In this document: positions 1 to 36,941 of the stretch, piece by piece | Layout: every line of letters begins with the position of its first letter | Position numbering within the stretch: position 1 is the stretch's first letter | From: a virus | Taxonomy: Duplodnaviria; Heunggongvirae; Uroviricota; Caudoviricetes | DNA length: 36,941 nucleotides | Virus record (IMG/VR): IMGVR_UViG_2563366846_000004 | Direction: 5' to 3' (one strand) | Notes under the pieces: model-generated | Told to the model about the DNA's origin: nothing | The model's input: only the letters and a program-made list of their open reading frames with translations | Database searches by the model: none | Translations under genes and position numbers: made by a program

Positions 1-1143
1 CTATGCTGTTTTGATATCTACGATAATCCAGTCTTTACCACGATCATCATTGTATCGGTCGGTCATTTTTCTGGATTTATGACCTAACAACTTTTGCGTA
101 TCCAGACCCTGTTCCCGATATAACCGTTCTGACAGAGATCGCTGCTCATGAAATGTGGGCGCAGTTCCTGGCTCCCATTTTATGCCACATTTTTCCCTGG
201 CCTTTTTAAAAGCCGTTGTAAGAGTATTTGCAGACACCTGGTCTCCTCTGTTTGCTTGAGAGGTAGTGTGACGGTAATGGACCAGATATTTACTAACAAC
301 AGCATCCCTGCACTGAGATATAACTTCACGAAGGGTAATATTCAGAGCATCGCATTTCAGGTTAAGCGGAATAGCAAGTTTTGAACCGGTTTTTTCCTGA
401 GTAATGTGCAACATGTCGTCCCAGATATCAGAGAATTTCAAATTGCAGATATCGCCTAAACGTTGTCCAGTGACAAGAGCAAGTAGCATCCCGCATTTTA
501 AATAGGGCTGCCGTCTGCTTACGCTGTCAAATATTGCCTGCCATTCGGGCAGTGATAATCTTTGGCGGTTTACTCGATTTCGCGGTTGTTTTGTTGCCTG
601 CGCTGGGTTAAATCCTGGCGGAACATGTCCTGCGTGTTGTGCTTCTTTGAAGACGTCGATCAACACCATTCTCACGACTTGCGCCATCCTGTTATGACCT
701 TCAGCCTTTACAGCATCAATTATTTCGGCAATATCAAGTGCGGTAATATCCTTGAGGTGTTGCATTCCACAATGCTCACGGAAAAGACGAATGGGTTTGC
801 CTTTTTGCCGATAGGAGTTGGGTCTTAGTTCATTATGTTGCAGCCTGTCCTCCTGGATAGAAATATATTTATCAAGCCATTCTGTCACCGTAATGTCTGA
901 GCGCCTGCCTTTCATTCTTTCTAGACGCTCATTGACGCTTAATATTTGTCGGGTACGTTGTTCAGCAATAATGGTATTTGCTTCAGTAGCAACTTGTTTT
1001 GCTTCATTCTCATCAGTTCCTAAGCTATGAAAACGACCGGATAGTGGATGTTTGTATTGCCAATATACCTTTCCGGTTCGCTTATCTAATTTGCAATATA
1101 AATTGGGTATAGAGATTTTGTGAGATCGGGGTCTAGCAGCCAT
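1..1143 (-). CDS. int: Phage integrase, tyrosine recombinase (lambda Int family), 380 aa; stop codon is at window positions 1-3
   Basis: Full-length ORF at prophage left end, followed by xis overlapping its start; C-terminal catalytic region typical of lambda-type integrases; position in canonical lambdoid order. Confidence 0.85.
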   Translation of the reverse strand: MAARPRSHKISIPNLYCKLDKRTGKVYWQYKHPLSGRFHSLGTDENEAKQVATEANTIIAEQRTRQILSVNERLERMKGRRSDITVTEWLDKYISIQEDRLQHNELRPNSYRQKGKPIRLFREHCGMQHLKDITALDIAEIIDAVKAEGHNRMAQVVRMVLIDVFKEAQHAGHVPPGFNPAQATKQPRNRVNRQRLSLPEWQAIFDSVSRRQPYLKCGMLLALVTGQRLGDICNLKFSDIWDDMLHITQEKTGSKLAIPLNLKCDALNITLREVISQCRDAVVSKYLVHYRHTTSQANRGDQVSANTLTTAFKKAREKCGIKWEPGTAPTFHEQRSLSERLYREQGLDTQKLLGHKSRKMTDRYNDDRGKDWIIVDIKTA

Positions 1144-1369
1144 CAGCGATTATCCGTTGGAGTTTTGGGTTTGCGTTTATTGGGAGTTGCGGTTCTGCAA
1201 GCGTTCCTACAAAACGGGAATTTCGGTCAATCATCCAGTAGCGACCAACTTTTATAGCGGGTGGGGCCATCATTTTCCCTTGCGCGTATTTTTTCAGAAC
1301 TCGCTCACTTGGTGCTAAGTCCCCAAATTCTTCTTTAGCCCAGTCCTGTAAAGTGATTAGTCGAGACAT
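1133..1369 (-). CDS. xis: Excisionase-like small protein, 78 aa
   Basis: Small basic ORF immediately upstream of int and overlapping its start by 11 nt, as for lambdoid xis; call by position and size, not by recognised sequence. Confidence 0.55.
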   Translation of the reverse strand: MSRLITLQDWAKEEFGDLAPSERVLKKYAQGKMMAPPAIKVGRYWMIDRNSRFVGTLAEPQLPINANPKLQRIIADGC

Positions 1370-1508
1370 TTGTCCTCCTCTTAGCTGCTGAGGGAGTTTG
1401 TGACCGATATATCTGACATGATATTAAGCTCATGGCAGGTACATCTCTTGACTGGTCATAGAGATAAATTTAATGCTGAGAAATGCAGTATTGAATTTAT
1501 CAATTTTT

Positions 1509-1748
1509 CTATTTCCTGCGTATGGCACGTAACTTCTTAATGTGTTCTGCTGTTTCGATCTCTTCAGCTATCCGATCTGCGTCAGCTTTATTCACAGGTT
1601 CAAAGTCATGATTAAAGCGGAACATGCTGGCGATACATGTTCTGCCTTTTCGGATGTAGTGAACTTTGTTGTGAGTGGAACGCAGGATTTTGCAGGGAGT
1701 GCCGTGGTGGTCGACGTACCAGGTGTTAGGGTAAATCACTCTGAACAT
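1509..1748 (-). CDS. Hypothetical small phage protein, 79 aa
   Basis: ORF in the leftward early operon between xis and ea-like genes; no recognisable motif. Confidence 0.4.
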   Translation of the reverse strand: MFRVIYPNTWYVDHHGTPCKILRSTHNKVHYIRKGRTCIASMFRFNHDFEPVNKADADRIAEEIETAEHIKKLRAIRRK

Positions 1749-1773
1749 TCTTGACCTTGTGTTGTGCGGATTG

Positions 1774-2050
1774 TTATTCAGTGCCGATATTTACCTTTAT
1801 CGCGTATACCTTTACCGGTTTATCACCGAAGTGCGGATGTGTGATTGTCTTCACTTCATATCCGTCATACGGAACATCAACTCTGCGGCTGGAATCGTCG
1901 CGCTTCGGATATCCCTTTGTGATAATCAGGCGGTCATGCTTACGGTTAACGAGGCGCTTTTTCCAGTAGTCATTACACAGGCGATACTCTTCCGTTTTCT
2001 CTCCGCGAATCATGGCATCGAAGTATTCACCTTTAACGGCAAGTTGCAGG

Positions 2051-2058
<8 letters not shown>
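1774..2058 (-). CDS. Hypothetical phage protein, about 94 aa, probable GTG start
   Basis: ORF track gives 1774..2142; a GTG at 2058 is preceded by AGGAG (complement of 2065-2069) and overlaps the stop of the upstream gene, so the shorter form is preferred. Confidence 0.4.
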
Positions 2059-4576
<2,518 letters not shown>

Positions 4577-4581
4577 GCCAA
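4577..4581. repeat. Target-site duplication GCCAA, right copy
   Basis: Identical to 2618-2622. Confidence 0.7.
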
Positions 4582-4750
4582 CGCAGCCAAATGTGGAGTC
4601 AGACCATTTGGCATGCTCGTGGCGAATCTGTTCGCGTTCCAGTGATGCCAGTGCAATTCGTGCTAGTTCCATTTGTTCGCCACGAGTAAGCCCGTTTTCA
4701 AGCGGATTTTTAATGAACAATTCAATACGTTCTTTGGTAATAGTGGTCAT
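4582..4750 (-). pseudogene. N-terminal fragment of the ea-like gene split by the IS100-like insertion
   Basis: The ORF-track protein 4517..4750 reads into IS sequence after residue 57; its N-terminus (ARIALASLERE) resembles the N-terminus of ORF 5509..5784 (YEIALASLEEN), indicating a paralogous family. Confidence 0.6.
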
Positions 4751-4956
4751 GTGTTAATCCTCAAAACTTTATGCCCGGGCGCAAAAGTACGTGTTTTGTC
4801 TTTGCTTATTCGCCACCCGTCTTTACGGGCCTCTTTTGCACAACCAGACCATGACGTACCGATATACTCACCGAAGTCTGGCACTGGATATACACCTTCC
4901 GTACACTGGCGACAATCACAATAGAGATGCATGGTGTAACTTGCGGCAATAGCCAT
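4747..4956 (-). CDS. Hypothetical small Cys-rich phage protein, about 69 aa
   Basis: ORF with stop overlapping the start of the downstream gene; start chosen at internal Met (MAIAASY), the longer form begins at 4998. Confidence 0.35.
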   Translation of the reverse strand: MAIAASYTMHLYCDCRQCTEGVYPVPDFGEYIGTSWSGCAKEARKDGWRISKDKTRTFAPGHKVLRINT

Positions 4957-4957
4957 A

Positions 4958-5566
4958 TCACTCTCTTTTTCCCTGAAGCATGGCAGCGTGGCAGGCATCC
5001 TCTACGCCCTTAACTGCATCTGCGCAGTAGTTATAGCGATTGCATTCCACTAACTTCTGCCTGAGATTTTCAATTGCTTGCGCGACATCAGCCTGTATTA
5101 CAGGAACTGGCGGAACGGCTGTCTGCTGCTCTCGAACGTCATTAGTCGCTATCGGTTCTGCTGCCAACTGACTGGCATATTTGTTAATGGTAACGATAAG
5201 CTCTTGCTCAGCCTCATCCAGACAATCACCGATACCTCGCCTGTCGCCGTCAAAATCATCGAAATCAGCACGAACTCTGGCAAATTTCAGGATTGCGGAC
5301 AACACCTCACCAGGAATTACCGGAGAGTTGGTTGACGTTTCCGAAATTTCCCGAAAATTATTGGTTGACGAATTCGCGTTTTCCCGAAAGTTTCCGGCAT
5401 GAAGCATAGCCGCGCGGCAGGCGTTCCAGCCTCTCACCTCTGCAATAGCGGCAACAGCATCGACCGCGTACATGCTAAGAGGGTTAGGCATTGGTTTTTC
5501 TTCAGGTACTACTGGCACTGGCTTGGCATATATAGCGGCTGAACATACCAACCCTTTGATAACCAA
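4958..5566 (-). CDS. Ea-like early-left protein, 202 aa; possibly the C-terminal part of a frameshifted gene with 5509..5784
   Basis: Contains NSPVIPGE motif encoded by an 18-bp stretch identical to one in 2051..2622; overlaps 5509..5784 by 58 nt in another frame. Confidence 0.4.
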   Translation of the reverse strand: MVIKGLVCSAAIYAKPVPVVPEEKPMPNPLSMYAVDAVAAIAEVRGWNACRAAMLHAGNFRENANSSTNNFREISETSTNSPVIPGEVLSAILKFARVRADFDDFDGDRRGIGDCLDEAEQELIVTINKYASQLAAEPIATNDVREQQTAVPPVPVIQADVAQAIENLRQKLVECNRYNYCADAVKGVEDACHAAMLQGKRE

Positions 5567-5784
5567 CTGTCAGCAATGTTTTTACTCCTCGTTATTGCCG
5601 GAATACCTAAGCCATTGTCTGAATGCAGCCATGCCACCGGATTCTCTTCCAGCGATGCCAGAGCAATTTCATAAGCCCGGCGCTCAACATTGTCTCGCAC
5701 ATCCAAACTGCTGATACGCTCTTTGATTTCTTTAATCAGTTCTTTGTCGGTAAAAGTGCTCATATCAATCTCCATTGGTATCAA
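5509..5784 (-). CDS. Ea-like N-terminal module, 91 aa
   Basis: N-terminus paralogous to the IS-disrupted gene. Confidence 0.35.
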   Translation of the reverse strand: MIPMEIDMSTFTDKELIKEIKERISSLDVRDNVERRAYEIALASLEENPVAWLHSDNGLGIPAITRSKNIADSWLSKGWYVQPLYMPSQCQ

Positions 5785-6529
5785 TGTTTACAGCCTGACA
5801 AGACTCTTTGAGCACCCAGTCAATAGCGTCTTTCCATGCCTCTGTTTCGACTGGTGGATTTTCACGCTTAACCTGTTCATAGAAGCGCACTGCTTTAACC
5901 AGTCCTTCCGGTACTACTGGTGATGGCTGTTTAGCTTCTAAATCAGCAATTCTGTCAACCACGGCATCGACAGCATCTGAAAAGCCGAACCAGTTGCTCC
6001 ACTCCGGCTCATCCCCGGTTGCTGCAAAGTACATATCTGCTAAAGCAGATTCAGCATGGTCACGCTCGTTAATGAGTTGCTCTTCGCTTTTCTCCAGTTC
6101 AGCAATACGCTTACCCCCATCCGAGATAACACCTTCGTAATACTCACGCTGCTCGTTGAGTTTTGATTTTGTCTCCTCAAGCTCAACTCTCAGCTTCCCA
6201 ACAGTAAGAGCAATATCCTCGTTCTCCTGGTCGCGGCGTTTTATGTATTGCTGGTTTCTTTCCCGTTCATCCAGCAGTGCCAGCACAGTAGCCGGATTGG
6301 CTGCGGCGATGAATTCAGCATTGGCCTGCTGTTCCATTTGGAAATCTTCATCGAAACCGCTTTCTGGATGCGCTCCTTCAATTCTGCAAATGGGAATATA
6401 TCCAGCAACTTCACGATGAATTAGCGCATAATCACCATCAAATCGGCTCTCTCCATATTCGAGCGACCACTCACCACACGTTGCTTTTTCTGCCGCTTCA
6501 CGCAGTGCCTGATAGTTAATTTCGCTCAC
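5765..6529 (-). CDS. Ea22-like coiled-coil protein, 254 aa
   Basis: Acidic coiled-coil rich sequence (ELEETKSKLNEQ, IAELEKSEEQL) and a PSPVVPEG motif; sits where lambda has ea22; family assignment is by resemblance only. Confidence 0.5.
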   Translation of the reverse strand: MSEINYQALREAAEKATCGEWSLEYGESRFDGDYALIHREVAGYIPICRIEGAHPESGFDEDFQMEQQANAEFIAAANPATVLALLDERERNQQYIKRRDQENEDIALTVGKLRVELEETKSKLNEQREYYEGVISDGGKRIAELEKSEEQLINERDHAESALADMYFAATGDEPEWSNWFGFSDAVDAVVDRIADLEAKQPSPVVPEGLVKAVRFYEQVKRENPPVETEAWKDAIDWVLKESCQAVNIDTNGD

Positions 6530-6747
6530 TTCGAACCTCTCTGTTTACTGATAAGCTCCAGATCCTCCTGGCAACTTGCACAAGTCCGACAACCCTGAAC
6601 GACCAGGCGTCTTCGTTCATCTATGGGATCGCCACACTCACAACAATGAGTGGCGGATATAGTCTGGTAGTTCAGACGACGCATTTTTATTGCTGTATTG
6701 CGCTGTAATTCTTCAATTTCTGATGCTGAATCAATGATGTCCGCCAT
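6526..6747 (-). CDS. TraR/DksA-family C4 zinc-finger protein, 73 aa (lambda Orf73-like)
   Basis: Four-cysteine motif CCECGDPI...CRTCASC; size and position match lambda Orf73. Confidence 0.7.
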   Translation of the reverse strand: MADIIDSASEIEELQRNTAIKMRRLNYQTISATHCCECGDPIDERRRLVVQGCRTCASCQEDLELISKQRGSK

Positions 6748-6845
6748 CTTTCATTAATCCCTGAATTGTTGGTTAATACGCTTGAGGGTGAATGCGAATA
6801 ATAAAAAAGGAGCCTGTAGCTCCCTGATGATTTTGCTTTTCATGT

Positions 6846-7061
6846 TCACCGTTCCTTAAAGACGCCGTTTAACATGCCGATCGCCAGGCTTAAATGAGTC
6901 GGTGTGAATCCCATCAGCGTTACCGTTTCGCGGTGCTTCTTTAGTACGCTACGGCAAATGTCATCGACGTTTTTATCCGGAAACTGCTGTCTGGCTTTTT
7001 TGATTTCAGAATTAGCCTGACGGGCAATGCTGCGAAGGGCGTTTTCTTGCTGAGGTGTCAT
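6846..7061 (-). CDS. Hypothetical small early-left protein, about 71 aa
   Basis: ORF between the orf73-like and orf63-like genes; start chosen at MTPQQEN, the track form extends to 7127. Confidence 0.4.
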   Translation of the reverse strand: MTPQQENALRSIARQANSEIKKARQQFPDKNVDDICRSVLKKHRETVTLMGFTPTHLSLAIGMLNGVFKER

Positions 7062-7137
7062 TGAACAAGCCCCATGTCGGCAAGCATAAGCACACAGAAT
7101 ATGAAGCCCGCTGCCAGAAAAATGCATTCAGTGGTTG

Positions 7138-7329
7138 TCATACCTGGTCTCTCTCATCTGCTTCTGCTTTCGCCACCATCATTTCCAGCTTTTGTGAAAG
7201 GGATGTGGCTAACGTATGAAATTCTTCGTCTGTTTCTACTGGTATTGGCACAAACCTGACTCCAATTTGAGCAAGGCTATGTGCCATCTCAATACTCGTT
7301 CTTAACTCAACAGGAGATGCTTTGTGCAT
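7138..7329 (-). CDS. Lambda Orf63-like protein, 63 aa
   Basis: Size, position upstream of orf60a/exo and a 28-nt overlap with the next gene match the lambda orf63/orf60a arrangement as I recall it. Confidence 0.5.
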   Translation of the reverse strand: MHKASPVELRTSIEMAHSLAQIGVRFVPIPVETDEEFHTLATSLSQKLEMMVAKAEADERDQV

Positions 7330-7490
7330 ACCGCCTCCCGTTTATTATTTATCTTCTCAGCCAGCCGCTGTGCTTTCAGTGGATTTCTGATAACAGAAAG
7401 GCCGGGAAATACCCAGCCTCGCTTTGTAACGGAGTAGACGAAAGTGATCGCGCCTACCCGGATATTATCGTGAGGATGCGTCATCGCCAT
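7302..7490 (-). CDS. Lambda Orf60a-like protein, 62 aa
   Basis: Position immediately downstream of exo with a 10-nt overlap. Confidence 0.45.
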
Positions 7491-8161
7491 TGCTCCCCAA
7501 ATACAAAACTAATTTCAGCCAGTGCCTCGTCCATTTTTTCGATGAACTCCGGCACCATCTCGTCAAAACTCGCCATGTACTTTTCATCCCGCTCAACCAC
7601 GACATAATGCAGTCCTTCACGCTTCATACGCGGGTCATAGTTGGCAAAGTACCAGGCATCTTTTCGCGTCACCCACATGCTGTACTGCACCTGGGCCATG
7701 TAAGCCGATTTTATGGCCTCGAAACCACCGAGCCGGAACTTCATGAAATCCCGGGAGGTAAACGGGCATTTCAGCTCAAGGCCGTTGCCGTCACTGCATA
7801 AACCATCGGGAGAGCAGGCGGTGCGCATACTTTCGTCGCGATAGATGATCGGGGATTCAGTAACATTCACGCCGGAAGTAAACTCAAACAGGGCTCTGGC
7901 GTCGTTCTCGTACTGTTTTCCCCAAGCCAGCGCCTTAGCGTTAACTTCCGGAGCCACACCGGTGCAAACCTCAGCCAGCAGGGTGTGGAAGTAGGACATT
8001 TTCATGTCAGGCCATTTCTTTCCGGAGCGGGGTTTTGCTATCACGTTGTGAACTTCTGAAGCGGTGATGACGCCGAGCCGTAATTTGTGCCATGCATCAT
8101 CCCCCTGTTCGACAGCTCTCACGTCGATCCCGGTACGCTGCAGGATAATGTCCGGTATCAT
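7481..8161 (-). CDS. exo: Lambda exonuclease (Red alpha), 226 aa
   Basis: 226 aa; sequence matches lambda Exo as I recall it almost residue for residue; followed 5' by bet with a 4-nt overlap. Confidence 0.9.
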
Positions 8162-8943
8162 GCTGCCACCTTCTGCTCAGTGGCTTTCTGTTTCAGGAAT
8201 CCAAGAGCTTTCACTGCTTCGGCCTGTGTCAGTTCTGACGAGGCGCGAATGTCGCGGCGAAATATCTGGGAACAGAGCGGCAATAAGTCGTCATCCCATG
8301 TTTTATCCAGGGCGATCAGCAGAGTGTTAATCTCCTGCATGGTTTCATCGTTAACCGGAGTGATGTCGCGTTCCGGCTGACGTTCTGCAGTGTATGCAGT
8401 ATTTTCGACAATGCGCTCGGCTTCATCCTTGTCATAGATACCAGCAAATCCGAAGGCCAGACGGGCACACTGAATCATGGCTTTATGCCGTAACATCCGT
8501 TTGGGATGCGACTGCCACGGCCCCGTGATTTCTCTGCCTTCGCGGGTTTTGAATGGTTCGCGGCGGCATTCATCCATCCACTCGGTAACGCAGATCGGAT
8601 GATTGCGGTCTTTGCGGTAAATCCGGCATGTACATGATTCATTGTCCTGCTCAAAGTCCATGCCATCAAACTGCTGGTTTTCATTGATGATGCGGGACCA
8701 GCCATCAACGCCCACCACCGGAACGATGCCGTTCTGCTTATCAGGGAAGGCGTAAATTTCTTTCGTCCACGGATTAAGGCCGTACTGGTTGGCGACGATC
8801 AACAATGCGATGAACTGCGCATCGCTGGCATCACCTTTAAATGCCGTCTGGCGAAGAGTGGTGATCAGTTCCTGTGGGTCGACAGAATCCATGCCGACAC
8901 GTTCAGCCAGCTTCCCAGCCAGCGTTGCGAGTGCTGTACTCAT
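8158..8943 (-). CDS. bet: Recombination protein Bet (Red beta), 261 aa
   Basis: 261 aa, near-identical to lambda Beta by recollection; canonical exo-bet-gam order. Confidence 0.9.
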
Positions 8944-8948
8944 CCGTT

Positions 8949-9245
8949 TTATACCTCTGAATCAATATCAGCCTGATGGTGAGCAATGGTTTCAACCATG
9001 TACCGGATGTGTTCTGCCATGCGCTCCTGAAACTCAACATCGTCATCAAACGCACGGGTAATGGCTTTTTTGCTGGCCCCGTGGCGTTGCAAATGATCGA
9101 TGCATAGCGATTCAAACAGGTGCTGGGGCAGGCCTTTTTCCATGTCGTCTGCCAGTTCTGCCTCTTTCTCTTCACGGGCGATCTGCTGGTAGTGACGCGC
9201 CCAGCTCTGAGCCTCAAGACGATCCTGAATGTAATAAGCGTTCAT
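8949..9245 (-). CDS. gam: Host nuclease inhibitor Gam, short form, 98 aa
   Basis: Sequence matches lambda GamS by recollection; the upstream extension that makes the 138-aa form in lambda is in a different frame here. Confidence 0.85.
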
Positions 9246-9320
9246 GGCTGAACTCCTGAAAATGGCTGTGAAAATATCGCCCGCGAAATGCCAGGCTGAT
9301 TAGGAAAACAGGAAAGGGGG

Positions 9321-9464
9321 TTAGTGAATGCTTTTGCTTGATCTCAGTTTCAGTATTAATATCCATTTTTTATAAGCGTCGACGGCCTCACGAAACATCT
9401 TTTCATCGCCAATAAAAGTGGCGATAGTGAATTTAGTCTGGATAGCCATAATTGTTTGATCCAT
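9321..9464 (-). CDS. kil: Kil host-killing protein, 47 aa
   Basis: Internal Met of ORF 9321..9590 preceded by AGGAG; 47 aa matching lambda Kil by recollection; overlaps cIII by 32 nt as in lambda. Confidence 0.7.
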
Positions 9465-9597
9465 TTTTTGGGACTCCTGGCTGATTAAGTATGTCGATAA
9501 GGCGTTTCCATCCGTCACGTAATTTACGGGTGATTCGTTCAAGTAAAGATTCGGAAGGGCAGCCAGCAACAGGCCACCCTGCAATGGCATATTGCAT
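9433..9597 (-). CDS. cIII: Regulatory protein cIII, 54 aa
   Basis: Hand translation of the minus strand gives [54 protein letters not shown], essentially lambda cIII; below the 60-aa cutoff of the ORF track. Confidence 0.8.
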   Translation of the reverse strand: MQYAIAGWPVAGCPSESLLERITRKLRDGWKRLIDILNQPGVPKNGSNNYGYPD

Positions 9598-9669
9598 GGT
9601 GTGCTCCTTATTTATACATAACGAAAAACGCCTCGAGTGAAGCGTAATTGGTATGCGGTAACGCCGCGC

Positions 9670-10038
9670 TCAGGCGGCCTTGATAGTCATATCATCTGAA
9701 TCAAATATTCCTGATGTATCGATATCGGTAATTCTTATTCCTTCACTACCATCCATTGGAGGCCATCCTTCCTGACCATTTCCATCATTCCAGTCGAACT
9801 CACACACAACACCATATGCATTTAAGTCGCTTGAAATTGCTATAAGCAGAGCATGTTGCGCCAGCATGATTAATACAGCATTTAATACAGAGCCGTGTTT
9901 ATTGAGTCGGTATTCAGAGTCTGACCAGAAATTATTAATCTGGTGAAGTTTTTCCTCTGTCATTACGTCATGGTCAATTTCAATTTCTATTGATGCTTTC
10001 CAGTCGTAATCAATGATGTATTTTTTGATGTTTGACAT
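9670..10038 (-). CDS. ea10: Ea10-like early protein, 122 aa
   Basis: 122 aa, between cIII and ral as lambda ea10. Confidence 0.6.
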   Translation of the reverse strand: MSNIKKYIIDYDWKASIEIEIDHDVMTEEKLHQINNFWSDSEYRLNKHGSVLNAVLIMLAQHALLIAISSDLNAYGVVCEFDWNDGNGQEGWPPMDGSEGIRITDIDTSGIFDSDDMTIKAA

Positions 10039-10220
10039 CTATTCATATCCTCATAGATAAAAAATCGCCCTCACACTGGAGGGCAAAGAAGATTTCCAAT
10101 AATCAGAACAAGTCGGCTCCTGTTTAGTTACGAGCGACATTGCTCCGTGTATTCACTCGTTGGAATGAATACACAGTGCAGTGTTTATTCTGTTATTTAT
10201 GCCAAAAATAAAGGCCACTA

Positions 10221-10421
10221 TCAGGCAGCTTTGTTGTTCTGTTTACCAAGTTCTCTGGCAATCATTGCCGTCGTTCGTATTGCCCATTTATCGACATATT
10301 TCCCATCTTCCATTACAGGAAACATTTCTTCAGGCTTAACCATGCATTCCGATTGCAGCTTGCATCCATTGCATCGTTTGAATTGTCCACACCATTGATT
10401 TGTATCAATAGTCGTAGTCAT
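10221..10421 (-). CDS. ral: Restriction alleviation protein Ral, 66 aa
   Basis: 66 aa, Cys-containing; matches lambda Ral by recollection and position. Confidence 0.75.
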   Translation of the reverse strand: MTTTIDTNQWCGQFKRCNGCKLQSECMVKPEEMFPVMEDGKYVDKWAIRTTAMIARELGKQNNKAA

Positions 10422-10634
10422 ACGGATAGTCCTGGTATTGTTCCATCACATCTTGAGGATGCTCTTCGAACTCTTCAAATTCTTCTTCCATATATCACCT
10501 TAAATAGTGGATTGCGGTAGTAAAGATTGTGCCTGTCTTTTAACCACATCAGGCTCGGTGGTTCTCGTGTACCCCTACAACGAGAAATCGGATAAACTCT
10601 ATTCACCCCTACAGAGAGCAAAAGAGAAACGCCG

Positions 10635-11216
10635 ATGAACAACTCATGGTGGCAGGAACTAATGCATTTTTTCCTGCAAGGAATGACACTTAAACAGTTG
10701 ATTCATATGCTAATCATCCTGATCATATTGATTATTGTTATGCCGGTAAGCGTAAAAGAATGGATAAACCTGCATAATCCAGAAATCCTTCCTCATTACT
10801 GGATGTATTACATCCTGTTGTTTTGCGTTAGCTATGTGCTTAACGGCGTTGTTAATTCCGCTTATCACGCTGTGACTGAAAGAATTGAGGTATTCGCTGC
10901 TCAGAAGCGCAAATCTAAAGAAGAAAAATATGTGCAAGATTTGTTTGATTCGTTAACTCTTGGAGAAAGAGCGTATTTGGCATTCGCTGTAGCCGCTAAT
11001 AACCAGCTACAAACGGAAAAGGGCGCTCATGAATCAATTTCATTGCTCAAAAAAGGACTCCTCGTTCGAAGGCCTCCTGCTGTTGGATATCCTGATACCG
11101 ACCGTTTCGTTATCCCTGAAAGCTATAGACATGAGTGCTACATTAGGTTTGCCGGGAAGGCAGACAGCCTTATGGATGAACTTATCGCTCAGGATAAGCA
11201 TGGCAAAAACAAGTAA
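10635..11216 (+). CDS. sieB: Superinfection exclusion protein B, membrane protein, 193 aa
   Basis: Rightward gene embedded between ral and N as lambda sieB; hydrophobic N-terminal segments; AT-rich. Confidence 0.7.
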   Translation: MNNSWWQELMHFFLQGMTLKQLIHMLIILIILIIVMPVSVKEWINLHNPEILPHYWMYYILLFCVSYVLNGVVNSAYHAVTERIEVFAAQKRKSKEEKYVQDLFDSLTLGERAYLAFAVAANNQLQTEKGAHESISLLKKGLLVRRPPAVGYPDTDRFVIPESYRHECYIRFAGKADSLMDELIAQDKHGKNK

Positions 11217-11232
11217 TTAGCAAATGAATTTA

Positions 11233-11505
11233 TCATCTCGCCGTCAGTTGTTTTGATTTCCGGTAGCCTGCCGCGTAAAGAGCTACGTTCGGAAGACAAG
11301 TTGAACCTTCATATTTTCTGGTCAACGTTGTCAGAGTTATCACTTCTGCTCTCATTGCTGGTTTGAGCTTGCATTGCAAGACCACTCGTGAAGGGGTTGG
11401 CCTGTGTAGCTTGTCGGAGCTGATCGCCTCCTGACTTTGCAGATTTGCGCGACGAGCTCTACGGCGAGAAGCTGCGGTGCCTTTAAATTCTGTTTTTCTG
11501 GACAT
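11233..11505 (-). CDS. N: N-type transcription antitermination protein, about 90 aa
   Basis: Arginine-rich motif GTAASRRRARRANLQ near the N-terminus; start at internal Met preceded by GGGAGGA; sits between pL/nutL and sieB. Confidence 0.7.
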   Translation of the reverse strand: MSRKTEFKGTAASRRRARRANLQSQEAISSDKLHRPTPSRVVLQCKLKPAMRAEVITLTTLTRKYEGSTCLPNVALYAAGYRKSKQLTAR

Positions 11506-11604
11506 GGATTCCTCCCGAATAAACTTTGGCGATGCAATCTCGAAGCTCCTCCTGAGACGGTTGCTTCGGCATTGCATCCCACAGCTTATGTGGTTGGGTG
11601 ATCT

Positions 11605-11648
11605 GGCTTTTCAGCCACGTAGTCGAGAGTCGACGTTGTTTAAAGAGC
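11605..11648 (-). promoter_or_regulatory. nutL: Putative nutL: boxA-like GCTCTTTAA plus boxB-like hairpin GGCUGAAAAGCC on the leftward transcript
   Basis: On the minus strand, boxA-like at 11640-11648, a 23-nt spacer, then a stem-loop at 11605-11616; a parallel arrangement lies just after cro (nutR). Confidence 0.45.
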
Positions 11649-11907
11649 CTGCCAGTCTGTTCCATTTGGCTTCCAGCGTCCTGCTGACGGTTAAATAGTA
11701 CGATATGTACTTTACAAGATCAATACAATTTGTTGTAAGTTGGCGTGGTTTTTTATAACGCTTTGTATTTAATAGTGTTGTTTTTTAGCGTGGATGTATT
11801 GCCTCGGCGATGTAAGGAGAGATCAGAATTGCGTGGTTTAGTGGGTTGCATCTATTTATTTTTCAATAAATATAATTGGTTATGTGTTTTTAGGTGGGCG
11901 AACGTGA

Positions 11908-11936
11908 GGCAAAGAAAACCCGGCGCTGAGGCCGGG
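11908..11936 (-). terminator. Rho-independent terminator ending the cI-proximal operon (analogous to lambda tImm)
   Basis: Perfect stem CCCGGC/GCCGGG (11919-11924 and 11931-11936), 6-nt loop, followed on the minus strand by GTTTTCTTT. Confidence 0.55.
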
Positions 11937-11941
11937 TTGTA

Positions 11942-12694
11942 TTATGCTGCAAGTCTCTTAACCCAAGTCTCTCTTTTGGAGAATGGTAGAACTTGGCTTG
12001 ATTCATGGAAGAGTAAGGAGAGTTGTTGCATTTGATCACCAATTGCTTCGCTGTCTATAACAACAAATCTGTTGTTATACTCCTCACTTGAAGCTTTAAG
12101 ATCAATTAGTTTCCCAAGCAATGAGTAAGCACTATTCCAGCTTCCTCCGTGTTTCACGCTTGATGTAAAAACGTATTTAGGTATGTCGGTTTTTATTGTT
12201 ACAGGGACGGTAATTTGATGTCCACTCAAGCCATATACGTTTTCACGAAGAGAAAGTGCGTCTCTAAGCTCTGTGTGATATAGATAATCAATAACCATAC
12301 TTTCAAACTTTTCAGCTTGAACTGGCTGATACCAGTCTAACGACAAAGTTGATGCGAGTATACCAGCTCTAATTATGTTCGATGTAATCGCACCGACATC
12401 CTTTTCTGTTGCCCAAGCAATGATTTCTCCTCGAGCATTGAGTTCTGCGCCTTCTTTAAGCAGTAATTGTCGTATCTCATCAAGTCGTTTTTTGGTAAGC
12501 GAGATCCCTCTTGCCTCCATATTCATTAAGGCATCGCATCTGTCACTAACTAAATACCTACCATTGACTTCACGGATAAAGGCACCGACATGCTCTCCAT
12601 CATCACAGTAAGTGAATGGACTGATAATTCTCAAGGTCTTGCCTATTGGATGGCATTCGAAACCTAGTTGTGAGATCACTGTTGAGCACATCAT
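11942..12694 (-). CDS. Uncharacterized protein, 250 aa; second gene of the cI-linked two-gene operon in the rexAB position
   Basis: ATG overlaps the stop of the upstream gene (ATGA); AT-rich; no transmembrane segment or motif that I recognise; followed by a terminator. Confidence 0.6.
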   Translation of the reverse strand: MMCSTVISQLGFECHPIGKTLRIISPFTYCDDGEHVGAFIREVNGRYLVSDRCDALMNMEARGISLTKKRLDEIRQLLLKEGAELNARGEIIAWATEKDVGAITSNIIRAGILASTLSLDWYQPVQAEKFESMVIDYLYHTELRDALSLRENVYGLSGHQITVPVTIKTDIPKYVFTSSVKHGGSWNSAYSLLGKLIDLKASSEEYNNRFVVIDSEAIGDQMQQLSLLFHESSQVLPFSKRETWVKRLAA

Positions 12695-13248
12695 ATTCCA
12701 AACCCCATTTGCCCCGACTCATCTTCAAGCGGTAAAGGTATTCTCCCAGAGTAAGTTATGTTCAGATGTTTACAGAAGTAATTCCAATACCCTACCAGGT
12801 CATCTGGGTTTATGTCATCTTCGATTGGAAACGCTATTCTATCACTATAGTATCCAGCTTCTTCATAGTATACATGGTAGTGAGCACCGTAAATGATATC
12901 TTGGTACTTCGGATGATCGACCTTGTAACTATTCGTGTGTTTGTCAAAGTGATAGGTATCTACCGCGAAAACCCTCTTGTTATGATAGAAAGCAATAATA
13001 TTTATTTTAGGGTAAGAAATCGGGTCATCAGGTTCTGAATCCTGATCTGGTTTCCATTTCAGTTCAAACTTTAGCCCTTGTATAGGTATACAATCCTCAT
13101 CCAAGGGGATGATATGGGCTTGTAGCCACATATCAGAGCGACTTGGTTTCTGTTTCCATTTAACGCCAGAAAAGTTAACTATTTTTTTACAATAAAGTAC
13201 TTTATCAACTTCTACTTGGCTTGGCTGATAATCATCTATTTTTGCCAA
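12691..13248 (-). CDS. Uncharacterized acidic protein, about 185 aa; first gene of the cI-linked operon
   Basis: Starts 39 nt downstream of the cI stop on the same strand with no intervening hairpin; start codon appears to be TTG at 13248 with a weak upstream AGGGCGG, next in-frame ATG is 39 codons downstream; no recognisable motif. Confidence 0.55.
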   Translation of the reverse strand: MAKIDDYQPSQVEVDKVLYCKKIVNFSGVKWKQKPSRSDMWLQAHIIPLDEDCIPIQGLKFELKWKPDQDSEPDDPISYPKINIIAFYHNKRVFAVDTYHFDKHTNSYKVDHPKYQDIIYGAHYHVYYEEAGYYSDRIAFPIEDDINPDDLVGYWNYFCKHLNITYSGRIPLPLEDESGQMGFGI

Positions 13249-13287
13249 TGTTTACCGCCCTGTAAATTGTAGATAAAAGTGGTTTCA

Positions 13288-13947
13288 TCACCCAAACGTC
13301 TCTTCAGGCCATTGGCTGGCGATAACTTTCCCCACAACGGAACAACTCTCATTGCATGGGATCATTGGGTATTGTGGGTTTAGTGGCTGTAGAAACACCT
13401 GACCGCTATCCCTGATCAGTTTCTTGAAGGTAAATTCATCACCACCAAGTCTGGCTATGCAGAAATCGCCGGGCTCAACAGCTTGCTCAGGGTCAACCAG
13501 AATTAACATCCCGTCAGGAAAGCTGGGTTTGGAACCTGTTGGTGCGGTCATTGAGTTACCTTCAACCTCAAGCCAGAATGCAGAGTCACTGGCTTTTTTG
13601 GTTGTGCTTACCAATCTCTCCGCATCGCCTTTGGTAAAGGTTCTGAGTTCTGGAGAGAACATCCCAGCCTGAACATGAGAAAAAACAGGGTACTCATATT
13701 GTTTTTTAACTGGGGCCGATGAGTATTCGCCAACAGGTGAAAATGTCCCGTCGTGGTTGAATGATATGTTATCAATACCAAGGTATTTAAACACCACACC
13801 AATATCACTAAGAGATGGATGACGAGATCCGCGCAACCAGTGTCCAATCCCACCCTGCGTCATACCTAGCTCTTCGGCTAACTTCTCTTGAGTTATGCCG
13901 AGCTCTTTCATTCTGGATCTAGCCAGTTCATACCATTTCATTTTCAT
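13288..13947 (-). CDS. cI: cI repressor, S24 LexA-like, with a lambda-type C-terminal domain and a divergent N-terminal HTH domain
   Basis: C-terminal roughly 100 residues match lambda cI by recollection; N-terminal HTH ([21 protein letters not shown]) differs from lambda; start at internal Met of the track ORF. Confidence 0.85.
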
Positions 13948-14058
13948 GTCCTTATTATTACGCTCTGTACTGGAACCATCCATGCACAATGTGTATTTTT
14001 ACTTGTATTCGCAAAGTACATATTGTATTTTTTTATTCGTGTTTACTATGGAGGGCAT
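13948..14058. promoter_or_regulatory. Divergent cI/cro control region (oR, pRM, pR) with dyad-symmetric candidate operators
   Basis: Dyads CACAATGTG (about 13985-13993), TACTTGTATTCGCAAAGTA (14000-14018) and GTACATATTGTA (14016-14027); a related GTACGATATGTAC lies upstream of N at 11698-11710. Confidence 0.45.
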
Positions 14059-14274
14059 ATGAGCAACCTACGAAAATATCGAGAGTCACTGAATATCTCT
14101 CAAACAACACTTGCTAAGGCAGTTGGATGCACACAGGGAGCTATCGGACATTGGGAATCTGGTCGTCGCTTCCCAGACCTTAAAACATGCCGTGCTCTTG
14201 TTGCGTGCCTAAACAAGTTAGGCGCAAAAGTCAGTCTTGATGACGTGTTCCCGCCGGAACACAAAGCCGCTTAA
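14059..14274 (+). CDS. cro: Cro-like HTH repressor, 71 aa
   Basis: ATG preceded by GGAGGG; HTH motif QTTLAKAVGCTQGAIGHWESG; divergent from cI. Confidence 0.7.
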   Translation: MSNLRKYRESLNISQTTLAKAVGCTQGAIGHWESGRRFPDLKTCRALVACLNKLGAKVSLDDVFPPEHKAA

Positions 14275-14284
14275 TAAGCGGATC

Positions 14285-14329
14285 CGCTCTTTGTAACAAC
14301 GGACATTCGTCCTACGTCGCTGAAAAGCG
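14285..14329 (+). promoter_or_regulatory. nutR: Putative nutR: boxA-like CGCTCTTTG plus boxB-like hairpin UCGCUGAAAAGCGA
   Basis: boxA-like at 14285-14293 immediately after the cro stop; stem-loop at 14316-14329 sharing the core GCUGAAAAGC with the nutL hairpin. Confidence 0.45.
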
Positions 14330-14415
14330 AGTTCCAAGATATCTGACCAACTAAGGCCATATGCGTTTCCACGCATACCTTTCAACTAACTATTCACTAT
14401 TGGAAATCTTAAGAA

Positions 14416-14712
14416 ATGGAAAGAACAAGTTACAGCAAACTATCACAGCGTGACGTTGATCGCGCAGAAACAGATTTACTTATCAATCTGTCAGCTATTA
14501 CCCAGCGCGGTCTGGCAAAGATGATTGGCTGTCATGAATCGAAGATAAGCAGAACGGACTGGAGATTTATTGCTTCGGTCTTGTGTGCTTTCGGAATGGC
14601 ATCAGACATCAGTCCGATTAGCAGGGCTTTTAAGTATGCGCTTGATGGACTCACCAATAAAAAACGCCCGGCGGCAACCGAGCGTTCTGAACAAATCCAG
14701 ATGGAATTCTGA
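14416..14712 (+). CDS. cII: Transcriptional activator cII, 98 aa
   Basis: C-terminal LTNKKRPAATERSEQIQMEF matches lambda cII by recollection; N-terminal part divergent. Confidence 0.8.
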   Translation: MERTSYSKLSQRDVDRAETDLLINLSAITQRGLAKMIGCHESKISRTDWRFIASVLCAFGMASDISPISRAFKYALDGLTNKKRPAATERSEQIQMEF

Positions 14713-14744
14713 GGTCATTACTGGATCAATCCACAGGAGTCATT

Positions 14745-15644
14745 ATGACAAATACAGCAAAAATACTCAACTTCTGCAGAGGTAACTTTGCCAAACAGGA
14801 GCGTAATGTGGCAGATCTCGATGATGGTTACGCCAGACTATCAAATATGCTGCTTGAGGCTTATTCAGGCGCAGATCTGACCAAGCGACAGTTTAAAGTG
14901 CTGCTTGCCATTCTGCGTAAAACCTATGGATGGAATAAACCAATGGACAGAATCACCGATTCTCAACTTAGCGAGATTACAAAGTTACCCGTCAAACGGT
15001 GCAATGAAGCCAAGTTAGAACTCGTCAGAATGAATATTATCAAGCAGCAAGGCGGCATGTTTGGACCAAATAAAAACATCTCAGAATGGTGTATCCCTCA
15101 AAACGAGGGAAAATCCCCTAAAACGAGGGATAAAACATCCCTCAAATTGGGGGATTGCTATCCCTCAAAACAGGGGGACACAAAAGACACTATTACAAAA
15201 GAAAAAAGAAAAGATTATTCGTCAGAGAATTCTGGCGAATCCTCTGACCAGCCAGAAAACGACCTTTCTGTGGTGAAACCGGATGCTGCAATTCAGAGCG
15301 GCAGCAAGTGGGGGACAGCAGAAGACCTGACCGCCGCAGAGTGGATGTTTGACATGGTGAAGACCATCGCGCCATCAGCCAGAAAACCGAATTTTGCAGG
15401 GTGGGCTAACGATATCCGCCTGATGCGTGAACGTGACGGACGTAACCACCGCGACATGTGCGTGCTGTTCCGCTGGGCATGCCAGGACAACTTCTGGTCC
15501 GGTAACGTGCTAAGTCCGGCCAAACTCCGCGACAAGTGGACCCAACTCGAAATCAACCGTAACAAGCAACAGGCAGGCGTGACAGCTAGCAAACCAAAAC
15601 TCGACCTGACAAACACAGACTGGATTTACGGGGTGGATTTATGA
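14745..15644 (+). CDS. O: Replication initiator O, 299 aa
   Basis: 299 aa; contains the ori iterons internally; near-identical to lambda O by recollection. Confidence 0.9.
   Translation: MTNTAKILNFCRGNFAKQERNVADLDDGYARLSNMLLEAYSGADLTKRQFKVLLAILRKTYGWNKPMDRITDSQLSEITKLPVKRCNEAKLELVRMNIIKQQGGMFGPNKNISEWCIPQNEGKSPKTRDKTSLKLGDCYPSKQGDTKDTITKEKRKDYSSENSGESSDQPENDLSVVKPDAAIQSGSKWGTAEDLTAAEWMFDMVKTIAPSARKPNFAGWANDIRLMRERDGRNHRDMCVLFRWACQDNFWSGNVLSPAKLRDKWTQLEINRNKQQAGVTASKPKLDLTNTDWIYGVDL
15092..15230 (+). repeat. ori: Replication origin: four roughly 19-bp iterons followed by an AT-rich stretch, inside O
   Basis: Iterons TATCCCTCAAAACGAGGGA, AAATCCCCTAAAACGAGGGA, AACATCCCTCAAATTGGGGGA, CTATCCCTCAAAACAGGGGGA at about 15092-15178, then A-rich 15179-15230. 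Confidence 0.8.
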
Positions 15645-16342
15645 AAAACATCGCCGCACAGATGATTAACTTTGACCGTGAGCAGATGCGTCGGATCGCC
15701 AACAACATGCCGGAACAGTACGACGAAAAGCCTCAGGTACAGCAGGTAGCGCAGATCATCAATGGTGTGTTCAGCCAGTTACTGGCAACTTTCCCGGCGA
15801 GCCTGGCTAACCGGGACCAGAACGAACTGAACGAAATCCGCCGCCAGTGGGTTCTGGCTTTCCGGGAAAACGGGATCACCACAATGGAACAGGTTAACGC
15901 AGGAATGCGCGTAGCCCGTCGGCAGAATCGACCATTCCTGCCATCACCCGGGCAGTTTGTTGCATGGTGCCGGGAAGAAGCATCCGTTATCGCCGGACTG
16001 CCAAACGTCAGCGAGCTGGTTGATATGGTTTACGAGTATTGCCGGAAGCGAGGCCTGTATCCGGATGCAGAGTCTTATCCGTGGAAATCGAACGCGCACT
16101 ACTGGCTGGTTACCAACCTGTACCAGAACATGCGGGCCAATGCGCTGACTGACGCGGAATTACGACGCAAGGCTGCCGATGAACTGACCTGTATGACAGC
16201 GCGAATTAACCGTGGTGAGACGATACCTGAACCAGTAAAACAACTTCCTGTCATGGGCGGCAGACCTCTAAATCGTGTTCAGGCGCTGGCGAAGATCGCA
16301 GAAATTAAAGCTAAGTTAGGACTGAAAGGAGCAAGTGTATGA
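15641..16342 (+). CDS. P: Replication protein P (helicase loader), 233 aa
   Basis: 233 aa, overlaps the O stop; matches lambda P by recollection. Confidence 0.9.
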   Translation: MKNIAAQMINFDREQMRRIANNMPEQYDEKPQVQQVAQIINGVFSQLLATFPASLANRDQNELNEIRRQWVLAFRENGITTMEQVNAGMRVARRQNRPFLPSPGQFVAWCREEASVIAGLPNVSELVDMVYEYCRKRGLYPDAESYPWKSNAHYWLVTNLYQNMRANALTDAELRRKAADELTCMTARINRGETIPEPVKQLPVMGGRPLNRVQALAKIAEIKAKLGLKGASV

Positions 16343-16629
16343 CGGGCAAAGAGGCAATTATTCATTACCTGGGGACGCATAATAGCTTCTGTGCGCCGGA
16401 CGTTGCCGCGCTAACAGGCGCAACAGTAACCAGCATAAATCAGGCCGCGGCTAAAATGGCACGGGCAGGTCTTCTGGTTATCGAAGGTAAGGTCTGGCGA
16501 ACGGTGTATTACCGGTTTGCTACCAAGGAAGAACGGGAAGGAAAGATGAGCACGAACCTGATTTTTAAGGAGTGTCGCCAGAGTGCCACGATGAAACGGA
16601 TATTGGCGGTATATGGAGTTAAAAGATGA
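16339..16629 (+). CDS. ren: Ren protein, 96 aa
   Basis: 96 aa, overlaps the P stop; lambda Ren-like. Confidence 0.75.
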   Translation: MTGKEAIIHYLGTHNSFCAPDVAALTGATVTSINQAAAKMARAGLLVIEGKVWRTVYYRFATKEEREGKMSTNLIFKECRQSATMKRILAVYGVKR

Positions 16630-16654
16630 CCATCTACATCACTGAGCTAATAAC

Positions 16655-16687
16655 AGGCCTGCAGGTAATCGCAGGCCTTTTTATTTG
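16655..16687 (+). terminator. Rho-independent terminator between ren and ninB (tR2-like)
   Basis: Stem AGGCCTGC/GCAGGCCT with 8-nt loop followed by TTTTATTT. Confidence 0.5.
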
Positions 16688-16702
16688 GGGGAGAGGGAAG
16701 TC

Positions 16703-17143
16703 ATGAAAAAACTAACCTTTGAAATTCGATCTCCGGCACATCAGCAAAACGCTATTCACGCAGTACAGCAAATCCTTCCAGACCCAACCAAACCAATCGT
16801 AGTAACCATTCAGGAACGCAACCGCAGCTTAGACCAAAACAGGAAGCTATGGGCCTGCTTAGGTGACGTCTCTCGTCAGGTTGAATGGCATGGTCGCTGG
16901 CTGGATGCAGAAAGCTGGAAGTGTGTGTTTACCGCAGCATTAAAGCAGCAGGATGTTGTTCCTAACCTTGCCGGGAATGGCTTTGTGGTAATAGGCCAGT
17001 CAACCAGCAGGATGCGTGTAAGCGAATTTGCGGAGCTATTAGAGCTTATACAGGCATTCGGTACAGAGCGTGGCGTTAAGTGGTCAGACGAAGCGCGACT
17101 GGCTCTCGAATGGAAAGCGCGATGGGGAGATCGGGCTGCATGA
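16703..17143 (+). CDS. ninB: NinB recombination protein, 146 aa
   Basis: Start MKKLTFEIRSP preceded by a G-rich SD; lambda NinB-like by recollection. Confidence 0.8.
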   Translation: MKKLTFEIRSPAHQQNAIHAVQQILPDPTKPIVVTIQERNRSLDQNRKLWACLGDVSRQVEWHGRWLDAESWKCVFTAALKQQDVVPNLAGNGFVVIGQSTSRMRVSEFAELLELIQAFGTERGVKWSDEARLALEWKARWGDRAA

Positions 17144-17667
17144 CTATCAAATCAAATACGCCAGCACACGACAAGGACTGCTGGCAAACGCCGCTTTGGC
17201 TTTTTGATGCACTGGATATTGAGTTTGGATTCTGGCTGGATTCGGCAGCGAGCGACAAAAATGCTCTGTGCGCTCACTGGCTAACTGAGGACGACGACGC
17301 GCTCAATTCTGAGTGGGTAAGCCACGGTGCAATCTGGAATAACCCACCGTACAGCAATATCAGGCCGTGGGTGGAAAAAGCCGCTGAGCAGTGTATACAA
17401 CAGCGACAGACGGTAGTGATGCTTGTGCCAGAGGATATGTCTGTCGGATGGTTCAGCAAGGCTCTGGAGAGTGTTGACGAAGTTCGTATTATCACTGATG
17501 GACGGATTAATTTTATCGAACCATCGACAGGGCTGGAGAAGAAGGGAAACAGCAAAGGCTCCATGCTGCTGATTTGGCGACCGTTCATCAGTCCTCGACG
17601 GATGTTTACTACCGTATCCAAAGCGGCATTGATGGCGATCGGGCAGGGCGTCAGGAGGGCTGCATGA
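17140..17667 (+). CDS. Phage DNA N6-adenine methyltransferase (Dam-like), about 175 aa
   Basis: Catalytic motif NPPY (WNNPPYS); ATGA overlap with ninB at the start and with ninE at the end; occupies the lambda ninC position. Confidence 0.75.
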
Positions 17668-17840
17668 GACGACAGCGACGAAGCATCACCGACATAATCT
17701 GCGAAAACTGCAAATACCTTCCAACGAAACGCTCCAGAAATAAACGCAAGCTAATCCCAAAAGAATCTGACGTAAAAACCTTCAATTACACAGCCCACCT
17801 GTGGGATATCCGGTGGCTAAGATATCGTGCGAGGAAATGA
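17664..17840 (+). CDS. ninE: NinE protein, 58 aa
   Basis: Internal Met of the track ORF ([10 protein letters not shown]) with ATGA coupling; lambda NinE-like. Confidence 0.6.
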
Positions 17841-18184
17841 CAATGGATTATTCACAGTTAAGTGATTTTGAAATTAACAGAATGGTAGGAGACATAATTT
17901 TTAAAGGCCTTTGGGCAAGTAAACCGGAAACATCAGGGAATAACACCAACAAATGGTATTACGGAAATGCTGATACAACTTTTGAGCCATTAAATCATTT
18001 GCCTGACTACTGCAATGATCCGAGCGCTTCATGGCCGATTATTGAGAAATACAGGATTTCTATCTTAGACCAGTTAACTGAATGGTGTGTGGATGCAAAA
18101 GGCGTAAGCCCAATATTTGATACCAGACCTCTCCGCGCCGCCATGATTGTCTTTCTCCTGATGCAGGAGGCCAATAATGCTTAG
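17837..18184 (+). CDS. Hypothetical nin-region protein, 115 aa
   Basis: ATGA-coupled ORF; no recognisable motif. Confidence 0.45.
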
Positions 18185-18371
18185 CCCATCTCAATCCCTT
18201 CAATACCTGAAAGAAAGCATAGAGCGGGCTTCAATGTGCACAGAGTGGATTCTATCTAGGTTTAGCGCATACAGAAGATTGCCGGTAAAGGGCATGCCAA
18301 GCAAGTCGATGCTGCATATGCAAAAGAATGCGCGCTGGAAGGTATGGCGAGAACACAGGTTATGTGGCTGA
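18177..18371 (+). CDS. NinF-like protein, 64 aa; N-terminal 20 residues NinF-like, remainder divergent
   Basis: N-terminus [18 protein letters not shown] resembles lambda NinF by recollection; downstream sequence does not. Confidence 0.4.
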
Positions 18372-18390
18372 AAGAGGGGGTTATTAAGGC

Positions 18391-18753
18391 GTGAATACCT
18401 ACAGCATCACATTACCCTGGCCTCCGAGCAATAATCGCTATTACCGCCATAATCGCGGGCGCACGCACGTCAGCGCAGAGGGGCAGGCATACCGCGATAA
18501 CGTCGCCCGAATCATTAAAAACGCAATGCTGGATATCGGCCTGGCTATGCCTGTGAAAATCCGCATTGAGTGCCACATGCCGGATCGCCGTCGCCGTGAC
18601 CTGGATAATCTGCAAAAAGCCGCTTTTGACGCACTCACTAAAGCAGGTTTCTGGCTGGATGATGCTCAGGTCGTTGATTACCGCGTTGTGAAGATGCCTG
18701 TTACCAAAGGTGGGAGGCTGGAACTGACCATCACCGAAATGGGGAATGAATGA
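18391..18753 (+). CDS. rusA: Crossover junction endodeoxyribonuclease RusA (Holliday junction resolvase), 120 aa
   Basis: 120 aa; matches E. coli prophage RusA by recollection. Confidence 0.85.
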
Positions 18754-18890
18754 TGTTTGAGTTTAATATGGCAGAACTTCTTCGCCACCGCTGGGGGCGT
18801 CTGCGCTTATATCGTTTCCTCGGTTCTGTTTTGACCGATTACCGAATACTGAAGAATTACGCCAAAACCCTGACAGGAACAGGAGTATGA
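18750..18890 (+). CDS. Small protein, 46 aa, YlcG-like
   Basis: Hand translation [46 protein letters not shown]; overlaps the rusA stop; below the ORF-track cutoff. Confidence 0.4.
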
Positions 18891-18975
18891 AGTCAGAGAT
18901 AACAATCAACTAATACTGTTTTGTTGATTTTTGCTTGTAATTGGCGTTCTGGTCTGATTTTTGTGGAGTAAGTTG

Positions 18976-19359
18976 ATGCGTGATATTCAGATGGTTCTTG
19001 AGCGTTGGGGTGCGTGGGCGGCTAATAATCATGAAGATGTGACCTGGTCGTCCATTGCCGCCGGTTTTAAGGGATTAATTCCTTCAAAAGTAAAATCTCG
19101 CCCGCAATGTTGTGACGATGACGCGATGATCATTTGCGGGTGCATGGCCCGTCTGAAAAAGAACAACAGCGATTTACACGATTTATTAGTAGATTATTAT
19201 GTATGTGGTATGACATTCATGTCACTGGCAAGTAAGCATTGCTGCTCGGATGGTTATATCGGGAAAAGGTTACAGAAGGCTGAGGGCATAATTGAAGGGA
19301 TGTTAATGGCATTAGATATCCGGTTAGATATGGATATCGTTGCTAATAATTCTAATTGA
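18976..19359 (+). CDS. Q: Late-gene antiterminator Q, phage 82 / QuuD type, 127 aa
   Basis: Cys-rich zinc-binding region ([17 protein letters not shown]); position just upstream of the late region; start at ATG 18976. Confidence 0.8.
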
Positions 19360-19391
19360 TATGCAATTGTTTACTAAAAGTTATTAAAAAT

Positions 19392-19409
19392 GGGGCGTGG
19401 AAACGCCCC
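19392..19409 (-). terminator. Hairpin with a U-tract on the minus strand, candidate terminator for the porin transcript
   Basis: GGGGCG/CGCCCC stem, followed on the minus strand by ATTTTTAATAA. Confidence 0.4.
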
Positions 19410-19495
19410 CAAAATAAAGGGTAATATATAACAGAAGGTTTATATAGTAAGAAGCAAGGTAGTGCTTCTAAAGGAAGTGGCTTGAGGGCTCCACT

Positions 19496-19536
19496 TATAT
19501 GTTGCGGAGGCAAAGCCTCCCGCAACATATCTTTTT
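19496..19536 (+). terminator. Strong hairpin followed by CTTTTT on the plus strand, candidate terminator for Q-region readthrough
   Basis: About 14-bp stem (ATATGTTGCGGAGG / CCTCCCGCAACATAT) then TCTTTTT; lies between the convergent Q and porin genes. Confidence 0.5.
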
Positions 19537-19547
19537 CGTAAGTCAGA

Positions 19548-20630
19548 TTAGAACTGATAAACCAGACCTACAGCGACGATGTCGTCGGTATCAATACCAG
19601 CTGTTTTGGTAAACTTACTATCGTCAATTAAGTTGATTTTGTAATCAACAAAAGTGGACATGTTTTTATTAAAGTAGTAAGTAGCACCGACATCGACATA
19701 CTTGACTAAGTCTCGGTCACCATGAACACCAAGGTCTTTACCTTTTGACTGAAGGTAAGCAACAGATGGACGCAGACCGAAGTCAAACTGATATTGTGCT
19801 ACTGCTTCAAAGTTTTGTGCTTTGTTTGCAATATGGTTATTACCAAAAACGGTCATATTCTGAGTTTCAGAATATGTGGTAGCCAGATAGATATTGTTCG
19901 CATCATATTTCAGGCCTGCAGCCCATACTTCCGCATTTTTGCCGGAGGCATTGAATTTGCTCTTACCATAGGCGACCTGACCGTCAGTGCGATCTGATTT
20001 AGCATAGGTTGCACCCACGCCGAATCCTTCATACTCATAAGTAGTGGAGAAACCGAAACCATCACCATTGGCTTCAGTTACGTCAGTGCGGTCATTTTTA
20101 CCCTGATACTGAGCAGCAAAGTTCAGGCCATCGACCAGACCAAAGAAGTCGTTGTTACGATAAGTTGCAACACCAGTAGTGCGACCAGTCATGAACACAT
20201 CTGTTTGGGTCCAGGTATCACCACCGAATTCTGGCAGAACGTCAGTCCACGCACCGATGTCGTATGCTACACCGTAGTTACGGCCGTAATCGATTGAGCC
20301 GTAATCACCAAATTTCAGGCCTGCAAATGCAAGACGGGTTTTGTCTTTGGAAGAACCTTGAGATTCAGCACGGTTGCCTTTGAATTCATATTCCCACTGA
20401 CCGAAACCAGTCAGTTGATCGTTGATTTGGGTTTCACCTTTGAAGCCAAGACGGGCATAAGTAGTATCACCATCATCTGCATCATTAGAGGAGAAGTAGT
20501 GCTTGGCATTAACTTTCCCGTATAGATCCAGCTTGTTACTGTCTTTATTATAAATTTCAGCTGCCTGAGCAGACATCGCCATCAGTACTGATGCAGCTAC
20601 AGCAGAAATTGCCACTGTTAATTTTTTCAT
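19548..20630 (-). CDS. nmpC: Outer-membrane general porin, OmpC/NmpC/Lc family, about 360 aa precursor
   Basis: Signal peptide [23 protein letters not shown], beta-barrel porin sequence ending in a C-terminal Phe (VYQF); sits between Q and the lysis cassette on the opposite strand, as nmpC does in DLP12; AT-rich upstream region. Confidence 0.85.
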
Positions 20631-20949
20631 TGTACGCCCTTTTTTTGAACTATTATTAAAAAATGATGTCACTGCGCGATAAATATTCATCTAATCAATG
20701 TGATTATTTCAAGATGTAAGTTTTAGTTTCTCATTTAATTTGTGAAGTAGATCTCTATTTTTATCTGAACCTTTTCTATCTAATCCTATTCATGGCTCTT
20801 GTCTGAACAAAAATAAATCTATTAGCTAATTTATATTAATGGCACTTATTTATAAGTGCTCTATAATTCTTTAGCTTAATTTAAACAAACTAAAAATAAC
20901 ATCGGAAATTATTAACTGGTTATTTGTTGAAGTTTTCTTATGCATTTGT

Positions 20950-21035
20950 GGTGGTGTTTTGAACACTCGGTGGCATTCTCACAAATATCATTTAGTAGTT
21001 TACGTACGTAAAAAATTGGTTATGCTGTTAAGAGT
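20950..21035 (+). promoter_or_regulatory. Candidate late promoter region (pR'-like) with Q-utilisation site
   Basis: Possible -35 TTTACG (20999-21004) and -10 TATGCT (21021-21026) about 35 nt upstream of a terminator hairpin; weak match, position-based. Confidence 0.3.
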
Positions 21036-21058
21036 GGTTACTTCGTCACACAGCTTAA

Positions 21059-21089
21059 ACCCGCCGTCGAGCGGGTTTTTCCATTTTTT
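21059..21089 (+). terminator. Rho-independent terminator upstream of the holin gene (tR'-like)
   Basis: Stem ACCCGC/GCGGGT with 6-nt loop followed by TTTTTCCATTTTTT. Confidence 0.5.
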
Positions 21090-21218
21090 GAGTCTCGATA
21101 TTAGCTGATAACCCAATACCTGAGTTATTCACTGACTCCGAATCTGTTACGTTTCTGCCTTTATTGCGATACGTAGTATCCCCTTAATTTACACCCGCTT
21201 TGTCTGCGAGGTGGGGTT

Positions 21219-21434
21219 ATGAAATCCATGGATAAGTTAACAACGGGTGTCGCCTATGGTACCTCAGCAGGTAGTGCCGGGTACTGGTTTTTACAGTTGC
21301 TCGATAAAGTCACGCCCTCACAGTGGGCGGCAATAGGTGTGCTGGGTAGCCTGGTATTTGGCCTGCTGACGTACCTGACAAACCTTTATTTCAAGATTAA
21401 AGAAGATAAGCGCAAGGCTGCGAGAGGTGAATAA
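21219..21434 (+). CDS. S: Class II holin, phage 21 S-type, 71 aa, with dual-start MKSM motif
   Basis: 71 aa; two hydrophobic segments; N-terminal MKSM gives two possible starts (holin and antiholin); followed directly by the endolysin. Confidence 0.8.
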
Positions 21435-21931
21435 TGCCTCCATCATTACGAAAAGCCGTTGCTGCTGCTATTGGTGGCGGAGCAATTGCTATAGCATCAG
21501 TGTTAATCACTGGCCCAAGTGGTAACGATGGTCTGGAAGGTGTCAGCTACATACCATACAAAGATATTGTTGGTGTATGGACTGTATGTCACGGGCATAC
21601 AGGAAAAGACATCATGCTCGGTAAAACGTATACCAAAGCAGAATGCAAAGCCCTCCTGAATAAAGACCTTGCCACGGTCGCCAGACAAATTAACCCGTAC
21701 ATCAAAGTCGATATACCGGAAACAATGCGCGGCGCTCTTTACTCATTCGTTTACAACGTGGGTGCTGGCAATTTCAGAACATCGACGCTTCTTCGCAAAA
21801 TAAACCAGGGCGATATCAAAGGCGCATGTGATCAGCTACGTCGCTGGACATATGCTGGCGGTAAGCAATGGAAAGGTCTCATGACTCGTCGTGAGATTGA
21901 GCGTGAAATCTGTTTGTGGGGTCAGCAATGA
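21434..21931 (+). CDS. R: SAR endolysin (phage lysozyme with signal-anchor-release N-terminus), 165 aa
   Basis: Gly/Ala-rich hydrophobic N-terminus [18 protein letters not shown] followed by a lysozyme domain; start overlaps the holin stop. Confidence 0.85.
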
Positions 21932-22389
21932 ACAGAGTAACCGCGATTATCTCCGCTCTGGTTATCTGCATCATCGTCTGCCTGTCATGGGCTGTTAATC
22001 ATTACCGTGATAACGCCATTACCTACAAAGCCCAGCGCGACAAAAATGCCAGAGAACTGACGCTGGCGAACGCGGCAATTACTGACATACAGATGCGTCA
22101 GCGTGATGTTGCTGCGCTCGATGCAAAATACACGAAGGAGTTAGCTGATGCGAAAGCTGAAAATGATGCTCTGCGTGATGATGTTGCCGCTGGTCGTCGT
22201 CGGTTGCACATCAAAGCAGTCTGTCAGTCAGTGCGTGAAGCCACCACCGCCTCCGGCGTGGATAATGCAGCCTCCCCCCGACTGGCAGACACCGCTGAAC
22301 GGGATTATTTCACCCTCAGAGAGAGGCTGATCACTATGCAAAAACAACTGGAAGGAACCCAGAAGTATATTAATGAGCAGTGCAGATAG
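21928..22389 (+). CDS. Rz: Rz inner-membrane spanin, 153 aa
   Basis: N-terminal transmembrane segment then coiled-coil; ATGA overlap with the endolysin stop. Confidence 0.8.
22148..22330 (+). CDS. Rz1: Rz1 outer-membrane lipoprotein spanin, 60 aa, embedded in the +1 frame of Rz
   Basis: Lipoprotein signal with lipobox VVVGC, proline-rich mature part (PPPPP); lies entirely inside Rz. Confidence 0.75.
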
Positions 22390-22420
22390 AGCTGCCCATA
22401 TCGATGGGCAACTCATGCAA

Positions 22421-22714
22421 TTATTGTGAGCAATACACACGCGCTTCCAGCGGAGTATAAATGCCTAAAGTAATAAAACCGAGCAATCCATTTACGAATG
22501 TTTGCTGGGTTTCTGTTTTAACAACATTTTCTGCGCCGCCACAAATTTTGGCTGCATCAACAGTTTTCTCCTGTCCAATTCCCGAAACGAAGAAGTGATG
22601 GGTGATGGTTTCCTTTGGTGTTACTGCTGTCGGTTTGTTTCCAACAGTAAACGTCTGTTGAGCACATCCTGTAATAAGCATTGCCAGAGCGGCAGAAAAC
22701 AACATTTTTTTCAT
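22421..22714 (-). CDS. bor: Bor serum-resistance lipoprotein, 97 aa
   Basis: Signal peptide with lipobox LITGC; 97 aa; opposite strand just after Rz as in lambda. Confidence 0.8.
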   Translation of the reverse strand: MKKMLFSAALAMLITGCAQQTFTVGNKPTAVTPKETITHHFFVSGIGQEKTVDAAKICGGAENVVKTETQQTFVNGLLGFITLGIYTPLEARVYCSQ

Positions 22715-23196
22715 CTTATTATCCTGCATTGTTAAAAACGGCAGAATCCTATGTGACAACAATTAAACGATAGTTAAATGGATTGATGAAAATTAAAACT
22801 ATATAGGTGTACGCTCAGACTATTGGAGGAAGTTGGGGACACTCAGAATCCTGTGGAATGAAATAAACCGGTCTATCCGTCTATTACCCTTTTAGCTGCG
22901 CTGTATCGTCGCCGTATTCCCGCATTAACCATGACCGTAGCCCGACGGGGAATTCCTTCTGCGTGAGTGTGCGGGAATAATTAAAAACGATGCACACCGG
23001 GTTTTTACCGCGTTAATGATTCGCGGGTTTATCCCGGTGCGATGGTGGAAGAAACAGGAAGCTGTATTACAGAAAGTGCTACTACTGTATCCCGATGCGA
23101 TGTATGTAATGTGAGTCAGATAATGGCACAGGATGTGGTGATGTGGCAGTCTGGAACACAGGATATATTGTCAGAATAAGACCCGTAGGAATAAAA

Positions 23197-23523
23197 ATGA
23201 AAAGACGCCTTTTACTACTTTTTCTGTTATCTGTCCTGGCAGTGGGATGCTCGCAGCAAAAAGCTGATGAGCCCCGGCAATTAGTGACGGTGTATCCACG
23301 ATATCCGGAATATGCTGCAGCAAATTATATCAAGGGGCTGGTTGAGGTTAAGTTCGATATTGGTGCTGATGGGACTGTGACACGGATCGTTTTTCTCCGC
23401 TCAGAGCCTCATAATTTGTTTCGTGATGAAGTGGTGAAGGCCATGGCGAAATGGCGATTTGAAAAGAATCGCCCCTGTCAGGGAGTGAAGAGACAATTTA
23501 TCTTTACGCCGTCACGTCCTTGA
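23197..23523 (+). CDS. Putative envelope lipoprotein, about 108 aa
   Basis: Signal peptide MKRRLLLLFLLSVLAVGC with lipobox; position matches the putative envelope protein gene after bor in lambda and DLP12. Confidence 0.5.
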   Translation: MKRRLLLLFLLSVLAVGCSQQKADEPRQLVTVYPRYPEYAAANYIKGLVEVKFDIGADGTVTRIVFLRSEPHNLFRDEVVKAMAKWRFEKNRPCQGVKRQFIFTPSRP

Positions 23524-23645
23524 TGCTTCCAGGTAGAGAGGGGCTGGAAGCAGGAGAAAAATGAAAGAGCCAGCGGTTATATTTTTGTCATGGCTGACGA
23601 GGAATGATGGAAGAAGGCGTTGTATGCCACACAACGCCTCACTGT

Positions 23646-23999
23646 TCATTTCTTCTTTTTCTCTGGTGGAACCCGATGAATAAGAGTTGCACTGGTTTCC
23701 GATGAGATGGCGATATACTCGGGCAAAGTATGCTGGCAGTTTTCCAACTGGTCAAAAATACCTGCTCTCGTCTGTTGCAATGCCTGCAGCATGCGGCGGC
23801 AATGCGCCTTGCTTTTACTAACCATCTTTCCTTCCTCTATCAGTCGCTGCGTGAACTCATCATGGAATACCAGGTAAATGCGGATGTTATCGGTTTTGGC
23901 TACGCAGCATAGTACAAAACGGACAGGTGCATCCCGGGACGGGGGAGGCGTCACATGTCCCTGTGATGGTTGTTCCGGGTAATGTACTGTGTGGGGCAT
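23646..23999 (-). CDS. Hypothetical protein; start uncertain, possibly only the C-terminal 59 residues are real
   Basis: ORF in the bor-cos interval; no support beyond the open frame. Confidence 0.25.
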   Translation of the reverse strand: MPHTVHYPEQPSQGHVTPPPSRDAPVRFVLCCVAKTDNIRIYLVFHDEFTQRLIEEGKMVSKSKAHCRRMLQALQQTRAGIFDQLENCQHTLPEYIAISSETSATLIHRVPPEKKKK

Positions 24000-24286
24000 A
24001 AAAATGTCCGATAATTTTACTTTCTACCGCAGTTAGTTGATTCGTTGGTCCTGGTAGCACATTGGGCGAGGATTTAAATGCCAGGCAACTGAAGGATGAT
24101 GTCGCAAGGGAGATAGCGAGAATATTTCTGATTTTCATTTGATGATGCCTCTGTGTGAAATGACGGTAAACGACGCACTTGTGCCGGCACATAATAGCAA
24201 GCACCATAATAGATCAGATTCGATTCTTGCTGTAAGTGATAATTATTCTCGTTTTCGGGTCCTTTCCGTCGATCCAACAGGTTACG

Positions 24287-24298
24287 GGGCGGCGACCT
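24287..24298 (+). other. cos: cosN: 12-nt cohesive-end sequence GGGCGGCGACCT, with cosB between here and Nu1
   Basis: Exact lambda cohesive-end 12-mer preceded by CAGGTTACG and followed by CGCGG, about 180 bp upstream of Nu1. Confidence 0.75.
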
Positions 24299-24474
24299 CG
24301 CGGTTTTTCACTATTTATGAAAATTTTTCAGGGAAAATCGTGTCGGTACTTCTCGAATATAACTTTTTGTTTTTTTTAATATTGCATCCGTAAAGGTCCG
24401 ACATGAAAGTGTCCGAAAATGCCTTTTTCTGGCGTTTTCATGTCGGGCCTTGTATTTGATAATGGGTTGTTTTC

Positions 24475-25023
24475 ATGAAGGTTAATAAAAAGAGGCTTGC
24501 CGAAATTTTCAACGTGGACCCGCGGACGATTGAACGCTGGCAGTCTCAGGGACTCCCTTGCGCCTCCAAAGGTAGTAAGGGCATTGAATCTGTATTTGAT
24601 ACTGCCATGGCAATTCAGTGGTATGCGCAGAGGGAAACTGATATCGAAAACGAAAAGCTCCGCAAAGAACTGGACGATTTGCGTGCGGCAGCGGAGTCAG
24701 ATTTACAACCCGGCACCATTGACTATGAACGCTACCGGCTCACAAAAGCGCAGGCAGATGCGCAGGAACTGAAAAATGCCCGTGAAGACGGAGTAGTGCT
24801 GGAAACTGAACTGTTTACCTTCATTCTGCAACGTGTGGCACAGGAGATTTCGGGGATACTTGTGCGTGTGCCGTTGACATTACAGCGTAAATATCCGGAC
24901 ATTTCACCATCACACCTTGATGTGGTGAAAACTGAAATCGCGAAAGCCTCCAATGTTGCAGCTAAGGCCGGTGAAAACGTGGGCGGGTGGATCGATGATT
25001 TCAGACGCGCAGAAGGCAGCTAA
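24475..25023 (+). CDS. Nu1: Terminase small subunit Nu1, 182 aa
   Basis: Lambda Nu1-like along its length by recollection ([39 protein letters not shown]). Confidence 0.85.
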
Positions 25024-26923
25024 TGCAGCCGGTGCGATAGCTACAGGGCTTTTATCTCTCATTATTCCTGTTCCACTGACGACAGTTCAGTGGGCCAATA
25101 AACATTATTACCTTCCTAAAGAGTCGTCTTATACCCCGGGGCGATGGGAAACACTGCCGTTTCAGGTTGGCATCATGAACTGTATGGGCAACGATCTGAT
25201 TCGCACGGTTAACCTGATTAAATCTGCCCGTGTTGGTTATACAAAGATGTTGCTGGGAGTGGAGGCTTATTTTATTGAGCATAAATCACGCAACAGCCTT
25301 CTTTTTCAGCCCACGGACTCAGCTGCTGAAGATTTTATGAAATCTCATGTTGAGCCAACGATAAGGGATGTTCCTGCATTGCTGGAGCTGGCTCCATGGT
25401 TCGGAAGAAAACACCGCGATAATACGCTCACCCTGAAGCGTTTTTCCTCCGGTGTGGGGTTCTGGTGTCTGGGTGGTGCGGCAGCAAAAAACTACCGTGA
25501 AAAATCCGTGGATGTGGTCTGTTATGACGAGCTTTCCTCGTTCGAACCGGATGTTGAAAAAGAGGGTTCGCCAACCCTGCTGGGGGATAAACGTATTGAG
25601 GGCTCTGTATGGCCAAAATCCATTCGCGGCTCGACGCCTAAAATCAAAGGCTCCTGCCAGATCGAAAAAGCCGCTAACGAGTCGGCACACTTCATGCGTT
25701 TTTATGTGCCCTGTCCGCACTGTGGGGAGGAGCAGTATCTGAAATTTGGCGATGATGCCTCGCCTTTCGGTCTTAAGTGGGAGAAGAATAAGCCAGAAAG
25801 TGTTTTCTACCTTTGTGAGCATCATGGCTGTGTGATCCATCAGTCTGAGCTTGACCAGAGTAACGGGCGGTGGATCTGTGAAAACACGGGCATGTGGACC
25901 CGTGACGGCCTGATGTTTTTCAGCGCCCGGGGTGATGAAATTCCGCCGCCGCGCTCCATCACTTTCCATATCTGGACGGCGTACAGTCCGTTCACCACCT
26001 GGGTACAGATTGTCTATGACTGGCTGGATGCACTGAAAGATCCCAACGGCCTGAAAACCTTTGTGAACACCACGCTGGGCGAGACCTGGGAAGAGGCTGT
26101 GGGCGAAAAACTCGATCACCAGGTGCTGATGGATAAGGTTGTGCGTTACACGGCGGCGGTGCCTGCCCGGGTGGTTTATCTGACGGCGGGCATTGACTCG
26201 CAGCGAAACCGTTTTGAGATGTATGTCTGGGGATGGGCTCCGGGAGAGGAAGCCTTTCTGGTGGATAAAATCATCATTATGGGGCGTCCCGATGAGGAAG
26301 AGACGCTGTTACGTGTGGATGCGGCGATCAACAAAAAATACCGCCATGCAGACGGAACCGAAATGACCATTTCCCGTGTCTGCTGGGACATCGGGGGGAT
26401 CGATGGCGAAATCGTTTATCAGAGGTCAAAAAAACACGGTGTTTTCCGGGTGCTGCCGGTAAAAGGCGCATCTGTCTATGGCAAGCCGGTGATCACCATG
26501 CCAAAAACCCGCAATCAGCGGGGCGTGTATCTGTGTGAAGTGGGGACGGACACCGCAAAAGAAATTCTCTATGCCCGTATGAAAGCCGATCCCACGCCTG
26601 TGGATGAAGCCACGTCGTATGCTATCCGTTTTCCTGATGATCCGGAGATTTTTTCGCAGACAGAGGCGCAGCAACTGGTCGCGGAAGAGCTTGTGGAGAA
26701 GTGGGAAAAAGGAAAGATGCGTCTGCTGTGGGATAACAAAAAGCGGCGTAACGAAGCGCTGGACTGCCTGGTGTATGCCTACGCGGCATTACGTGTGTCC
26801 GTGCAACGCTGGCAGCTTGATCTGGCTGTACTGGCAAAATCCCGGGAAGAAGAGACGACCCGGCCAACCCTTAAAGAACTGGCAGCGAAGCTGTCCGGAG
26901 GAGTGAATGGTTACAGTCGCTGA
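24995..26923 (+). CDS. A: Terminase large subunit A, about 642 aa
   Basis: Lambda gpA-like throughout by recollection; start placed at ATG 24995 (G-rich SD upstream) to match the lambda N-terminus, the track ORF begins at 24953. Confidence 0.9.
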
Positions 26924-27113
26924 ACTGCAGGCGCTGCGTCAGGCGCGCCTTGATTTATTAACCGGTAAACGGGTGGTGTCTGTCCAGAAAGATGGTCGCA
27001 GAATTGAATATACGGCGGCTTCTCTGGATGAGCTTAACCGGGCGATCAATGATGCGGAGTCGGTACTGGGGACAACCCGGTGTCGCCGTCGTCCGCTGGG
27101 AGTGAGGTTATGA
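26907..27113 (+). CDS. W: Head-tail joining protein W, 68 aa
   Basis: 68 aa, lambda gpW-like (LTGKRVVSVQKDGRRIEYTAAS). Confidence 0.85.
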   Translation: MVTVAELQALRQARLDLLTGKRVVSVQKDGRRIEYTAASLDELNRAINDAESVLGTTRCRRRPLGVRL

Positions 27114-28702
27114 AACGAACGCCTGTCCTGATTGATGTGAACGGCGTTCCGCTTCGTGAGAGTCTCAGCTACAACGGGGGCGGTGCAGGATTTGGCGGGC
27201 AAATGGCTGAGTGGTTGCCACCGGCGCAGAGTGCCGATGCGGCCCTGCTGCCCGCGTTGCGTCTGGGGAATGCCCGGGCAGATGATCTGGTGCGCAATAA
27301 CGGAATAGCGGCTAATGCGGTGGCTCTGCATAAGGATCACATTGTCGGGCATATGTTTCTGATCAGCTACCGTCCGAACTGGCGCTGGCTGGGGATGCGG
27401 GAGACCGCAGCAAAAAGCTTTGTCGATGAGGTGGAGGCGGCCTGGTCGGAATACGCCGAAGGGATGTTTGGCGAGATCGACGTGGAAGGAAAACGCACGT
27501 TCACGGAATTTATCCGTGAAGGTGTGGGCGTTCATGCGTTTAACGGCGAAATCTTTGTGCAGCCGGTCTGGGATACGGAAACCACGCAGTTATTCCGTAC
27601 GCGTTTTAAAGCCGTGAGTCCGAAACGGGTGGACACGCCTGGACACGGTATGGGGAACCGTTTTCTGCGGGCCGGTGTGGAGGTCGATCGATATGGCCGT
27701 GCCGTCGCGTACCATATCTGTGAGGATGATTTTCCGTTCTCTGGTAGTGGACGATGGGAACGGATCCCGCGTGAACTTCCCACCGGGCGTCCGGCCATGC
27801 TGCATATTTTCGAGCCGGTGGAGGACGGGCAGACCCGTGGGGCTAATCAGTTTTACAGCGTCATGGAACGGCTGAAGATGCTCGATTCCCTGCAGGCAAC
27901 ACAGCTTCAGTCGGCCATAGTGAAGGCGATGTATGCAGCGACGATTGAAAGTGAACTTGATACCGAAAAGGCCTTTGAATATATCGCCGGCGCGCCACAG
28001 GAGCAGAAGGATAATCCGCTTATTAATATTCTGGAGAAGTTTTCCAGCTGGTATGACACGAATAACGTGACACTGGGCGGTGTCAAAATTCCGCACCTTT
28101 TCCCTGGTGATGATCTGAAACTACAGACTGCGCAGGATTCAGACAATGGATTTTCTGCGCTTGAACAGGCGCTGCTGCGGTATATCGCCGCCGGTCTTGG
28201 CGTTTCCTACGAACAGTTGTCCCGTGATTACTCGAAGGTCAGTTACTCAAGTGCCCGCGCCTCCGCCAATGAGTCGTGGCGCTATTTTATGGGGCGGCGA
28301 AAATTTATTGCGGCCCGGCTGGCCACGCAGATGTTTTCCTGCTGGCTGGAAGAGGCACTTCTTCGGGGGATTATTCGTCCGCCACGGGCACGTTTTGATT
28401 TTTATCAGGCGCGATCAGCCTGGTCACGGGCAGAGTGGATTGGTGCCGGAAGAATGGCCATTGACGGGCTCAAGGAAGTCCAGGAATCAGTGATGCGCAT
28501 TGAGGCCGGACTGAGCACGTATGAGAAAGAGCTGGCGCTGATGGGCGAGGATTATCAGGACATTTTCCGCCAGCAGGTCAGGGAATCTGCTGAGCGGCAA
28601 AAAGCCGGACTCTCACGTCCGGTGTGGATAGAGCAGGCGTATCAGCAGCAGATAGCGGAGAGTCGTAGGCCGGAAGAGGAGACAACACCACGTGAGACGT
28701 AA
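27110..28702 (+). CDS. B: Portal protein B, about 530 aa
   Basis: Lambda gpB-like throughout by recollection; ATG 27110 overlaps the W stop (ATGA). Confidence 0.9.
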   Translation: MKRTPVLIDVNGVPLRESLSYNGGGAGFGGQMAEWLPPAQSADAALLPALRLGNARADDLVRNNGIAANAVALHKDHIVGHMFLISYRPNWRWLGMRETAAKSFVDEVEAAWSEYAEGMFGEIDVEGKRTFTEFIREGVGVHAFNGEIFVQPVWDTETTQLFRTRFKAVSPKRVDTPGHGMGNRFLRAGVEVDRYGRAVAYHICEDDFPFSGSGRWERIPRELPTGRPAMLHIFEPVEDGQTRGANQFYSVMERLKMLDSLQATQLQSAIVKAMYAATIESELDTEKAFEYIAGAPQEQKDNPLINILEKFSSWYDTNNVTLGGVKIPHLFPGDDLKLQTAQDSDNGFSALEQALLRYIAAGLGVSYEQLSRDYSKVSYSSARASANESWRYFMGRRKFIAARLATQMFSCWLEEALLRGIIRPPRARFDFYQARSAWSRAEWIGAGRMAIDGLKEVQESVMRIEAGLSTYEKELALMGEDYQDIFRQQVRESAERQKAGLSRPVWIEQAYQQQIAESRRPEEETTPRET

Positions 28703-30197
28703 TCTTTCACACATTATTGCCGCAGCATTCAATGAACCGCTGCTTCTGGAGCCCGCCTATGCGCGGGTTTTCTTTTGCGCGCTCGGGCGCGAGATGGGGG
28801 CAGCAAGTCTTTCGGTACCACAACAGCAGGTACAGTTTGATGCTCCCGGAATGCTGGCTGAAACGGACGAGTACATGGCCGGAGGTAAACGACCGGCCCG
28901 TGTTTACCGGGTGGTGAACGGTATTGCTGTACTGCCGGTGACCGGCACGCTGGTGCACCGGCTGGGTGGTATGCGGCCATTTTCCGGAATGACAGGCTAT
29001 GACGGCATTGTCGCCTGTCTTCAGCAGGCAATGGCGGATAGCCAGGTGCGGGGCGTACTGCTGGACATTGACAGTCCGGGCGGGCAGGCCGCCGGCGCGT
29101 TTGACTGCGCTGACATGATTTACCGCCTCCGTCAGCAGAAGCCGGTCTGGGCACTGTGCAATGACACGGCCTGTTCTGCAGCCATGCTGCTGGCGTCGGC
29201 CTGCTCCCGACGGCTGGTTACCCAGACATCCCGTATCGGCTCCATTGGCGTGATGATGAGCCATGTCAGCTATGCCGGTCATCTGGCGCAGGCCGGTGTG
29301 GATATCACGCTGATTTACTCAGGGGCGCACAAGGTGGATGGCAATCAGTTTGAAGCGTTGCCGGCAGAGGTTCGCCAGGACATGCAGCAGCGGATTGATG
29401 CGGCGCGCCGGATGTTTGCCGAAAAAGTGGCGATGTATACCGGTCTGTCTGTTGATGCCGTCACGGGAACAGAGGCTGCCGTTTTTGAAGGTCAGTCCGG
29501 CATTGAGGCCGGGCTGGCGGATGAATTAATCAATGCGTCGGATGCCATCAGTGTGATGGCCACGGCGCTGAACAGTAATGTCAGAGGAGGCACTATGCCG
29601 CAATTAACTGCAACGGAAGCCGCCGCGCAGGAGAACCAGCGAGTGATGGGGGTCCTGACATGCCAGGAAGCGAAAGGACGTGAACAGCTTGCCACGATGC
29701 TGGCAGGACAACAGGGCATGAGCGTTGAACAGGCCCGGGCGATTCTGGCCGCGGCGGCACCGCAGCAGCCGGTGGCATCCACGCAGAGTGAAGCCGATCG
29801 CATTATGGCGTGTGAAGAAGCGAACGGTCGTGAACAACTGGCGGCAACGCTGGCGGCGATGCCGGAGATGACGGTGGAAAAAGCCCGCCCGATCCTGGCT
29901 GCTTCACCGCAGGCGGATGCCGGACCATCACTCCGTGATCAGATCATGGCACTGGATGAGGCAAAAGGGGCTGAGGCGCAGGCTGAACAGCTGGCTGCCT
30001 GCCCGGGAATGACAGTGGAGAGCGCCCGGGCTGTGCTGGCTGCGGGATCAGGTAAGGCAGAACCGGTCTCTGCATCCACAACCGCCATGTTTGAACATTT
30101 CATGGCGAACCATTCACCGGCAGCGGTACAGGGTGGCGTGGCACAGACGTCAGCAGACGGTGATGCGGACGTGAAAATGCTCATGGCCATGCCATGA
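28692..30197 (+). CDS. C: Head maturation protease C (S49 / ClpP-like), 501 aa, with C-terminal scaffold region
   Basis: Lambda gpC-like protease core by recollection; probable GTG start; C-terminal part carries three tandem copies of a roughly 40-residue motif. Confidence 0.85.
   Translation: MRRNLSHIIAAAFNEPLLLEPAYARVFFCALGREMGAASLSVPQQQVQFDAPGMLAETDEYMAGGKRPARVYRVVNGIAVLPVTGTLVHRLGGMRPFSGMTGYDGIVACLQQAMADSQVRGVLLDIDSPGGQAAGAFDCADMIYRLRQQKPVWALCNDTACSAAMLLASACSRRLVTQTSRIGSIGVMMSHVSYAGHLAQAGVDITLIYSGAHKVDGNQFEALPAEVRQDMQQRIDAARRMFAEKVAMYTGLSVDAVTGTEAAVFEGQSGIEAGLADELINASDAISVMATALNSNVRGGTMPQLTATEAAAQENQRVMGVLTCQEAKGREQLATMLAGQQGMSVEQARAILAAAAPQQPVASTQSEADRIMACEEANGREQLAATLAAMPEMTVEKARPILAASPQADAGPSLRDQIMALDEAKGAEAQAEQLAACPGMTVESARAVLAAGSGKAEPVSASTTAMFEHFMANHSPAAVQGGVAQTSADGDADVKMLMAMP
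29595..30197 (+). CDS. Nu3: Nested in-frame scaffold protein, Nu3-like, 200 aa
   Basis: Internal ATG at 29595 in the C frame preceded by AGAGGAGG with 4-nt spacing; analogous to lambda Nu3 nested in C. Confidence 0.5.
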   Translation: MPQLTATEAAAQENQRVMGVLTCQEAKGREQLATMLAGQQGMSVEQARAILAAAAPQQPVASTQSEADRIMACEEANGREQLAATLAAMPEMTVEKARPILAASPQADAGPSLRDQIMALDEAKGAEAQAEQLAACPGMTVESARAVLAAGSGKAEPVSASTTAMFEHFMANHSPAAVQGGVAQTSADGDADVKMLMAMP

Positions 30198-30233
30198 AGT
30201 CAGTGCTGACCATCAATAGGAGGTTTTTACAAT

Positions 30234-30581
30234 ATGGTGACGAAAACCATCACTGAACAGCGTGCGGAAGTACGTATTTTTGCCGGTAATGATCCGGCTC
30301 ATACCGCCACAGGCAGCAGCGGGATTTCCTCGCCAACACCGGCACTGACGCCCCTGATGCTGGATGAAGCCACCGGGAAACTGGTGGTCTGGGACGGACA
30401 GAAAGCCGGTAGTGCGGTTGGCATACTGGTACTGCCGCTTGAAGGCACAGAGACGGCGCTGACGTATTACAAGTCGGGAACCTTTGCGACGGAGGCAATC
30501 CACTGGCCTGAAAGTGTGGATGAACACAAAAAGGCCAACGCCTTTGCTGGCAGTGCCCTGAGTCACGCGGCGCTGCCGTAA
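30234..30581 (+). CDS. D: Head decoration protein D, 115 aa
   Basis: Lambda gpD-like (NDPAHTATG, TPLMLD, YKSGTF); AGGAGG upstream. Confidence 0.85.
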   Translation: MVTKTITEQRAEVRIFAGNDPAHTATGSSGISSPTPALTPLMLDEATGKLVVWDGQKAGSAVGILVLPLEGTETALTYYKSGTFATEAIHWPESVDEHKKANAFAGSALSHAALP

Positions 30582-30638
30582 CACGTTATCAGGCCACCGC
30601 GGTGGCCTGACTGATTTCTGAATGAAAGGAACTGATTT

Positions 30639-31667
30639 ATGGGATTGTTTACGACCCGCCAGTTACTCGGTTATACCGAACAAAAAGTTAAATTTCGTGC
30701 GCTGTTTCTGGAGCTGTTTTTCCGCCGTACGGTGAATTTCCATACCGAAGAGGTGATGCTGGACAAAATTACCGGAAAAACGCCGGTGGCGGCCTATGTC
30801 TCCCCGGTTGTTGAAGGAAAAGTGCTGCGTCATCGTGGTGGTGAAACCCGCGTGTTGCGTCCGGGCTACGTCAAGCCGAAACACGAATTTAATTACCAGC
30901 AGGCGGTTGAGCGCCTTCCTGGTGAAGATCCATCTCAACTGAATGATCCGGCTTACCGCCGTCTGCGTATCATTACCGATAACCTCAAACAGGAAGAGCA
31001 CGCGATTGTCCAGGTGGAAGAAATGCAGGCGGTAAATGCTGTGTTGTATGGCAAATACACCATGGAAGGAGACCAGTTCGAGAAAATTGAGGTCGATTTT
31101 GGCAGGTCGACGAAGAATAACATCACTCAGGGTAGTGGTAAGGAGTGGTCAAAACAGGATCGTGACACGTTCGATCCTACACATGATATTGACCTCTACT
31201 GCGACCTGGCCAGCGGTCTTGTGAATATTGCCATTATGGACGGTACCGTCTGGCGTCTTCTGAATGGTTTTAAGCTGTTCCGCGAAAAACTGGATACCCG
31301 TCGCGGTTCAAATTCTCAACTCGAAACGGCAGTGAAAGATCTGGGCGCAGTGGTGTCCTTCAAGGGGTATTACGGCGATCTGGCCATTGTGGTGGCGAAA
31401 ACGTCTTATATAGCAGAAGACGGTATCGAAAAACGTTATCTTCCAGATGGCATGCTGGTTCTGGGGAATACTGCTGCAGATGGGATCCGTTGTTACGGTG
31501 CCATTCAGGATGCTCAGGCGTTGTCCGAAGGTGTGGTGGCCTCTTCCCGTTATCCGAAACACTGGCTGACGGTAGGGGATCCCGCCCGTGAATTTACCAT
31601 GACGCAGTCCGCGCCGCTGATGGTGTTGCCGGACCCGGATGAGTTTGTGGTGGTACAGGTGAAATAA
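30639..31667 (+). CDS. E: Major capsid protein E, 342 aa
   Basis: Lambda gpE-like throughout by recollection (PGYVKPKHE, KLDTRRGSNS, TGDPAREFTM, SAPLM). Confidence 0.9.
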   Translation: MGLFTTRQLLGYTEQKVKFRALFLELFFRRTVNFHTEEVMLDKITGKTPVAAYVSPVVEGKVLRHRGGETRVLRPGYVKPKHEFNYQQAVERLPGEDPSQLNDPAYRRLRIITDNLKQEEHAIVQVEEMQAVNAVLYGKYTMEGDQFEKIEVDFGRSTKNNITQGSGKEWSKQDRDTFDPTHDIDLYCDLASGLVNIAIMDGTVWRLLNGFKLFREKLDTRRGSNSQLETAVKDLGAVVSFKGYYGDLAIVVAKTSYIAEDGIEKRYLPDGMLVLGNTAADGIRCYGAIQDAQALSEGVVASSRYPKHWLTVGDPAREFTMTQSAPLMVLPDPDEFVVVQVK

Positions 31668-31675
31668 TCCGTGAG

Positions 31676-31706
31676 CGGGGGCGAAATGCCCCCGTGTCTT
31701 TTTTCA
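31676..31706 (+). terminator. Hairpin with a U-tract directly after the major capsid gene (candidate attenuator or terminator)
   Basis: Perfect 7-bp stem CGGGGGC/GCCCCCG, loop GAAAT, followed by TGTCTTTTTTCA. Confidence 0.45.
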
Positions 31707-31718
31707 CAGGGGGCTGAT

Positions 31719-32093
31719 ATGGCAACGAAAGAGCAAAATCTGAAACGGCTTGATGAACTGGCCCTGATTCTGGGGCGTGAGCCGGATATATCCGGGAGTG
31801 CCGCAGAGATAGCGCAGCGGGTGGCAGAATGGGAAGAGGAAATGCAGTCATCCGGCGATGATGTACAGGTTATGAATATGGATATCCGGGAGCGGGAAAC
31901 CGCGGCTCATGATGTTCGTGAGGAAACATCCGGCGCGTTAACGCGCATCAGAGTTCTGACCTGCCTCCATCTCTGTGGCGTTGATGGTGAAACGGGGGAA
32001 TCCGTTGAGCTTGCGGATGTTGGTCGGGTGATTCTGATTATGTCCTCAGATGCAAAAACACACGTTGATGGTGGAATGGCTGTTTATGCGTGA
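31719..32093 (+). CDS. FI: DNA packaging protein FI-like, about 124 aa
   Basis: Position between E and FII; acidic N-terminal region; start at ATG 31719. Confidence 0.6.
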   Translation: MATKEQNLKRLDELALILGREPDISGSAAEIAQRVAEWEEEMQSSGDDVQVMNMDIRERETAAHDVREETSGALTRIRVLTCLHLCGVDGETGESVELADVGRVILIMSSDAKTHVDGGMAVYA

Positions 32094-32439
32094 TTTTCAG
32101 AATGCCTTTGATGCCGCCCTTGCCGGGGTGGACAGTACGATTGTTGAAGTGATGGGCATCAGTGCGCAGTTCACCTCCGGTGCACAGCGTGGCGGCGAGG
32201 TTCATGGCGTTTTTGACGATCCGGAGTCGCTGGGTTTTGCCAGTAGTGGGATCCGTATTGAAGGAAGTAACCCGTCATTATTTGTGCTTACGGATACGGT
32301 TTGTGCTGTACGGCGTGGTGACACGCTGACCATTAACGGCGAGATGTTCTGGGTGGACCGTGTTTCTCCGGATGACGGAGGGAGTTGTTATCTCTGGCTC
32401 AACCGGGGGCAACCACCTGCCGCCAGCCGTCGCCGCTGA
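32086..32439 (+). CDS. FII: Head-tail joining protein FII, 117 aa
   Basis: Lambda FII-like (GVFDDPE, GDTLTI, FWVDRVSPDDGGSC); ATG overlaps the FI stop. Confidence 0.8.
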   Translation: MRDFQNAFDAALAGVDSTIVEVMGISAQFTSGAQRGGEVHGVFDDPESLGFASSGIRIEGSNPSLFVLTDTVCAVRRGDTLTINGEMFWVDRVSPDDGGSCYLWLNRGQPPAASRRR

Positions 32440-32450
32440 AAGGGGGATGT

Positions 32451-33029
32451 ATGGCCATAAAAGGTCTTGAGCAGGCCGTTGAAAACCTCAGCCGTATCAG
32501 CAAAACGGCAGTGCCTGGTGCCGCCGCAATGGCCATTAACCGCGTTGCTTCATCCGCGATATCGCAGTCGGCGTCACTGGTTGCCCGTGAGACAAAGGTA
32601 CGCCGGAAACTGGTAAAGGAAAGGGCCAGGCTGAAAAGGGCCACGGTCAAAAATCCGCAGGCCAGAATCAAAGTTAACCGGGGGGATTTGCCCGTAATCA
32701 GGCTGGGTAACGCGCGGGTTGTCCTGTCCCGACGCAGGCGTCGTAAAAAGGGGCAGCGTTCATCCCTGAAAGGTGGCGGCAGCGTGCTTGTGGTGGGTAA
32801 CCGTCGTATTCCCGGCGCGTTTATTCAGCAACTGAAAAATGGCCGCTGGCATGTCATGCAGCGTGTGGCCGGGAAAAACCGTTACCCCATTGATGTGGTG
32901 AAAATCCCGATGGCGGTGCCGCTGACCACGGCGTTTAAACAGAATATTGAGCGGATACGGCGTGAGCGTCTTCCGAAAGAGCTGGGCTATGCGCTGCAGC
33001 ATCAACTGAGGATGGTAATAAAGCGATGA
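32451..33029 (+). CDS. Z: Tail assembly protein Z, 192 aa
   Basis: Near-identical to lambda gpZ by recollection; start MAIKGLEQ. Confidence 0.85.
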   Translation: MAIKGLEQAVENLSRISKTAVPGAAAMAINRVASSAISQSASLVARETKVRRKLVKERARLKRATVKNPQARIKVNRGDLPVIRLGNARVVLSRRRRRKKGQRSSLKGGGSVLVVGNRRIPGAFIQQLKNGRWHVMQRVAGKNRYPIDVVKIPMAVPLTTAFKQNIERIRRERLPKELGYALQHQLRMVIKR

Positions 33030-33421
33030 AACATACTGAATTCCGTGCAGCCGTACTGGATGCACTGGAAAAACATGACACCGGGGCGACGCTTTTTGAT
33101 GGTCGCCCCGCTGTTTTTGATGAGGCGGATTTTCCGGCAATTGCCGTTTATCTCACCGGCGCTGAATACACGGGCGAAGAGCTGGACAGCGATACCTGGC
33201 AGGCGGAGCTGCATATTGAAGTTTTCCTGCCTGCTCAGGTGCCGGATTCAGAGCTGGATTCGTGGATGGAAAGCCGGATTTATCCGGCGATGAGCGATAT
33301 CCCGGCACTGTCAGATTTGATCACCAGTATGGTGGCCAGTGGCTATGACTACCGGCGCGACGATGATGCGGGCCTGTGGAGTTCAGCCGATCTGACTTAT
33401 GTCATTACCTATGAAATGTGA
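33026..33421 (+). CDS. U: Tail terminator protein U, 131 aa
   Basis: Near-identical to lambda gpU by recollection. Confidence 0.85.
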
Positions 33422-33428
33422 GGACGAT

Positions 33429-34169
33429 ATGCCAACACCAAATCCTCTGGCACCGGTGAAAGGGGCCGGAACCACACTGTGGGTTTATAACGGGAGCGGC
33501 GACCCTTATGCAAACCCGCTTTCAGACAATGACTGGTCGCGTCTGGCAAAAATTAAAGACCTGACGCCCGGCGAACTGACCGCTGAGTCCTATGACGACA
33601 GTTATCTCGATGATGAAGATGCGGACTGGACCGCGACCGGGCAGGGGCAGAAATCCGCCGGAGATACCAGCTTCACGCTGGCGTGGATGCCCCGAGAGCA
33701 GGGGCAGCAGGCGCTGCTGGCGTGGTTTAATGAAGGTGATACCCGTGCCTATAAAATCCGCTTCCCGAACGGCACGGTCGATGTGTTCCGTGGCTGGGTC
33801 AGCAGTATCGGTAAGGCGGTGACGGCGAAGGAAGTGATCACCCGTACGGTGAAGGTCACCAATGTGGGCCGTCCGTCAATGGCAGAAGATCGCAGTACGG
33901 TGACGGCGGCAACCGGTATGACCGTGACGCCTGCCAGCTCCTCGGTGGTGAAAGGGCAGAGCACCACGCTGACCGTGGCCTTCCAGCCGGAGGGCGCAAC
34001 TGACAAGAGCTTCCGTGCGGTGTCAGCGGATAAAACAAAAGCCACCGTGTCGGTCAGTGGTATGACCATCACCGTGAACGGCGTTGCTGCAGGCAAGGTC
34101 AACATTCCGGTTGTATCCGGTAATGGTGAACTTGCTGCGGTTGCAGAAATCACTGTCACCGACAGTTAA
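33429..34169 (+). CDS. V: Major tail protein V, 246 aa, with C-terminal Ig-like domain
   Basis: Near-identical to lambda gpV by recollection; start MPTPNPL. Confidence 0.85.
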
Positions 34170-34184
34170 TCCGGAGAGTCAGCG

Positions 34185-34607
34185 ATGTTCCTGAAAACCG
34201 AATCATTTGAACATAACGGCGTGACCGTCACGCTTTCTGAACTGTCAGCCCTGCAGCGTATTGAGCATCTCGCCCTGATGAAACAGCAGGCAGAACAGGC
34301 GGAGTCAGACAGCAACCGGCAGGTTACTGTGGAAGACGCCATCAGAACCGGTGCTTTTGTGGTGGCGATGTCCCTGTGGCATAACCATCCGCAGAAGACA
34401 AAGCAGCCTTCCATGAATGAAGCCGTTAAACAGATTGAGCAGGAAGTGCTTACCACCTGGCCCGCGGAGGCAATTTCTCATGCTGAAAACGTGGTGTACC
34501 GGCTGTCCGGTATGTATGGGTTTGTGGTGAATGATGCCCCTGACCAGGCAGAGGACTCCGGGCCTGCAGAGCCTGTTTCTGCGGGAAAGTGTTCGACGGT
34601 GAGCTGA
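34185..34607 (+). CDS. G: Tail assembly chaperone G, 140 aa
   Basis: Lambda gpG-like; ends shortly after the GGGAAAG slippery site. Confidence 0.8.
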   Translation: MFLKTESFEHNGVTVTLSELSALQRIEHLALMKQQAEQAESDSNRQVTVEDAIRTGAFVVAMSLWHNHPQKTKQPSMNEAVKQIEQEVLTTWPAEAISHAENVVYRLSGMYGFVVNDAPDQAEDSGPAEPVSAGKCSTVS

Positions 34608-35023
34608 GTTTTGCCCTGAAACTGGCGCGAGAGATGGGGCGACCTGACTGGCGCGCCATGCTTGCCGGGATGTCATCCACGGAGTATGCCGACTGGCACC
34701 GCTTTTACAGTACCCATTATTTTCATGATGTTCTGCTGGATATGCACTTTTCCGGGCTGACGTACACTGTGCTCAGCCTGTTTTTCAGCGATCCGGATAT
34801 GCATCCGCTGGATTTCAGTTTGCTGAACCGGCGTGAGGATGACGAAGAGCCTGAAGATGATGTGCTGATGCAGAAAGCGGCAGGGCTTACCGGAGGCGTC
34901 CGCTTTGACCCGGACGGAAATGAAGTTATCCCCGCTTCCCCGGATATGGCGGGCATGACGGAGGATGACGTAATGCTGATGACAGTATCAGAAGGGATCG
35001 CAGGAGGAGTCCGGTATGGCTGA
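34185..35023 (+). CDS. G-T: Tail assembly chaperone G-T fusion made by -1 programmed ribosomal frameshift
   Basis: Slippery heptamer G GGA AAG in the G frame 6 codons before the G stop; the -1 frame is open from 34589 to 35023. Confidence 0.7.
34583..34589 (+). promoter_or_regulatory. Slippery heptamer GGGAAAG for the G / G-T -1 frameshift
   Basis: Exact match to the canonical lambda G-T frameshift heptamer, read as G GGA AAG in the G frame. Confidence 0.7.
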
Positions 35024-36941
35024 ACCGGTAGGCGATCTGGTCGTTGATTTAAGTCTGGATGCGGCCAGATTTGACGAGCAGATGGCCAGAGTCAGGCGTC
35101 ATTTTTCCGGTACGGAAAGTGATGCGAAAAAAACAGCGGCAGTCGTTGAACAGTCGCTGAGCCGACAGGCGCTGGCTGCACAGAAAGCGGGGATTTCCGT
35201 CGGGCAGTATAAAGCCGCCATGCGTATGCTGCCTGCACAGTTCACCGACGTGGCCACGCAGCTTGCAGGCGGGCAAAGCCCGTGGCTGATCCTGCTGCAA
35301 CAGGGTGGTCAGGTTAAGGACTCCTTCGGCGGGATGATCCCCATGTTCCGGGGGCTTGCCGGTGCGATCACCCTGCCGATGGTCGGGGCCACCTCGCTGG
35401 CGGTGGCGACCGGTGCGCTGGCGTATGCCTGGTATCAGGGTAACTCAACCCTGTCCGATTTCAACAAAACGCTGGTCCTTTCCGGCAATCAGTCGGGTCT
35501 GACGGCAGATCGTATGCTGGTCCTGTCCAGAGCCGGGCAGGCGGCAGGGCTGACGTTTAACCAGACCAGCGAGTCACTCAGCGCACTGGTTAAGGCGGGA
35601 GTAAGCGGTGAGGCTCAGATTGCATCCATCAGCCAGAGTGTGGCGCGTTTCTCCTCTGCATCCGGCGTGGAGGTGGACAAGGTCGCTGAAGCCTTCGGGA
35701 AGCTGACCACTGACCCGACGTCGGGGCTGACGGCGATGGCGCGCCAGTTCCATAACGTAACGGCGGAGCAGATTGCGTATGTTGCTCAGTTGCAGCGTTC
35801 CGGCGATGAATCCGGGGCATTGCAGGCGGCGAACGAGGCCGCAACGAAAGGGTTTGATGACCAGACCCGACGCCTGAAAGAGAACATGGGCACGCTGGAA
35901 ACCTGGGCAGACAGGACAGCACGGGCATTCAAATCCATGTGGGATGCGGTGCTGGATATTGGTCGTCCTGATACCGCTCAGGAGATGCTGATTAAGGCAG
36001 AGGCTGCGTTTAAGAAAGCGGACGACATCTGGAATCTGCGCAAGGATGATTATTTTGTTAACGATGAAGCGCGGGCGCGTTACTGGGATGATCGTGAAAA
36101 GGCCCGTCTTGCGCTTGAAGCCGCCCGAAAGAAGGCTGAACAGCAGAGTCAACAGGACAAAAATGCGCAGCAGCAGAGCGATACCGAAGCATCACGGCTG
36201 AAATATACCGAAGAGGCGCAGAAGGCTTACGAACGGCTGCAGACACCGCTGGAGAAATATACCGCCCGTCAGGAAGAACTGAACAAGGCACTGAAAGACG
36301 GGAAAATCCTGCAGGCAGATTACAACACGCTGATGGCGGCGGCGAAAAAGGATTATGAAGCGACGCTGAAAAAGCCGAAACAGTCCGGCGTGAAGGTGTC
36401 TGCGGGCGATCGTCAGGAAGACAGTGCTCATGCTGCCCTGCTGACGCTTCAGGCTGAACTCCGGACGCTGGAGAAGCATGCCGGAGCAAATGAGAAAATC
36501 AGCCAGCAGCGCCGGGATTTGTGGAAGGCGGAGAGTCAGTTCGCGGTACTGGAGGAGGCGGCGCAACGTCGCCAGCTGTCTGCACAGGAGAAATCCCTGC
36601 TGGCGCATAAAGATGAGACGCTGGAGTACAAACGCCAGCTGGCTGCACTTGGCGACAAGGTTACGTATCAGGAGCGCCTGAACGCGCTGGCGCAGCAGGC
36701 GGATAAATTCGCACAGCAGCAACGGGCAAAACGGGCCGCTATTGATGCGAAAAGCCGGGGGCTGACTGACCGGCAGGCAGAACGGGAAGCCACGGAACAG
36801 CGCCTGAAGGAACAGTATGGCGATAATCCTCTGGCGCTGAATAACGTCATGTCAGAGCAGAAAAAGACCTGGGCGGCTGAAGACCTGCTTCGCGGGAACT
36901 GGATGGCAGGCCTGAAGTCCGGCTGGAGTGAGTGGGAAGAG
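35016..36941 (+). CDS. H: Tail tape measure protein H, 5' part only (runs off the window end)
   Basis: Frame open from ATG 35016 to the window end, so absent from the ORF track; lambda gpH-like N-terminus by recollection; overlaps the T stop. Confidence 0.85.
   Translation, partial: MAEPVGDLVVDLSLDAARFDEQMARVRRHFSGTESDAKKTAAVVEQSLSRQALAAQKAGISVGQYKAAMRMLPAQFTDVATQLAGGQSPWLILLQQGGQVKDSFGGMIPMFRGLAGAITLPMVGATSLAVATGALAYAWYQGNSTLSDFNKTLVLSGNQSGLTADRMLVLSRAGQAAGLTFNQTSESLSALVKAGVSGEAQIASISQSVARFSSASGVEVDKVAEAFGKLTTDPTSGLTAMARQFHNVTAEQIAYVAQLQRSGDESGALQAANEAATKGFDDQTRRLKENMGTLETWADRTARAFKSMWDAVLDIGRPDTAQEMLIKAEAAFKKADDIWNLRKDDYFVNDEARARYWDDREKARLALEAARKKAEQQSQQDKNAQQQSDTEASRLKYTEEAQKAYERLQTPLEKYTARQEELNKALKDGKILQADYNTLMAAAKKDYEATLKKPKQSGVKVSAGDRQEDSAHAALLTLQAELRTLEKHAGANEKISQQRRDLWKAESQFAVLEEAAQRRQLSAQEKSLLAHKDETLEYKRQLAALGDKVTYQERLNALAQQADKFAQQQRAKRAAIDAKSRGLTDRQAEREATEQRLKEQYGDNPLALNNVMSEQKKTWAAEDLLRGNWMAGLKSGWSEWEE

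Follow-up and report, generated by a model that had tools for sequence, protein, structure and literature searches.

Paired nut sites with GNRA-tetraloop boxB hairpins in a lambdoid phage: a probable N-antitermination system of the H-19B class

The window analyzed here, a 36,941-nucleotide stretch of Caudoviricetes DNA (IMG/VR record IMGVR_UViG_2563366846_000004), carries two composite sites that are very probably the nutL and nutR of a lambdoid N-antitermination system whose architecture is of the H-19B class. Both lie on transcribed strands, the first within the leader of pL and the second past cro in the pR operon, and in each a boxA (CGCUCUU(U)A-like) is located 5' of a boxB hairpin. The boxB loop is a true 4-nt GNRA tetraloop, GAAA, as opposed to the GACAA, GAAAA and GAAGA pentaloops found elsewhere. 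We regard these as real and mostly ordinary nut sites that add a new specificity to an already known system. [quoted passage not shown]

The window is from a lambdoid phage that is 100% identical in this region to coliphages ev017/ev207, with the gene order sieB, N, nutL, pL, cargo, cI, pR, cro, nutR, tR1, cII, O, P. The pL promoter (11695-11723, minus strand) has a -35 element TTGATC (11718-11723) and a -10 element TACTAT (11695-11700) separated by 17 nt, and is overlapped by an operator-like sequence, AAAGTACATAT, that is also present at pR. The pR promoter (14003-14031, plus strand) likewise has a 17-nt spacer, between TTGTAT (14003-14008) and TATTTT (14026-14031). Neither promoter was called by a sigma-70 consensus scan; their positions were set by visual inspection and from the annotation of a 96.5% identical Stx1 phage record (AP005153), in which an annotated promoter and operators coincide with pL and the pR annotation agrees with ours. 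The nutL site starts some 40 nt past the pL -10 element, and N follows directly downstream. The N leader (11511-11597, minus strand), which separates nutL from the ribosome-binding site of N, is predicted to fold into a long stable hairpin (MFE -39.3 kcal/mol, z -4.63), and 0 of 200 shuffled sequences were equally stable. The nutR site starts 11 nt past the stop codon of cro (14059-14274, plus strand; 71 aa, HTH_3) and is followed by the tR1 region (14331-14415, plus strand) and cII. On the basis of homology, tR1 is presumed to be a Rho-dependent terminator, as the H-19B nutR/tR1 segment served as one (PMC3526286).

All sequences originally quoted for the two sites are present in the window. 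The end originally given as 14329 is one base short, as the nutR boxB reaches 14330. On the minus strand, nutL (11604-11649) comprises boxA GGCTCTTTAA/GGCUCUUUAA (11640-11649), a 23-nt spacer ACAACGTCGACTCTCGACTACGT (11617-11639) and boxB GGCTGAAAAGCC (11605-11616; TGGCTGAAAAGCCA, 11604-11617, in its 5-bp form). Folding and covariation with other nut sites divide the spacer (11618-11639) into ACAAC, a hairpin GUCGA-CUC-UCGAC (11622-11634) and UACG (11618-11621), and sequence, folding and covariation together define boxB as a 5-bp stem, UGGCU/AGCCA, capped by the GAAA tetraloop. On the plus strand, nutR (14285-14330) comprises boxA CGCTCTTTG/CGCUCUUUG (14285-14293), a spacer TAACAACGGACATTCGTCCTACG (14294-14316) that folding resolves into UAACAAC, a hairpin GGAC-AUUC-GUCC (14301-14312) and UACG (14313-14316), and boxB TCGCTGAAAAGCGA (14317-14330), whose sequence and folding give a 5-bp stem UCGCU/AGCGA with the same tetraloop. 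Both boxA elements were read from the sequence. That of nutL, taken with the next ACAA, nearly matches the rrn-type boxA, GCUCUUUAACAA. Every E. coli relative with this N keeps it as G, U or A followed by GCTCTTTAA. The nutR boxA is also kept in E. coli relatives and is missing or degenerate in the Salmonella epsilon34 group; boxA is therefore not universal for this nut type, being missing in epsilon34-group relatives of the same class.

The boxA 7-mer by itself is unspecific in the window (12 matches vs 5.5 expected). The exact 10-mer GCTGAAAAGC occurs at nutL and nutR only, and exactly two matches to the composite ACAACG-N10-14-TACGTNGCTGAAAAGC are present, on the minus strand after pL and on the plus strand after cro, vs 0 occurrences in 100 shuffles. 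A search of positions 10500-15000 against Rfam gave no family match.

RNA structure prediction for both sites returned two hairpins, backed by covariation: the boxB stem-loop, which nutL and nutR have in common with compensatory changes at two positions, and a separate hairpin within each spacer. Among 26 unique nut variants, neither stem has a non-canonical pair (100% canonical), and the RNAalifold output is exactly these two hairpins. MAFFT alignment of the variants placed indels out of structural register, so the pair counts come from a register defined explicitly by the structure. The outer boxB pair shows four pair types (in nutL of relatives it is U-A, C-G or A-U) and the second pair two; the closing U-A pair and stem pairs 3-4 are invariant and therefore carry no covariation evidence. 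Spacer-stem positions 2-4 show three to six pair types, including the compensatory change from GGAC/GUCC to GGGC/GCCC found in the nutR spacer of one relative. In nutL of relatives the spacer stem is constant and its loop variable (CUC, ACUC, ACAC, GCAC, AUC), and across relatives the spacer hairpins comprise three unrelated stems plus compensatory variants. The related spacer noted originally (AACAACG...TACG) is thus a conserved frame; the covarying hairpin inside it had been overlooked, and the architecture was already known from H-19B.

Equilibrium folding of the nutL RNA alone favors pairing of boxA with the 3' half of boxB, with P(boxB) 0.24, which is a point against the nut reading at that site. 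The first base of boxA (G in nutL, C in nutR) copies the boxB 5' strand, which prompted us to consider a covarying boxA/boxB alternative helix; this was rejected, as this base varies in nutL of relatives (G, U or A) while boxB is unchanged. Partition-function folding also left unsupported an insulator role for the spacer hairpin, protecting boxB from alternative pairing, because breaking either arm or deleting the hairpin leaves P(boxB) no lower (at nutL 0.69-0.95 with arm changes and 0.30 on deletion; at nutR 0.89-0.99 throughout).

The N gene (11233-11505, minus strand) encodes 90 aa, with GGAGG preceding the ATG at 11505. As predicted, the protein carries SRRRARRANLQ, and it matches Pfam PF25694 (N_peptide) over residues 1-90 at 1.5e-32. 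Its features are the short ARM S13-RRRARRANLQ-23, an HRPTPSR motif and the C-terminal segment CLPNVALYAAGYRKSKQLTAR, and it is 98.9% identical to N of VT2-Sakai, the Sakai Stx2 phage. The short ARM aligns ungapped to RRRERRA..Q of lambda N, and its A/E position corresponds to lambda Glu9, which is reported to be mutationally inert (PMC12027372). Residues R3, R15 and R18, which are needed in H-19B N, are conserved. A PDB sequence search with N gave no match at E up to 10, and the literature searched held no binding or antitermination data for this N/boxB pair. A scan of genome contigs with an N alignment recovered only four loci, including a P22-type example in E. albertii.

Comparison with phages that have related N proteins showed that the sites are homologous to the experimentally defined nut sites of H-19B. 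In that phage, oligos RS662-664 define boxA, spacer and boxB of nutR, two hairpins have been reported, and N and NusA protect spacer and boxB (PMC3526286); N-boxB binding and Nus-dependent readthrough data exist for this homologous system. Common to the sites here and to H-19B, 933W and HK97 are an optional boxA, ACAAYG, a spacer hairpin, UACG, one base, and a 5-bp boxB with a U-A closing pair. The nutR-tR1 segment is nearly identical to that of H-19B and differs essentially by one loop base and boxA-proximal bases. Specifically, the nutR spacer, hairpin included, is identical to the H-19B spacer targeted by RS663, and the nutR boxB is the H-19B boxB stem (RS664) minus the loop C. The spacer was correctly described as much longer than that of lambda (23 nt vs 8-9 nt); this long spacer with dyad symmetry between boxA and boxB is of the H-19B type and not novel. 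The N proteins have in common an MxRxTxFKG N-terminus (MSRKTEFKG here, MTRRTQFKG in H-19B), an RRR core, HRPT(L/P)SR and the C-terminal 21 aa. In contrast, H-19B combines a 5-nt GACAA loop with the ARM RSRRRERLKAKALANG, whereas here GAAA accompanies an ARM that is 7 residues shorter in pairwise alignment (RRRARRANLQSQE vs RRRERLKAKALANGVLAREE). About 30 central residues of the 127-aa H-19B N are also missing from the 90-aa protein (42% identity), and boxA has a consensus form at both sites here, whereas H-19B nutL lacks it.

The resemblance to lambda consists of sites after pL and after cro, boxA 5' of boxB, a U-A closing pair, G...A loop ends and, we infer, ARM-hairpin recognition. Lambda differs in its GAAGA/GAAAA pentaloops, its unstructured spacer, the presence of Trp18 in an ARM that has no tryptophan here, and an unrelated C-terminal half of N. 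With P22 N (gp24) the C-terminal module is in common, and in an E. albertii prophage a P22-type ARM is joined to this C-terminus; P22 itself has a GACAA pentaloop, a short spacer and another ARM (TRRHERRRKLAIERD). ARM class and loop are the same in Salmonella phage epsilon34, whose N-like gp43 belongs to the short-ARM class (GRRRERRAALQ) and whose nutL and nutR both have GAAA tetraloop boxBs. Its nutR boxB is in GenBank as 'putative NutR - boxB', and its authors predicted a novel BoxB specificity. It differs in having a 120-aa N with an H-19B-type central region, no consensus boxA, and a nutL spacer stem GAUUC/GAAUC.

The GAAA-loop hairpin with a shared core is thus present at both sites as predicted, but its true 4-nt loop and the short, Trp-less ARM that goes with it had been overlooked. 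Every other boxB compared (lambda, H-19B, HK97, P22-type prophage) has a pentaloop, and the loop here is not of the 5-nt GNRNA or GNNRA type with one extruded base used in the lambda/P22 mode. The lambda pentaloop folds as GNRA with one base extruded (PMC12027372). Literature searches on nut/boxB of Stx2/VT2-Sakai-type phages and on the exact boxB strings found nothing relevant, and a GNRA-tetraloop boxB appears to be undescribed so far. In the classic lambda model (Legault 1998), the extruded loop base is said to have a role in NusA recognition; the tetraloop has no such base, which is a point against reading these hairpins as boxB.

Loop length follows the ARM. When loci were sampled from N, the short ARM was accompanied by a 4-nt loop (GAAA or GCAA; the latter, in POCJ13 nutL, is still GNRA) in all 128 nutL sites and in all 120 nutR sites, the nutR sites spanning 29 cro contexts, and the long ARM by a 5-nt loop in 33/33 nutL and 37/37 nutR, although many of these loci are close relatives and not independent events. 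When sampled from the RNA, ARM and loop agreed in 77/77 and 80/80 cases. The association of N with adjacent nutL is partly linkage, but the coupling also holds at nutR, about 3 kb from N across variable immunity regions. At least nine different N backbones, with differing middle and C-terminal modules, carry the short ARM, always with tetraloops at both sites; therefore the loop goes with the ARM and not with the other parts of N. Among complete E. coli genomes, 14% carry the GNRA-tetraloop class, Nissle 1917 and the type strain among them, and N of the Sakai Stx2 phage is also a member.

The same pattern could arise by hitch-hiking in one recently spread mosaic module, with the short-ARM N working equally well on GACAA boxBs. 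Such an origin would fit the many near-identical prophages among the sampled loci and the roughly 100 nt between N and nutL, and the lambda and P22 N/boxB pairs do partly overlap in specificity. We nevertheless consider it unlikely, since unrelated immunity and cargo genes separate nutR from N and the cro 3' contexts are distinct. Moreover, the short ARM has recombined onto its several backbones with tetraloops kept, nutR contexts of the Salmonella epsilon34 and Oslo types are otherwise almost identical while their loops differ exactly as their ARMs do, and there is no ARM-loop hybrid among about 320 loci.

We give little weight to the reading that the hairpins are mainly Rho-utilization, terminator or RNA-processing signals, with their resemblance at pL and pR due to that role and not to N binding. 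The H-19B nutR spacer does overlap the Rho loading (rut) site of tR1 and is footprinted by Rho (PMC3526286), the nutR-tR1 block is conserved as one unit, and a large processing-type hairpin follows nutL. However, such a role leaves unexplained why loop length at both sites switches according to the ARM of N, the same boxB core occurs at pL where no tR1-like block follows, and the hairpins are without U-tracts; a rut role of the spacer is in any case compatible with nut function. Still less probable is recognition of the spacer hairpin by N, with the GAAA hairpin as an accessory. This would accord with the compensatory changes in the spacer hairpin and with its protection by N and NusA in H-19B (PMC3526286), but spacer stems and loops are wholly different at nutL and nutR of one phage (GUCGA-CUC vs GGAC-AUUC), and one nutR spacer serves both ARM classes and therefore cannot carry ARM specificity. 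Deletion of the dyad reportedly had little effect while BOXB was required (Neely and Friedman 2000), which also argues against it.

We infer that the pair functions as a nut system in which N binds boxB, host factors are used and termination is overcome. The pL and pR transcripts would carry boxA, an ACAAYG...UACG frame round the spacer hairpin, and boxB with its 5-bp stem, U-A closing pair and GNRA tetraloop. The N-terminal arginine-rich helix (residues about 13-26, SRRRARRANLQSQE) would bind the tetraloop of boxB much as lambda N binds its own loop, the HRPTPSR segment would engage NusA, which may also touch the spacer, and the conserved C-terminal segment of N would contact RNA polymerase. 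NusB/S10 probably take part too, since each site has a consensus boxA. Polymerase modified in this way would then read through tR1 (to cII, O, P and Q) and through leftward terminators. We propose that specificity is determined by the pairing of the 4-nt GNRA loop with the short Trp-less ARM, the sister class of H-19B, 933W and HK97 using GACAA with a longer ARM. More tentatively, the short-ARM N and its GNRA-tetraloop boxB may form a distinct orthogonal class in which the complex assembles without an extruded nucleotide and NusA is recruited via the HRPT motif and the ACAAYG/UACG-framed spacer.

N and its nut sites become annotatable in hundreds of genomes where N is labelled hypothetical. 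N-boxB is a textbook system of ARM/RNA recognition and a widely used RNA-tethering tool, and the tetraloop class makes it possible to ask directly whether assembly of the NusA-dependent complex requires the extruded base, and how small a set of changes can switch antitermination specificity among co-resident prophages. If the orthogonal class is real, it would supply a natural tethering pair of minimal size (14 nt) that is orthogonal to lambda N-boxB, and a single-base indel in the loop, coupled with an indel in the ARM, would suffice to shield each co-resident Stx or other lambdoid prophage from the N proteins of the others.

The gene layout around the putative nut sites is that of a lambdoid immunity region, with sieB (10635-11216, plus strand), N (11233-11505, minus), a two-gene cargo (11942-13248, minus), cI (13288-13947, minus), cro (14059-14274, plus) and cII (14416-14712, plus), followed by O and P. 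The coliphages ev017, ev207 and PhiR57_1 are 100% identical to the window over 11200-14420, and Stx-converting phages such as Nil2, Stx2 II, 2851 and the PA series are ~96.5% identical outside the cargo; the N of VT2-Sakai shares 98.9% identity with the N of the window. Promoters pL (11695-11723, minus; -35 TTGATC, -10 TACTAT) and pR (14003-14031, plus) were located by eye, at positions consistent with the promoters and operators annotated in the near-identical record AP005153; a simple consensus promoter scan called neither. The cargo, which lies between pL and cI at the place of rexAB, encodes DUF1828 (250 aa) and DUF6978-like (185 aa) proteins, matches the PADLOC candidate defence system PDC-M24 (B 4.7e-10, A 4.8e-4) and has its own terminator-like hairpin (11917-11938, minus). 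VT2-Sakai-type relatives lack it, and their coverage of the region is only 57%.

On the minus strand, nutL comprises boxA GGCTCTTTAA (11640-11649), a 23-nt spacer (11617-11639) and boxB (11604-11617). Its counterpart nutR lies on the plus strand, with boxA at 14285-14293, spacer at 14294-14316 and boxB at 14317-14330. Given the placement of pL, its transcript reaches nutL after ~40 nt; nutR starts 11 nt past the cro stop codon, and both positions match those of the lambda nut sites. The 10-mer GCTGAAAAGC occurs exactly at two sites in the window, nutL and nutR, and the composite ACAACG-N10-14-TACGTNGCTGAAAAGC occurs twice, compared with none in 100 shuffles; the boxA heptamer by itself is not specific. 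All strings quoted in the original prediction are present, and its pairing of the two sites with N is supported, at the level of sequence, by their position, homology to H-19B and the loop-ARM coupling described below. A palindrome, CCGCTTAATAAGCGG (14267-14281), spans the cro stop codon directly 5' of the nutR boxA; it is restricted to this cro/immunity type, and other immunity types have a different sequence there.

The long related spacer that had also been noted is present, but it contains a hairpin that had been missed, in a conserved frame, ACAAYG ... UACG-N, typical of H-19B architecture. Folding gives GUCGA-CUC-UCGAC at nutL and GGAC-AUUC-GUCC at nutR. Neely and Friedman (Mol Microbiol 2000, 38:1074) reportedly described spacer dyad symmetry in the H-19B nut sites. 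The H-19B nutR, CGCTATTTTCACAATGGACATTCGTCCTACGTCGCTGACAAAGCGA, was defined experimentally by the Sen laboratory with antisense oligos against boxA, spacer and boxB (PMC3526286 supplement); it has two hairpins, and N with NusA protects the spacer and boxB, leaving boxA unprotected (PMC3526286). The H-19B nutR-tR1 segment aligns nearly base for base with that of the window. A long spacer of this kind has thus been described before and is not novel, and the nut sites are ordinary in kind and of H-19B type in architecture, although the window has a consensus boxA at both sites, whereas H-19B nutL and the epsilon34 group lack one.

Loci for comparison were sampled from N, by IMG/VR scans with the N proteins of the window, POCJ13 and epsilon34, from annotated phages, and from the RNA side by exact nutR strings. 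Because MAFFT misplaced indels, the 26 unique nut variants were set in explicit structural register. Both stems show 100% canonical pairs. In boxB the outer pair varies (U-A, G-C, A-U, C-G), the second is G-C or C-G, and pairs 3-4 and the closing U-A are invariant. Three unrelated spacer stems occur (GGAC/GUCC, GUCGA/UCGAC, GAUUC/GAAUC), as do two wobble intermediates and a GGGC/GCCC variant that is compensatory. Since the sequences group in a few clades, independent events are modest in number, a handful for each stem. In the lineage of the window itself, changes in the nutL spacer are limited to the loop. RNAalifold on this register returned exactly the boxB and spacer hairpins. In equilibrium folding of nutL, boxA (GGCUCUUU) preferentially pairs with the boxB loop and 3' strand (AAAAGCC), enclosing the spacer hairpin, and P(boxB) is ~0.24, versus 0.89 at nutR, where boxB is favoured. 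A conserved boxA-boxB alternative helix was rejected; relatives show no covariation between boxB and the first base of boxA, and the pairing is therefore probably incidental.

The system is lambdoid N/nut antitermination of the H-19B architectural class, but the window has neither the pentaloop and long arginine-rich motif (ARM) that define H-19B nor a GNRNA pentaloop, the lambda rule. Its boxB is that of H-19B minus the loop C (GAAA versus GACAA); lambda loops are GAAGA and GAAAA. The loops of POCJ13, with an N of 84% identity, are GCAA (nutL) and GAAA (nutR), and loop variation therefore stays within the GNRA consensus. We classified N proteins from 168 distinct regions by short ARM ([SGA]RRR[AE][RHL]RAx[LF]Q) or long ARM (RRRERLKAKALANG). 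Short ARMs went with a 4-nt loop at 128/128 nutL and 120/120 nutR sites, across 29 different cro 3' contexts and 43 distinct N proteins, and long ARMs with GACAA at 33/33 nutL and 37/37 nutR sites, counts that overstate independent observations because many loci are close relatives. Sampling from the RNA side gave short-ARM N in 77/77 contigs with a tetraloop nutR and long-ARM N in 80/80 with a pentaloop; of eight further loci, six carried truncated H-19B-type N copies and two had no N in range.

Such a pattern is that expected of a co-evolving specificity module. Linkage alone hardly accounts for it, because ~3 kb with unrelated immunity and cargo genes separates nutR from N. The short ARM also occurs on at least nine N backbones (76-129 aa), among them backbones with a central domain of H-19B type (epsilon34) and with lambda-type C-termini that end in GKSIPLI, and Salmonella epsilon34-type and Oslo-type nutR sites have near-identical contexts with loops that differ exactly as their ARMs do. 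A true GNRA tetraloop with a short, lambda-like ARM lacking Trp represents a predicted specificity variant. In Salmonella phages 103203_sal5 and vB_SosS_Oslo (long-ARM N), the nutR boxB is UCGCU-GACAA-GGCGA with a U.G closing pair, and the nutL boxB, ~130 nt upstream of N, is GCUC-CGUCAAC-GAGC; its loop is either 7 nt long or GUCAA flanked by a C.C mismatch, a form shared by none of the other nut sites compared.

The short ARM aligns with lambda N without gaps (epsilon34 GRRRERRAALQNAV, lambda TRRRERRAEKQAQW), keeping the Arg patch and the Gln aligned with lambda Gln15 but with no Trp at the position of W18. Its A/E polymorphism aligns with lambda Glu9, which is inert in deep mutational scanning; the U-A closing pair that lambda N requires (PMC12027372) is present in the window boxB. 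Residues equivalent to R3, R15 and R18, whose mutation abolishes H-19B N activity, are conserved. The HRPTPSR segment of the window N resembles lambda NRPILSL, reportedly identified as a NusA-binding motif by Bonin et al. 2004, and its C-terminal 21 residues are a module that H-19B and P22-type N proteins also have. Module shuffling is illustrated by a prophage N in an Escherichia albertii NBRC 107761 contig (2264-2560) with a P22-type ARM (GNAKTRRHERRRKLAIERD), the same C-terminal 21 residues and an upstream, short-spacer nutL, GCTCTTTAA-8 nt-GCGCTGACAAAGCGC.

In older records (VT2-Sakai, Nil2 and the Stx1 phage) N is a 114-aa ORF with its ATG at 11577, which would fall inside a leader hairpin; a 90-aa form starting at the ATG at 11505 is supported by the GGAGG before it and by alignment with the N proteins of H-19B and HK97. 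This leader, from nutL to the N ribosome-binding site (11511-11597, minus), forms a long hairpin of very high stability (-39.3 kcal/mol, z -4.63, 0/200 shuffles as stable), reminiscent of the lambda N leader, which has an RNase III site.

Since the Arg patch and Gln, R3/R15/R18 and the U-A pair are kept and the A/E polymorphism falls at the inert Glu9 position, the ARM helix would presumably dock in lambda-like fashion on a genuine GNRA tetraloop. The consensus boxA at both sites suggests that NusB/S10 probably participate, and the terminator read through would presumably be tR1, a homologue of the Rho-dependent tR1 of H-19B.

In the searchable literature outside subscription journals, no phage paper contains the boxB strings of the window, and no description of nut sites for VT2-Sakai-type N was found; the PDB holds no chain resembling the window N, and Rfam no family for the nut/immunity region. 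The closest earlier account is in the epsilon34 genome paper, which annotates a 14-nt hairpin as 'putative NutR - boxB' and, on the basis of the divergent N-terminus, predicts 'a novel BoxB specificity', without analysis. Of 5,426 complete E. coli genomes, 759 carry at least 80% of the segment made up of N and nutL; Nissle 1917 and the type strain are among them. The genes under these matches are annotated as hypothetical proteins, as in matches H91-H95 (100%; e.g. Nissle 1917, NZ_CP022686.1 4788441-4788868), whose RefSeq name is only 'hypothetical protein'; RefSeq annotation of complete E. coli genomes appears to leave the short N systematically without a name. Legault et al. 1998 reportedly proposed that NusA recognises the N-boxB complex by means of the extruded fourth base of the loop. 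With a widespread natural boxB that has no extruded base, this idea becomes directly testable.

What the first reader, a model, noticed from the sequence alone, without database searches (positions are those of the whole stretch)
11908..13287. Uncharacterized two-gene operon downstream of cI in the rexAB position: candidate lysogen-expressed exclusion or defence module
Directly after cI, on the same strand and with no terminator between, lie two ORFs (about 185 aa at 12691..13248 and 250 aa at 11942..12694) joined by an ATGA stop/start overlap and closed by a Rho-independent terminator (11908-11936) just before pL/nutL/N. This is where lambda carries rexA-rexB, but neither protein resembles RexA or RexB, or any family I recognise; both look soluble, with no obvious catalytic motif. 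The module is markedly AT-rich against the surrounding phage core (a 60-nt sample at 12001-12060 is 38% GC), suggesting a horizontally acquired moron. Its placement implies expression from pRM in the lysogen, the usual context for abortive-infection and superinfection-exclusion systems.
Basis: partly seen in the sequence, partly recalled or inferred. Interest (0 to 1): 0.85.

Follow-up and report, generated by a model that had tools for sequence, protein, structure and literature searches.

The report
Repressor-linked two-gene candidate phage-defence cassette
Where phage lambda carries rexA-rexB, right behind the prophage repressor gene, this lambda-like E. coli phage carries a different, conserved pair of soluble proteins that is very probably a lysogen-expressed anti-phage module, though no study I could read has tested it.

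Summary
Two overlapping genes, A (185 aa, 12691-13248, TTG start) and B (250 aa, 11942-12694), follow cI on the minus strand. No terminator lies between cI and A. The pair ends at a terminator that matches lambda's own terminator after rexB.

The proteins are not family-less.
- B is DUF1828 (a fold like YbjN and type III secretion chaperones) plus DUF1829 (restriction-endonuclease fold, but without the canonical catalytic residues).
- A has no relative among solved structures and is weakly DUF6978-like. It has an invariant Lys/Arg/Asp/Asn/His cluster and a conserved C-terminal tail resembling a beta-clamp-binding motif.

Both proteins weakly match PADLOC's unvalidated candidate PDC-M24, and DefensePredictor lists both as predicted novel defence genes. 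Neither appears in that paper's table of tested operons.

In all 28 independent contexts (Enterobacterales, Aeromonas, a Pseudomonas phage, metagenomes), A sits directly upstream of B. Wherever upstream sequence exists, a repressor with a LexA-type self-cleavage (S24) domain precedes the pair, whatever the immunity type. A sister phage with the same cI carries a different cassette between the same two breakpoints.

The exact pair occurs in 241 of 5,426 complete E. coli genomes, including CFT073 and Nissle 1917.

Verdict: a real, mobile, repressor-linked candidate defence cassette. Its function is unproven and its mechanism is inferred.

The parts
13288..13989 (-). cI-type repressor (HTH_3 plus Peptidase_S24), the first gene of the presumed pRM transcript. 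PhiR57_1 annotates its start at 13983.
   Evidence: Pfam Peptidase_S24 E 1.3e-28 and HTH_3 E 2.1e-10. Annotated as cI in the 99.8% identical phage PhiR57_1.
13249..13287 (-). 39-nt spacer between cI and A. It contains no terminator and has a weak Shine-Dalgarno-like GGGCGG ahead of the TTG start. The cassette's right-hand recombination joint lies 2-3 nt after the cI stop.
   Evidence: Terminator scan, sequence, and alignment with PhiR11_1, where homology stops just after the cI stop codon.
12691..13248 (-). Gene A, 185 aa. Soluble, acidic (pI 5.3), beta-rich, with no relative among solved structures. Weakly DUF6978-like and PDC-M24A-like; member of phrog_2017. This is the proposed effector.
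12862..12960 (-). Codons for A residues 97-129. They hold the family-invariant D97, N106, H123 and H125, the near-invariant H104 and G121, and a nearby acidic residue (E129). K22 and R92 are also invariant. This is the presumed active or metal-binding site.
   Evidence: Alignment A4 of 22 sequences at 21-69% identity.
12694..12714 (-). Codons for A's extreme C-terminal tail, G179-Q-M-G-F-G-I185. The tail is conserved, has low pLDDT, and follows the pattern Q-x-x-[LFW]-(x)-[LIMV] at the C-terminus.
   Evidence: 20 of 22 diverse homologues end in GQ[IML]G[LF]xL, GQIPLL, GQGRLL or QMSLEL. pLDDT is below 50 for residues 182-185. Compare Pol IV QLVLGL, Pol II QLGLF and the consensus QL[S/D]LF (PMC3716654).
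12691..12694 (-). ATGA stop/start overlap, indicating translational coupling of A and B.
   Evidence: Sequence. The ATGA overlap is seen at the sequence level in the window and in 9 of the 10 related loci whose junction was read. By gene coordinates, A's end and B's start overlap or abut in almost every other locus; L028 has a 59-nt gap.
11942..12694 (-). Gene B, 250 aa. The N-terminal DUF1828 domain (about residues 1-120) has a fold like YbjN and type III secretion chaperones. The C-terminal DUF1829 domain (about residues 128-250) has the restriction-endonuclease (PD-(D/E)xK) fold but lacks the canonical catalytic residues. Member of phrog_1960; matches PDC-M24B over its full length. This is the proposed sensor or regulator.
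11945..11953 (-). Codons for B's C-terminal L248-A-A250. The pattern [LI]-[AVC]-[AST] at the C-terminus is conserved and resembles the last residues of the ssrA tag.
   Evidence: All 28 close homologues and 8 of 9 distant ones end this way: LAA, LVA, LCA, IAA or IAS.
11907..11938 (-). Rho-independent terminator that closes the operon. It is homologous to lambda's terminator after rexB and marks the cassette's left-hand joint.
   Evidence: Stem of 8 pairs (6 G-C) followed by a T-run. The 39 nt are 97-100% identical to lambda and many lambdoid phages. Window 11817-11938 matches lambda 35708-35826 at 90%.

Best explanation
A and B form a mobile, lysogen-expressed anti-phage (superinfection-exclusion or abortive-infection type) cassette. 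It occupies the cI-N hotspot of lambdoid prophages and is read through from the repressor's promoter.

Proposed division of labour (inferred):
- A is the effector. It has a fold not seen in solved structures, with an invariant K/R/D/N/H-x-H cluster that looks like an active or metal-binding site.
- A's conserved, disordered C-terminal tail resembles the Pol IV and Pol II type of beta-sliding-clamp-binding motif. This would take A to replicating DNA.
- B is A's co-translated partner. It combines a chaperone-like, peptide-binding fold with a catalytically degenerate nuclease-fold domain. It would hold A inactive, possibly by sequestering the tail.
- B would be lost either through a phage cue or through turnover, since it carries a conserved ssrA-like C-terminal LAA that could be a ClpX degron. 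Freed A would then block replication of the invading phage, and possibly of the host.

Shown here: the anatomy, the folds, the conservation and the repressor linkage.
Inferred: the defence role (about 0.65), the A-effector/B-regulator split (about 0.3), clamp binding (about 0.35), and the ClpX degron (about 0.3).
For: Position and cassette behaviour:
- The pair sits in the same operon slot as rexAB, with breakpoints exactly at the cI stop and the lambda-type terminator.
- Phage PhiR11_1 has the same cI and a different two-gene cassette in the slot.
- The cI-N region is a known hotspot that carries RexAB and BstA (PMC8585504).

Linkage:
- A lies directly upstream of B in every one of 28 loci. 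An S24 repressor lies upstream in every locus that has flank, behind different Cro, cII and replication modules.

Independent computational flags:
- Ordered PDC-M24A and PDC-M24B matches. PDC-M24 is a guilt-by-embedding candidate.
- DefensePredictor log-odds of 5.64 for B and 4.90 for A, against a cutoff of 4.

Protein features:
- A's invariant residues, its lack of structural relatives, and its conserved tail.
- A has non-ATG starts in 9 of 11 lineages, suggesting restrained translation, and is coupled to B by ATGA.
- A diverges faster than B: 67 vs 78%, 37 vs 54%, 24 vs 29.5% identity.
- B's two folds and its loss of D...(D/E)xK: H159 sits at the 'D' position and K173 is not conserved.
- B's conserved C-terminal LAA-type ending.

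Maintenance:
- The pair is intact in CFT073 although cI there is a pseudogene.
- The pair is present at >=99% identity in 241 of 5,426 complete E. coli genomes.
Against: - No experiment on this pair was found. It is absent from DefensePredictor's table of tested operons. The most relevant paper, Brenes & Laub 2025, could not be read.
- The PADLOC match for A is weak and partial: E 4.8e-4, covering residues 104-163 only.
- PDC-M24 itself is unvalidated and was found embedded in other defence systems, not in prophages.
- Clamp binding and the ClpX degron rest on short motifs only. P0082 lacks the Q of the tail, P0076 ends without the tail, and some tails read QG-RLL.
- B's last residues lie in a confidently predicted helix, which may limit their access to ClpX.
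- No enzymatic family could be assigned to A.
- Co-transcription with cI is inferred from the absence of a terminator. It was not measured.
Confidence: 0.4

Rival explanations
1. The pair is a defence cassette with the roles reversed. B is the nuclease effector, with a restriction-endonuclease-fold domain controlled by its chaperone-like sensor domain. A is the fast-evolving sensor or adaptor that recognises a phage component.
Against: There is no conserved acidic residue at the D or (D/E)xK positions. H159 occupies the 'D' position, P164 is invariant in beta-2, and K173 is T in the Pseudomonas homologue. Only G155, S157, G158, P164, W186 and D198 are invariant in this domain. A carries the more enzyme-like invariant cluster.
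Confidence: 0.15
2. The pair is a toxin-antitoxin-like addiction module. Its main role is to stabilise the prophage or its immunity region in the host, and any anti-phage effect is incidental.
For: Two small, translationally coupled genes. The second protein has a possible degradation tag. The first gene has a restrained start codon. The pair is retained intact in CFT073 next to a decayed cI.
Against: Neither protein matches any toxin or antitoxin family in Pfam or NCBIfam. The strict linkage to the repressor operon is the pattern of known prophage abortive-infection genes. Many toxin-antitoxin systems are themselves defence systems, so this rival overlaps with the main reading.
Confidence: 0.1
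3. The pair is an accessory of the lysis-lysogeny switch. The proteins would modulate repressor function, induction or early replication of their own phage. Lambda RexA has been reported to do something like this (from my own knowledge). On this reading the pair does not act against other phages.
For: The pair is invariably co-located and presumably co-expressed with the repressor. A clamp-binding tail could serve the phage's own replication control.
Against: The same pair sits behind repressors that share no detectable similarity, with unrelated Cro and cII partners. This argues against a specific interaction with the immunity proteins. A sister phage with the same cI has a different cassette in the slot instead of this pair. 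Two defence predictors flag the pair.
Confidence: 0.1

Closest known systems
Lambda RexA-RexB
   Same: Identical genomic slot: directly after cI, same strand, closed by the homologous terminator, upstream of pL and N. Both are two-gene cassettes presumably transcribed with the repressor in the lysogen.
   Different: No sequence similarity (E >= 1). There is no membrane protein, whereas RexB has strongly hydrophobic segments (maximum hydropathy 2.39) that A and B lack. The lengths and folds differ. A RexB-like ion-channel mechanism is therefore excluded.
PADLOC candidate PDC-M24 (Payne et al. 2024, 'guilt-by-embedding'; unvalidated)
   Same: The same two-gene order, with gene 1 hitting PDC-M24A and gene 2 hitting PDC-M24B. 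B aligns over the whole model (residues 2-249 to model positions 4-254 of 256; E 4.7e-10). Distant members of the A and B families give the same hits.
   Different: A's match is weak and covers only its C-terminal third (E 4.8e-4). PDC-M24 was defined from cassettes embedded in other defence systems, whereas this branch is found only behind prophage repressors. This looks like a divergent prophage-borne sister branch. I expect it would fail PADLOC's own cut-offs, but I did not run PADLOC itself.
BstA (prophage BTP1; Owen et al. 2021)
   Same: A family of prophage proteins whose defining genomic feature is its position downstream of, and presumably co-transcribed with, the prophage repressor across diverse Gram-negative bacteria. 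BstA acts at sites of phage DNA replication (PMC8585504).
   Different: BstA is a single protein. No PADLOC model other than PDC-M24 was hit at E <= 1. No aba-like self-immunity element was looked for or found here.
DUF1828/DUF1829 proteins (DUF1829 also occurs in DS-6B of the validated HipAD/DS-6 system)
   Same: B has DUF1828 (33.5 bits against a cutoff of 22) and a DUF1829-type restriction-endonuclease-fold domain. DUF1829 was recently implicated in defence through DS-6B.
   Different: DS-6B pairs DUF1829 with DUF3037 and partners a HipA-like kinase, which is a different architecture and partner. In B the canonical nuclease residues are absent.
SocAB toxin-antitoxin system of Caulobacter (from my own knowledge)
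   Same: A functional analogy for the proposed mechanism: a toxin that blocks replication by binding the beta sliding clamp, controlled through ClpXP-dependent proteolysis.
   Different: There is no sequence or fold relationship. In SocAB the toxin is the ClpXP substrate, whereas here the putative tag is on B. Nothing about this analogy was tested.

Membership tests
Lambda RexAB | Located after cI in the same operon, ending at the terminator before pL and N | tested here: met
Lambda RexAB | Homology of gene 1 to RexA and gene 2 to RexB | tested here: not met
   BLASTP best E values are 16 (A vs RexA) and 1.0 (B vs RexB). No Rex hit in Pfam or PADLOC.
Lambda RexAB | The second protein is a small multi-pass membrane protein | tested here: not met
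   Maximum 19-residue hydropathy is 1.19 for B and 0.45 for A, against 2.39 for RexB.
PADLOC PDC-M24 (candidate system) | Gene 2 matches the PDC-M24B profile over its full length | tested here: met
   E 4.7e-10, residues 2-249 to model positions 4-254 of 256. The Aeromonas and Pseudomonas homologues also hit.
PADLOC PDC-M24 (candidate system) | Gene 1 matches the PDC-M24A profile | tested here: inconclusive
   E 4.8e-4, residues 104-163 only. Distant A homologues hit another PDC-M24A model at E 2e-4 to 3e-3.
PADLOC PDC-M24 (candidate system) | Adjacent genes in the order A then B | tested here: met
PADLOC PDC-M24 (candidate system) | Found embedded in known defence systems (the basis of the candidate call) | tested here: not met
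   Every context seen is a prophage immunity region.
PADLOC PDC-M24 (candidate system) | Anti-phage activity | not testable with these tools
   The candidate is listed as unvalidated.
Pfam DUF1828 | Score above the gathering cutoff | tested here: met
   33.5 bits against a cutoff of 22, residues 26-110. The fold resembles YbjN and type III secretion chaperones.
Pfam DUF1829 / PD-(D/E)xK clan | Restriction-endonuclease-like alpha-beta-beta-beta-alpha-beta fold | tested here: met
Pfam DUF1829 / PD-(D/E)xK clan | Conserved catalytic D ... (D/E)xK residues | tested here: not met
   H159 sits at the 'D' position, there is no conserved acidic residue before K173, and K173 is not conserved. This was judged from secondary structure and alignment, not from a 3D superposition.
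Pfam DUF6978 | Score above the gathering cutoff | tested here: inconclusive
   A scores 22.0 bits against a cutoff of 29.6. Four distant A homologues also give sub-threshold hits.
BstA | Homology to BstA | tested here: not met
   No PADLOC model other than PDC-M24 was hit at E <= 1.
Beta-clamp-binding proteins | Exposed motif of the type QL[S/D]LF or QLxLxL, usually C-terminal | tested here: met
   The tail is QMGFGI in the window and QIGLGL in most homologues. It is conserved in 20 of 22 and has low pLDDT. The motif definition comes from PMC3716654.
Beta-clamp-binding proteins | Physical binding to DnaN | not testable with these tools
ClpX substrates with an ssrA-like C-terminus | C-terminal L-A-A or L-V-A | tested here: met
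   RLAA in the window. [LI]-[AVC]-[AST] in 36 of 37 homologues. Whether the protein is actually degraded cannot be tested here.

The most novel reading that the evidence does not exclude
The pair is a new kind of abortive-infection system, hard-wired to prophage repressors across Gammaproteobacteria. A would be an effector with a previously unseen fold that uses a Pol IV-like C-terminal peptide to dock on the beta sliding clamp at replication forks. B would be a ClpXP-labile partner, with a chaperone-like domain and a dead nuclease-fold domain, that keeps A off the clamp until infection. On this reading the system uses the host's own replication clamp to find and stop replicating phage DNA.
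Probability: 0.15. Interest if true: 0.8.

Novelty: new variant of a known kind. Interest (0 to 1): 0.6.

Why it matters
- If the pair is a defence system, it is a common and unstudied one. It is present in about 4% of complete E. coli genomes, including the model uropathogen CFT073 and the probiotic Nissle 1917, and in inducible ECOR and infant-gut phages. It would therefore affect phage-therapy host range and competition between prophages.
- Like BstA, the family is defined by strict linkage to the prophage repressor. This strengthens the view that the cI-N slot is a dedicated "immunity plus defence" locus, and it provides clean cassette boundaries for mining that slot.
- Protein A has no structural relatives but shows clear active-site-like conservation, so a new effector chemistry is possible.
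- The putative clamp-binding tail and the ssrA-like tag give cheap, specific experiments to test the proposed mechanism.

Tried and rejected
- **RexA/RexB homology and membrane segments:** none found.
- **NCBIfam:** nothing meaningful.
- **PDB sequence profiles for A and B:** nothing.
- **Viral structure library (BFVD) for A:** one uncharacterised Siphoviridae protein.
- **AlphaFold database library (afdb50):** not available.
- **Plasmids:** no B homologue.
- **Genome-contig pattern scan:** returned only close relatives.
- **Exhaustive profile search with A:** only 20 clusters among 1.84 billion proteins, so the family is small and does not merge with a named family.
- **Motif readings of A's HxH(x3)E, considered from memory:**
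  - JAMM: rejected, because the downstream Ser and Asp are not conserved.
  - HNH or His-Me finger: rejected, because the H-x-N spacing is atypical and there is no beta-beta-alpha match.
- **Internal promoters analogous to lambda pLIT:** the hits are no more frequent than chance.
- **Literature:** no full-text hits for PDC-M24, PhiR57 or DUF1828 plus phage, and none for DUF6978 relevant to phage. Brenes & Laub 2025, which probably describes the PhiR phages, is not held.
- **The 'pr' gene of Nissle 1917 in Bury et al. 2018:** this is not the pair and not cI. The paper's primers map to the cII-like ORF.
Full report
**1. The observation**

The window is 99.8% identical to the inducible ECOR phage PhiR57_1 over its first 25 kb. 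On the minus strand it reads as follows.
- cI lies at 13288-13989 and has HTH_3 and Peptidase_S24 domains.
- A 39-nt spacer follows.
- ORF A lies at 12691-13248 (185 aa, TTG start).
- ORF B lies at 11942-12694 (250 aa). Its ATG overlaps A's TGA as ATGA.
- A hairpin with a T-run lies at 11938-11907. It is the only terminator-like site on this strand between cI and N.

The terminator and the 120 nt below it match lambda 35708-35826 at 90%. That stretch ends at the rexB stop codon.

Three details need correcting.
- A's TTG start is real, because the N-terminal MAK is invariant in homologues.
- The AT-richness is modest against its neighbours: 39.6% GC for the pair, 42-46% for cI and the N-sieB stretch, and 49.4% for the window.
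- Both proteins do belong to recognisable families (section 2).

**2. What the proteins are**

Protein B:
- It scores above threshold for Pfam DUF1828.
- It aligns end to end with PADLOC's PDC-M24B model at E 4.7e-10.
- It belongs to phrog_1960.
- An AlphaFold model (pLDDT 82) has two domains.
- HHpred results published with DefensePredictor call residues 155-241 DUF1829, in the PDDEXK clan, at 98.8%.
- The canonical catalytic residues are missing. H159 sits where the Asp should be. No conserved acidic residue precedes K173, and K173 itself is not conserved.
- Across nine lineages the only invariant residues in this domain are G155, S157, G158, P164, W186 and D198.

Protein A:
- It gives only sub-threshold hits to DUF6978 (22 bits against a cutoff of 29.6) and to PDC-M24A (E 4.8e-4, residues 104-163).
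- It belongs to phrog_2017.
- Its model is confident (pLDDT 86, pTM 0.83).
- An exhaustive profile search of 1.84 billion representative proteins found only 20 clusters.
- Across homologues at 21-69% identity, K22, W31, R92, D97, N106, H123, H125, F158 and P173 are invariant. H104, G121, W155 and Q180 are nearly so. This looks like an active or metal-binding site.

Neither protein resembles RexA or RexB, and neither has a membrane-like segment.

**3. Context elsewhere**

The exact pair is in 241 of 5,426 complete E. coli genomes, always chromosomal. These include CFT073, Nissle 1917, NU14 and the type strain. It is also in seven phage records: ev017 and ev207 (two records each), PhiR57_1, PhiR63_2 and an Stx1a phage.

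I examined 28 loci.
- Enterobacteriaceae with at least four different immunity and replication modules.
- Aeromonas.
- Izhakiella, Yersinia, Providencia, Xenorhabdus, Pantoea and Thorsellia.
- Pseudomonas phage phPA-G, where A is an unannotated ORF.
- Metagenomic contigs that encode the most distant A homologues, at 22-25% identity.

In every one, A lies immediately upstream of B, almost always with a 4-nt overlap. Wherever upstream sequence exists, the preceding gene is an S24 repressor on the same strand. In a few loci one small gene intervenes.

The repressors range from 87% identity with the window's cI to no detectable similarity. The pair therefore moves independently of immunity specificity but always lands in the same slot.

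PhiR11_1 shows the cassette boundaries directly. Its cI is about 99% identical up to the stop codon, and homology ends 2-3 nt later. A different pair of genes (283 and 163 aa) fills the slot, and homology resumes at the terminator.

A diverges faster than B throughout. A uses TTG or GTG starts in 9 of 11 lineages.

**4. What is already known**

- PDC-M24 is one of 145 "phage defence candidates" that Payne et al. (2024) derived from genes embedded within known defence systems. It is unvalidated.
- DefensePredictor (Science 2026) lists WP_000968518.1 (B, log-odds 5.64) and WP_001062368.1 (A, 4.90) as "predicted novel defense gene" in an E. coli genome of its 69-strain, mainly ECOR, set. Neither accession appears in its table of tested operons.
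- Owen et al. (2021) describe the cI-N region as a mosaic hotspot that carries rexAB in lambda and bstA in BTP1. They stress BstA's conserved position behind the repressor.
- Full-text searches found nothing on this pair.
- Brenes & Laub 2025 probably describes the PhiR phages. It could not be read.

**5. Mechanism**

Shown here:
- a repressor-linked, translationally coupled pair of soluble proteins;
- one protein with an enzyme-like invariant cluster and a fold absent from solved structures;
- the other with a chaperone-like domain and a nuclease-fold domain that lacks the canonical catalytic residues.

Two short, conserved terminal motifs suggest how they might work.

First, A's disordered tail ends in patterns such as G-Q-[I/M/L]-G-[L/F]-x-[L/I] in 20 of 22 diverse homologues. 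The sequence is QMGFGI in the window and QIGLGL in most homologues. This closely resembles the C-terminal beta-clamp-binding peptides of Pol IV (QLVLGL) and Pol II (QLGLF), and the consensus QL[S/D]LF (PMC3716654).

Second, B ends in [L/I]-[A/V/C]-[A/S/T] in 36 of 37 homologues. In the window it ends in RLAA. These are the same last residues as the ssrA tag that ClpX recognises; that comparison is from my own knowledge.

My preferred model runs as follows.
- A is an effector that can dock on the sliding clamp at replicating DNA.
- B is made in step with A and holds it in check, plausibly by binding the tail in its chaperone-like groove.
- A phage cue, or loss of the labile B, frees A to halt replication.

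This would be an abortive-infection or exclusion outcome. It is functionally reminiscent of BstA, which acts at phage replication sites, and of the clamp-binding toxin SocB.

My estimates are about 0.65 for a defence role, about 0.3 for this division of labour, and about 0.35 and 0.3 for the two motif readings.

The rivals are:
- B is the nuclease and A the sensor;
- a toxin-antitoxin-like stabilisation module;
- an accessory of the phage's own lysis-lysogeny switch.

**6. Verdict**

It is not a member of the RexAB family. It is best described as a divergent, prophage-specialised branch of the untested PDC-M24 candidate family, sitting in the known cI-N defence hotspot. It has already been flagged computationally, but to my knowledge it has not been characterised experimentally.

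Noticed in passing
L024 3538-4918 (phage PhiR11_1, PV340547.1): A sister phage with about 99% identical cI and the same flanks carries a different, unannotated two-gene cassette (283 aa and 163 aa) in the same slot. It has no PADLOC hit. The smaller protein gives only a faint hit to DUF4064 (E 0.019), which I believe is a membrane-protein family. This may be another uncharacterised cassette with a RexAB-like layout.
   Followed up: partly
window 14370-14388 and 14613-14671 (ORF 14416-14712): The 'phage repressor (pr)' of E. coli Nissle 1917 prophage 3 was reported to reduce lambda and Stx-phage plating about 200-fold (Bury et al. 2018, PMC5987069). The paper's primers map to the cII-like ORF of this window, not to cI. 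PR_P1_rev was not found exactly.
   Followed up: partly
L013 5347-6048 (E. coli CFT073, NC_004431.1 1412427-1413128): In CFT073 the cI gene upstream of the pair is annotated as a broken pseudogene (a LexA-family fragment plus a separate HTH fragment), while A and B are intact and 100% identical at the DNA level to the window.
   Followed up: no
L014 5044-5385; L016 5053-5394: In Izhakiella and Providencia prophages a 113-aa DUF3024 protein (E 3e-27 for the Izhakiella copy) is inserted between the repressor and A. The Providencia ORF looks similar by sequence and was not scanned against Pfam.
   Followed up: no
L022 3680-4330 and 4489-5004 (Pseudomonas phage VB_PaD_phPA-G, PP083311.1): The A homologue is an unannotated ORF in this record. 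Between CI and A lies a 216-aa protein with a weak hit to another PADLOC candidate, PDC-S48 (E 3e-6). A diversity-generating retroelement (Avd plus reverse transcriptase) lies about 3 kb downstream.
   Followed up: partly
window 9552-9610 (-): The lambda cIII thermoregulator RNA element (Rfam RF01804, 88.5 bits) is the only Rfam match in the window.
   Followed up: no
window 10635-11216 (+): A sieB-type superinfection-exclusion gene (annotated SieB in PhiR57_1 and CFT073) lies about 0.7 kb beyond the terminator. The immunity-left region therefore carries at least two candidate exclusion functions.
   Followed up: no
L021 (NZ_JBHSON010000334.1, 518 bp): A 518-bp contig labelled Actinomadura rugatobispora encodes the A/B junction at 64% (A) and 82% (B) amino-acid identity to the window's proteins. 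This is almost certainly contamination of that assembly.
   Followed up: no

Follow-up and report, generated by a model that had tools for sequence, protein, structure and literature searches.

The closest described relatives of the locus examined here are VT2-Sakai/VT2-Sa (AP000422, AP000363; Miyamoto 1999, Fattah 2000), Nil2 (AJ413274), the Stx1-converting phage and Stx2 phage II (AP005153, AP005154). Fattah et al. [quoted passage not shown] The GenBank records AP000422 and AP005153 likewise annotate operators, PRM, PR, the CII site and nut sites. Mosaicism of lambdoid repressors at the level of domains is established (PMC3202840). Specifically, the 933W repressor joins an HK022-like N-terminal domain to the C-terminal domain of H-19B (PMC3202840), while the epsilon34 repressor carries a VT2-Sa-like N-terminal domain (~50%) and a lambda-like C-terminal domain (~80%) (PMC2629481 and alignment). 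In its N-terminal domain the epsilon34 repressor was placed closest to VT2-Sa, Nil2 and phage L, and the operator WTACRAWWTGTAT was proposed (PMC2629481). Foreign immunity cassettes in a lambda backbone are also represented by the lambda imm21 hybrids (DE3), in which lambda homology resumes at 38591 inside cII.

We analysed a window of 36,941 nucleotides, the stretch of DNA presented above from the IMG/VR virus record IMGVR_UViG_2563366846_000004. Its immunity region is very probably a complete and intact switch of a lambda-like E. coli prophage, with the VT2-Sa type in place of lambda's own (Table 1). Gene order is common to the window and lambda (NC_001416), as are the hinge and C-terminal domain of CI, the tail of cII, oop, the O/P module and a terminator island behind the rex slot. 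With cI and cro that agree at 99-100% with their counterparts in VT2-Sakai, Nil2, the Stx1-converting phage and Stx2 II, the cassette is evidently the common VT2-Sa immunity type, first described in the Shiga-toxin phage VT2-Sakai ~25 years ago, and as such nothing new. VT2-Sa-type immunity is accordingly its proper name, with no new type required. As a discovery the locus amounts to little; it illustrates clearly how lambdoid phages evolve by modules, through exchanges at the domain boundary of cI and at a conserved oop segment in cII.

Table 1 Features of the immunity region and its flanks (positions in the window)
Feature	Position	Strand	Basis
sieB-like superinfection exclusion gene	10635..11216	+	Pfam SieB, E 2.5e-22
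N antiterminator, 90 aa from MSRKTEF, not lambda-type	11233..11505	-	Pfam N_peptide, E 9.7e-33
Putative nutL: boxA GCTCTTT 11642-11648, ~25 nt spacer, boxB GGCTGAAAAGCC 11605-11616	11605..11648	-	Pattern search
Left operator oL (predicted)	11696..11770	.	Mapped from operators annotated in AP005153
oL1 TAGTACGATATGTACTT	11696-11712		Part of oL
oL2 CAATACAATTTGTTGTA	11721-11737		Part of oL
oL3 TATAACGCTTTGTATTT	11754-11770		Part of oL
Island 90% identical to lambda 35708-35826 (oL3 to rexB end)	11817..11938	-	blastn
Two cargo genes downstream of cI, occupying the rexA/rexB slot	11942..13248	-	ORF list
cI ORF	13288-13947	-	ORF list; placed as in the first-pass annotation
cI hinge and C-terminal part, lambda-type	13288..13698	-	blastn/alignment to lambda, Pfam, PDB
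Non-lambda (VT2-Sa type) N-terminal part of cI: helix-turn-helix domain and upper hinge	13699..13947	-	Alignment, Pfam
Right operator oR (predicted)	13956..14030	.	Mapped from AP005153 and AP000422 annotations
oR3 TATTACGCTCTGTACTG	13956-13972		Part of oR
oR2 ATGCACAATGTGTATTT	13982-13998		Part of oR
oR1 AAGTACATATTGTATTT	14014-14030		Part of oR
cro, 71 aa, HTH_3 protein, not lambda-Cro-type	14059..14274	+	Pfam, blastp
Putative nutR: boxA GCTCTTT 14286-14292, ~25 nt spacer, boxB CGCTGAAAAGCG 14318-14329	14286..14329	+	Pattern search
cII ORF	14416-14712	+	ORF list; placed as in the first-pass annotation
cII body, codons 1-78, 21/HK022/HK97/H-19B type	14416..14649	+	Pfam, tblastn, blastp, pattern search
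cII tail (LTNKKRPAATERSEQIQMEF), lambda-type	14650..14712	+	blastn, alignment
oop antisense RNA gene, overlapping the cII 3' end	14655..14770	-	Promoter and terminator scan; near-identity to lambda 38596-38711
Replication gene O, lambda-type; start of right-hand lambda-like backbone	14745..15644	+	

From YEYPVFSHV to its end, CI is identical to lambda CI at 135 of 136 residues, the sole change being W129L. Pfam Peptidase_S24 was matched in this part (E 1.1e-28), which is also covered by matches to the lambda repressor structures PDB 3bdn (E 2.6e-96), 8gmu and 1f39; the cleavage site Ala94-Gly95 and the residues Ser132 and Lys176 have lambda A111-G112, S149 and K192 as their counterparts in the alignment. 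The C-terminal part has the S24 peptidase fold and oligomerisation surface, and from its near-identity with the lambda domain we infer that CI would undergo RecA-stimulated self-cleavage and bind its operators cooperatively. The N-terminal domain and hinge, on the other hand, share 16 of 82 residues with lambda (19.5%). Pfam HTH_3 was matched at residues 11-58 (E 1.9e-10), and the domain is 100% identical to that of the Stx1 phage and Nil2 and 98.8-100% identical to that of VT2-Sakai (98.8% for record AP000363). The longest cI ORF reaches 13989; ATG 13947 and ATG 13941 are the candidate starts, the latter lying 7 nt past an AAGGA motif. Cro, also an HTH_3 protein (E 4.2e-12), gave no blastp match to lambda Cro; over its 71 aa it is 100% identical to Cro of VT2-Sakai and the Stx1 phage and 69% identical to that of phage L.

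The first-pass annotation had described a lambda-type cI C-terminal domain joined to a non-lambda N-terminal domain and cro, and had expected a distinct immunity specificity. The domain assignments were borne out by these comparisons, and so was the divergence of the operators from those of lambda; a newly created specificity was not, cI and cro being those of the known VT2-Sakai/Nil2/Stx1/Stx2 II type. Full-length identity of cI and cro to one described type is literally what was found, and that type is itself mosaic relative to lambda. Compared with the window, VT2-Sakai, Nil2, the Stx1 phage and Stx2 phage II have at most one changed residue in the cI C-terminal domain (135 or 136 of 136 agreeing), a cro that is 100% identical, and the same gene order. 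Breakpoints were mapped by alignment to lambda, and comparison with phage 21 and HK97 showed the immunity to be unlike either. Phage 21 immunity was rejected since its cI is foreign over the full length, including the C-terminal domain (36% identical), its cro is essentially unrelated and its N and operators also differ; HK97 was rejected as it carries lambda cI and cro. Lambda immunity itself was rejected on the N-terminal domain, on cro and on operator half-sites that are not of the lambda type TATCACCGC.

Six 17-bp operators are predicted in two triplets, with a consensus of ~AARTACAW-N-WTGTAYTT. A matrix trained on oL ranked oR1, oR3 and oR2 at 1, 5 and 11 of 36,925 window positions and, reciprocally, one trained on oR ranked oL1, oL3 and oL2 at 2, 6 and 7 of the same 36,925. 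The earlier proposal of GTAC-containing dyads as operators, quoted at 14016-14027 and 11698-11710, holds in that both dyads are exactly placed, lie inside oR1 (14014-14030) and oL1 (11696-11712) and belong to six cross-validating, non-lambda sites; GTAC itself is present in only 4 of 12 half-sites, where AC is the invariant core and TAC occurs in 9 of 12. Centre-to-centre spacings are 26 and 32 bp in oR, matching the 25 and 33 bp of the oL arm and differing from the 20-24 bp of lambda, as does the operator sequence, while the distance between oL and oR is ~2.3-2.4 kb in both phages. Relative to the Stx1 phage (AP005153), no base is changed in oL1 or the oR triplet, and a single base is changed in each of oL2 and oL3; the oR sites also agree across the VT2-Sakai, Nil2, Stx1 and Stx2 II group. 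The best match of the window matrix in lambda, at 35759, was discarded as chance: it has one good half-site only, which is lost at the homologous window position.

Putative PRM and PR overlap oR, and the centre of oR2 is placed ~43 bp upstream of the cI start when 13947 is taken as the start. Lambda oR2 lies at -42 relative to PRM. A simple sigma-70 scan of the window did not flag PR, PRM or PL, so the proposed promoter positions are taken from the GenBank annotations and from analogy. The two putative nut sites share one common layout and, by analogy, would be expected to act as such, and the nutR/PRE layout is annotated at the same places in VT2-Sakai and the Stx1 phage. By analogy with lambda, we propose that CI places a non-lambda helix-turn-helix head on three oL and three oR sites 2.3 kb apart, and that its lambda-type hinge and C-terminal domain would provide dimerisation, cooperative and long-range oligomerisation and RecA-stimulated Ala-Gly self-cleavage by a Ser/Lys dyad. 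Cro would be expected to target the same operators, and the prophage would be heteroimmune to lambda.

The near-complete identity of the C-terminal domain with that of lambda CI raises the possibility that the repressor uses its hinge and C-terminal domain to engage lambda-immunity repressors functionally, in mixed dimers or in mixed cooperative and looping contacts, making the two types partly cross-immune or mutually destabilising. Hollis and colleagues reportedly obtained mixed dimers of repressors with different heads in the laboratory in 1988. The operators argue against such cross-talk: the lambda operator matrix scored -1.6 to -11.7 at the six window sites compared with 13.5 to 22.4 at lambda's own, the reverse scan with the window matrix on lambda was also poor, and lambda CI binds VT2-Sa operators with a micromolar apparent Kd only (PMC10742460). 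Mixed dimers would moreover be expected to weaken repression rather than confer immunity, and the 215-fold drop in lambda plating reported for a Nissle 'repressor' clone concerns cII, not cI. We therefore regard this reading as unlikely, and give the same low weight to its corollary that co-resident lambda and VT2-Sa prophages could form mixed repressor complexes which couple their stability and induction. If true, such complexes might explain an old and poorly understood report of VT2-Sa/lambda cross-immunity; that cross-immunity would in turn soften the claim of a distinct specificity. Lambda and VT2-Sa repressor types are both common in E. coli.

At the DNA level, the 3' portion of cI (13288-13698) is 93.4% identical to lambda 37227-37637, and the match ends abruptly at 13698/13699 (lambda 37637), at Tyr101 in the hinge. 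Between the C-terminal domains of the window and lambda there are 26 synonymous differences and one non-synonymous difference, a ratio which indicates purifying selection on a functional domain. This strong selection could be taken to mean that no recombination took place, with both cI genes descending from one ancestor, the C-terminal domain being kept by selection and the N-terminal domain evolving fast. Such a history is very improbable: a DNA identity of 93% gives way to background over a handful of bases, the C-terminal domain is diverged by only ~6.6% at its synonymous sites too, which selection at the protein level cannot account for, and the identities of N- and C-terminal domains (47% and 80% to epsilon34, 19.5% and 99% to lambda) are incompatible with a single tree. 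A junction inside cI, as had been suggested for both cI and cII, is thus well supported as a sharp break in the DNA. In the 933W and epsilon34 repressors, too, the exchange lies at the boundary between the N-terminal DNA-binding and C-terminal protease-oligomerisation parts, with other partners and other levels of identity.

The immunity region is widespread. The 1.6 kb from 13200 to 14800 was found at 100% DNA identity in phages ev017, ev207, PhiR57_1 and PhiR63_2 and in E. coli Nissle 1917 and ATCC 25922, and at least 80% of it was found in 629 of 5426 complete E. coli genomes. Shared by all of them, including the copy in Nissle 1917 ('prophage 3', at icd), are the lambda-type cII tail, oop, the start of O and the cI-adjacent cargo gene. 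The Nissle 1917 copy, with a truncated integrase and an IS element, is defective, so that some copies of the cassette reside in non-inducible prophages. Recent recombination in this prophage alone, creating a new immunity specificity, is scarcely credible and already refuted by the comparisons, for although the junctions are sharp relative to lambda and sit in a lambda-like backbone, phages sequenced from 1999 on already carry cI and cro at 99-100% identity, the 1.6 kb recurs unchanged in many phages and genomes, and the C-terminal-domain alleles of cI group by immunity type (8 nt differences to VT2-Sakai, 27 to lambda).

This grouping makes the cI junction older than the spread of the family. 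We propose that the mosaic arose by homologous recombination at conserved stretches common to lambdoid phages, the cI junction most plausibly being an ancient hinge exchange present in all members of the VT2-Sa immunity family. Either direction of the cI domain exchange is compatible with the data.

In the switch area, only 13287-13698 and 14650-17143 match lambda DNA. The second match, at 97.3% DNA identity, begins with the cII tail at a junction that is again abrupt: window 14649/14650, codon 78/79, corresponds to lambda 38591, where the classical imm21 substitution seen in phage DE3 also ends on its right side. Over its whole length CII shares 43% identity with lambda CII, and the last 20 residues are the same in both. 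Pfam Phage_CII (PF05269) was matched at residues 1-92 (E 7e-34), and the lambda CII structure PDB 1xwr was matched as well (E 9e-10). The body belongs to the same allele family as that of imm21/DE3 (87% identity over the whole protein) and is also paired with lambda cI and cro in HK97. Inside the start of cII the minus strand carries, at 14438->14425, a CII-binding repeat of the form TTGC-N6-TTGT (TTGCTGTAACTTGT), with TAAGAT 13 nt beyond it. CII is a normal orthologue, likely to activate PRE by way of this repeat at the start of its own gene. As a common 21/HK022/HK97/H-19B allele that keeps the lambda-like site at PRE, the cII body is not an immunity determinant and falls outside immunity specificity; the junction inside cII proposed in the first-pass annotation is confirmed, a role of the cII body in immunity specificity is not supported. 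The Nissle 1917 'phage repressor' gene reported to protect against lambda is the window's cII gene, which alters how that result is to be read; the 'pr' clone corresponds to window 14370-14739.

The cII junction lies 5 bp past the terminator of the leftward oop antisense RNA, recognised by its promoter, its terminator and its identity to lambda. Its Po promoter (TTGAGT-17-CATAAT, 14770->14742) is located at the start of O, and its terminator stem (14688->14661, then a T run) is located inside the cII 3' end. An Rfam search of the window returned the cIII thermoregulator only, with no oop match. The VT2-Sakai-type phages differ at this point, their cII tail ...DEITKKKSPAATEDFKQIDMQF being followed by HK022-like orf48, O and P, whereas in the window tail, oop, O and P are all of the lambda type; more broadly, the tail KKKSPAATEDFKQIDMQF accompanies HK022- or P22-like O and P in VT2-Sakai, the Stx1 phage and HK97, and in the window the lambda tail accompanies lambda O/P. 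The cII junction is therefore best placed at the boundary of a conserved oop segment. More specifically, the 3' end of this segment would be where a VT2-Sa-type cassette was fused to a lambda-type oop-O-P replication module. The last 20 cII codons travel with the replication module and are equally conserved because the opposite strand encodes the oop RNA and its terminator.

Outside the switch, the backbone is lambda-like, as had been stated, at 96-97.6% identity across the flanking blocks: 97.6% from exo to ral, 97.3% over oop, O, P, ren and ninB and 96% in the tail genes. The O-P stretch has 51 nt differences from lambda in 1598 bp, and by inspection two residues differ between the O translations. 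The left edge of the non-lambda substitution was placed by blastn at 10614/10615 (lambda 34480). N, the nut sites and sieB differ from those of lambda; N is 42% identical by blastp to HK97 N, with the same C-terminal end, while VT2-Sakai has another N gene. The lambda-like island behind the rex slot contains an intrinsic terminator (11938->11917), positioned like the end of the cI-rex transcript in lambda. Lastly, lambda rexAB is replaced by two genes that are not lambda-like and lie outside the switch, at 12691-13248 (185 aa) and 11942-12694 (250 aa); VT2-Sakai-type phages carry other cargo downstream of cI. The pair matched Pfam DUF1828, weakly DUF6978, and the PADLOC models PDC-M24B (E 4.7e-10) and PDC-M24A (E 4.8e-4).

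Around cI, cro and cII the window holds an intact VT2-Sa-type immunity switch within an otherwise lambda-like backbone. Blastn comparison with lambda (NC_001416) identified the window as a lambda-like prophage with five matched stretches, and 10615-14649 was found to be entirely non-lambda except for two short islands (see the table below). The stretch 13200-14800 was 100% identical in phages ev017, ev207, PhiR57_1 and PhiR63_2, as well as in E. coli Nissle 1917 (prophage at icd), ATCC 25922 and other strains, and at least 80% of it was present in 629 of 5426 complete E. coli genomes. The first-pass annotation had proposed that junctions inside cI and cII, together with non-lambda operators, gave rise to a distinct immunity specificity; the junctions and operators were borne out, but the mosaic region is of a long-known and very common type, not a new one. 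The finding was already known from the literature on VT2-Sa CI, its operators and mosaic lambdoid repressors. Domain-level mosaicism of these repressors is established, and the 933W repressor combines an HK022-like N-terminal domain with an H-19B C-terminal domain (PMC3202840). Clade I in another study unites lambda CI with the CI proteins of Eru2 and Eru3 Stx phages, VT2-Sakai among them, which share 61% identity overall (PMC8951638).

Features of the switch region and backbone, in window coordinates
Feature	Window	Strand	Lambda	Identity	Sequence or motif	Basis
exo to ral	6481-10614		30347-34480	97.6%		blastn
short island	11817-11938		35708-35826	90%		blastn
cI 3' part island	13287-13698		37226-37637	93.4%		blastn
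cII 3' end, O, P, ren, ninB	14650-17143		38591-41084	97.3%		blastn
lambda tail genes	32311-36941			96.4%		blastn
sieB	10635-11216	+				ORF list, Pfam
N	11233-11505	-				ORF list, Pfam
cargo gene	11942-12694	-				ORF list, Pfam
cargo gene	12691-13248	-				ORF list, Pfam
cI	13288-13947	-				ORF list, Pfam
cro	14059-14274	+				ORF list, Pfam
cII	14416-14712	+				ORF list, Pfam
O	14745-15644	+				ORF list, Pfam
putative nutL	11605-11648	-			boxA GCTCTTT, ~25 nt spacer, boxB core GCTGAAAAGC	pattern search
putative nutR	14286-14329	+			boxA GCTCTTT, ~25 nt spacer, boxB core GCTGAAAAGC	
oL1 (putative)	11696-11712				TAGTACGATATGTACTT	
oL2 (putative)	11721-11737				CAATACAATTTGTTGTA	
oL3 (putative)	11754-11770				TATAACGCTTTGTATTT	
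oR3 (putative)	13956-13972				TATTACGCTCTGTACTG	
oR2 (putative)	13982-13998				ATGCACAATGTGTATTT	
oR1 (putative)	14014-14030				AAGTACATATTGTATTT	

As suggested from the sequence alone, the C-terminal part of cI is lambda-type and the N-terminal part is not. From YEYPVFSHV to the C-terminus 135 of 136 residues are those of lambda CI, the sole change being W129L, and only 16 of 82 residues (19.5%) are identical in the N-terminal domain and upper hinge. Nucleotide alignment showed an abrupt step from background to 93% identity at window 13698/13699, corresponding to lambda 37637 in the hinge, the codon for Tyr101 of lambda CI, ten residues upstream of the Ala111-Gly112 cleavage site (lambda residue numbering). 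The shared part differs from lambda at 27 nucleotides, 26 of them synonymous, and homology stops at 13287, one base beyond the cI stop codon, where the rexA/rexB slot begins (blastn). The N-terminal domain is 100% identical to those of Nil2, the Stx1-converting phage, Stx2 II and many Stx2a phages, and 98.8% identical to that of VT2-Sakai. A single tree with unequal rates was ruled out, since the N- and C-terminal domains are 19.5% and 99% identical to lambda, against 47% and 80% for the outgroup repressor of epsilon34. Alleles of the C-terminal domain group according to immunity type (8 nt differences between the window and VT2-Sakai, 27 between the window and lambda, 13 between lambda and HK97), and the hinge exchange is thus old and a property of the whole family rather than of this prophage.

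Overall, the repressor consists of a non-lambda DNA-binding head joined to a lambda-type hinge and C-terminal domain. From its match to lambda, the C-terminal part can be expected to support dimer formation, cooperative binding, looping between oL and oR, and self-cleavage stimulated by RecA. High homology of its CI to lambda CI in the C-terminal dimerisation region, six operators and cross-immunity with lambda are attributed to VT2-Sa in the citation of Fattah et al. 2000 within PMC10742460; lambda CI bound VT2-Sa operators with only micromolar apparent affinities (PMC10742460). Functional cross-talk between lambda-type and VT2-Sa-type repressors via their common C-terminal domain would be the only less ordinary reading of the sequence, and it is improbable.

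The cro gene was likewise confirmed to differ from that of lambda: lambda Cro gave no blastp match to its product, which belongs to Pfam class HTH_3. It is 100% identical across Nil2, the Stx1-converting phage, Stx2 II, the Stx2a phages and VT2-Sakai, and 69% identical to cro of phage L, an outgroup. The two GTAC-containing dyads noticed at first pass lie exactly at 14016-14027 and 11698-11710. Six putative operators, three each at oL and oR, were mapped from the GenBank annotations of VT2-Sakai and the Stx1 phage. Their half-site consensus is approximately AARTACAW, with AC invariant and TAC in 9 of 12 half-sites. Among 36,925 window positions, an oL-only matrix ranked oR1, oR3 and oR2 at 1, 5 and 11, and an oR-only matrix ranked oL1, oL3 and oL2 at 2, 6 and 7. 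The two arms match in centre-to-centre spacing, oR having 26 and 32 bp and oL 25 and 33 bp, and oL1 and oR1 are 2318 bp apart, compared with 2407 bp in lambda. That these are not lambda's operators was evident from a six-operator lambda matrix, which scored them at -1.6 to -11.7 against 13.5-22.4 at lambda sites. A related operator, WTACRAWWTGTAT, has been proposed for the related epsilon34 repressor (PMC2629481). Lambda operators are spaced at 20-24 bp, against 25-26 and 32-33 bp here; given this wider spacing despite a practically identical cooperativity domain, the cooperatively binding pair of sites is not obvious.

Annotations of the cI start conflict (13941-13989, minus strand). RefSeq and AP005153 use ATG 13983 (231 aa), which would place oR3 and the putative PRM within the coding sequence, while AP000422 uses ATG 13941 (217 aa), 7 nt past an AAGGA motif; ATG 13947 would suit a leaderless PRM transcript, as in lambda. 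As in lambda, the first cII codons overlap a predicted CII-binding repeat, TTGCTGTAACTTGT (14438->14425, minus strand), with TAAGAT 13 nt beyond it (pattern search). The terminator at 11938->11917, within the island 11817-11938, is the positional counterpart of the lambda cI-rex transcript end.

The lambda-type C-terminus proposed for cII was also found, the last 20 residues being identical at 43% overall identity to lambda CII. Identity begins inside cII at window 14650, or lambda 38591 (blastn, alignment); in a four-way alignment the window sequence agrees with VT2-Sakai and the Stx1 phage as far as ...GCGCTTGATG and with lambda thereafter. Scans of the strand opposite the cII 3' end revealed a promoter at 14770->14742 (TTGAGT-17-CATAAT) and, at 14688->14661, a strong terminator with a T run behind it. 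These are the Po promoter and the terminator of lambda's oop antisense RNA, which places the junction 5 bp beyond the oop 3' end. In the alignment, as inspected by eye, both types share a well-conserved oop segment interrupted by no more than scattered mismatches. In VT2-Sakai, the Stx1 phage and HK97 the cII tail is KKKSPAATEDFKQIDMQF, and the replication genes linked to it are HK022- or P22-like; in the window a lambda tail is joined to lambda O and P. The cII/oop junction is a crossover where the conserved oop segment ends, through which this immunity cassette became joined to replication genes of lambda type, the tail being conserved because the same DNA encodes oop RNA and its terminator. 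Lambda homology restarts at the same coordinate, 38591, in DE3, a laboratory lambda imm21 hybrid, which makes the cII junction the classical right-hand limit of the imm21-type substitution. The cII body is the widespread 21/HK022/H-19B/HK97 allele (88-97% identical over 78 aa, tblastn), and full-length cII is 82-87% identical to those of HK97 and DE3 (blastp). Since HK97 combines this allele with lambda cI and cro, the cII body, earlier counted towards the distinct specificity, is not a determinant of it.

The rexA/rexB slot right downstream of cI is filled by two overlapping genes, of 185 and 250 aa (11942-13248, minus strand). They match a PADLOC candidate defence pair (PDC-M24A, weakly, E 4.8e-4; PDC-M24B, E 4.7e-10), Pfam DUF6978 (weak) and DUF1828, and PHROGs 2017 and 1960, of unknown function. 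The pair may serve as a defence cargo that the prophage expresses on one transcript with cI. The 90-aa N protein is 42% identical overall to the 127-aa HK97 N, with an arginine-rich N-terminus in common and an identical C-terminal end, CLPNVALYAAGYRKSKQLTAR, and seems to be a mosaic or to have been shortened internally. The lambda cIII thermoregulator element (RF01804; 9552-9610, minus strand, 88.5 bits) was the sole Rfam family above threshold in the window.

In Nissle 1917 (NZ_CP022686, 15735-17340) the same prophage lies beside icd, where its integrase is truncated and an ISEc52 element has inserted; this copy is defective and lacks the recombination genes left of sieB, whereas the window retains exo, bet, gam and cIII. 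Its 'phage repressor (pr, EcN_1294)' of prophage 3, cloned in pUC19, was reported to lower plating of lambda and Stx phages more than 200-fold (PMC5987069). The cloning primers map to window 14370-14739 and the qPCR primers to 14613-14671; the clone thus carries cII and the transcribed oop region, not cI. Its effect is better read as CII over-expression or as an effect of the oop region resembling the plasmid-borne inhibition of PMC3349717.

Follow-up and report, generated by a model that had tools for sequence, protein, structure and literature searches.

The dam locus

The gene dam lies between ninB and ninE in the window (the whole 36.9-kb stretch of phage DNA that was analysed), together with the features collected in Table 1. 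Its ORF of 528 bp starts with an ATG at 17140, ends with the TGA at 17665-17667 and encodes 175 amino acids. When delimited mechanically, the ORF reaches further upstream, to a GTG at 17080; the ATG at 17140 is the annotated start in every matching phage record among those shown, and the alignment of the TIGR01712 profile to the predicted protein (in the following, window Dam) begins at residue 2. The ninB stop codon (TGA, 17141-17143) overlaps the dam start codon, and the ninE start codon (ATG, 17664) overlaps the dam stop codon, so that each junction consists of an ATGA (17140-17143 and 17664-17667). The initial annotation had described dam as coupled to ninB and ninE by such overlaps; both are present, and a Pfam scan identified the neighbours as NinB and NinE, the latter being followed by NinX. 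The same annotation had recognised a methyltransferase ORF by its NPPY motif, and this also stands, with NPPY at residues 68-71 inside a 12-residue stretch (residues 66-77, DNA 17335-17370). An antisense ORF of 115 aa within dam (17274-17621) was taken as a chance occurrence.

Table 1. Coordinates of dam, its sequence motifs and the adjacent features in the window.
Feature	Position	Strand	Remarks
tR2-like intrinsic terminator	16655..16686	+	Between ren and ninB; G+C-rich hairpin (16655-16678), then T run
ninB	16703..17143	+	Orf recombination mediator; upstream of dam; stop overlaps dam start; PF05772 (1.1e-54)
GGGCTGCATGA, left copy	17133..17143	+	ninB/dam junction; exact 11-bp direct repeat; contains the ATGA overlap
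dam	17140..17667	+	175-aa phage N-6-adenine-methyltransferase; PF05869 / TIGR01712
WxTP motif (W15-Q-T17-P18)	17182..17193	+	Directly precedes the N-terminal helix; T17 invariant and P18 conserved in ≥90% (45 members)
DxAA motif (D34-S-A-A37)	17239..17250	+	Assigned as AdoMet-binding motif I; D34 invariant
NPPY (N68-P-P-Y71)	17341..17352	+	Catalytic motif IV; pocket for the flipped target adenine
G121-R122-x-x-F125 ... G136-N137-x-K-G-S141	17503..17562	+	C-terminal family motifs; two invariant residues (R122, F125) and two conserved in ≥90% (N137, S141)
GGGCTGCATGA, right copy	17657..17667	+	dam/ninE junction; preceded by the AGGAGG Shine-Dalgarno sequence of ninE
ninE	17664..17840	+	Downstream of dam; start overlaps dam stop; PF05322 (1.8e-41)

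Family membership and conserved residues

Window Dam matches the Pfam family PF05869 'Dam' with an E-value of 3.7e-65 and 219.1 bits (cut-off 28.1 bits) across profile positions 1-167 of 169, and the NCBIfam equivalog TIGR01712 'phage N-6-adenine-methyltransferase' with 265.6 bits and 1.2e-79 (cut-off 97.05 bits) across positions 1-165 of 165. The initial annotation had named a profile search as the means of confirming the methyltransferase family, and these full-length matches above the curated cut-offs provide that confirmation. A chance match was rejected as the source of the assignment, since 219 bits stand against a cut-off of 28 and 266 bits against one of 97. Window Dam also matches phrog_111 'DNA methyltransferase' (8.3e-88), and the wider family comprises 8973 clusters at 50% identity that match at E <= 1e-3.

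Conservation was assessed in an alignment of 45 diverse family members that are 32-67% identical to window Dam. Invariant or near-invariant columns are T17, P18, D34, A37, W59, N68, P69, P70, Y71, L95, W104, R122, F125, N137, and S141, and window Dam retains every column that is invariant or conserved in at least 90% of the members. The DxAA (AdoMet) motif precedes NPPY, and the C-terminal GRxxF and GNxKGS motifs have a putative role in DNA contact. Comparison of dam with three allelic copies gave dN/dS values of 0.03-0.14, based on only 9-12 differences per pair; at the sequence level this is consistent with purifying selection.

Fold and enzyme class

Window Dam has the class I AdoMet-dependent methyltransferase (Rossmann-like) fold, although confidence in the AF2 model is low near motif I (residues 33-48, pLDDT below 50). 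Structural comparison placed the mRNA cap enzyme PCIF1 first (8.0), followed by M.TaqI (7.6), CamA (7.4), BseCI (7.2), the Type I M subunits (6.0-6.8), E. coli Dam (5.7), and T4 Dam (4.9). That the best neighbour is an mRNA cap enzyme would favour an RNA methyltransferase; we regard such a non-DNA enzyme, or a decayed and inactive passenger gene, as scarcely credible for dam. Neither a single-sequence search of the PDB nor one with the 45-member profile found a solved structure of the Dam family, and the matches to SdiA and Med31 in the PDB search were dismissed as chance matches. Window Dam amounts to a minimal core of the TaqI/EcoKI-like (gamma) type and lacks a target-recognition domain, as its 175 residues leave nothing that could form such a separate domain. 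Its architecture fits the description of the 'group 2' (EcoKI/TaqI-like) enzymes, which have an N-terminal helix and degenerate helices around strand 3 (PMC4738411).

The D12-class profile PF02086, which represents the alpha class including E. coli Dam, T4 Dam, and DpnM, does not match window Dam. The protein is not homologous to the host Dam and belongs to a different protein lineage. Thus, the label 'Dam-like' given in the initial annotation is apt for the reported target, GATC, but misleading with respect to ancestry. Kinship with the nonspecific prophage methyltransferases M.EcoGI and M.EcoGII was also considered and rejected, because these enzymes belong to another family of class beta (for M.EcoGII see PMC7544214), whereas window Dam matched only PF05869 and has DxAA ahead of NPPY instead of the class beta order with motif IV before motif I.

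Probable exchange of the dam cassette in the nin region

Homology to lambda breaks off precisely with the ninB stop codon (window 17143, lambda 41084) and restarts at window 17671 (lambda 42097), 8 nt into ninE. Hence, the dam cassette replaces both ninC (290 aa) and ninD (57 aa) of lambda. The earlier placement of dam in the lambda ninC slot was correct in that ninC is replaced, but too narrow because these breakpoints include ninD as well. The exact 11-mer GGGCTGCATGA has only two copies in the window, one at each end of dam, and is also present at the ninB/ninC junction of lambda. In phage JEP4 (locus L005, about 1030-1041), ninB is joined straight to ninE via GGGCGGCATGA, forming an 'empty site'. 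Judging from these sequences, recombination between conserved stretches at gene boundaries appears to have inserted or removed the dam module. Module exchange at such boundaries is a recognised feature of lambdoid mosaicism, of which the dam locus, with its short conserved sequences at the gene borders, would be a clean example. Further module swaps are found in the same operon: the nin-region Holliday-junction resolvase (18391-18753) is RusA (PF05866, 6.9e-23) and not the NinG/Rap of lambda, and ninX is located in place of ninF.

Distribution and orphan status

Phages ev207, ev017, PhiR57_1, and PhiR63_2 carry dam with 100% identity over 528 bp, and DNA identity reaches 95% or more in 244 phage records, among them 434, HK140, Sf101, and many dozens of records in which Stx1/Stx2 phages are represented. 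It was found in 1566 of the 5426 complete E. coli genomes; PGAP labels it 'phage N-6-adenine-methyltransferase' in the E. coli genomes listed, which include Nissle 1917 and the type strain. It is an ordinary, ubiquitous and known gene, called a methyltransferase wherever an annotation is shown. As a gene it is a standard, interchangeable module of the nin region that offers little new.

According to the initial annotation dam is an orphan that lacks a restriction partner, and several lines of evidence agree with this view. Both neighbours of dam are nin genes, and when the unassigned ORFs in the 36.9-kb window were compared with Pfam and PADLOC, no signature of a restriction endonuclease or other restriction-modification partner was detected. 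The annotation of phage PhiR57_1, which is 99.8% identical to window positions 8000-28000, has no restriction enzyme among its entries. The best PADLOC match of window Dam is 'oMTase' (orphan methyltransferase), and motif IV occurs in just one credible ORF of the window.

Other features of the window

Compared with PhiR57_1, the window contains a 1954-bp insertion at 2623-4576 and a target duplication of 5 bp (positions 1-2622 are the same in both, and the match resumes with window 4577 at PhiR57_1 2618). The insertion encodes an IS21-family pair on the minus strand, which consists of a 340-aa transposase with rve and HTH domains (3468-4490) and its partner, a 260-aa IstB ATPase (2689-3471). 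It interrupts an EaA-like gene, whose remnant at 2051-2650 has a dATP/dGTP pyrophosphohydrolase domain. A PADLOC match of IstB to 'DrmD' was discarded as probably an AAA+ cross-match. Two overlapping genes on the minus strand (11942-12694 and 12691-13248) are situated between N and cI, in the interval occupied by rexA/rexB in lambda, and code for a DUF1828 (250 aa) and a DUF6978 (185 aa) protein. This pair has weak PADLOC matches to the candidate defence pair PDC-M24B (4.7e-10) and PDC-M24A (4.8e-4) and may represent a prophage-encoded exclusion system; sieB is located close to it (10635-11216). Just downstream of Q and in opposite orientation, the minus strand carries a gene for a 380-aa porin (19548-20690), which is annotated as OmpD/NmpC/OmpC-like in matching phages and looks like a moron (lysogenic-conversion) gene.

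Target specificity

The closest link to a characterised enzyme leads through orf32 of phage VT2-Sakai, whose product shares 174 of 175 amino acids with window Dam. The sole difference is residue 51 (D in the window, A in orf32), which falls in a column that is variable in the family. In VT2-Sakai, orf32 is placed between the homologues of ninB (nin146) and ninE (nin60). A 'VT-2 dam methyltransferase', M.EcoVT2Dam, was reportedly cloned by Radlinska and Bujnicki in 2001 (PMID 11720311). When the complete VT2-Sakai genome was scanned in all six frames, orf32 was the only ORF with motif IV ([DNS]PP[YFWH]), and it is also the only one annotated as 'similar to DNA methylase'; on these grounds it very probably is M.EcoVT2Dam, and the idea that another VT2-Sakai gene encodes this enzyme was rejected because the scan yielded orf32 only. 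From this identification we infer that cloning and characterisation have already been carried out on a copy that deviates from window Dam in a single residue.

The specificity of M.EcoVT2Dam is known second-hand, from a citing paper that gives GATC as its target (PMC6602927, citing Radlinska & Bujnicki 2001). M.EcoT1Dam also modifies GATC (PMC4996451), and the prophage relative M.Btr190III methylates GATC but displayed marked off-target activity when cloned (PMC4996451). The target of window Dam is most likely GATC, a specificity taken from the literature on M.EcoVT2Dam and from distant relatives; the off-target methylation by a cloned relative means that strict GATC specificity is not assured. 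An adenine methyltransferase of relaxed or different specificity, which modifies GATC and related sites or is nearly nonspecific, might serve as a broad anti-restriction 'vaccine'. This would suit a 175-aa core without a target-recognition domain, and prophage and plasmid methyltransferases often are promiscuous (PMC4659465). However, PMC6602927 reports M.EcoVT2Dam, by our assignment 99% identical to window Dam, simply as GATC-specific, the same applies to T1 Dam (PMC4996451), and the known nonspecific prophage enzymes M.EcoGI and M.EcoGII are of a different class (beta). We therefore consider relaxed specificity unlikely. The missing target-recognition domain would also permit a loose or context-dependent preference for GATC, for example at replication forks or on ssDNA, with a function in broader anti-defence methylation, in the control of phage DNA transactions (such as recombination via the adjacent ninB/rusA), or in MutH avoidance. 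Such a preference seems rather improbable to us; if it existed, Dam would be more than a duplicate of the host Dam.

Operon position and expression

The dam gene is part of the early-right (pR) operon and is located downstream of a tR2-like terminator (Table 1). Phage 434 has an annotated terminator at the matching place, and the stretch shares 98% identity with lambda, where this terminator is tR2. With this terminator upstream, expression of dam would depend on N antitermination, and by analogy dam would be a delayed-early gene that is repressed by CI in the lysogen. A search for an internal promoter that could drive dam in the lysogen found 7 promoter-like sites versus 8.7 expected from shuffled sequence. 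Phage Phi24B has the identical gene, which was detected in cultures of lysogens and responded to induction with a significant change in expression (PMC3342100).

Alternatively, window Dam could be an epigenetic regulator in the lysogen, which supplements the host Dam and stabilises lysogeny or alters host expression. The Phi24B copy was picked up by a protein screen of lysogen cultures, and the authors of that study speculate that it supports lysogeny (PMC3342100); the same paper cites a report that the maintenance of 933W lysogeny requires the host Dam. Lysogen cultures, however, always contain spontaneously induced cells, the Phi24B copy showed a significant change of expression on induction, and both prophage methyltransferases of strain EC958 were judged inactive by RT-PCR in methylome studies (PMC4659465, PMC4996451). 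Moreover, GATC is already methylated by the host, and dam sits inside the early-right operon behind the tR2-like terminator, with promoter-like sites not above background. A regulatory function in the lysogen thus appears very unlikely. The initial annotation had offered a change of host regulation in the lysogen as one option, and the pR operon, the terminator, and the response of Phi24B to induction speak against this as the main role.

Proposed function

We consider it likely that dam encodes an active stand-alone DNA N6-adenine methyltransferase, which is predicted to target GATC and to top up the GATC methylation of phage DNA during lytic growth. Its family, intact residues, near-identity to orf32, orphan status, and operon position come from this analysis and the GATC target from the literature; timing and role are what we infer. 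Window Dam, from the small phage 'Dam' family to which T1 Dam and M.EcoVT2Dam also belong, would be a bare Rossmann-type catalytic core, composed of the N-terminal WxTP helix, DxAA as putative AdoMet motif I, and NPPY as motif IV that would hold the flipped adenine. It would reach the site of the host Dam, GATC, from a different protein lineage. By analogy with lambda, Dam would appear in infected or induced cells once N antitermination has set in, and it might add GATC methylation to fast-replicating phage DNA and so complete the methylation of the progeny. The methylated progeny DNA would then be protected in the next host from m6A-sensitive restriction enzymes that cut GATC, and might avoid nicking by MutH, as has been proposed for T2/T4 Dam (PMC8541194).

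Incomplete methylation of phage DNA has been described. Only ~46% of the GATC sites of lambda, which lacks this dam gene, were methylated after growth on a wild-type host (bioRxiv 10.1101/2025.08.29.673000), and the virion DNA of P22 and lambda is reported to be undermethylated, perhaps as the host enzyme cannot keep pace with replication (PMC8022706). However, raised GATC methylation left the lambda mutation rate unchanged (bioRxiv 10.1101/2025.08.29.673000), which argues against a benefit related to mismatch repair. The window contains 124 GATC sites, and their observed/expected ratio of 0.69 indicates neither avoidance nor enrichment, as it falls in the range of other 4-bp palindromes (GGCC 0.68, TATA 0.72); sequence composition thus gives no support to a GATC-centred role. 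Relative to a Markov-model expectation, CTAG is strongly depleted in the window (8 observed versus 24.9 expected, ratio 0.32), much more so than GATC and all other 4-bp palindromes. Window Dam would be partly redundant in a Dam+ host. What a phage would gain from a GATC methyltransferase in such a host, and how a core that lacks a recognition domain would read GATC, are of interest here.

Comparison with known methyltransferases

The gamma-class or 'group 2' enzymes (M.TaqI, EcoKI HsdM, CamA, BseCI, and the eukaryotic PCIF1) have large target-recognition domains or separate specificity subunits and comprise 323-750 aa or several subunits, whereas window Dam consists of the 175-aa core alone and shares 11-17% sequence identity with them. 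E. coli Dam and T4 Dam, of the alpha class (PF02086), have in common with window Dam the reported GATC target, the N6-methyladenine chemistry, and the orphan status. T1 Dam (237 aa) matches PF05869 at 1.7e-70, is only 33% identical to window Dam, and shares with it the motif order, the reported GATC target, and the nature of an orphan phage enzyme. Unlike window Dam, it has an N-terminal extension of ~45 residues and an insertion of ~14 residues ahead of GRxxF, and T1 is a virulent phage. M.EcoVT2Dam, assigned here to orf32, resembles window Dam in its 528-bp gene length, the position between ninB and ninE, the overlapping start and stop codons, and 174 of 175 amino acids. Identical or near-identical copies of its gene are found in Phi24B, HK97, 434, HK140, Sf101, and many Stx phages. 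The carriers themselves differ, VT2-Sakai being a short-tailed Stx phage and the phage of the window being lambda-like, with lambda head and tail genes, rusA, and Q.

Follow-up and report, generated by a model that had tools for sequence, protein, structure and literature searches.

We found that the porin gene in the window (the whole 36,941-nucleotide stretch of DNA that was analysed) belongs, with a probability of roughly 85%, to an NmpC/Lc lysogenic-conversion porin cassette carried by a lambda-like prophage in an Escherichia coli chromosome of the UTI89/ST95 type. The cassette is very probably a foreign, AT-rich insert of ~1.65 kb (about 19336 to 20995) lying between the Q gene and the promoter that Q targets, pR'. 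As a cassette it is already known and ordinary, an intact copy of the NmpC/Lc porin gene: knowledge of nmpC and lc goes back to the 1970s and 1980s and that of the small RNA IpeX to 2006, and the porin gene itself adds nothing new. The slot that it occupies differs from that of stx, as it would be insulated from Q-dependent late transcription and appears to be built for expression in the lysogen, and the late promoter of DLP12-type prophages should be sought 1.6 kb beyond Q and shortly before the holin gene.

The window is 100% identical to the chromosome of E. coli UTI89 and to those of other ST95 strains. The DNA block around the porin is likewise identical (100%) in many ExPEC/ST95 genomes, in which quuD, a porin and essD are annotated. 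At a query coverage of at least 80%, the porin block was present in 2,466 of the 5,426 complete E. coli genomes (~45%), as well as in 36 phage records. Relatives of the module comprise K-12 DLP12 (with IS5 in nmpC), phage 434B, lc of phage PA-2 and these 36 phage records, and the flanks are shared with known NmpC/Lc cassettes at ~88–93% identity or better. The gene set of the prophage is complete from integrase to tail fibre, and its integration site adjoins icd. Its J protein is 83% identical overall to J of phage 434B, with a diverged C-terminal receptor-binding part. The features of the locus are listed in Table 1.

Table 1 Features of the porin cassette and of the flanking late-control and lysis regions.
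Feature	Position	Strand	Basis or detail
Late-gene antiterminator Q, QuuD type, 127 aa	18976..19359	+	Pfam; RefSeq quuD
Predicted intrinsic terminator of the porin transcript (hairpin 1)	19386..19409	-	GGGGCGTTTCCACGCCCC then ATTTTT
Porin 3' UTR, region of the sRNA IpeX (approximate ends)	19386..19552	-	Identity, fold, anatomy
Long hairpin with U-tract (hairpin 2); probable terminator for Q read-through	19497..19536	+	Fold, CTTTTT; predicted function
Porin CDS, NmpC/Lc allele, 360 aa, intact	19548..20630	-	Pfam, structure alignment, identity to Lc/NmpC
Porin signal peptide, 23 aa	20562-20630	-	Alignment to mature porins
Predicted RybB pairing site in porin mRNA, -9 to +21 relative to AUG	20610..20639	-	RNAduplex
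AT-rich porin upstream/control region, 27.7% GC	20631..20995	-	GC scan; CRP-like site 20739-20759
Late promoter pR'	20999..21033	+	-35 TTTACG 20999-21004; -10 TATGCT 21021-21026; probable start A 21033
Promoter-proximal terminator hairpin of the late operon (tR'-like)	21057..21089	+	AAACCCGCCGTCGAGCGGGTTT then TTCCATTTTTT
Lysis cassette	21219..22389	+	Pfam Phage_holin_2_1, Phage_lysozyme, Phage_lysis; RefSeq essD, rrrD, rzpD
S21-type holin	21219-21434	+	Lysis cassette
SAR-type lysozyme	21434-21931	+	Lysis cassette; SAR label from 434B record
Rz	21928-22389	+	Lysis cassette; spanin label from 434B record
Rz1	22148-22330	+	Lysis cassette; spanin label from 434B record

The initial annotation of this DNA had described a complete NmpC/Lc-family porin with a signal peptide, encoded on the strand opposite the late genes between Q and the holin gene, and our analysis bears this out. 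The minus-strand open reading frame spans 19548..20690, and the annotated start, an ATG at 20630, gives a protein of 360 residues. The protein covers the full Pfam Porin_1 model (PF00267; 1–337 of 337, E = 1.9e-151, 504.7 bits against a cutoff of 23.7), which assigns it to the general bacterial porins of the OmpC/OmpF/PhoE family. Residues 24–360 align end to end with mature residues 1–343 of a solved OmpC (2xe2; E = 5.8e-137), and alignment to OmpC structures needs several indels. Following a signal peptide of 23 residues, the length that is also annotated in the Lc record, the mature protein would begin with AEIYNKD; it ends with VYQF. Identity to Lc of PA-2 and to K-12 NmpC (rejoined across IS5) is 91.9% in each case over 360 aligned residues, and the differences are confined to five short patches. 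A check of whether the gene is intact had been proposed, and we found no IS element, frameshift or stop codon in it; in all likelihood the gene encodes an intact general-diffusion porin, putatively a 16-stranded beta-barrel trimer with pore activity. A PADLOC search returned no match for the porin. The forward primer of a published nmpC PCR for AIEC matches 20567-20586 exactly, and no match to the reverse primer was found in the searched DNA with up to 3 mismatches allowed, which means that the assay is directed at another allele.

The cassette is shared with two well-known relatives. DLP12 (qsr') of K-12 has the same cassette in the same order, with quuD, the IpeX region, nmpC on the opposite strand, an AT-rich region, pR' and essD-rrrD-rzpD-borD; its pR' segment is identical to that of the window. 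In DLP12, however, IS5 follows codon 346 of nmpC and the gene is dead, whereas the copy in the window is intact and its protein differs by 8%, in the five short patches. DLP12 is also a prophage remnant, in contrast to the complete prophage found here next to icd. Phage PA-2, a functional converting phage, carries the same gene and flanks (porin Lc or 'protein 2'; J02580), but its lc is a different allele, with the differences again in the five short patches. The PA-2 record leaves the holin unannotated, shows the lysozyme only as ORF2 and has a second 'CRP site' that coincides with +1 to +21 of pR'. The initial annotation had placed the porin in the usual cargo slot, like stx, nmpC or lc. For nmpC and lc this can be put more strongly, as the cassette is the same one and the porin gene an allele rather than a likeness; the comparison with stx fails on position, the porin being upstream of pR'.

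This position emerges from the way in which homology to Stx phages is interrupted. Q matches Pfam Phage_antitermQ (E = 7.7e-54), shares 81% identity over 120 aa with Q of the Stx2 phage Sp5 and is a distant relative of Q21, for which a structure has been solved (E = 4e-8). Homology to Sp5 Q stops at about residue 120 (about 19335), and the final 7 codons of Q are specific to the cassette. A second block of homology covers 20996-21080 and is 78% identical over 85 bp to the pR' segment of Sp5/VT2-Sakai; the VT2-Sakai counterpart is annotated as late promoter, qut and terminator. The Q block and the pR' block are 86 bp apart in Sp5 and 1,687 bp apart here. From the Q stop (19359) to the -35 element of pR' (20999) we counted 1,639 bp, whereas the Sp5 promoter and Q stop overlap; at this locus, pR' was not found immediately 3' of Q or overlapping it. 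This puts the porin cassette after Q and before pR', so that the late transcript does not include it. With 20700-21230 as the query, 360 phage records matched in part, mostly Stx phages at the pR' segment, and most of the query was covered in 36 phage records only.

The pR' segment is invariant across the window, PA-2 and K-12, and pR' fits the sigma-70 consensus at just 8 of 12 positions. In Sp5, the pR' start has been mapped by dRNA-seq and gives a 258-nt RNA (PMC7547250), a length that fits a start at the A 7 nt after the -10 element and an end at the last U of the second terminator. By homology, transcription from pR' of the window would start at 21033. The tR'-like hairpin (dG -12 kcal/mol, z = -2.2) is homologous to the first terminator after VT2-Sakai pR', and no other plus-strand terminator candidate was found from pR' to the holin gene. 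In Sp5, polymerase passes the counterpart of the 21057-21078 hairpin with a frequency sufficient for the 258-nt RNA to form (PMC7547250), so the efficiency of 21057-21089 as the sole tR' here is uncertain. Control of the DLP12 lysis cassette by Q, with terminator read-through that depends on Q, has been reported, in work cited in PMC7918800. The region delimited by the initial annotation ended at 21089; the late promoter and hairpin within it (20999-21089) had gone unrecognised.

Between Q and the porin, two hairpins with U-tracts on opposite strands had been noted at 19392-19409 and 19496-19536, and we found both at or near these positions. The stem of hairpin 1 (19392-19409) has 7 bp, 6 of which are G-C, with a dG of -13.8 kcal/mol (z = -2.8); its T-run (19390-19386) is present on the minus strand only. 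The stem is invariant and the loop bases alone vary in K-12, PA-2, ev099 and mEp332. At 139 nt past the porin stop codon and 33 nt away from that of Q, hairpin 1 very likely terminates the porin transcript, as judged from its fold and conservation. Hairpin 2 spans 19497-19530, with CTTTTT running on to 19536; it has 15–16 bp and a plus-strand dG of -21.9 kcal/mol (z = -5.8), and none of 200 shuffles folded as well. The minus strand folds here too (dG -22.5 kcal/mol, z = -4.9), but the T-run is on the plus strand only. A sole stem difference among the relatives leaves the helix formable in another register, as seen by eye. Hairpin 2 is situated inside the porin 3' UTR, where it probably faces Q as a plus-strand terminator and probably also forms a stem-loop in the minus-strand RNA. 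Terminator-like sites in 18800-21500 numbered 3 against 2.4 expected from shuffles, which is not above chance, so the evidence lies in the strength of the individual hairpins and in their conservation. The two hairpins are not the adjacent terminators of the two genes but are crossed: the U-tract that would end the transcript of either gene belongs to the hairpin farther from that gene.

The porin 3' UTR matches the region of the known sRNA IpeX, which we take to be located directly 3' of the phage porin stop on the same strand. The Q–porin spacer with this 3' UTR is 93% identical to its counterparts in DLP12 and PA-2, and the spacer (193 bp) is confined to porin-carrying phages (36 of 36 records). 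The minus-strand RNA of the region, 176 nt in length, folds at -53.6 kcal/mol (z = -5.6), and substitutions among the relatives fall in loops or bulges or keep the pairing. From the porin stop codon to the U-tract there are about 163 nt, which fits the 167 nt reported for IpeX, an RNA processed from the phage porin transcript (PMC12197685), and would place the 3' end at the minus-strand terminator; the ends given here follow from the reported length and this anatomy. IpeX lowers OmpC and OmpF (PMC5069750, PMC7177473; see also PMC10690425), a function that the RNA of the window may share. Searched at gathering thresholds, the region had no Rfam match; relaxing the cutoff to E <= 1 gave two matches, sau-19 and Trp_leader, which we rejected as being at chance level and driven in both cases by the terminator hairpins.

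Upstream of the porin, the initial annotation had pointed to an AT-rich control region at 20640-21060. GC content is indeed lowest here, at 27.7% for 20631-20995 compared with 49.4% for the window, and this segment includes the lowest-GC 365-bp stretch of all 36.9 kb; the part from about 20996, however, is the late promoter rather than control DNA of the porin. A CRP site annotated in the PA-2 record (J02580) aligns to 20739-20759. A consensus scan of the minus strand upstream of the porin found no sigma-70-like promoter. By eye, 20701-20720 on the minus strand resembles what we take to be the C1 OmpR box of ompC (14 of 20 positions).

Three other accounts of the locus were weighed against the reading of an NmpC/Lc cassette inserted between Q and pR'. 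The first treats the porin as cargo in an stx-like slot, downstream of a late promoter adjacent to Q, with the hairpins as plain adjacent terminators of Q and the porin. The gross order of Q, cargo and holin is that of the Stx phages (Sp5, 933W and VT2-Sakai), which share the Q family (81% identity) and a homologous pR' and carry their cargo between Q and the lysis genes; moreover, pR' of lambda and of Sp5 comes directly after the end of Q or overlaps it. But the Q–porin spacer travels only with the porin and is homologous to no pR' region, the segment that does match pR' is found at 20996-21080, and the U-tracts are each on the hairpin distal to the gene to be terminated. For the first two of these reasons we also rejected a pR'/tR' in the Q–porin spacer, with the 19497-19536 hairpin as tR'. 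In Stx phages, stx follows pR'/tR' on the late strand and depends on Q (PMC7547250), whereas the porin precedes pR', is encoded on the other strand and has what would be its own promoter and terminator; it was not found downstream of pR'/tR' or on the late strand. An stx-like slot is therefore very improbable.

The RefSeq label raises the question of whether the porin is the host ompC gene. PGAP names the prophage porin 'ompC: porin OmpC', and the protein passes the NCBIfam OmpC model (521 bits against a cutoff of 484), although this is a subfamily model and not an equivalog. Genomic context refutes the identity: the gene is inside a prophage, between Q and the holin gene, and is 91.9% identical to Lc/NmpC but separated from OmpC structures by several indels, which leaves this account with a negligible chance of being correct. 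The label can nevertheless mislead surveys of porins and of antibiotic permeability. A gene that is intact yet effectively silent in its host, a passenger with little outer-membrane effect as nmpC is in laboratory strains, is a more serious alternative, and we consider it unlikely. The extreme AT-richness of the upstream DNA is of the kind usually seen with xenogeneic silencing, no promoter turned up in the consensus scan, and IS5 in K-12 and IS1 in E. coli B inactivate the gene without obvious cost. On the other side, the porin is annotated as WP_000737271.1 in both UTI89 and UPEC_U013, and the DNA block is unchanged in many ExPEC genomes. ExPEC genes named nmpC are expressed and regulated by temperature and urine, and NmpC protein has been detected in CFT073, with higher levels in urine and at 37 °C, and in outer-membrane preparations of AIEC (PMC2680622, PMC12890032, PMC9409007), all of which are matched to the present gene by name only.

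On the preferred reading of an insulated NmpC/Lc cassette, a promoter of the cassette's own, within the AT-rich DNA and expected to work in the lysogen, would drive leftward transcription of the porin. This RNA would run through the structured 163-nt 3' UTR and end at the minus-strand terminator 33 bp before Q. The porin would join the outer membrane while IpeX lowers OmpC and OmpF, so that, following the literature, the porin set of the lysogen would be altered. The long hairpin by the porin stop most likely halts unmodified polymerases leaving Q and would spare the porin gene antisense entry. Late transcription would start at pR' (about 21033), 1.64 kb downstream of Q, and stop at the 21057-21089 hairpin, with Q-modified polymerase going on into the holin, endolysin and spanin genes. 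With a late start beyond the cassette, the porin would neither belong to the late RNA made from pR' nor be antisense to it; in this it differs from stx.

As the terminators are crossed, the 3' end of a Q transcript ending at about 19536 would be fully complementary to the RNA of the IpeX region and to the end of the porin mRNA (19386-19552). We regard it as a speculative and rather doubtful extension that the early right operon could, on induction, neutralise IpeX and porin mRNA (for example through duplex formation and RNase III), with N-modified transcripts running antisense through the whole porin gene; that, conversely, porin/IpeX transcription in the lysogen could damp stray Q; or that a 48–57-nt pR' leader RNA (21033 to about 21085) might accumulate constitutively in lysogens as an abundant small RNA, in the way that StxS does in Stx phages. 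If the antisense reading were true, the lysis–lysogeny state would be coupled to the porin set of the host.

OmpD of Salmonella is encoded by a chromosomal gene and is not known as prophage cargo; several phage records give the porin this label. Around the porin start codon, RNAduplex predicts pairing of the mRNA with RybB at -24.0 kcal/mol, equalled by 1 of 500 shuffles, with a predicted 7-nt seed of CAGUGGC against GCCACUG at the RybB 5' end. A published account describes nmpC as an ompD-like gene and reports its mRNA as a RybB target (PMC3333887).

We identified the feature as the NmpC/Lc porin cassette with its IpeX region, carried here as an intact allele, and every element of it is already known. 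The initial annotation was right in its observation as a whole and its interpretation was borne out in part. The K-12 cryptic prophage DLP12 has the same block between quuD and essD, with an nmpC split by IS5, unlike the intact porin of the window; phage 434B has it with IS5 as in DLP12, and the 1986 PA-2 record (J02580) has it carrying lc. Overall, the block is present in 36 phage records (including ev017, PhiR57_1, 2G7b, 4A7 and mEp332), and at least 80% of window 19380-21100 is covered in 2,466 of the 5,426 complete E. coli genomes. In K-12 derivatives an IS5 breaks the block, and in E. coli B an IS1 does.

The porin is complete and belongs to the OmpC/NmpC/Lc family, as had been proposed. 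It matched Pfam Porin_1 across the entire model (E = 1.9e-151), and from the mature N-terminus AEIYNKD through the C-terminal Phe it aligned end to end with the solved structures of OmpC, OmpK36, PhoE and OmpF (best E = 5.8e-137). The RefSeq start is also supported by the match to the Lc signal peptide. A check for disruption, suggested earlier because K-12 nmpC carries an insertion, found the gene sequence free of IS elements, frameshifts and internal stops. RefSeq names the gene 'ompC' on the basis of an NCBIfam subfamily model (521 bits versus a cutoff of 484); as the gene sits inside a prophage, this label does not denote orthology. With the IS5 gap in K-12 NmpC closed, that protein and Lc are each 91.9% identical to the porin of the window; the differences, 29 substitutions and 5 indel positions, all fall in five short patches (residues ~182-190, 219-232, 268-272, 308-311 and 340-350). 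Their places in the alignment with OmpC suggest that the patches are external loops L4 to L8, and such clustering, with the loops placed by inference, is the pattern expected from diversifying change in surface loops.

Coordinates of the porin cassette, the late promoter and other features of the prophage
Feature	Position	Strand	Remarks
Lambda_thermo (cIII thermoregulator RNA element)	9552-9610	-	Rfam 88.5 bits versus gathering score 50
Two genes beside the cI-like repressor	11942-12694 and 12691-13248	-	one DUF1828 protein, the other hypothetical
Minus-strand hairpin	19392-19409	-	7 bp, 6 G-C; T-run after it on the minus strand only
Plus-strand hairpin	19497-19530	+	15-16 bp, dG -21.9 kcal/mol, z = -5.8; CTTTTT after it on the plus strand only
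Porin ORF	20690 to 19548	-	RefSeq start ATG at 20630, giving 360 aa
Palindrome GCACTTAT-TT-ATAAGTGC	20843-20860	+	perfect, 8-bp arms, within AT-rich region
pR' -35, TTTACG	20999-21004	+	alignment with VT2-Sakai; 16-nt spacer to -10
pR' -10, TATGCT	21021-21026	+	alignment with VT2-Sakai
Initial transcribed sequence AGAGTGGTTAC	after -10	+	conserved in VT2-Sakai alignment
Hairpin AAACCCGCCGTCGAGCGGGTTT with T-run	21057-21089	+	VT2-Sakai alignment
Bor-family lipoprotein	22421-22714	-	directly past spanin genes, opposite strand; RefSeq, increased serum survival protein Iss
Small ORF	23197-23523	+	between bor/iss and terminase genes; lipoprotein-like N-terminus

With 20700-21230 as query, 360 phage records gave a partial match; these were mostly Stx phages, which matched only at ~20996-21080. 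In VT2-Sakai, the aligned segment bears the annotations 'putative late promoter', 'putative Q-utilization' and 'terminator', and lies right at the end of Q. For Sp5, Sy et al. located the pR' start with dRNA-seq and used Term-seq to place the 3' end of a 258-nt RNA (PMC7547250). Counting 257 nt from the A that lies 7 nt past the -10 in the Sakai sequence leads to the last T of the second terminator; this confirms the annotated promoter as the mapped pR', with an inferred coordinate offset between genome versions, a single value of which suits both ends. Q is 81% identical to Sp5 Q over 120 residues and belongs to Pfam PF06530, the family that also holds the structurally characterised Q21; work cited in PMC7918800 reports that Q controls the lysis cassette of DLP12.

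BLAST of Sp5 against the window returned exactly two blocks, Q (to 19308 in DNA, ~19335 in protein) and pR' (from 20996), separated by 86 bp in Sp5 and by 1687 bp in the window. Together with the pR' homology, this places the cassette (~19336 to 20995) as an insertion between Q and pR', in which it replaces the C-terminal tail of Q (7 residues past the break versus 24). The pR' segment is identical in the window, PA-2 and K-12, and the neighbouring AT-rich DNA is variable. The porin does lie between Q and the holin gene, as first annotated, but this is not the slot used by stx, since the pR' homologue is downstream of it at 20996-21080: stx is located downstream of pR'/tR' on the late strand, whereas the porin cargo is upstream of pR', a detail that may be less widely appreciated. 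The second 'CRP site' of PA-2 aligns with pR' +1 to +21 (21033-21053), and by this alignment is probably a piece of the late-promoter unit.

Shigella phage SfII (1767-4308 of its locus) has a PF06530-family Q, two reverse-strand genes, then a segment resembling pR', with 73.5% identity to window 21003-21213, and finally the holin; the two genes had no convincing Pfam match. SfII thus shares the layout of the window with different cargo, which suggests that the gap between Q and pR' may be a recurrent slot for reverse-oriented cargo.

The spacer between Q and the porin (193 bp, 93% identity to DLP12) was found among phage records only in the 36 with the porin, and is therefore part of the cassette and not of the Q/late-promoter unit. 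Both hairpins with T-runs on opposite strands that had been described there are present. Terminator-like sites in the region were no more numerous than expected by chance (3 versus 2.4), so it is the strength of each hairpin and its conservation that argue for terminators. The porin stop is followed after 139 nt by the minus-strand terminator (19409-19392), whose distance to the Q stop is 33 nt. The Q stop is followed after 137 nt by the plus-strand terminator (19497-19536), which lies within the porin 3' UTR, 12 nt from the stop of that gene. By these distances and the anatomy of the 3' UTR the two are 'crossed', which may likewise be little appreciated. The minus-strand RNA that follows the porin stop codon, terminator included, folds at -53.6 kcal/mol (z = -5.6) into four hairpins, the last being the terminator. 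When five variants were aligned (window, K-12, PA-2, ev099 and mEp332), substitutions fell in loops or bulges or preserved pairing (for example, A-U to G-U). PMC12197685, PMC5069750, PMC10690425 and PMC7177473 describe IpeX as a 167-nt RNA of DLP12 and PA-2 that lowers OmpC and OmpF; it is said to arise by processing of the phage porin transcript (PMC12197685). The stop codon and U-tract of the window are ~163 nt apart, which fits an IpeX with inferred ends at ~19552 and 19386.

An AT-rich region upstream of the porin is real (20631-20995, 27.7% GC, holding the lowest-GC 365-bp stretch of the window), but the extent first assigned to it, 20640-21060, runs into the pR' homology that begins at 20996. 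The annotated CRP-type site of PA-2 aligns to 20739-20759. A scan upstream of the porin found no consensus sigma-70 promoter on the minus strand, a result that would suit a promoter dependent on an activator and prone to silencing. The palindrome in this region overlaps a plus-strand promoter-like site (ATGGCA-17-TATAAT, 20839-20867); it is imperfect in PA-2 and K-12 and hence probably not functional. In E. coli LY180 (3501-3825 of its locus), we observed an orphan porin upstream region with the first ~40 nt of the coding sequence, ~84% identical to window 20590-20913. It lacks the porin gene, and its neighbours are emrE-ybcL-ybcM, within a decayed remnant of DLP12 type near fliE; several other genomes have similar orphans.

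In a lysogen, leftward transcription of the cassette would begin at a promoter within the AT-rich region, with the porin translated from this mRNA and IpeX derived from its 3' UTR; the net outcome would be an altered porin set, with OmpC and OmpF lowered by IpeX as in the literature. A RybB site is predicted at the mRNA 5' end (-9 to +21; dG -24.0 kcal/mol, 1/500 shuffles as good), in agreement with the reported targeting of nmpC mRNA by RybB (PMC3333887). Late transcription would start at ~21033 and, unless Q acts, stop at the hairpin past pR', yielding a 48-57-nt leader RNA. The plus-strand hairpin at 19497-19536 most likely blocks unmodified polymerases leaving Q from antisense entry into the porin gene, and would be read through by N-modified polymerases. 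Genes named nmpC in ExPEC, whose alleles may differ from that of the window, are expressed: NmpC (c1560) of CFT073 was up 2- to 3.3-fold in urine (PMC2680622), both CFT073 nmpC genes were strongly favoured at 37 C in RNA and protein (PMC12890032), and AIEC outer-membrane preparations contained NmpC (PMC9409007).

The region of the initial annotation shows 100% identity to the chromosomes of E. coli UTI89, IHE3034, UM146, APEC O18 and many other ExPEC strains. In UTI89 (window position = UTI89 position - 1,236,994), the counterpart of the window runs from hflD through icd into a lambda-like prophage adjoining icd, and ends in the tape-measure gene. The prophage order is int, xis, exo-bet-gam, kil, cIII, cI-like repressor, cro, cII, O, P, ren, nin genes, rusA, quuD (Q), porin, essD, rrrD, rzpD, iss/bor, terminase, and head and tail genes as far as the tape measure. 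Lambda_thermo was the sole Rfam match above gathering within the window. The two genes beside the repressor are hits to PDC-M24, a candidate defence system in PADLOC (B, E = 4.7e-10; A, E = 4.8e-4, weak); in lambda, rexAB occupies the equivalent place adjoining cI. The small ORF past bor/iss has a TonB C-terminal domain (TIGR01352, 47 bits versus a cutoff of 27) and is probably a further cargo gene. At the otherwise identical locus of E. coli UPEC_U013, an IS1 lies at ~window 21100, past the pR' hairpin and ahead of the holin gene; lysis genes and late promoter are thereby separated, and the porin is unaffected.

Follow-up and report, generated by a model that had tools for sequence, protein, structure and literature searches.

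How many copies of its conserved module does a lambda-type capsid scaffold carry, and what could additional copies do to head assembly? The question is raised by the head protease gene in IMG/VR record IMGVR_UViG_2563366846_000004, a 36,941-nt stretch of tailed-phage DNA (Caudoviricetes; hereafter the window). An earlier reading made from the letters alone (the sequence-only reading) had proposed that the 3' part of this gene encodes three diverged tandem copies of a motif of roughly 40 residues that lambda C/Nu3 was taken to have once, and that an internal in-frame ATG behind a strong Shine-Dalgarno (SD) site would give a nested 200-aa scaffold protein containing all three, so that capsid assembly could be altered. 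All positions below are those of the window, and the features of the gene are collected in Table 1.

Table 1 Features of the protease/scaffold gene, in window coordinates
Feature	Position	Strand	Evidence and remarks
Gene 5 (lambda C homologue)	28692..30197	+	GTG start, 501 aa, ORF list; S49 prohead protease fused to scaffold tail
S49 peptidase core, residues 146-293	29127..29570	+	Pfam stretch; candidate Ser-Lys dyad S162/K214
Internal Shine-Dalgarno AGAGGAGG	29583..29590	+	Codons Arg-Gly-Gly; 4-nt spacer to ATG 29595-29597; annotated as putative RBS of gene 6 in M81255.1 and OL657228.1
Nested in-frame gene 6 (lambda Nu3 analogue)	29595..30197	+	In-frame start; annotated CDS AAA32344.1 / UMO75421.1
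Repeat 1 (R1), residues 315-358	29634..29765	+	HMM 79.7 bits; aligned with the lambda copy; contains Tri1 box
Repeat 2 (R2), residues 368-407	29793..29912	+	HMM 82.5 bits; contains Tri box
Repeat 3 (R3), residues 415-455	29934..30056	+	HMM 80.6 bits; contains Tri3 box
C-terminal tail past the last repeat, residues 456-501	30057..30194	+	Alignment of 16 tails

The sequence-only reading missed that the DNA is phage 21 itself and that the triplication is already annotated there. In nucleotide sequence the gene matches phage 21 gene 5 (M81255.1, OL657228.1) at 99.9% identity. The phage 21 record covers 12.7 kb (98%) of a 12.9-kb head-tail query, with 99.8% identity, and for the late region phage PhiR57_1 of E. 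coli ECOR13 is a match at 99.9%. We are thus dealing with a phage-21-type prophage, whose gene 5 and nested gene 6 correspond to lambda C/Nu3. In M81255.1 ('Bacteriophage 21 head gene operon') gene 5 is annotated together with gene 6 starting at window position 29595, a putative upstream RBS and three repeat_regions, 'Tri1 box', 'Tri box' and 'Tri3 box' (29662-29765, 29802-29912 and 29943-30056), each 'function unknown; putative'; OL657228.1 calls the two genes CPT_21_05, 'capsid protease/scaffolding protein', and CPT_21_06, 'scaffolding protein'. We take the source of the older record, a 1990s submission, to be Smith & Feiss, Gene 1993. The 603-nt tail is present in 1870 of 5426 complete E. 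coli genomes (1864 when a coverage of at least 80% is required) and at 2922 places altogether, annotated as 'S49 family peptidase'. The triplication, the nested gene and its RBS are known from the phage 21 record, and roughly one complete E. coli genome in three has the allele; being already annotated and very common, the finding is real but ordinary.

Compared with gene 5 of M81255.1 (AAA32343.1), the window differs by two nucleotides and two residues (V321I and A373V), with the nested start, the RBS and the Tri boxes the same. Both differences (29652, V321 versus I; 29809, A373 versus V) are non-synonymous and fall in the first helix of R1 and of R2. The window is a prophage copy of phage 21, with an integrase at 1-1143, and otherwise there is no difference of substance. 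This lambda-type integrase gene (minus strand; Arm-DNA-bind_1 and Phage_integrase) opens the window, which therefore begins near a prophage end; cos is placed at approximately 24287, where the first base of the phage 21 genome record aligns. Upstream of the lysis/cos region the prophage carries a gene for a 380-aa Gram-negative porin (19548-20690, minus strand; Porin_1, E = 2e-151); outer-membrane porins are borne by some lambdoid phages.

The protease part of the gene is readily placed. Its product matches Peptidase_S49 in Pfam (PF01343; E = 3.7e-35, 121.6 bits versus a cut-off of 24.9) and, over its full length, the PHROG profile phrog_53, 'head maturation protease' (E = 1.6e-228). It is 58% identical overall to lambda C (NC_001416, 4418-5737), and the S49 domain, the Ser and Lys positions, the column of the nested SD-ATG (Met309 in lambda) and the module are common to both. 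S162 and K214, which align to lambda S166 and K218 and are unchanged in 20 of 20 diverse homologues, are candidates for the catalytic Ser-Lys dyad. The gene is preceded by the portal gene (27080-28702, Phage_portal_2) and followed by genes for the decoration protein (30234-30581, HDPD) and the major capsid protein (30639-31667, Phage_cap_E), which is the lambda order B-C/Nu3-D-E. The domain and profile matches, the similarity to lambda C, the conserved Ser/Lys pair and the flanking head genes together identify it by homology as a C-type prohead protease and the homologue of lambda C, in agreement with the sequence-only reading. The capsid proteins of lambda and 21 are homologous too and nearly equal in length (342 aa in the window versus 341 aa in lambda by annotated coordinates, the Phage_cap_E match having been run on the window protein only). 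From its GTG onward gene 5 shares 11 nt with the end of the portal gene (28692-28702); the phage 21 records show the same overlap, an arrangement compatible with translational coupling. Minus-strand and other-frame ORFs inside gene 5 are absent from the public annotations M81255.1 and OL657228.1 and were dismissed as shadow ORFs of a GC-rich gene.

We took the repeat boundaries from a profile (HMM) of the repeat unit. The conserved module of approximately 40 aa follows the motif I..IL..EAKGRE.LA..LA...M.VE.A...LAAAP, with three profile hits of 80-83 bits in the tail, and its core consists of I-x-x-I/L, an E-A-K-G-R-E loop and L-A-x-x-L-A...M-T/S-V-E-x-A-x-x-I-L-A-A; in R3 the loop reads EAKGAE instead of EAKGRE. 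All three peptides quoted in the sequence-only reading were found. Pairwise local BLOSUM62 scores among R1-R3 are 100, 84 and 97 versus 25-27 +/- 5 for shuffles (z = 15.8, 10.9 and 13.8), and 0 of 2000 composition-preserving shuffles equalled the observed score. The PHROG profiles phrog_8399 and phrog_8940, both built on single-copy scaffolds, each match the tail in three stretches. Because the tail is 23% Ala and neither Tandem Repeats Finder nor DNA repeat finders report an array, the apparent repeat might be put down to the composition of an Ala-rich low-complexity tail. We reject this explanation and give it practically no credence: shuffles that keep the composition never match the observed scores, so the alanine richness is not the cause of the similarity; the repeat profile detects the same module once in each of 96 divergent proteins; and a confident fold is predicted for it.

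At the DNA level the signal is faint. Tandem Repeats Finder gave no array over 29400-30300, a DNA repeat search of the same range returned only fragments of 12-25 nt, and no large repeats were found across the whole window. Two of the fragment families, D1 and D5, are spaced 141-156 nt apart, near the repeat period, and D1 has a third member at 30092-30106, in the tail after R3. Codon-aligned nucleotide identity among R1-R3 is 58-66%, and identical residues are encoded by identical codons at only 38-45% of positions. Judged from the sequence, the three module copies are old and the repeat is apparent at the protein level only. The start of the tail past R3 resembles yet another repeat (FEHFMA; compare DRIMA and DQIMA), and its end is a conserved acidic segment, ...D..LLM.IP.

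Lambda C has one module (residues 364-399) versus three in the window gene; alignment and repeat profile agree on this, and the single lambda peptide given in the sequence-only reading was correct. R1 is the positional equivalent of the lambda copy, and the DRLMQG that follows the latter is equivalent to the segment following the last phage 21 repeat. In lambda a Ser/Thr/Ala/acidic spacer of approximately 36 residues separates the internal start from the module, whereas phage 21 is without it; the nested product is 131 aa in lambda versus 200 aa in phage 21. A single module is also found in N15 gp5/gp6, where the nested scaffold is annotated at the homologous Met311 (product of 137 aa), and in phi80 C, which has an SD-ATG at the homologous column. 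Gifsy-1 STM2605 of Salmonella, with its internal start at residue 302, instead has three copies at the same positions, orthologous one by one (R1-R1 68%, R2-R2 80% and R3-R3 61% identity to phage 21), and its third repeat retains the EAKGRE arginine that phage 21 R3 has lost. Identity between positional orthologues of the two phages (61-80%) exceeds that between paralogues (45-56%), which indicates that the triplication came before the phage 21/Gifsy-1 split. On this comparison, the module was triplicated by an ancient tandem duplication in the phage 21/Gifsy-1 lineage.

Scanned with the repeat profile, 96 of the 149 nearest 50%-identity representatives of the protein family have exactly one copy, 52 (many of them fragments) have none and one (P0092) has three, so the single copy is the widespread state; in the single-copy proteins the median distance between module and C-terminus is 53 residues. 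Homologues found with the tail are mostly contig-end fragments; they served for copy counts, and the representatives and IMG/VR loci were added because full-length statistics could not rest on such fragments. Among these relatives, a comparison that the sequence-only reading had suggested, the copy number ranges from 1 to 4 through every value between. Three copies are commonest (47 of 80 IMG/VR loci). Two-copy relatives retaining R1 and R3 are L034, P0016 and P0018; in P0022 R3 is preceded by a precise in-register hybrid of R1 and R2, and the two-copy gene of L042 has, at 451 aa, a length that matches P0022 and that loss of one unit would leave. Four copies occur in P0032 and in the 538-aa genes L056-L063 of an E. 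coli lineage in which the copies are nearly uniform, and a two-copy gene (L066) lies within that lineage. The length of the nested product accordingly goes from 126-137 aa with one copy up to 236 aa with four. One further locus, L040, is one base short and gives a 439-aa reading; it looks like a frameshift or a sequencing error.

A series of this kind could mean that extra copies are near-neutral length variation produced by unequal recombination, one copy being enough and assembly unaffected by the number. Otherwise similar genes do have 1, 2, 3 or 4 copies, from which it can be argued that the number is not critical, and the in-register hybrid of P0022 and the length of L042 are both what unequal crossover is expected to leave. 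The multi-copy proteins also do without the approximately 36-residue spacer that single-copy proteins, lambda C among them, have between the internal Met and the module, so valency may count for less than total length. On the other side, the three copies have been retained as positional orthologues in phage 21 and Gifsy-1 at approximately 60% overall identity, the core residues are conserved in every copy, and the three-copy form is dominant (47 of 80 loci; 1870 E. coli genomes). Orthologous retention and conserved cores point to purifying selection on each copy, and the keeping of all three over a long divergence argues against pure neutrality, which we consider rather improbable.

The second question is whether the tail is also made as a separate protein. 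The predicted nested product is a 20.5-kDa protein of 200 aa with a pI of 4.6 and 23% Ala. Its start is preceded by a strong signal, AGGAGG-N4-ATG at 29585-29597, and in the minimum-energy mRNA fold predicted around it the SD is unpaired, with structure not above that of shuffles (z = +0.8). Lambda (Met309, nt 5342), N15 (Met311, annotated gene 6), phi80 and Gifsy-1 (Met302) all have an SD-ATG at the homologous column, and 77 of the 80 IMG/VR loci of relatives have SD and ATG at the homologous site, the other three being truncated genes. The nucleotides AGGAG/GGAGG are retained although the residues they encode differ (RGGTM, TGGTM, KGGNM, SGGRM and LGGNM versus QENTM, KENTM, GERNM, QEDRM and KEDKM). 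Such constancy of the SD in the face of changing residues points to selection on the nucleotide signal and not on the protein, and supports internal initiation. Many automatic gene calls in public assemblies begin at this Met (for example P0002, P0003, P0006, P0019, P0038 and P0039). The nested 200-aa scaffold of the sequence-only reading is what phage 21 records annotate as gene 6, with an SD-ATG conserved in all lineages checked. The available evidence bears out neither of the two outcomes that would have undone that reading, three repeats in lambda C/Nu3 or no initiation at 29595; the reading is supported.

The internal ATG might nevertheless be unused, with only full-length gp5 translated and the scaffold fragment released by autoproteolysis; processing of lambda gpC has been reported (PMC3224144). 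Such an origin would leave unexplained the SD-ATG nucleotides conserved across lineages whose encoded residues differ, and it also sits poorly with the strong AGGAGG, its suitable spacing, the unstructured mRNA region and the nested gene being the accepted model in the lambda, N15 and phage 21 annotations; we think it very unlikely. Conservation of the signal thus supports initiation at 29595 as real, and gp6 would be made from it in vivo.

The same column bears on the annotation of lambda. In RefSeq and J02459 the annotated lambda nu3 begins at nt 5132 (201 aa), with an ATG that lacks an SD (L003 1133-1738), and the family-conserved SD-ATG in lambda is at nt 5342 (L003 1343-1738), from which a protein of 131 aa and 13.39 kDa would be read; the phage 434 record carries a note whose opening words are 'real Nu3 start ...'. 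By comparison with the family, the lambda reference nu3 start looks like a legacy start. Also within gene 6, OL657228.1 marks two minus-strand 'CII binding site' matches (ttgyN6ttgy; 29600-29613 and 29834-29847), which are consensus matches only.

What, then, is the module? AF2 on the whole 200-aa protein with a 16-sequence alignment gave helices with low-confidence linkers between them (pLDDT 54), and this model was left out of the fold search. A single unit (R1, 48 aa) modelled with 98 further units gave a pLDDT of 90.1 and a pTM of 0.68, with three short helices (residues 2-8, 17-24 and 31-40). The near-invariant positions of the module are mostly hydrophobic (I, A, A, A, L), and the E-A-K-G-R-E segment between helices 1 and 2, taken to be an exposed loop, is conserved as well. 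The module is thus predicted with confidence to be a small, autonomously folding three-helix domain, and the models picture the tail as small folded modules on flexible Pro/Ala/Ser/Gln linkers. This picture agrees with descriptions of lambda gpNu3 as largely disordered; the protein is reportedly intrinsically disordered, going by the title of Medina et al. 2011.

A PDB sequence search with the 200-aa protein returned no match, and searches of PDB sequences, with the unit profile and for structural neighbours found no natural structural homologue of the module. The 99-unit profile matched nothing in the PDB but designed helical-repeat proteins, which were rejected as homologues, as they share a generic helix-capping pattern (G-x-S/T-x-E-x-A..IL). 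Membership of the Pfam family HHH (PF00633) was rejected as well (13-15 bits versus a cut-off of 24, for R3 only, with the helix-capping pattern again shared). In P22 the scaffold gp8 is long, helical and for the most part flexible, and it docks on the coat protein through a small helix-turn-helix domain at the C-terminus that exposes charged residues. No sequence similarity to this coat-binding domain was detected, and P22-type domains are absent among the structural neighbours of the module. The likeness to P22 gp8 is an analogy only; gp8 has one such domain, is encoded by a separate gene and has no protease fusion.

The explanation we favour, and hold to be probable by a modest degree, is that phage 21 gene 5/6 is one frame with two products whose shared tail makes a trivalent scaffold out of three-helix, protein-binding modules. 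Homology to lambda C/Nu3 leads us to propose that one frame gives two proteins with a common C-terminus. The full-length 501-aa product would be the S49 serine protease with a scaffold tail and the minor product, and a translation restart at AGGAGG-N4-ATG would give the abundant 200-aa scaffold as the major one. The shared tail would co-assemble protease and scaffold into the procapsid, each module serving as a protein-binding unit that fastens the scaffold to the inner capsid face and/or to other scaffolds, and the protease likewise by way of the tail they have in common. Three modules would make the phage 21 scaffold trivalent, and after assembly the protease would degrade it. The module is most likely the multivalent protein-binding unit of the scaffold tail, and its partner could be the capsid protein, the portal or the module itself.

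Work on lambda bears on the choice of partner: two-hybrid assays show Nu3 interacting with E, with C and with itself, and the portal is not incorporated without it (PMC3224144). Self-association and the portal requirement leave some room for a different division of labour, in which the module is an oligomerisation or portal-recruitment element, building scaffold networks or engaging the dodecameric portal, and capsid binding resides in the extreme C-terminal tail; the conserved post-repeat segment (F-D/E-x-F-M ... D..LLM.IP) could be the capsid-targeting part. The Nu3-E interaction reported in the same assays weighs on the other side (PMC3224144). We see this arrangement as possible, with perhaps a minor share of the probability, and prefer the protein-binding, trivalent scaffold set out above.

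A further step is to regard the number of modules (1 to 4) as an evolvable valency dial that would set how many capsid subunits or scaffolds are bridged, hence the scaffold-to-capsid stoichiometry or the kinetics of assembly, with multi-copy forms offsetting the lost N-terminal spacer. We offer this idea tentatively and think it doubtful. If it is true, the natural alleles with 1, 2, 3 and 4 copies, together with the R1/R2 recombinant, would be a ready series for studying scaffold valency in the assembly of a T=7 shell.

As a discovery the triplication carries little weight, given that it, the nested gene and the RBS already stand in M81255.1. What is added here is the series of 1-4 copies, the evidence that the internal SD is conserved at the nucleotide level, and a three-helix fold predicted with confidence for the module. 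A module annotated as 'function unknown', with no natural structural homologue, a confidently predicted fold and natural copy-number variants makes a convenient test system. With a tiny three-helix module and natural variants of one to four copies, lambda-type scaffolds would be convenient for probing the partner of the module and the role of valency in procapsid assembly.
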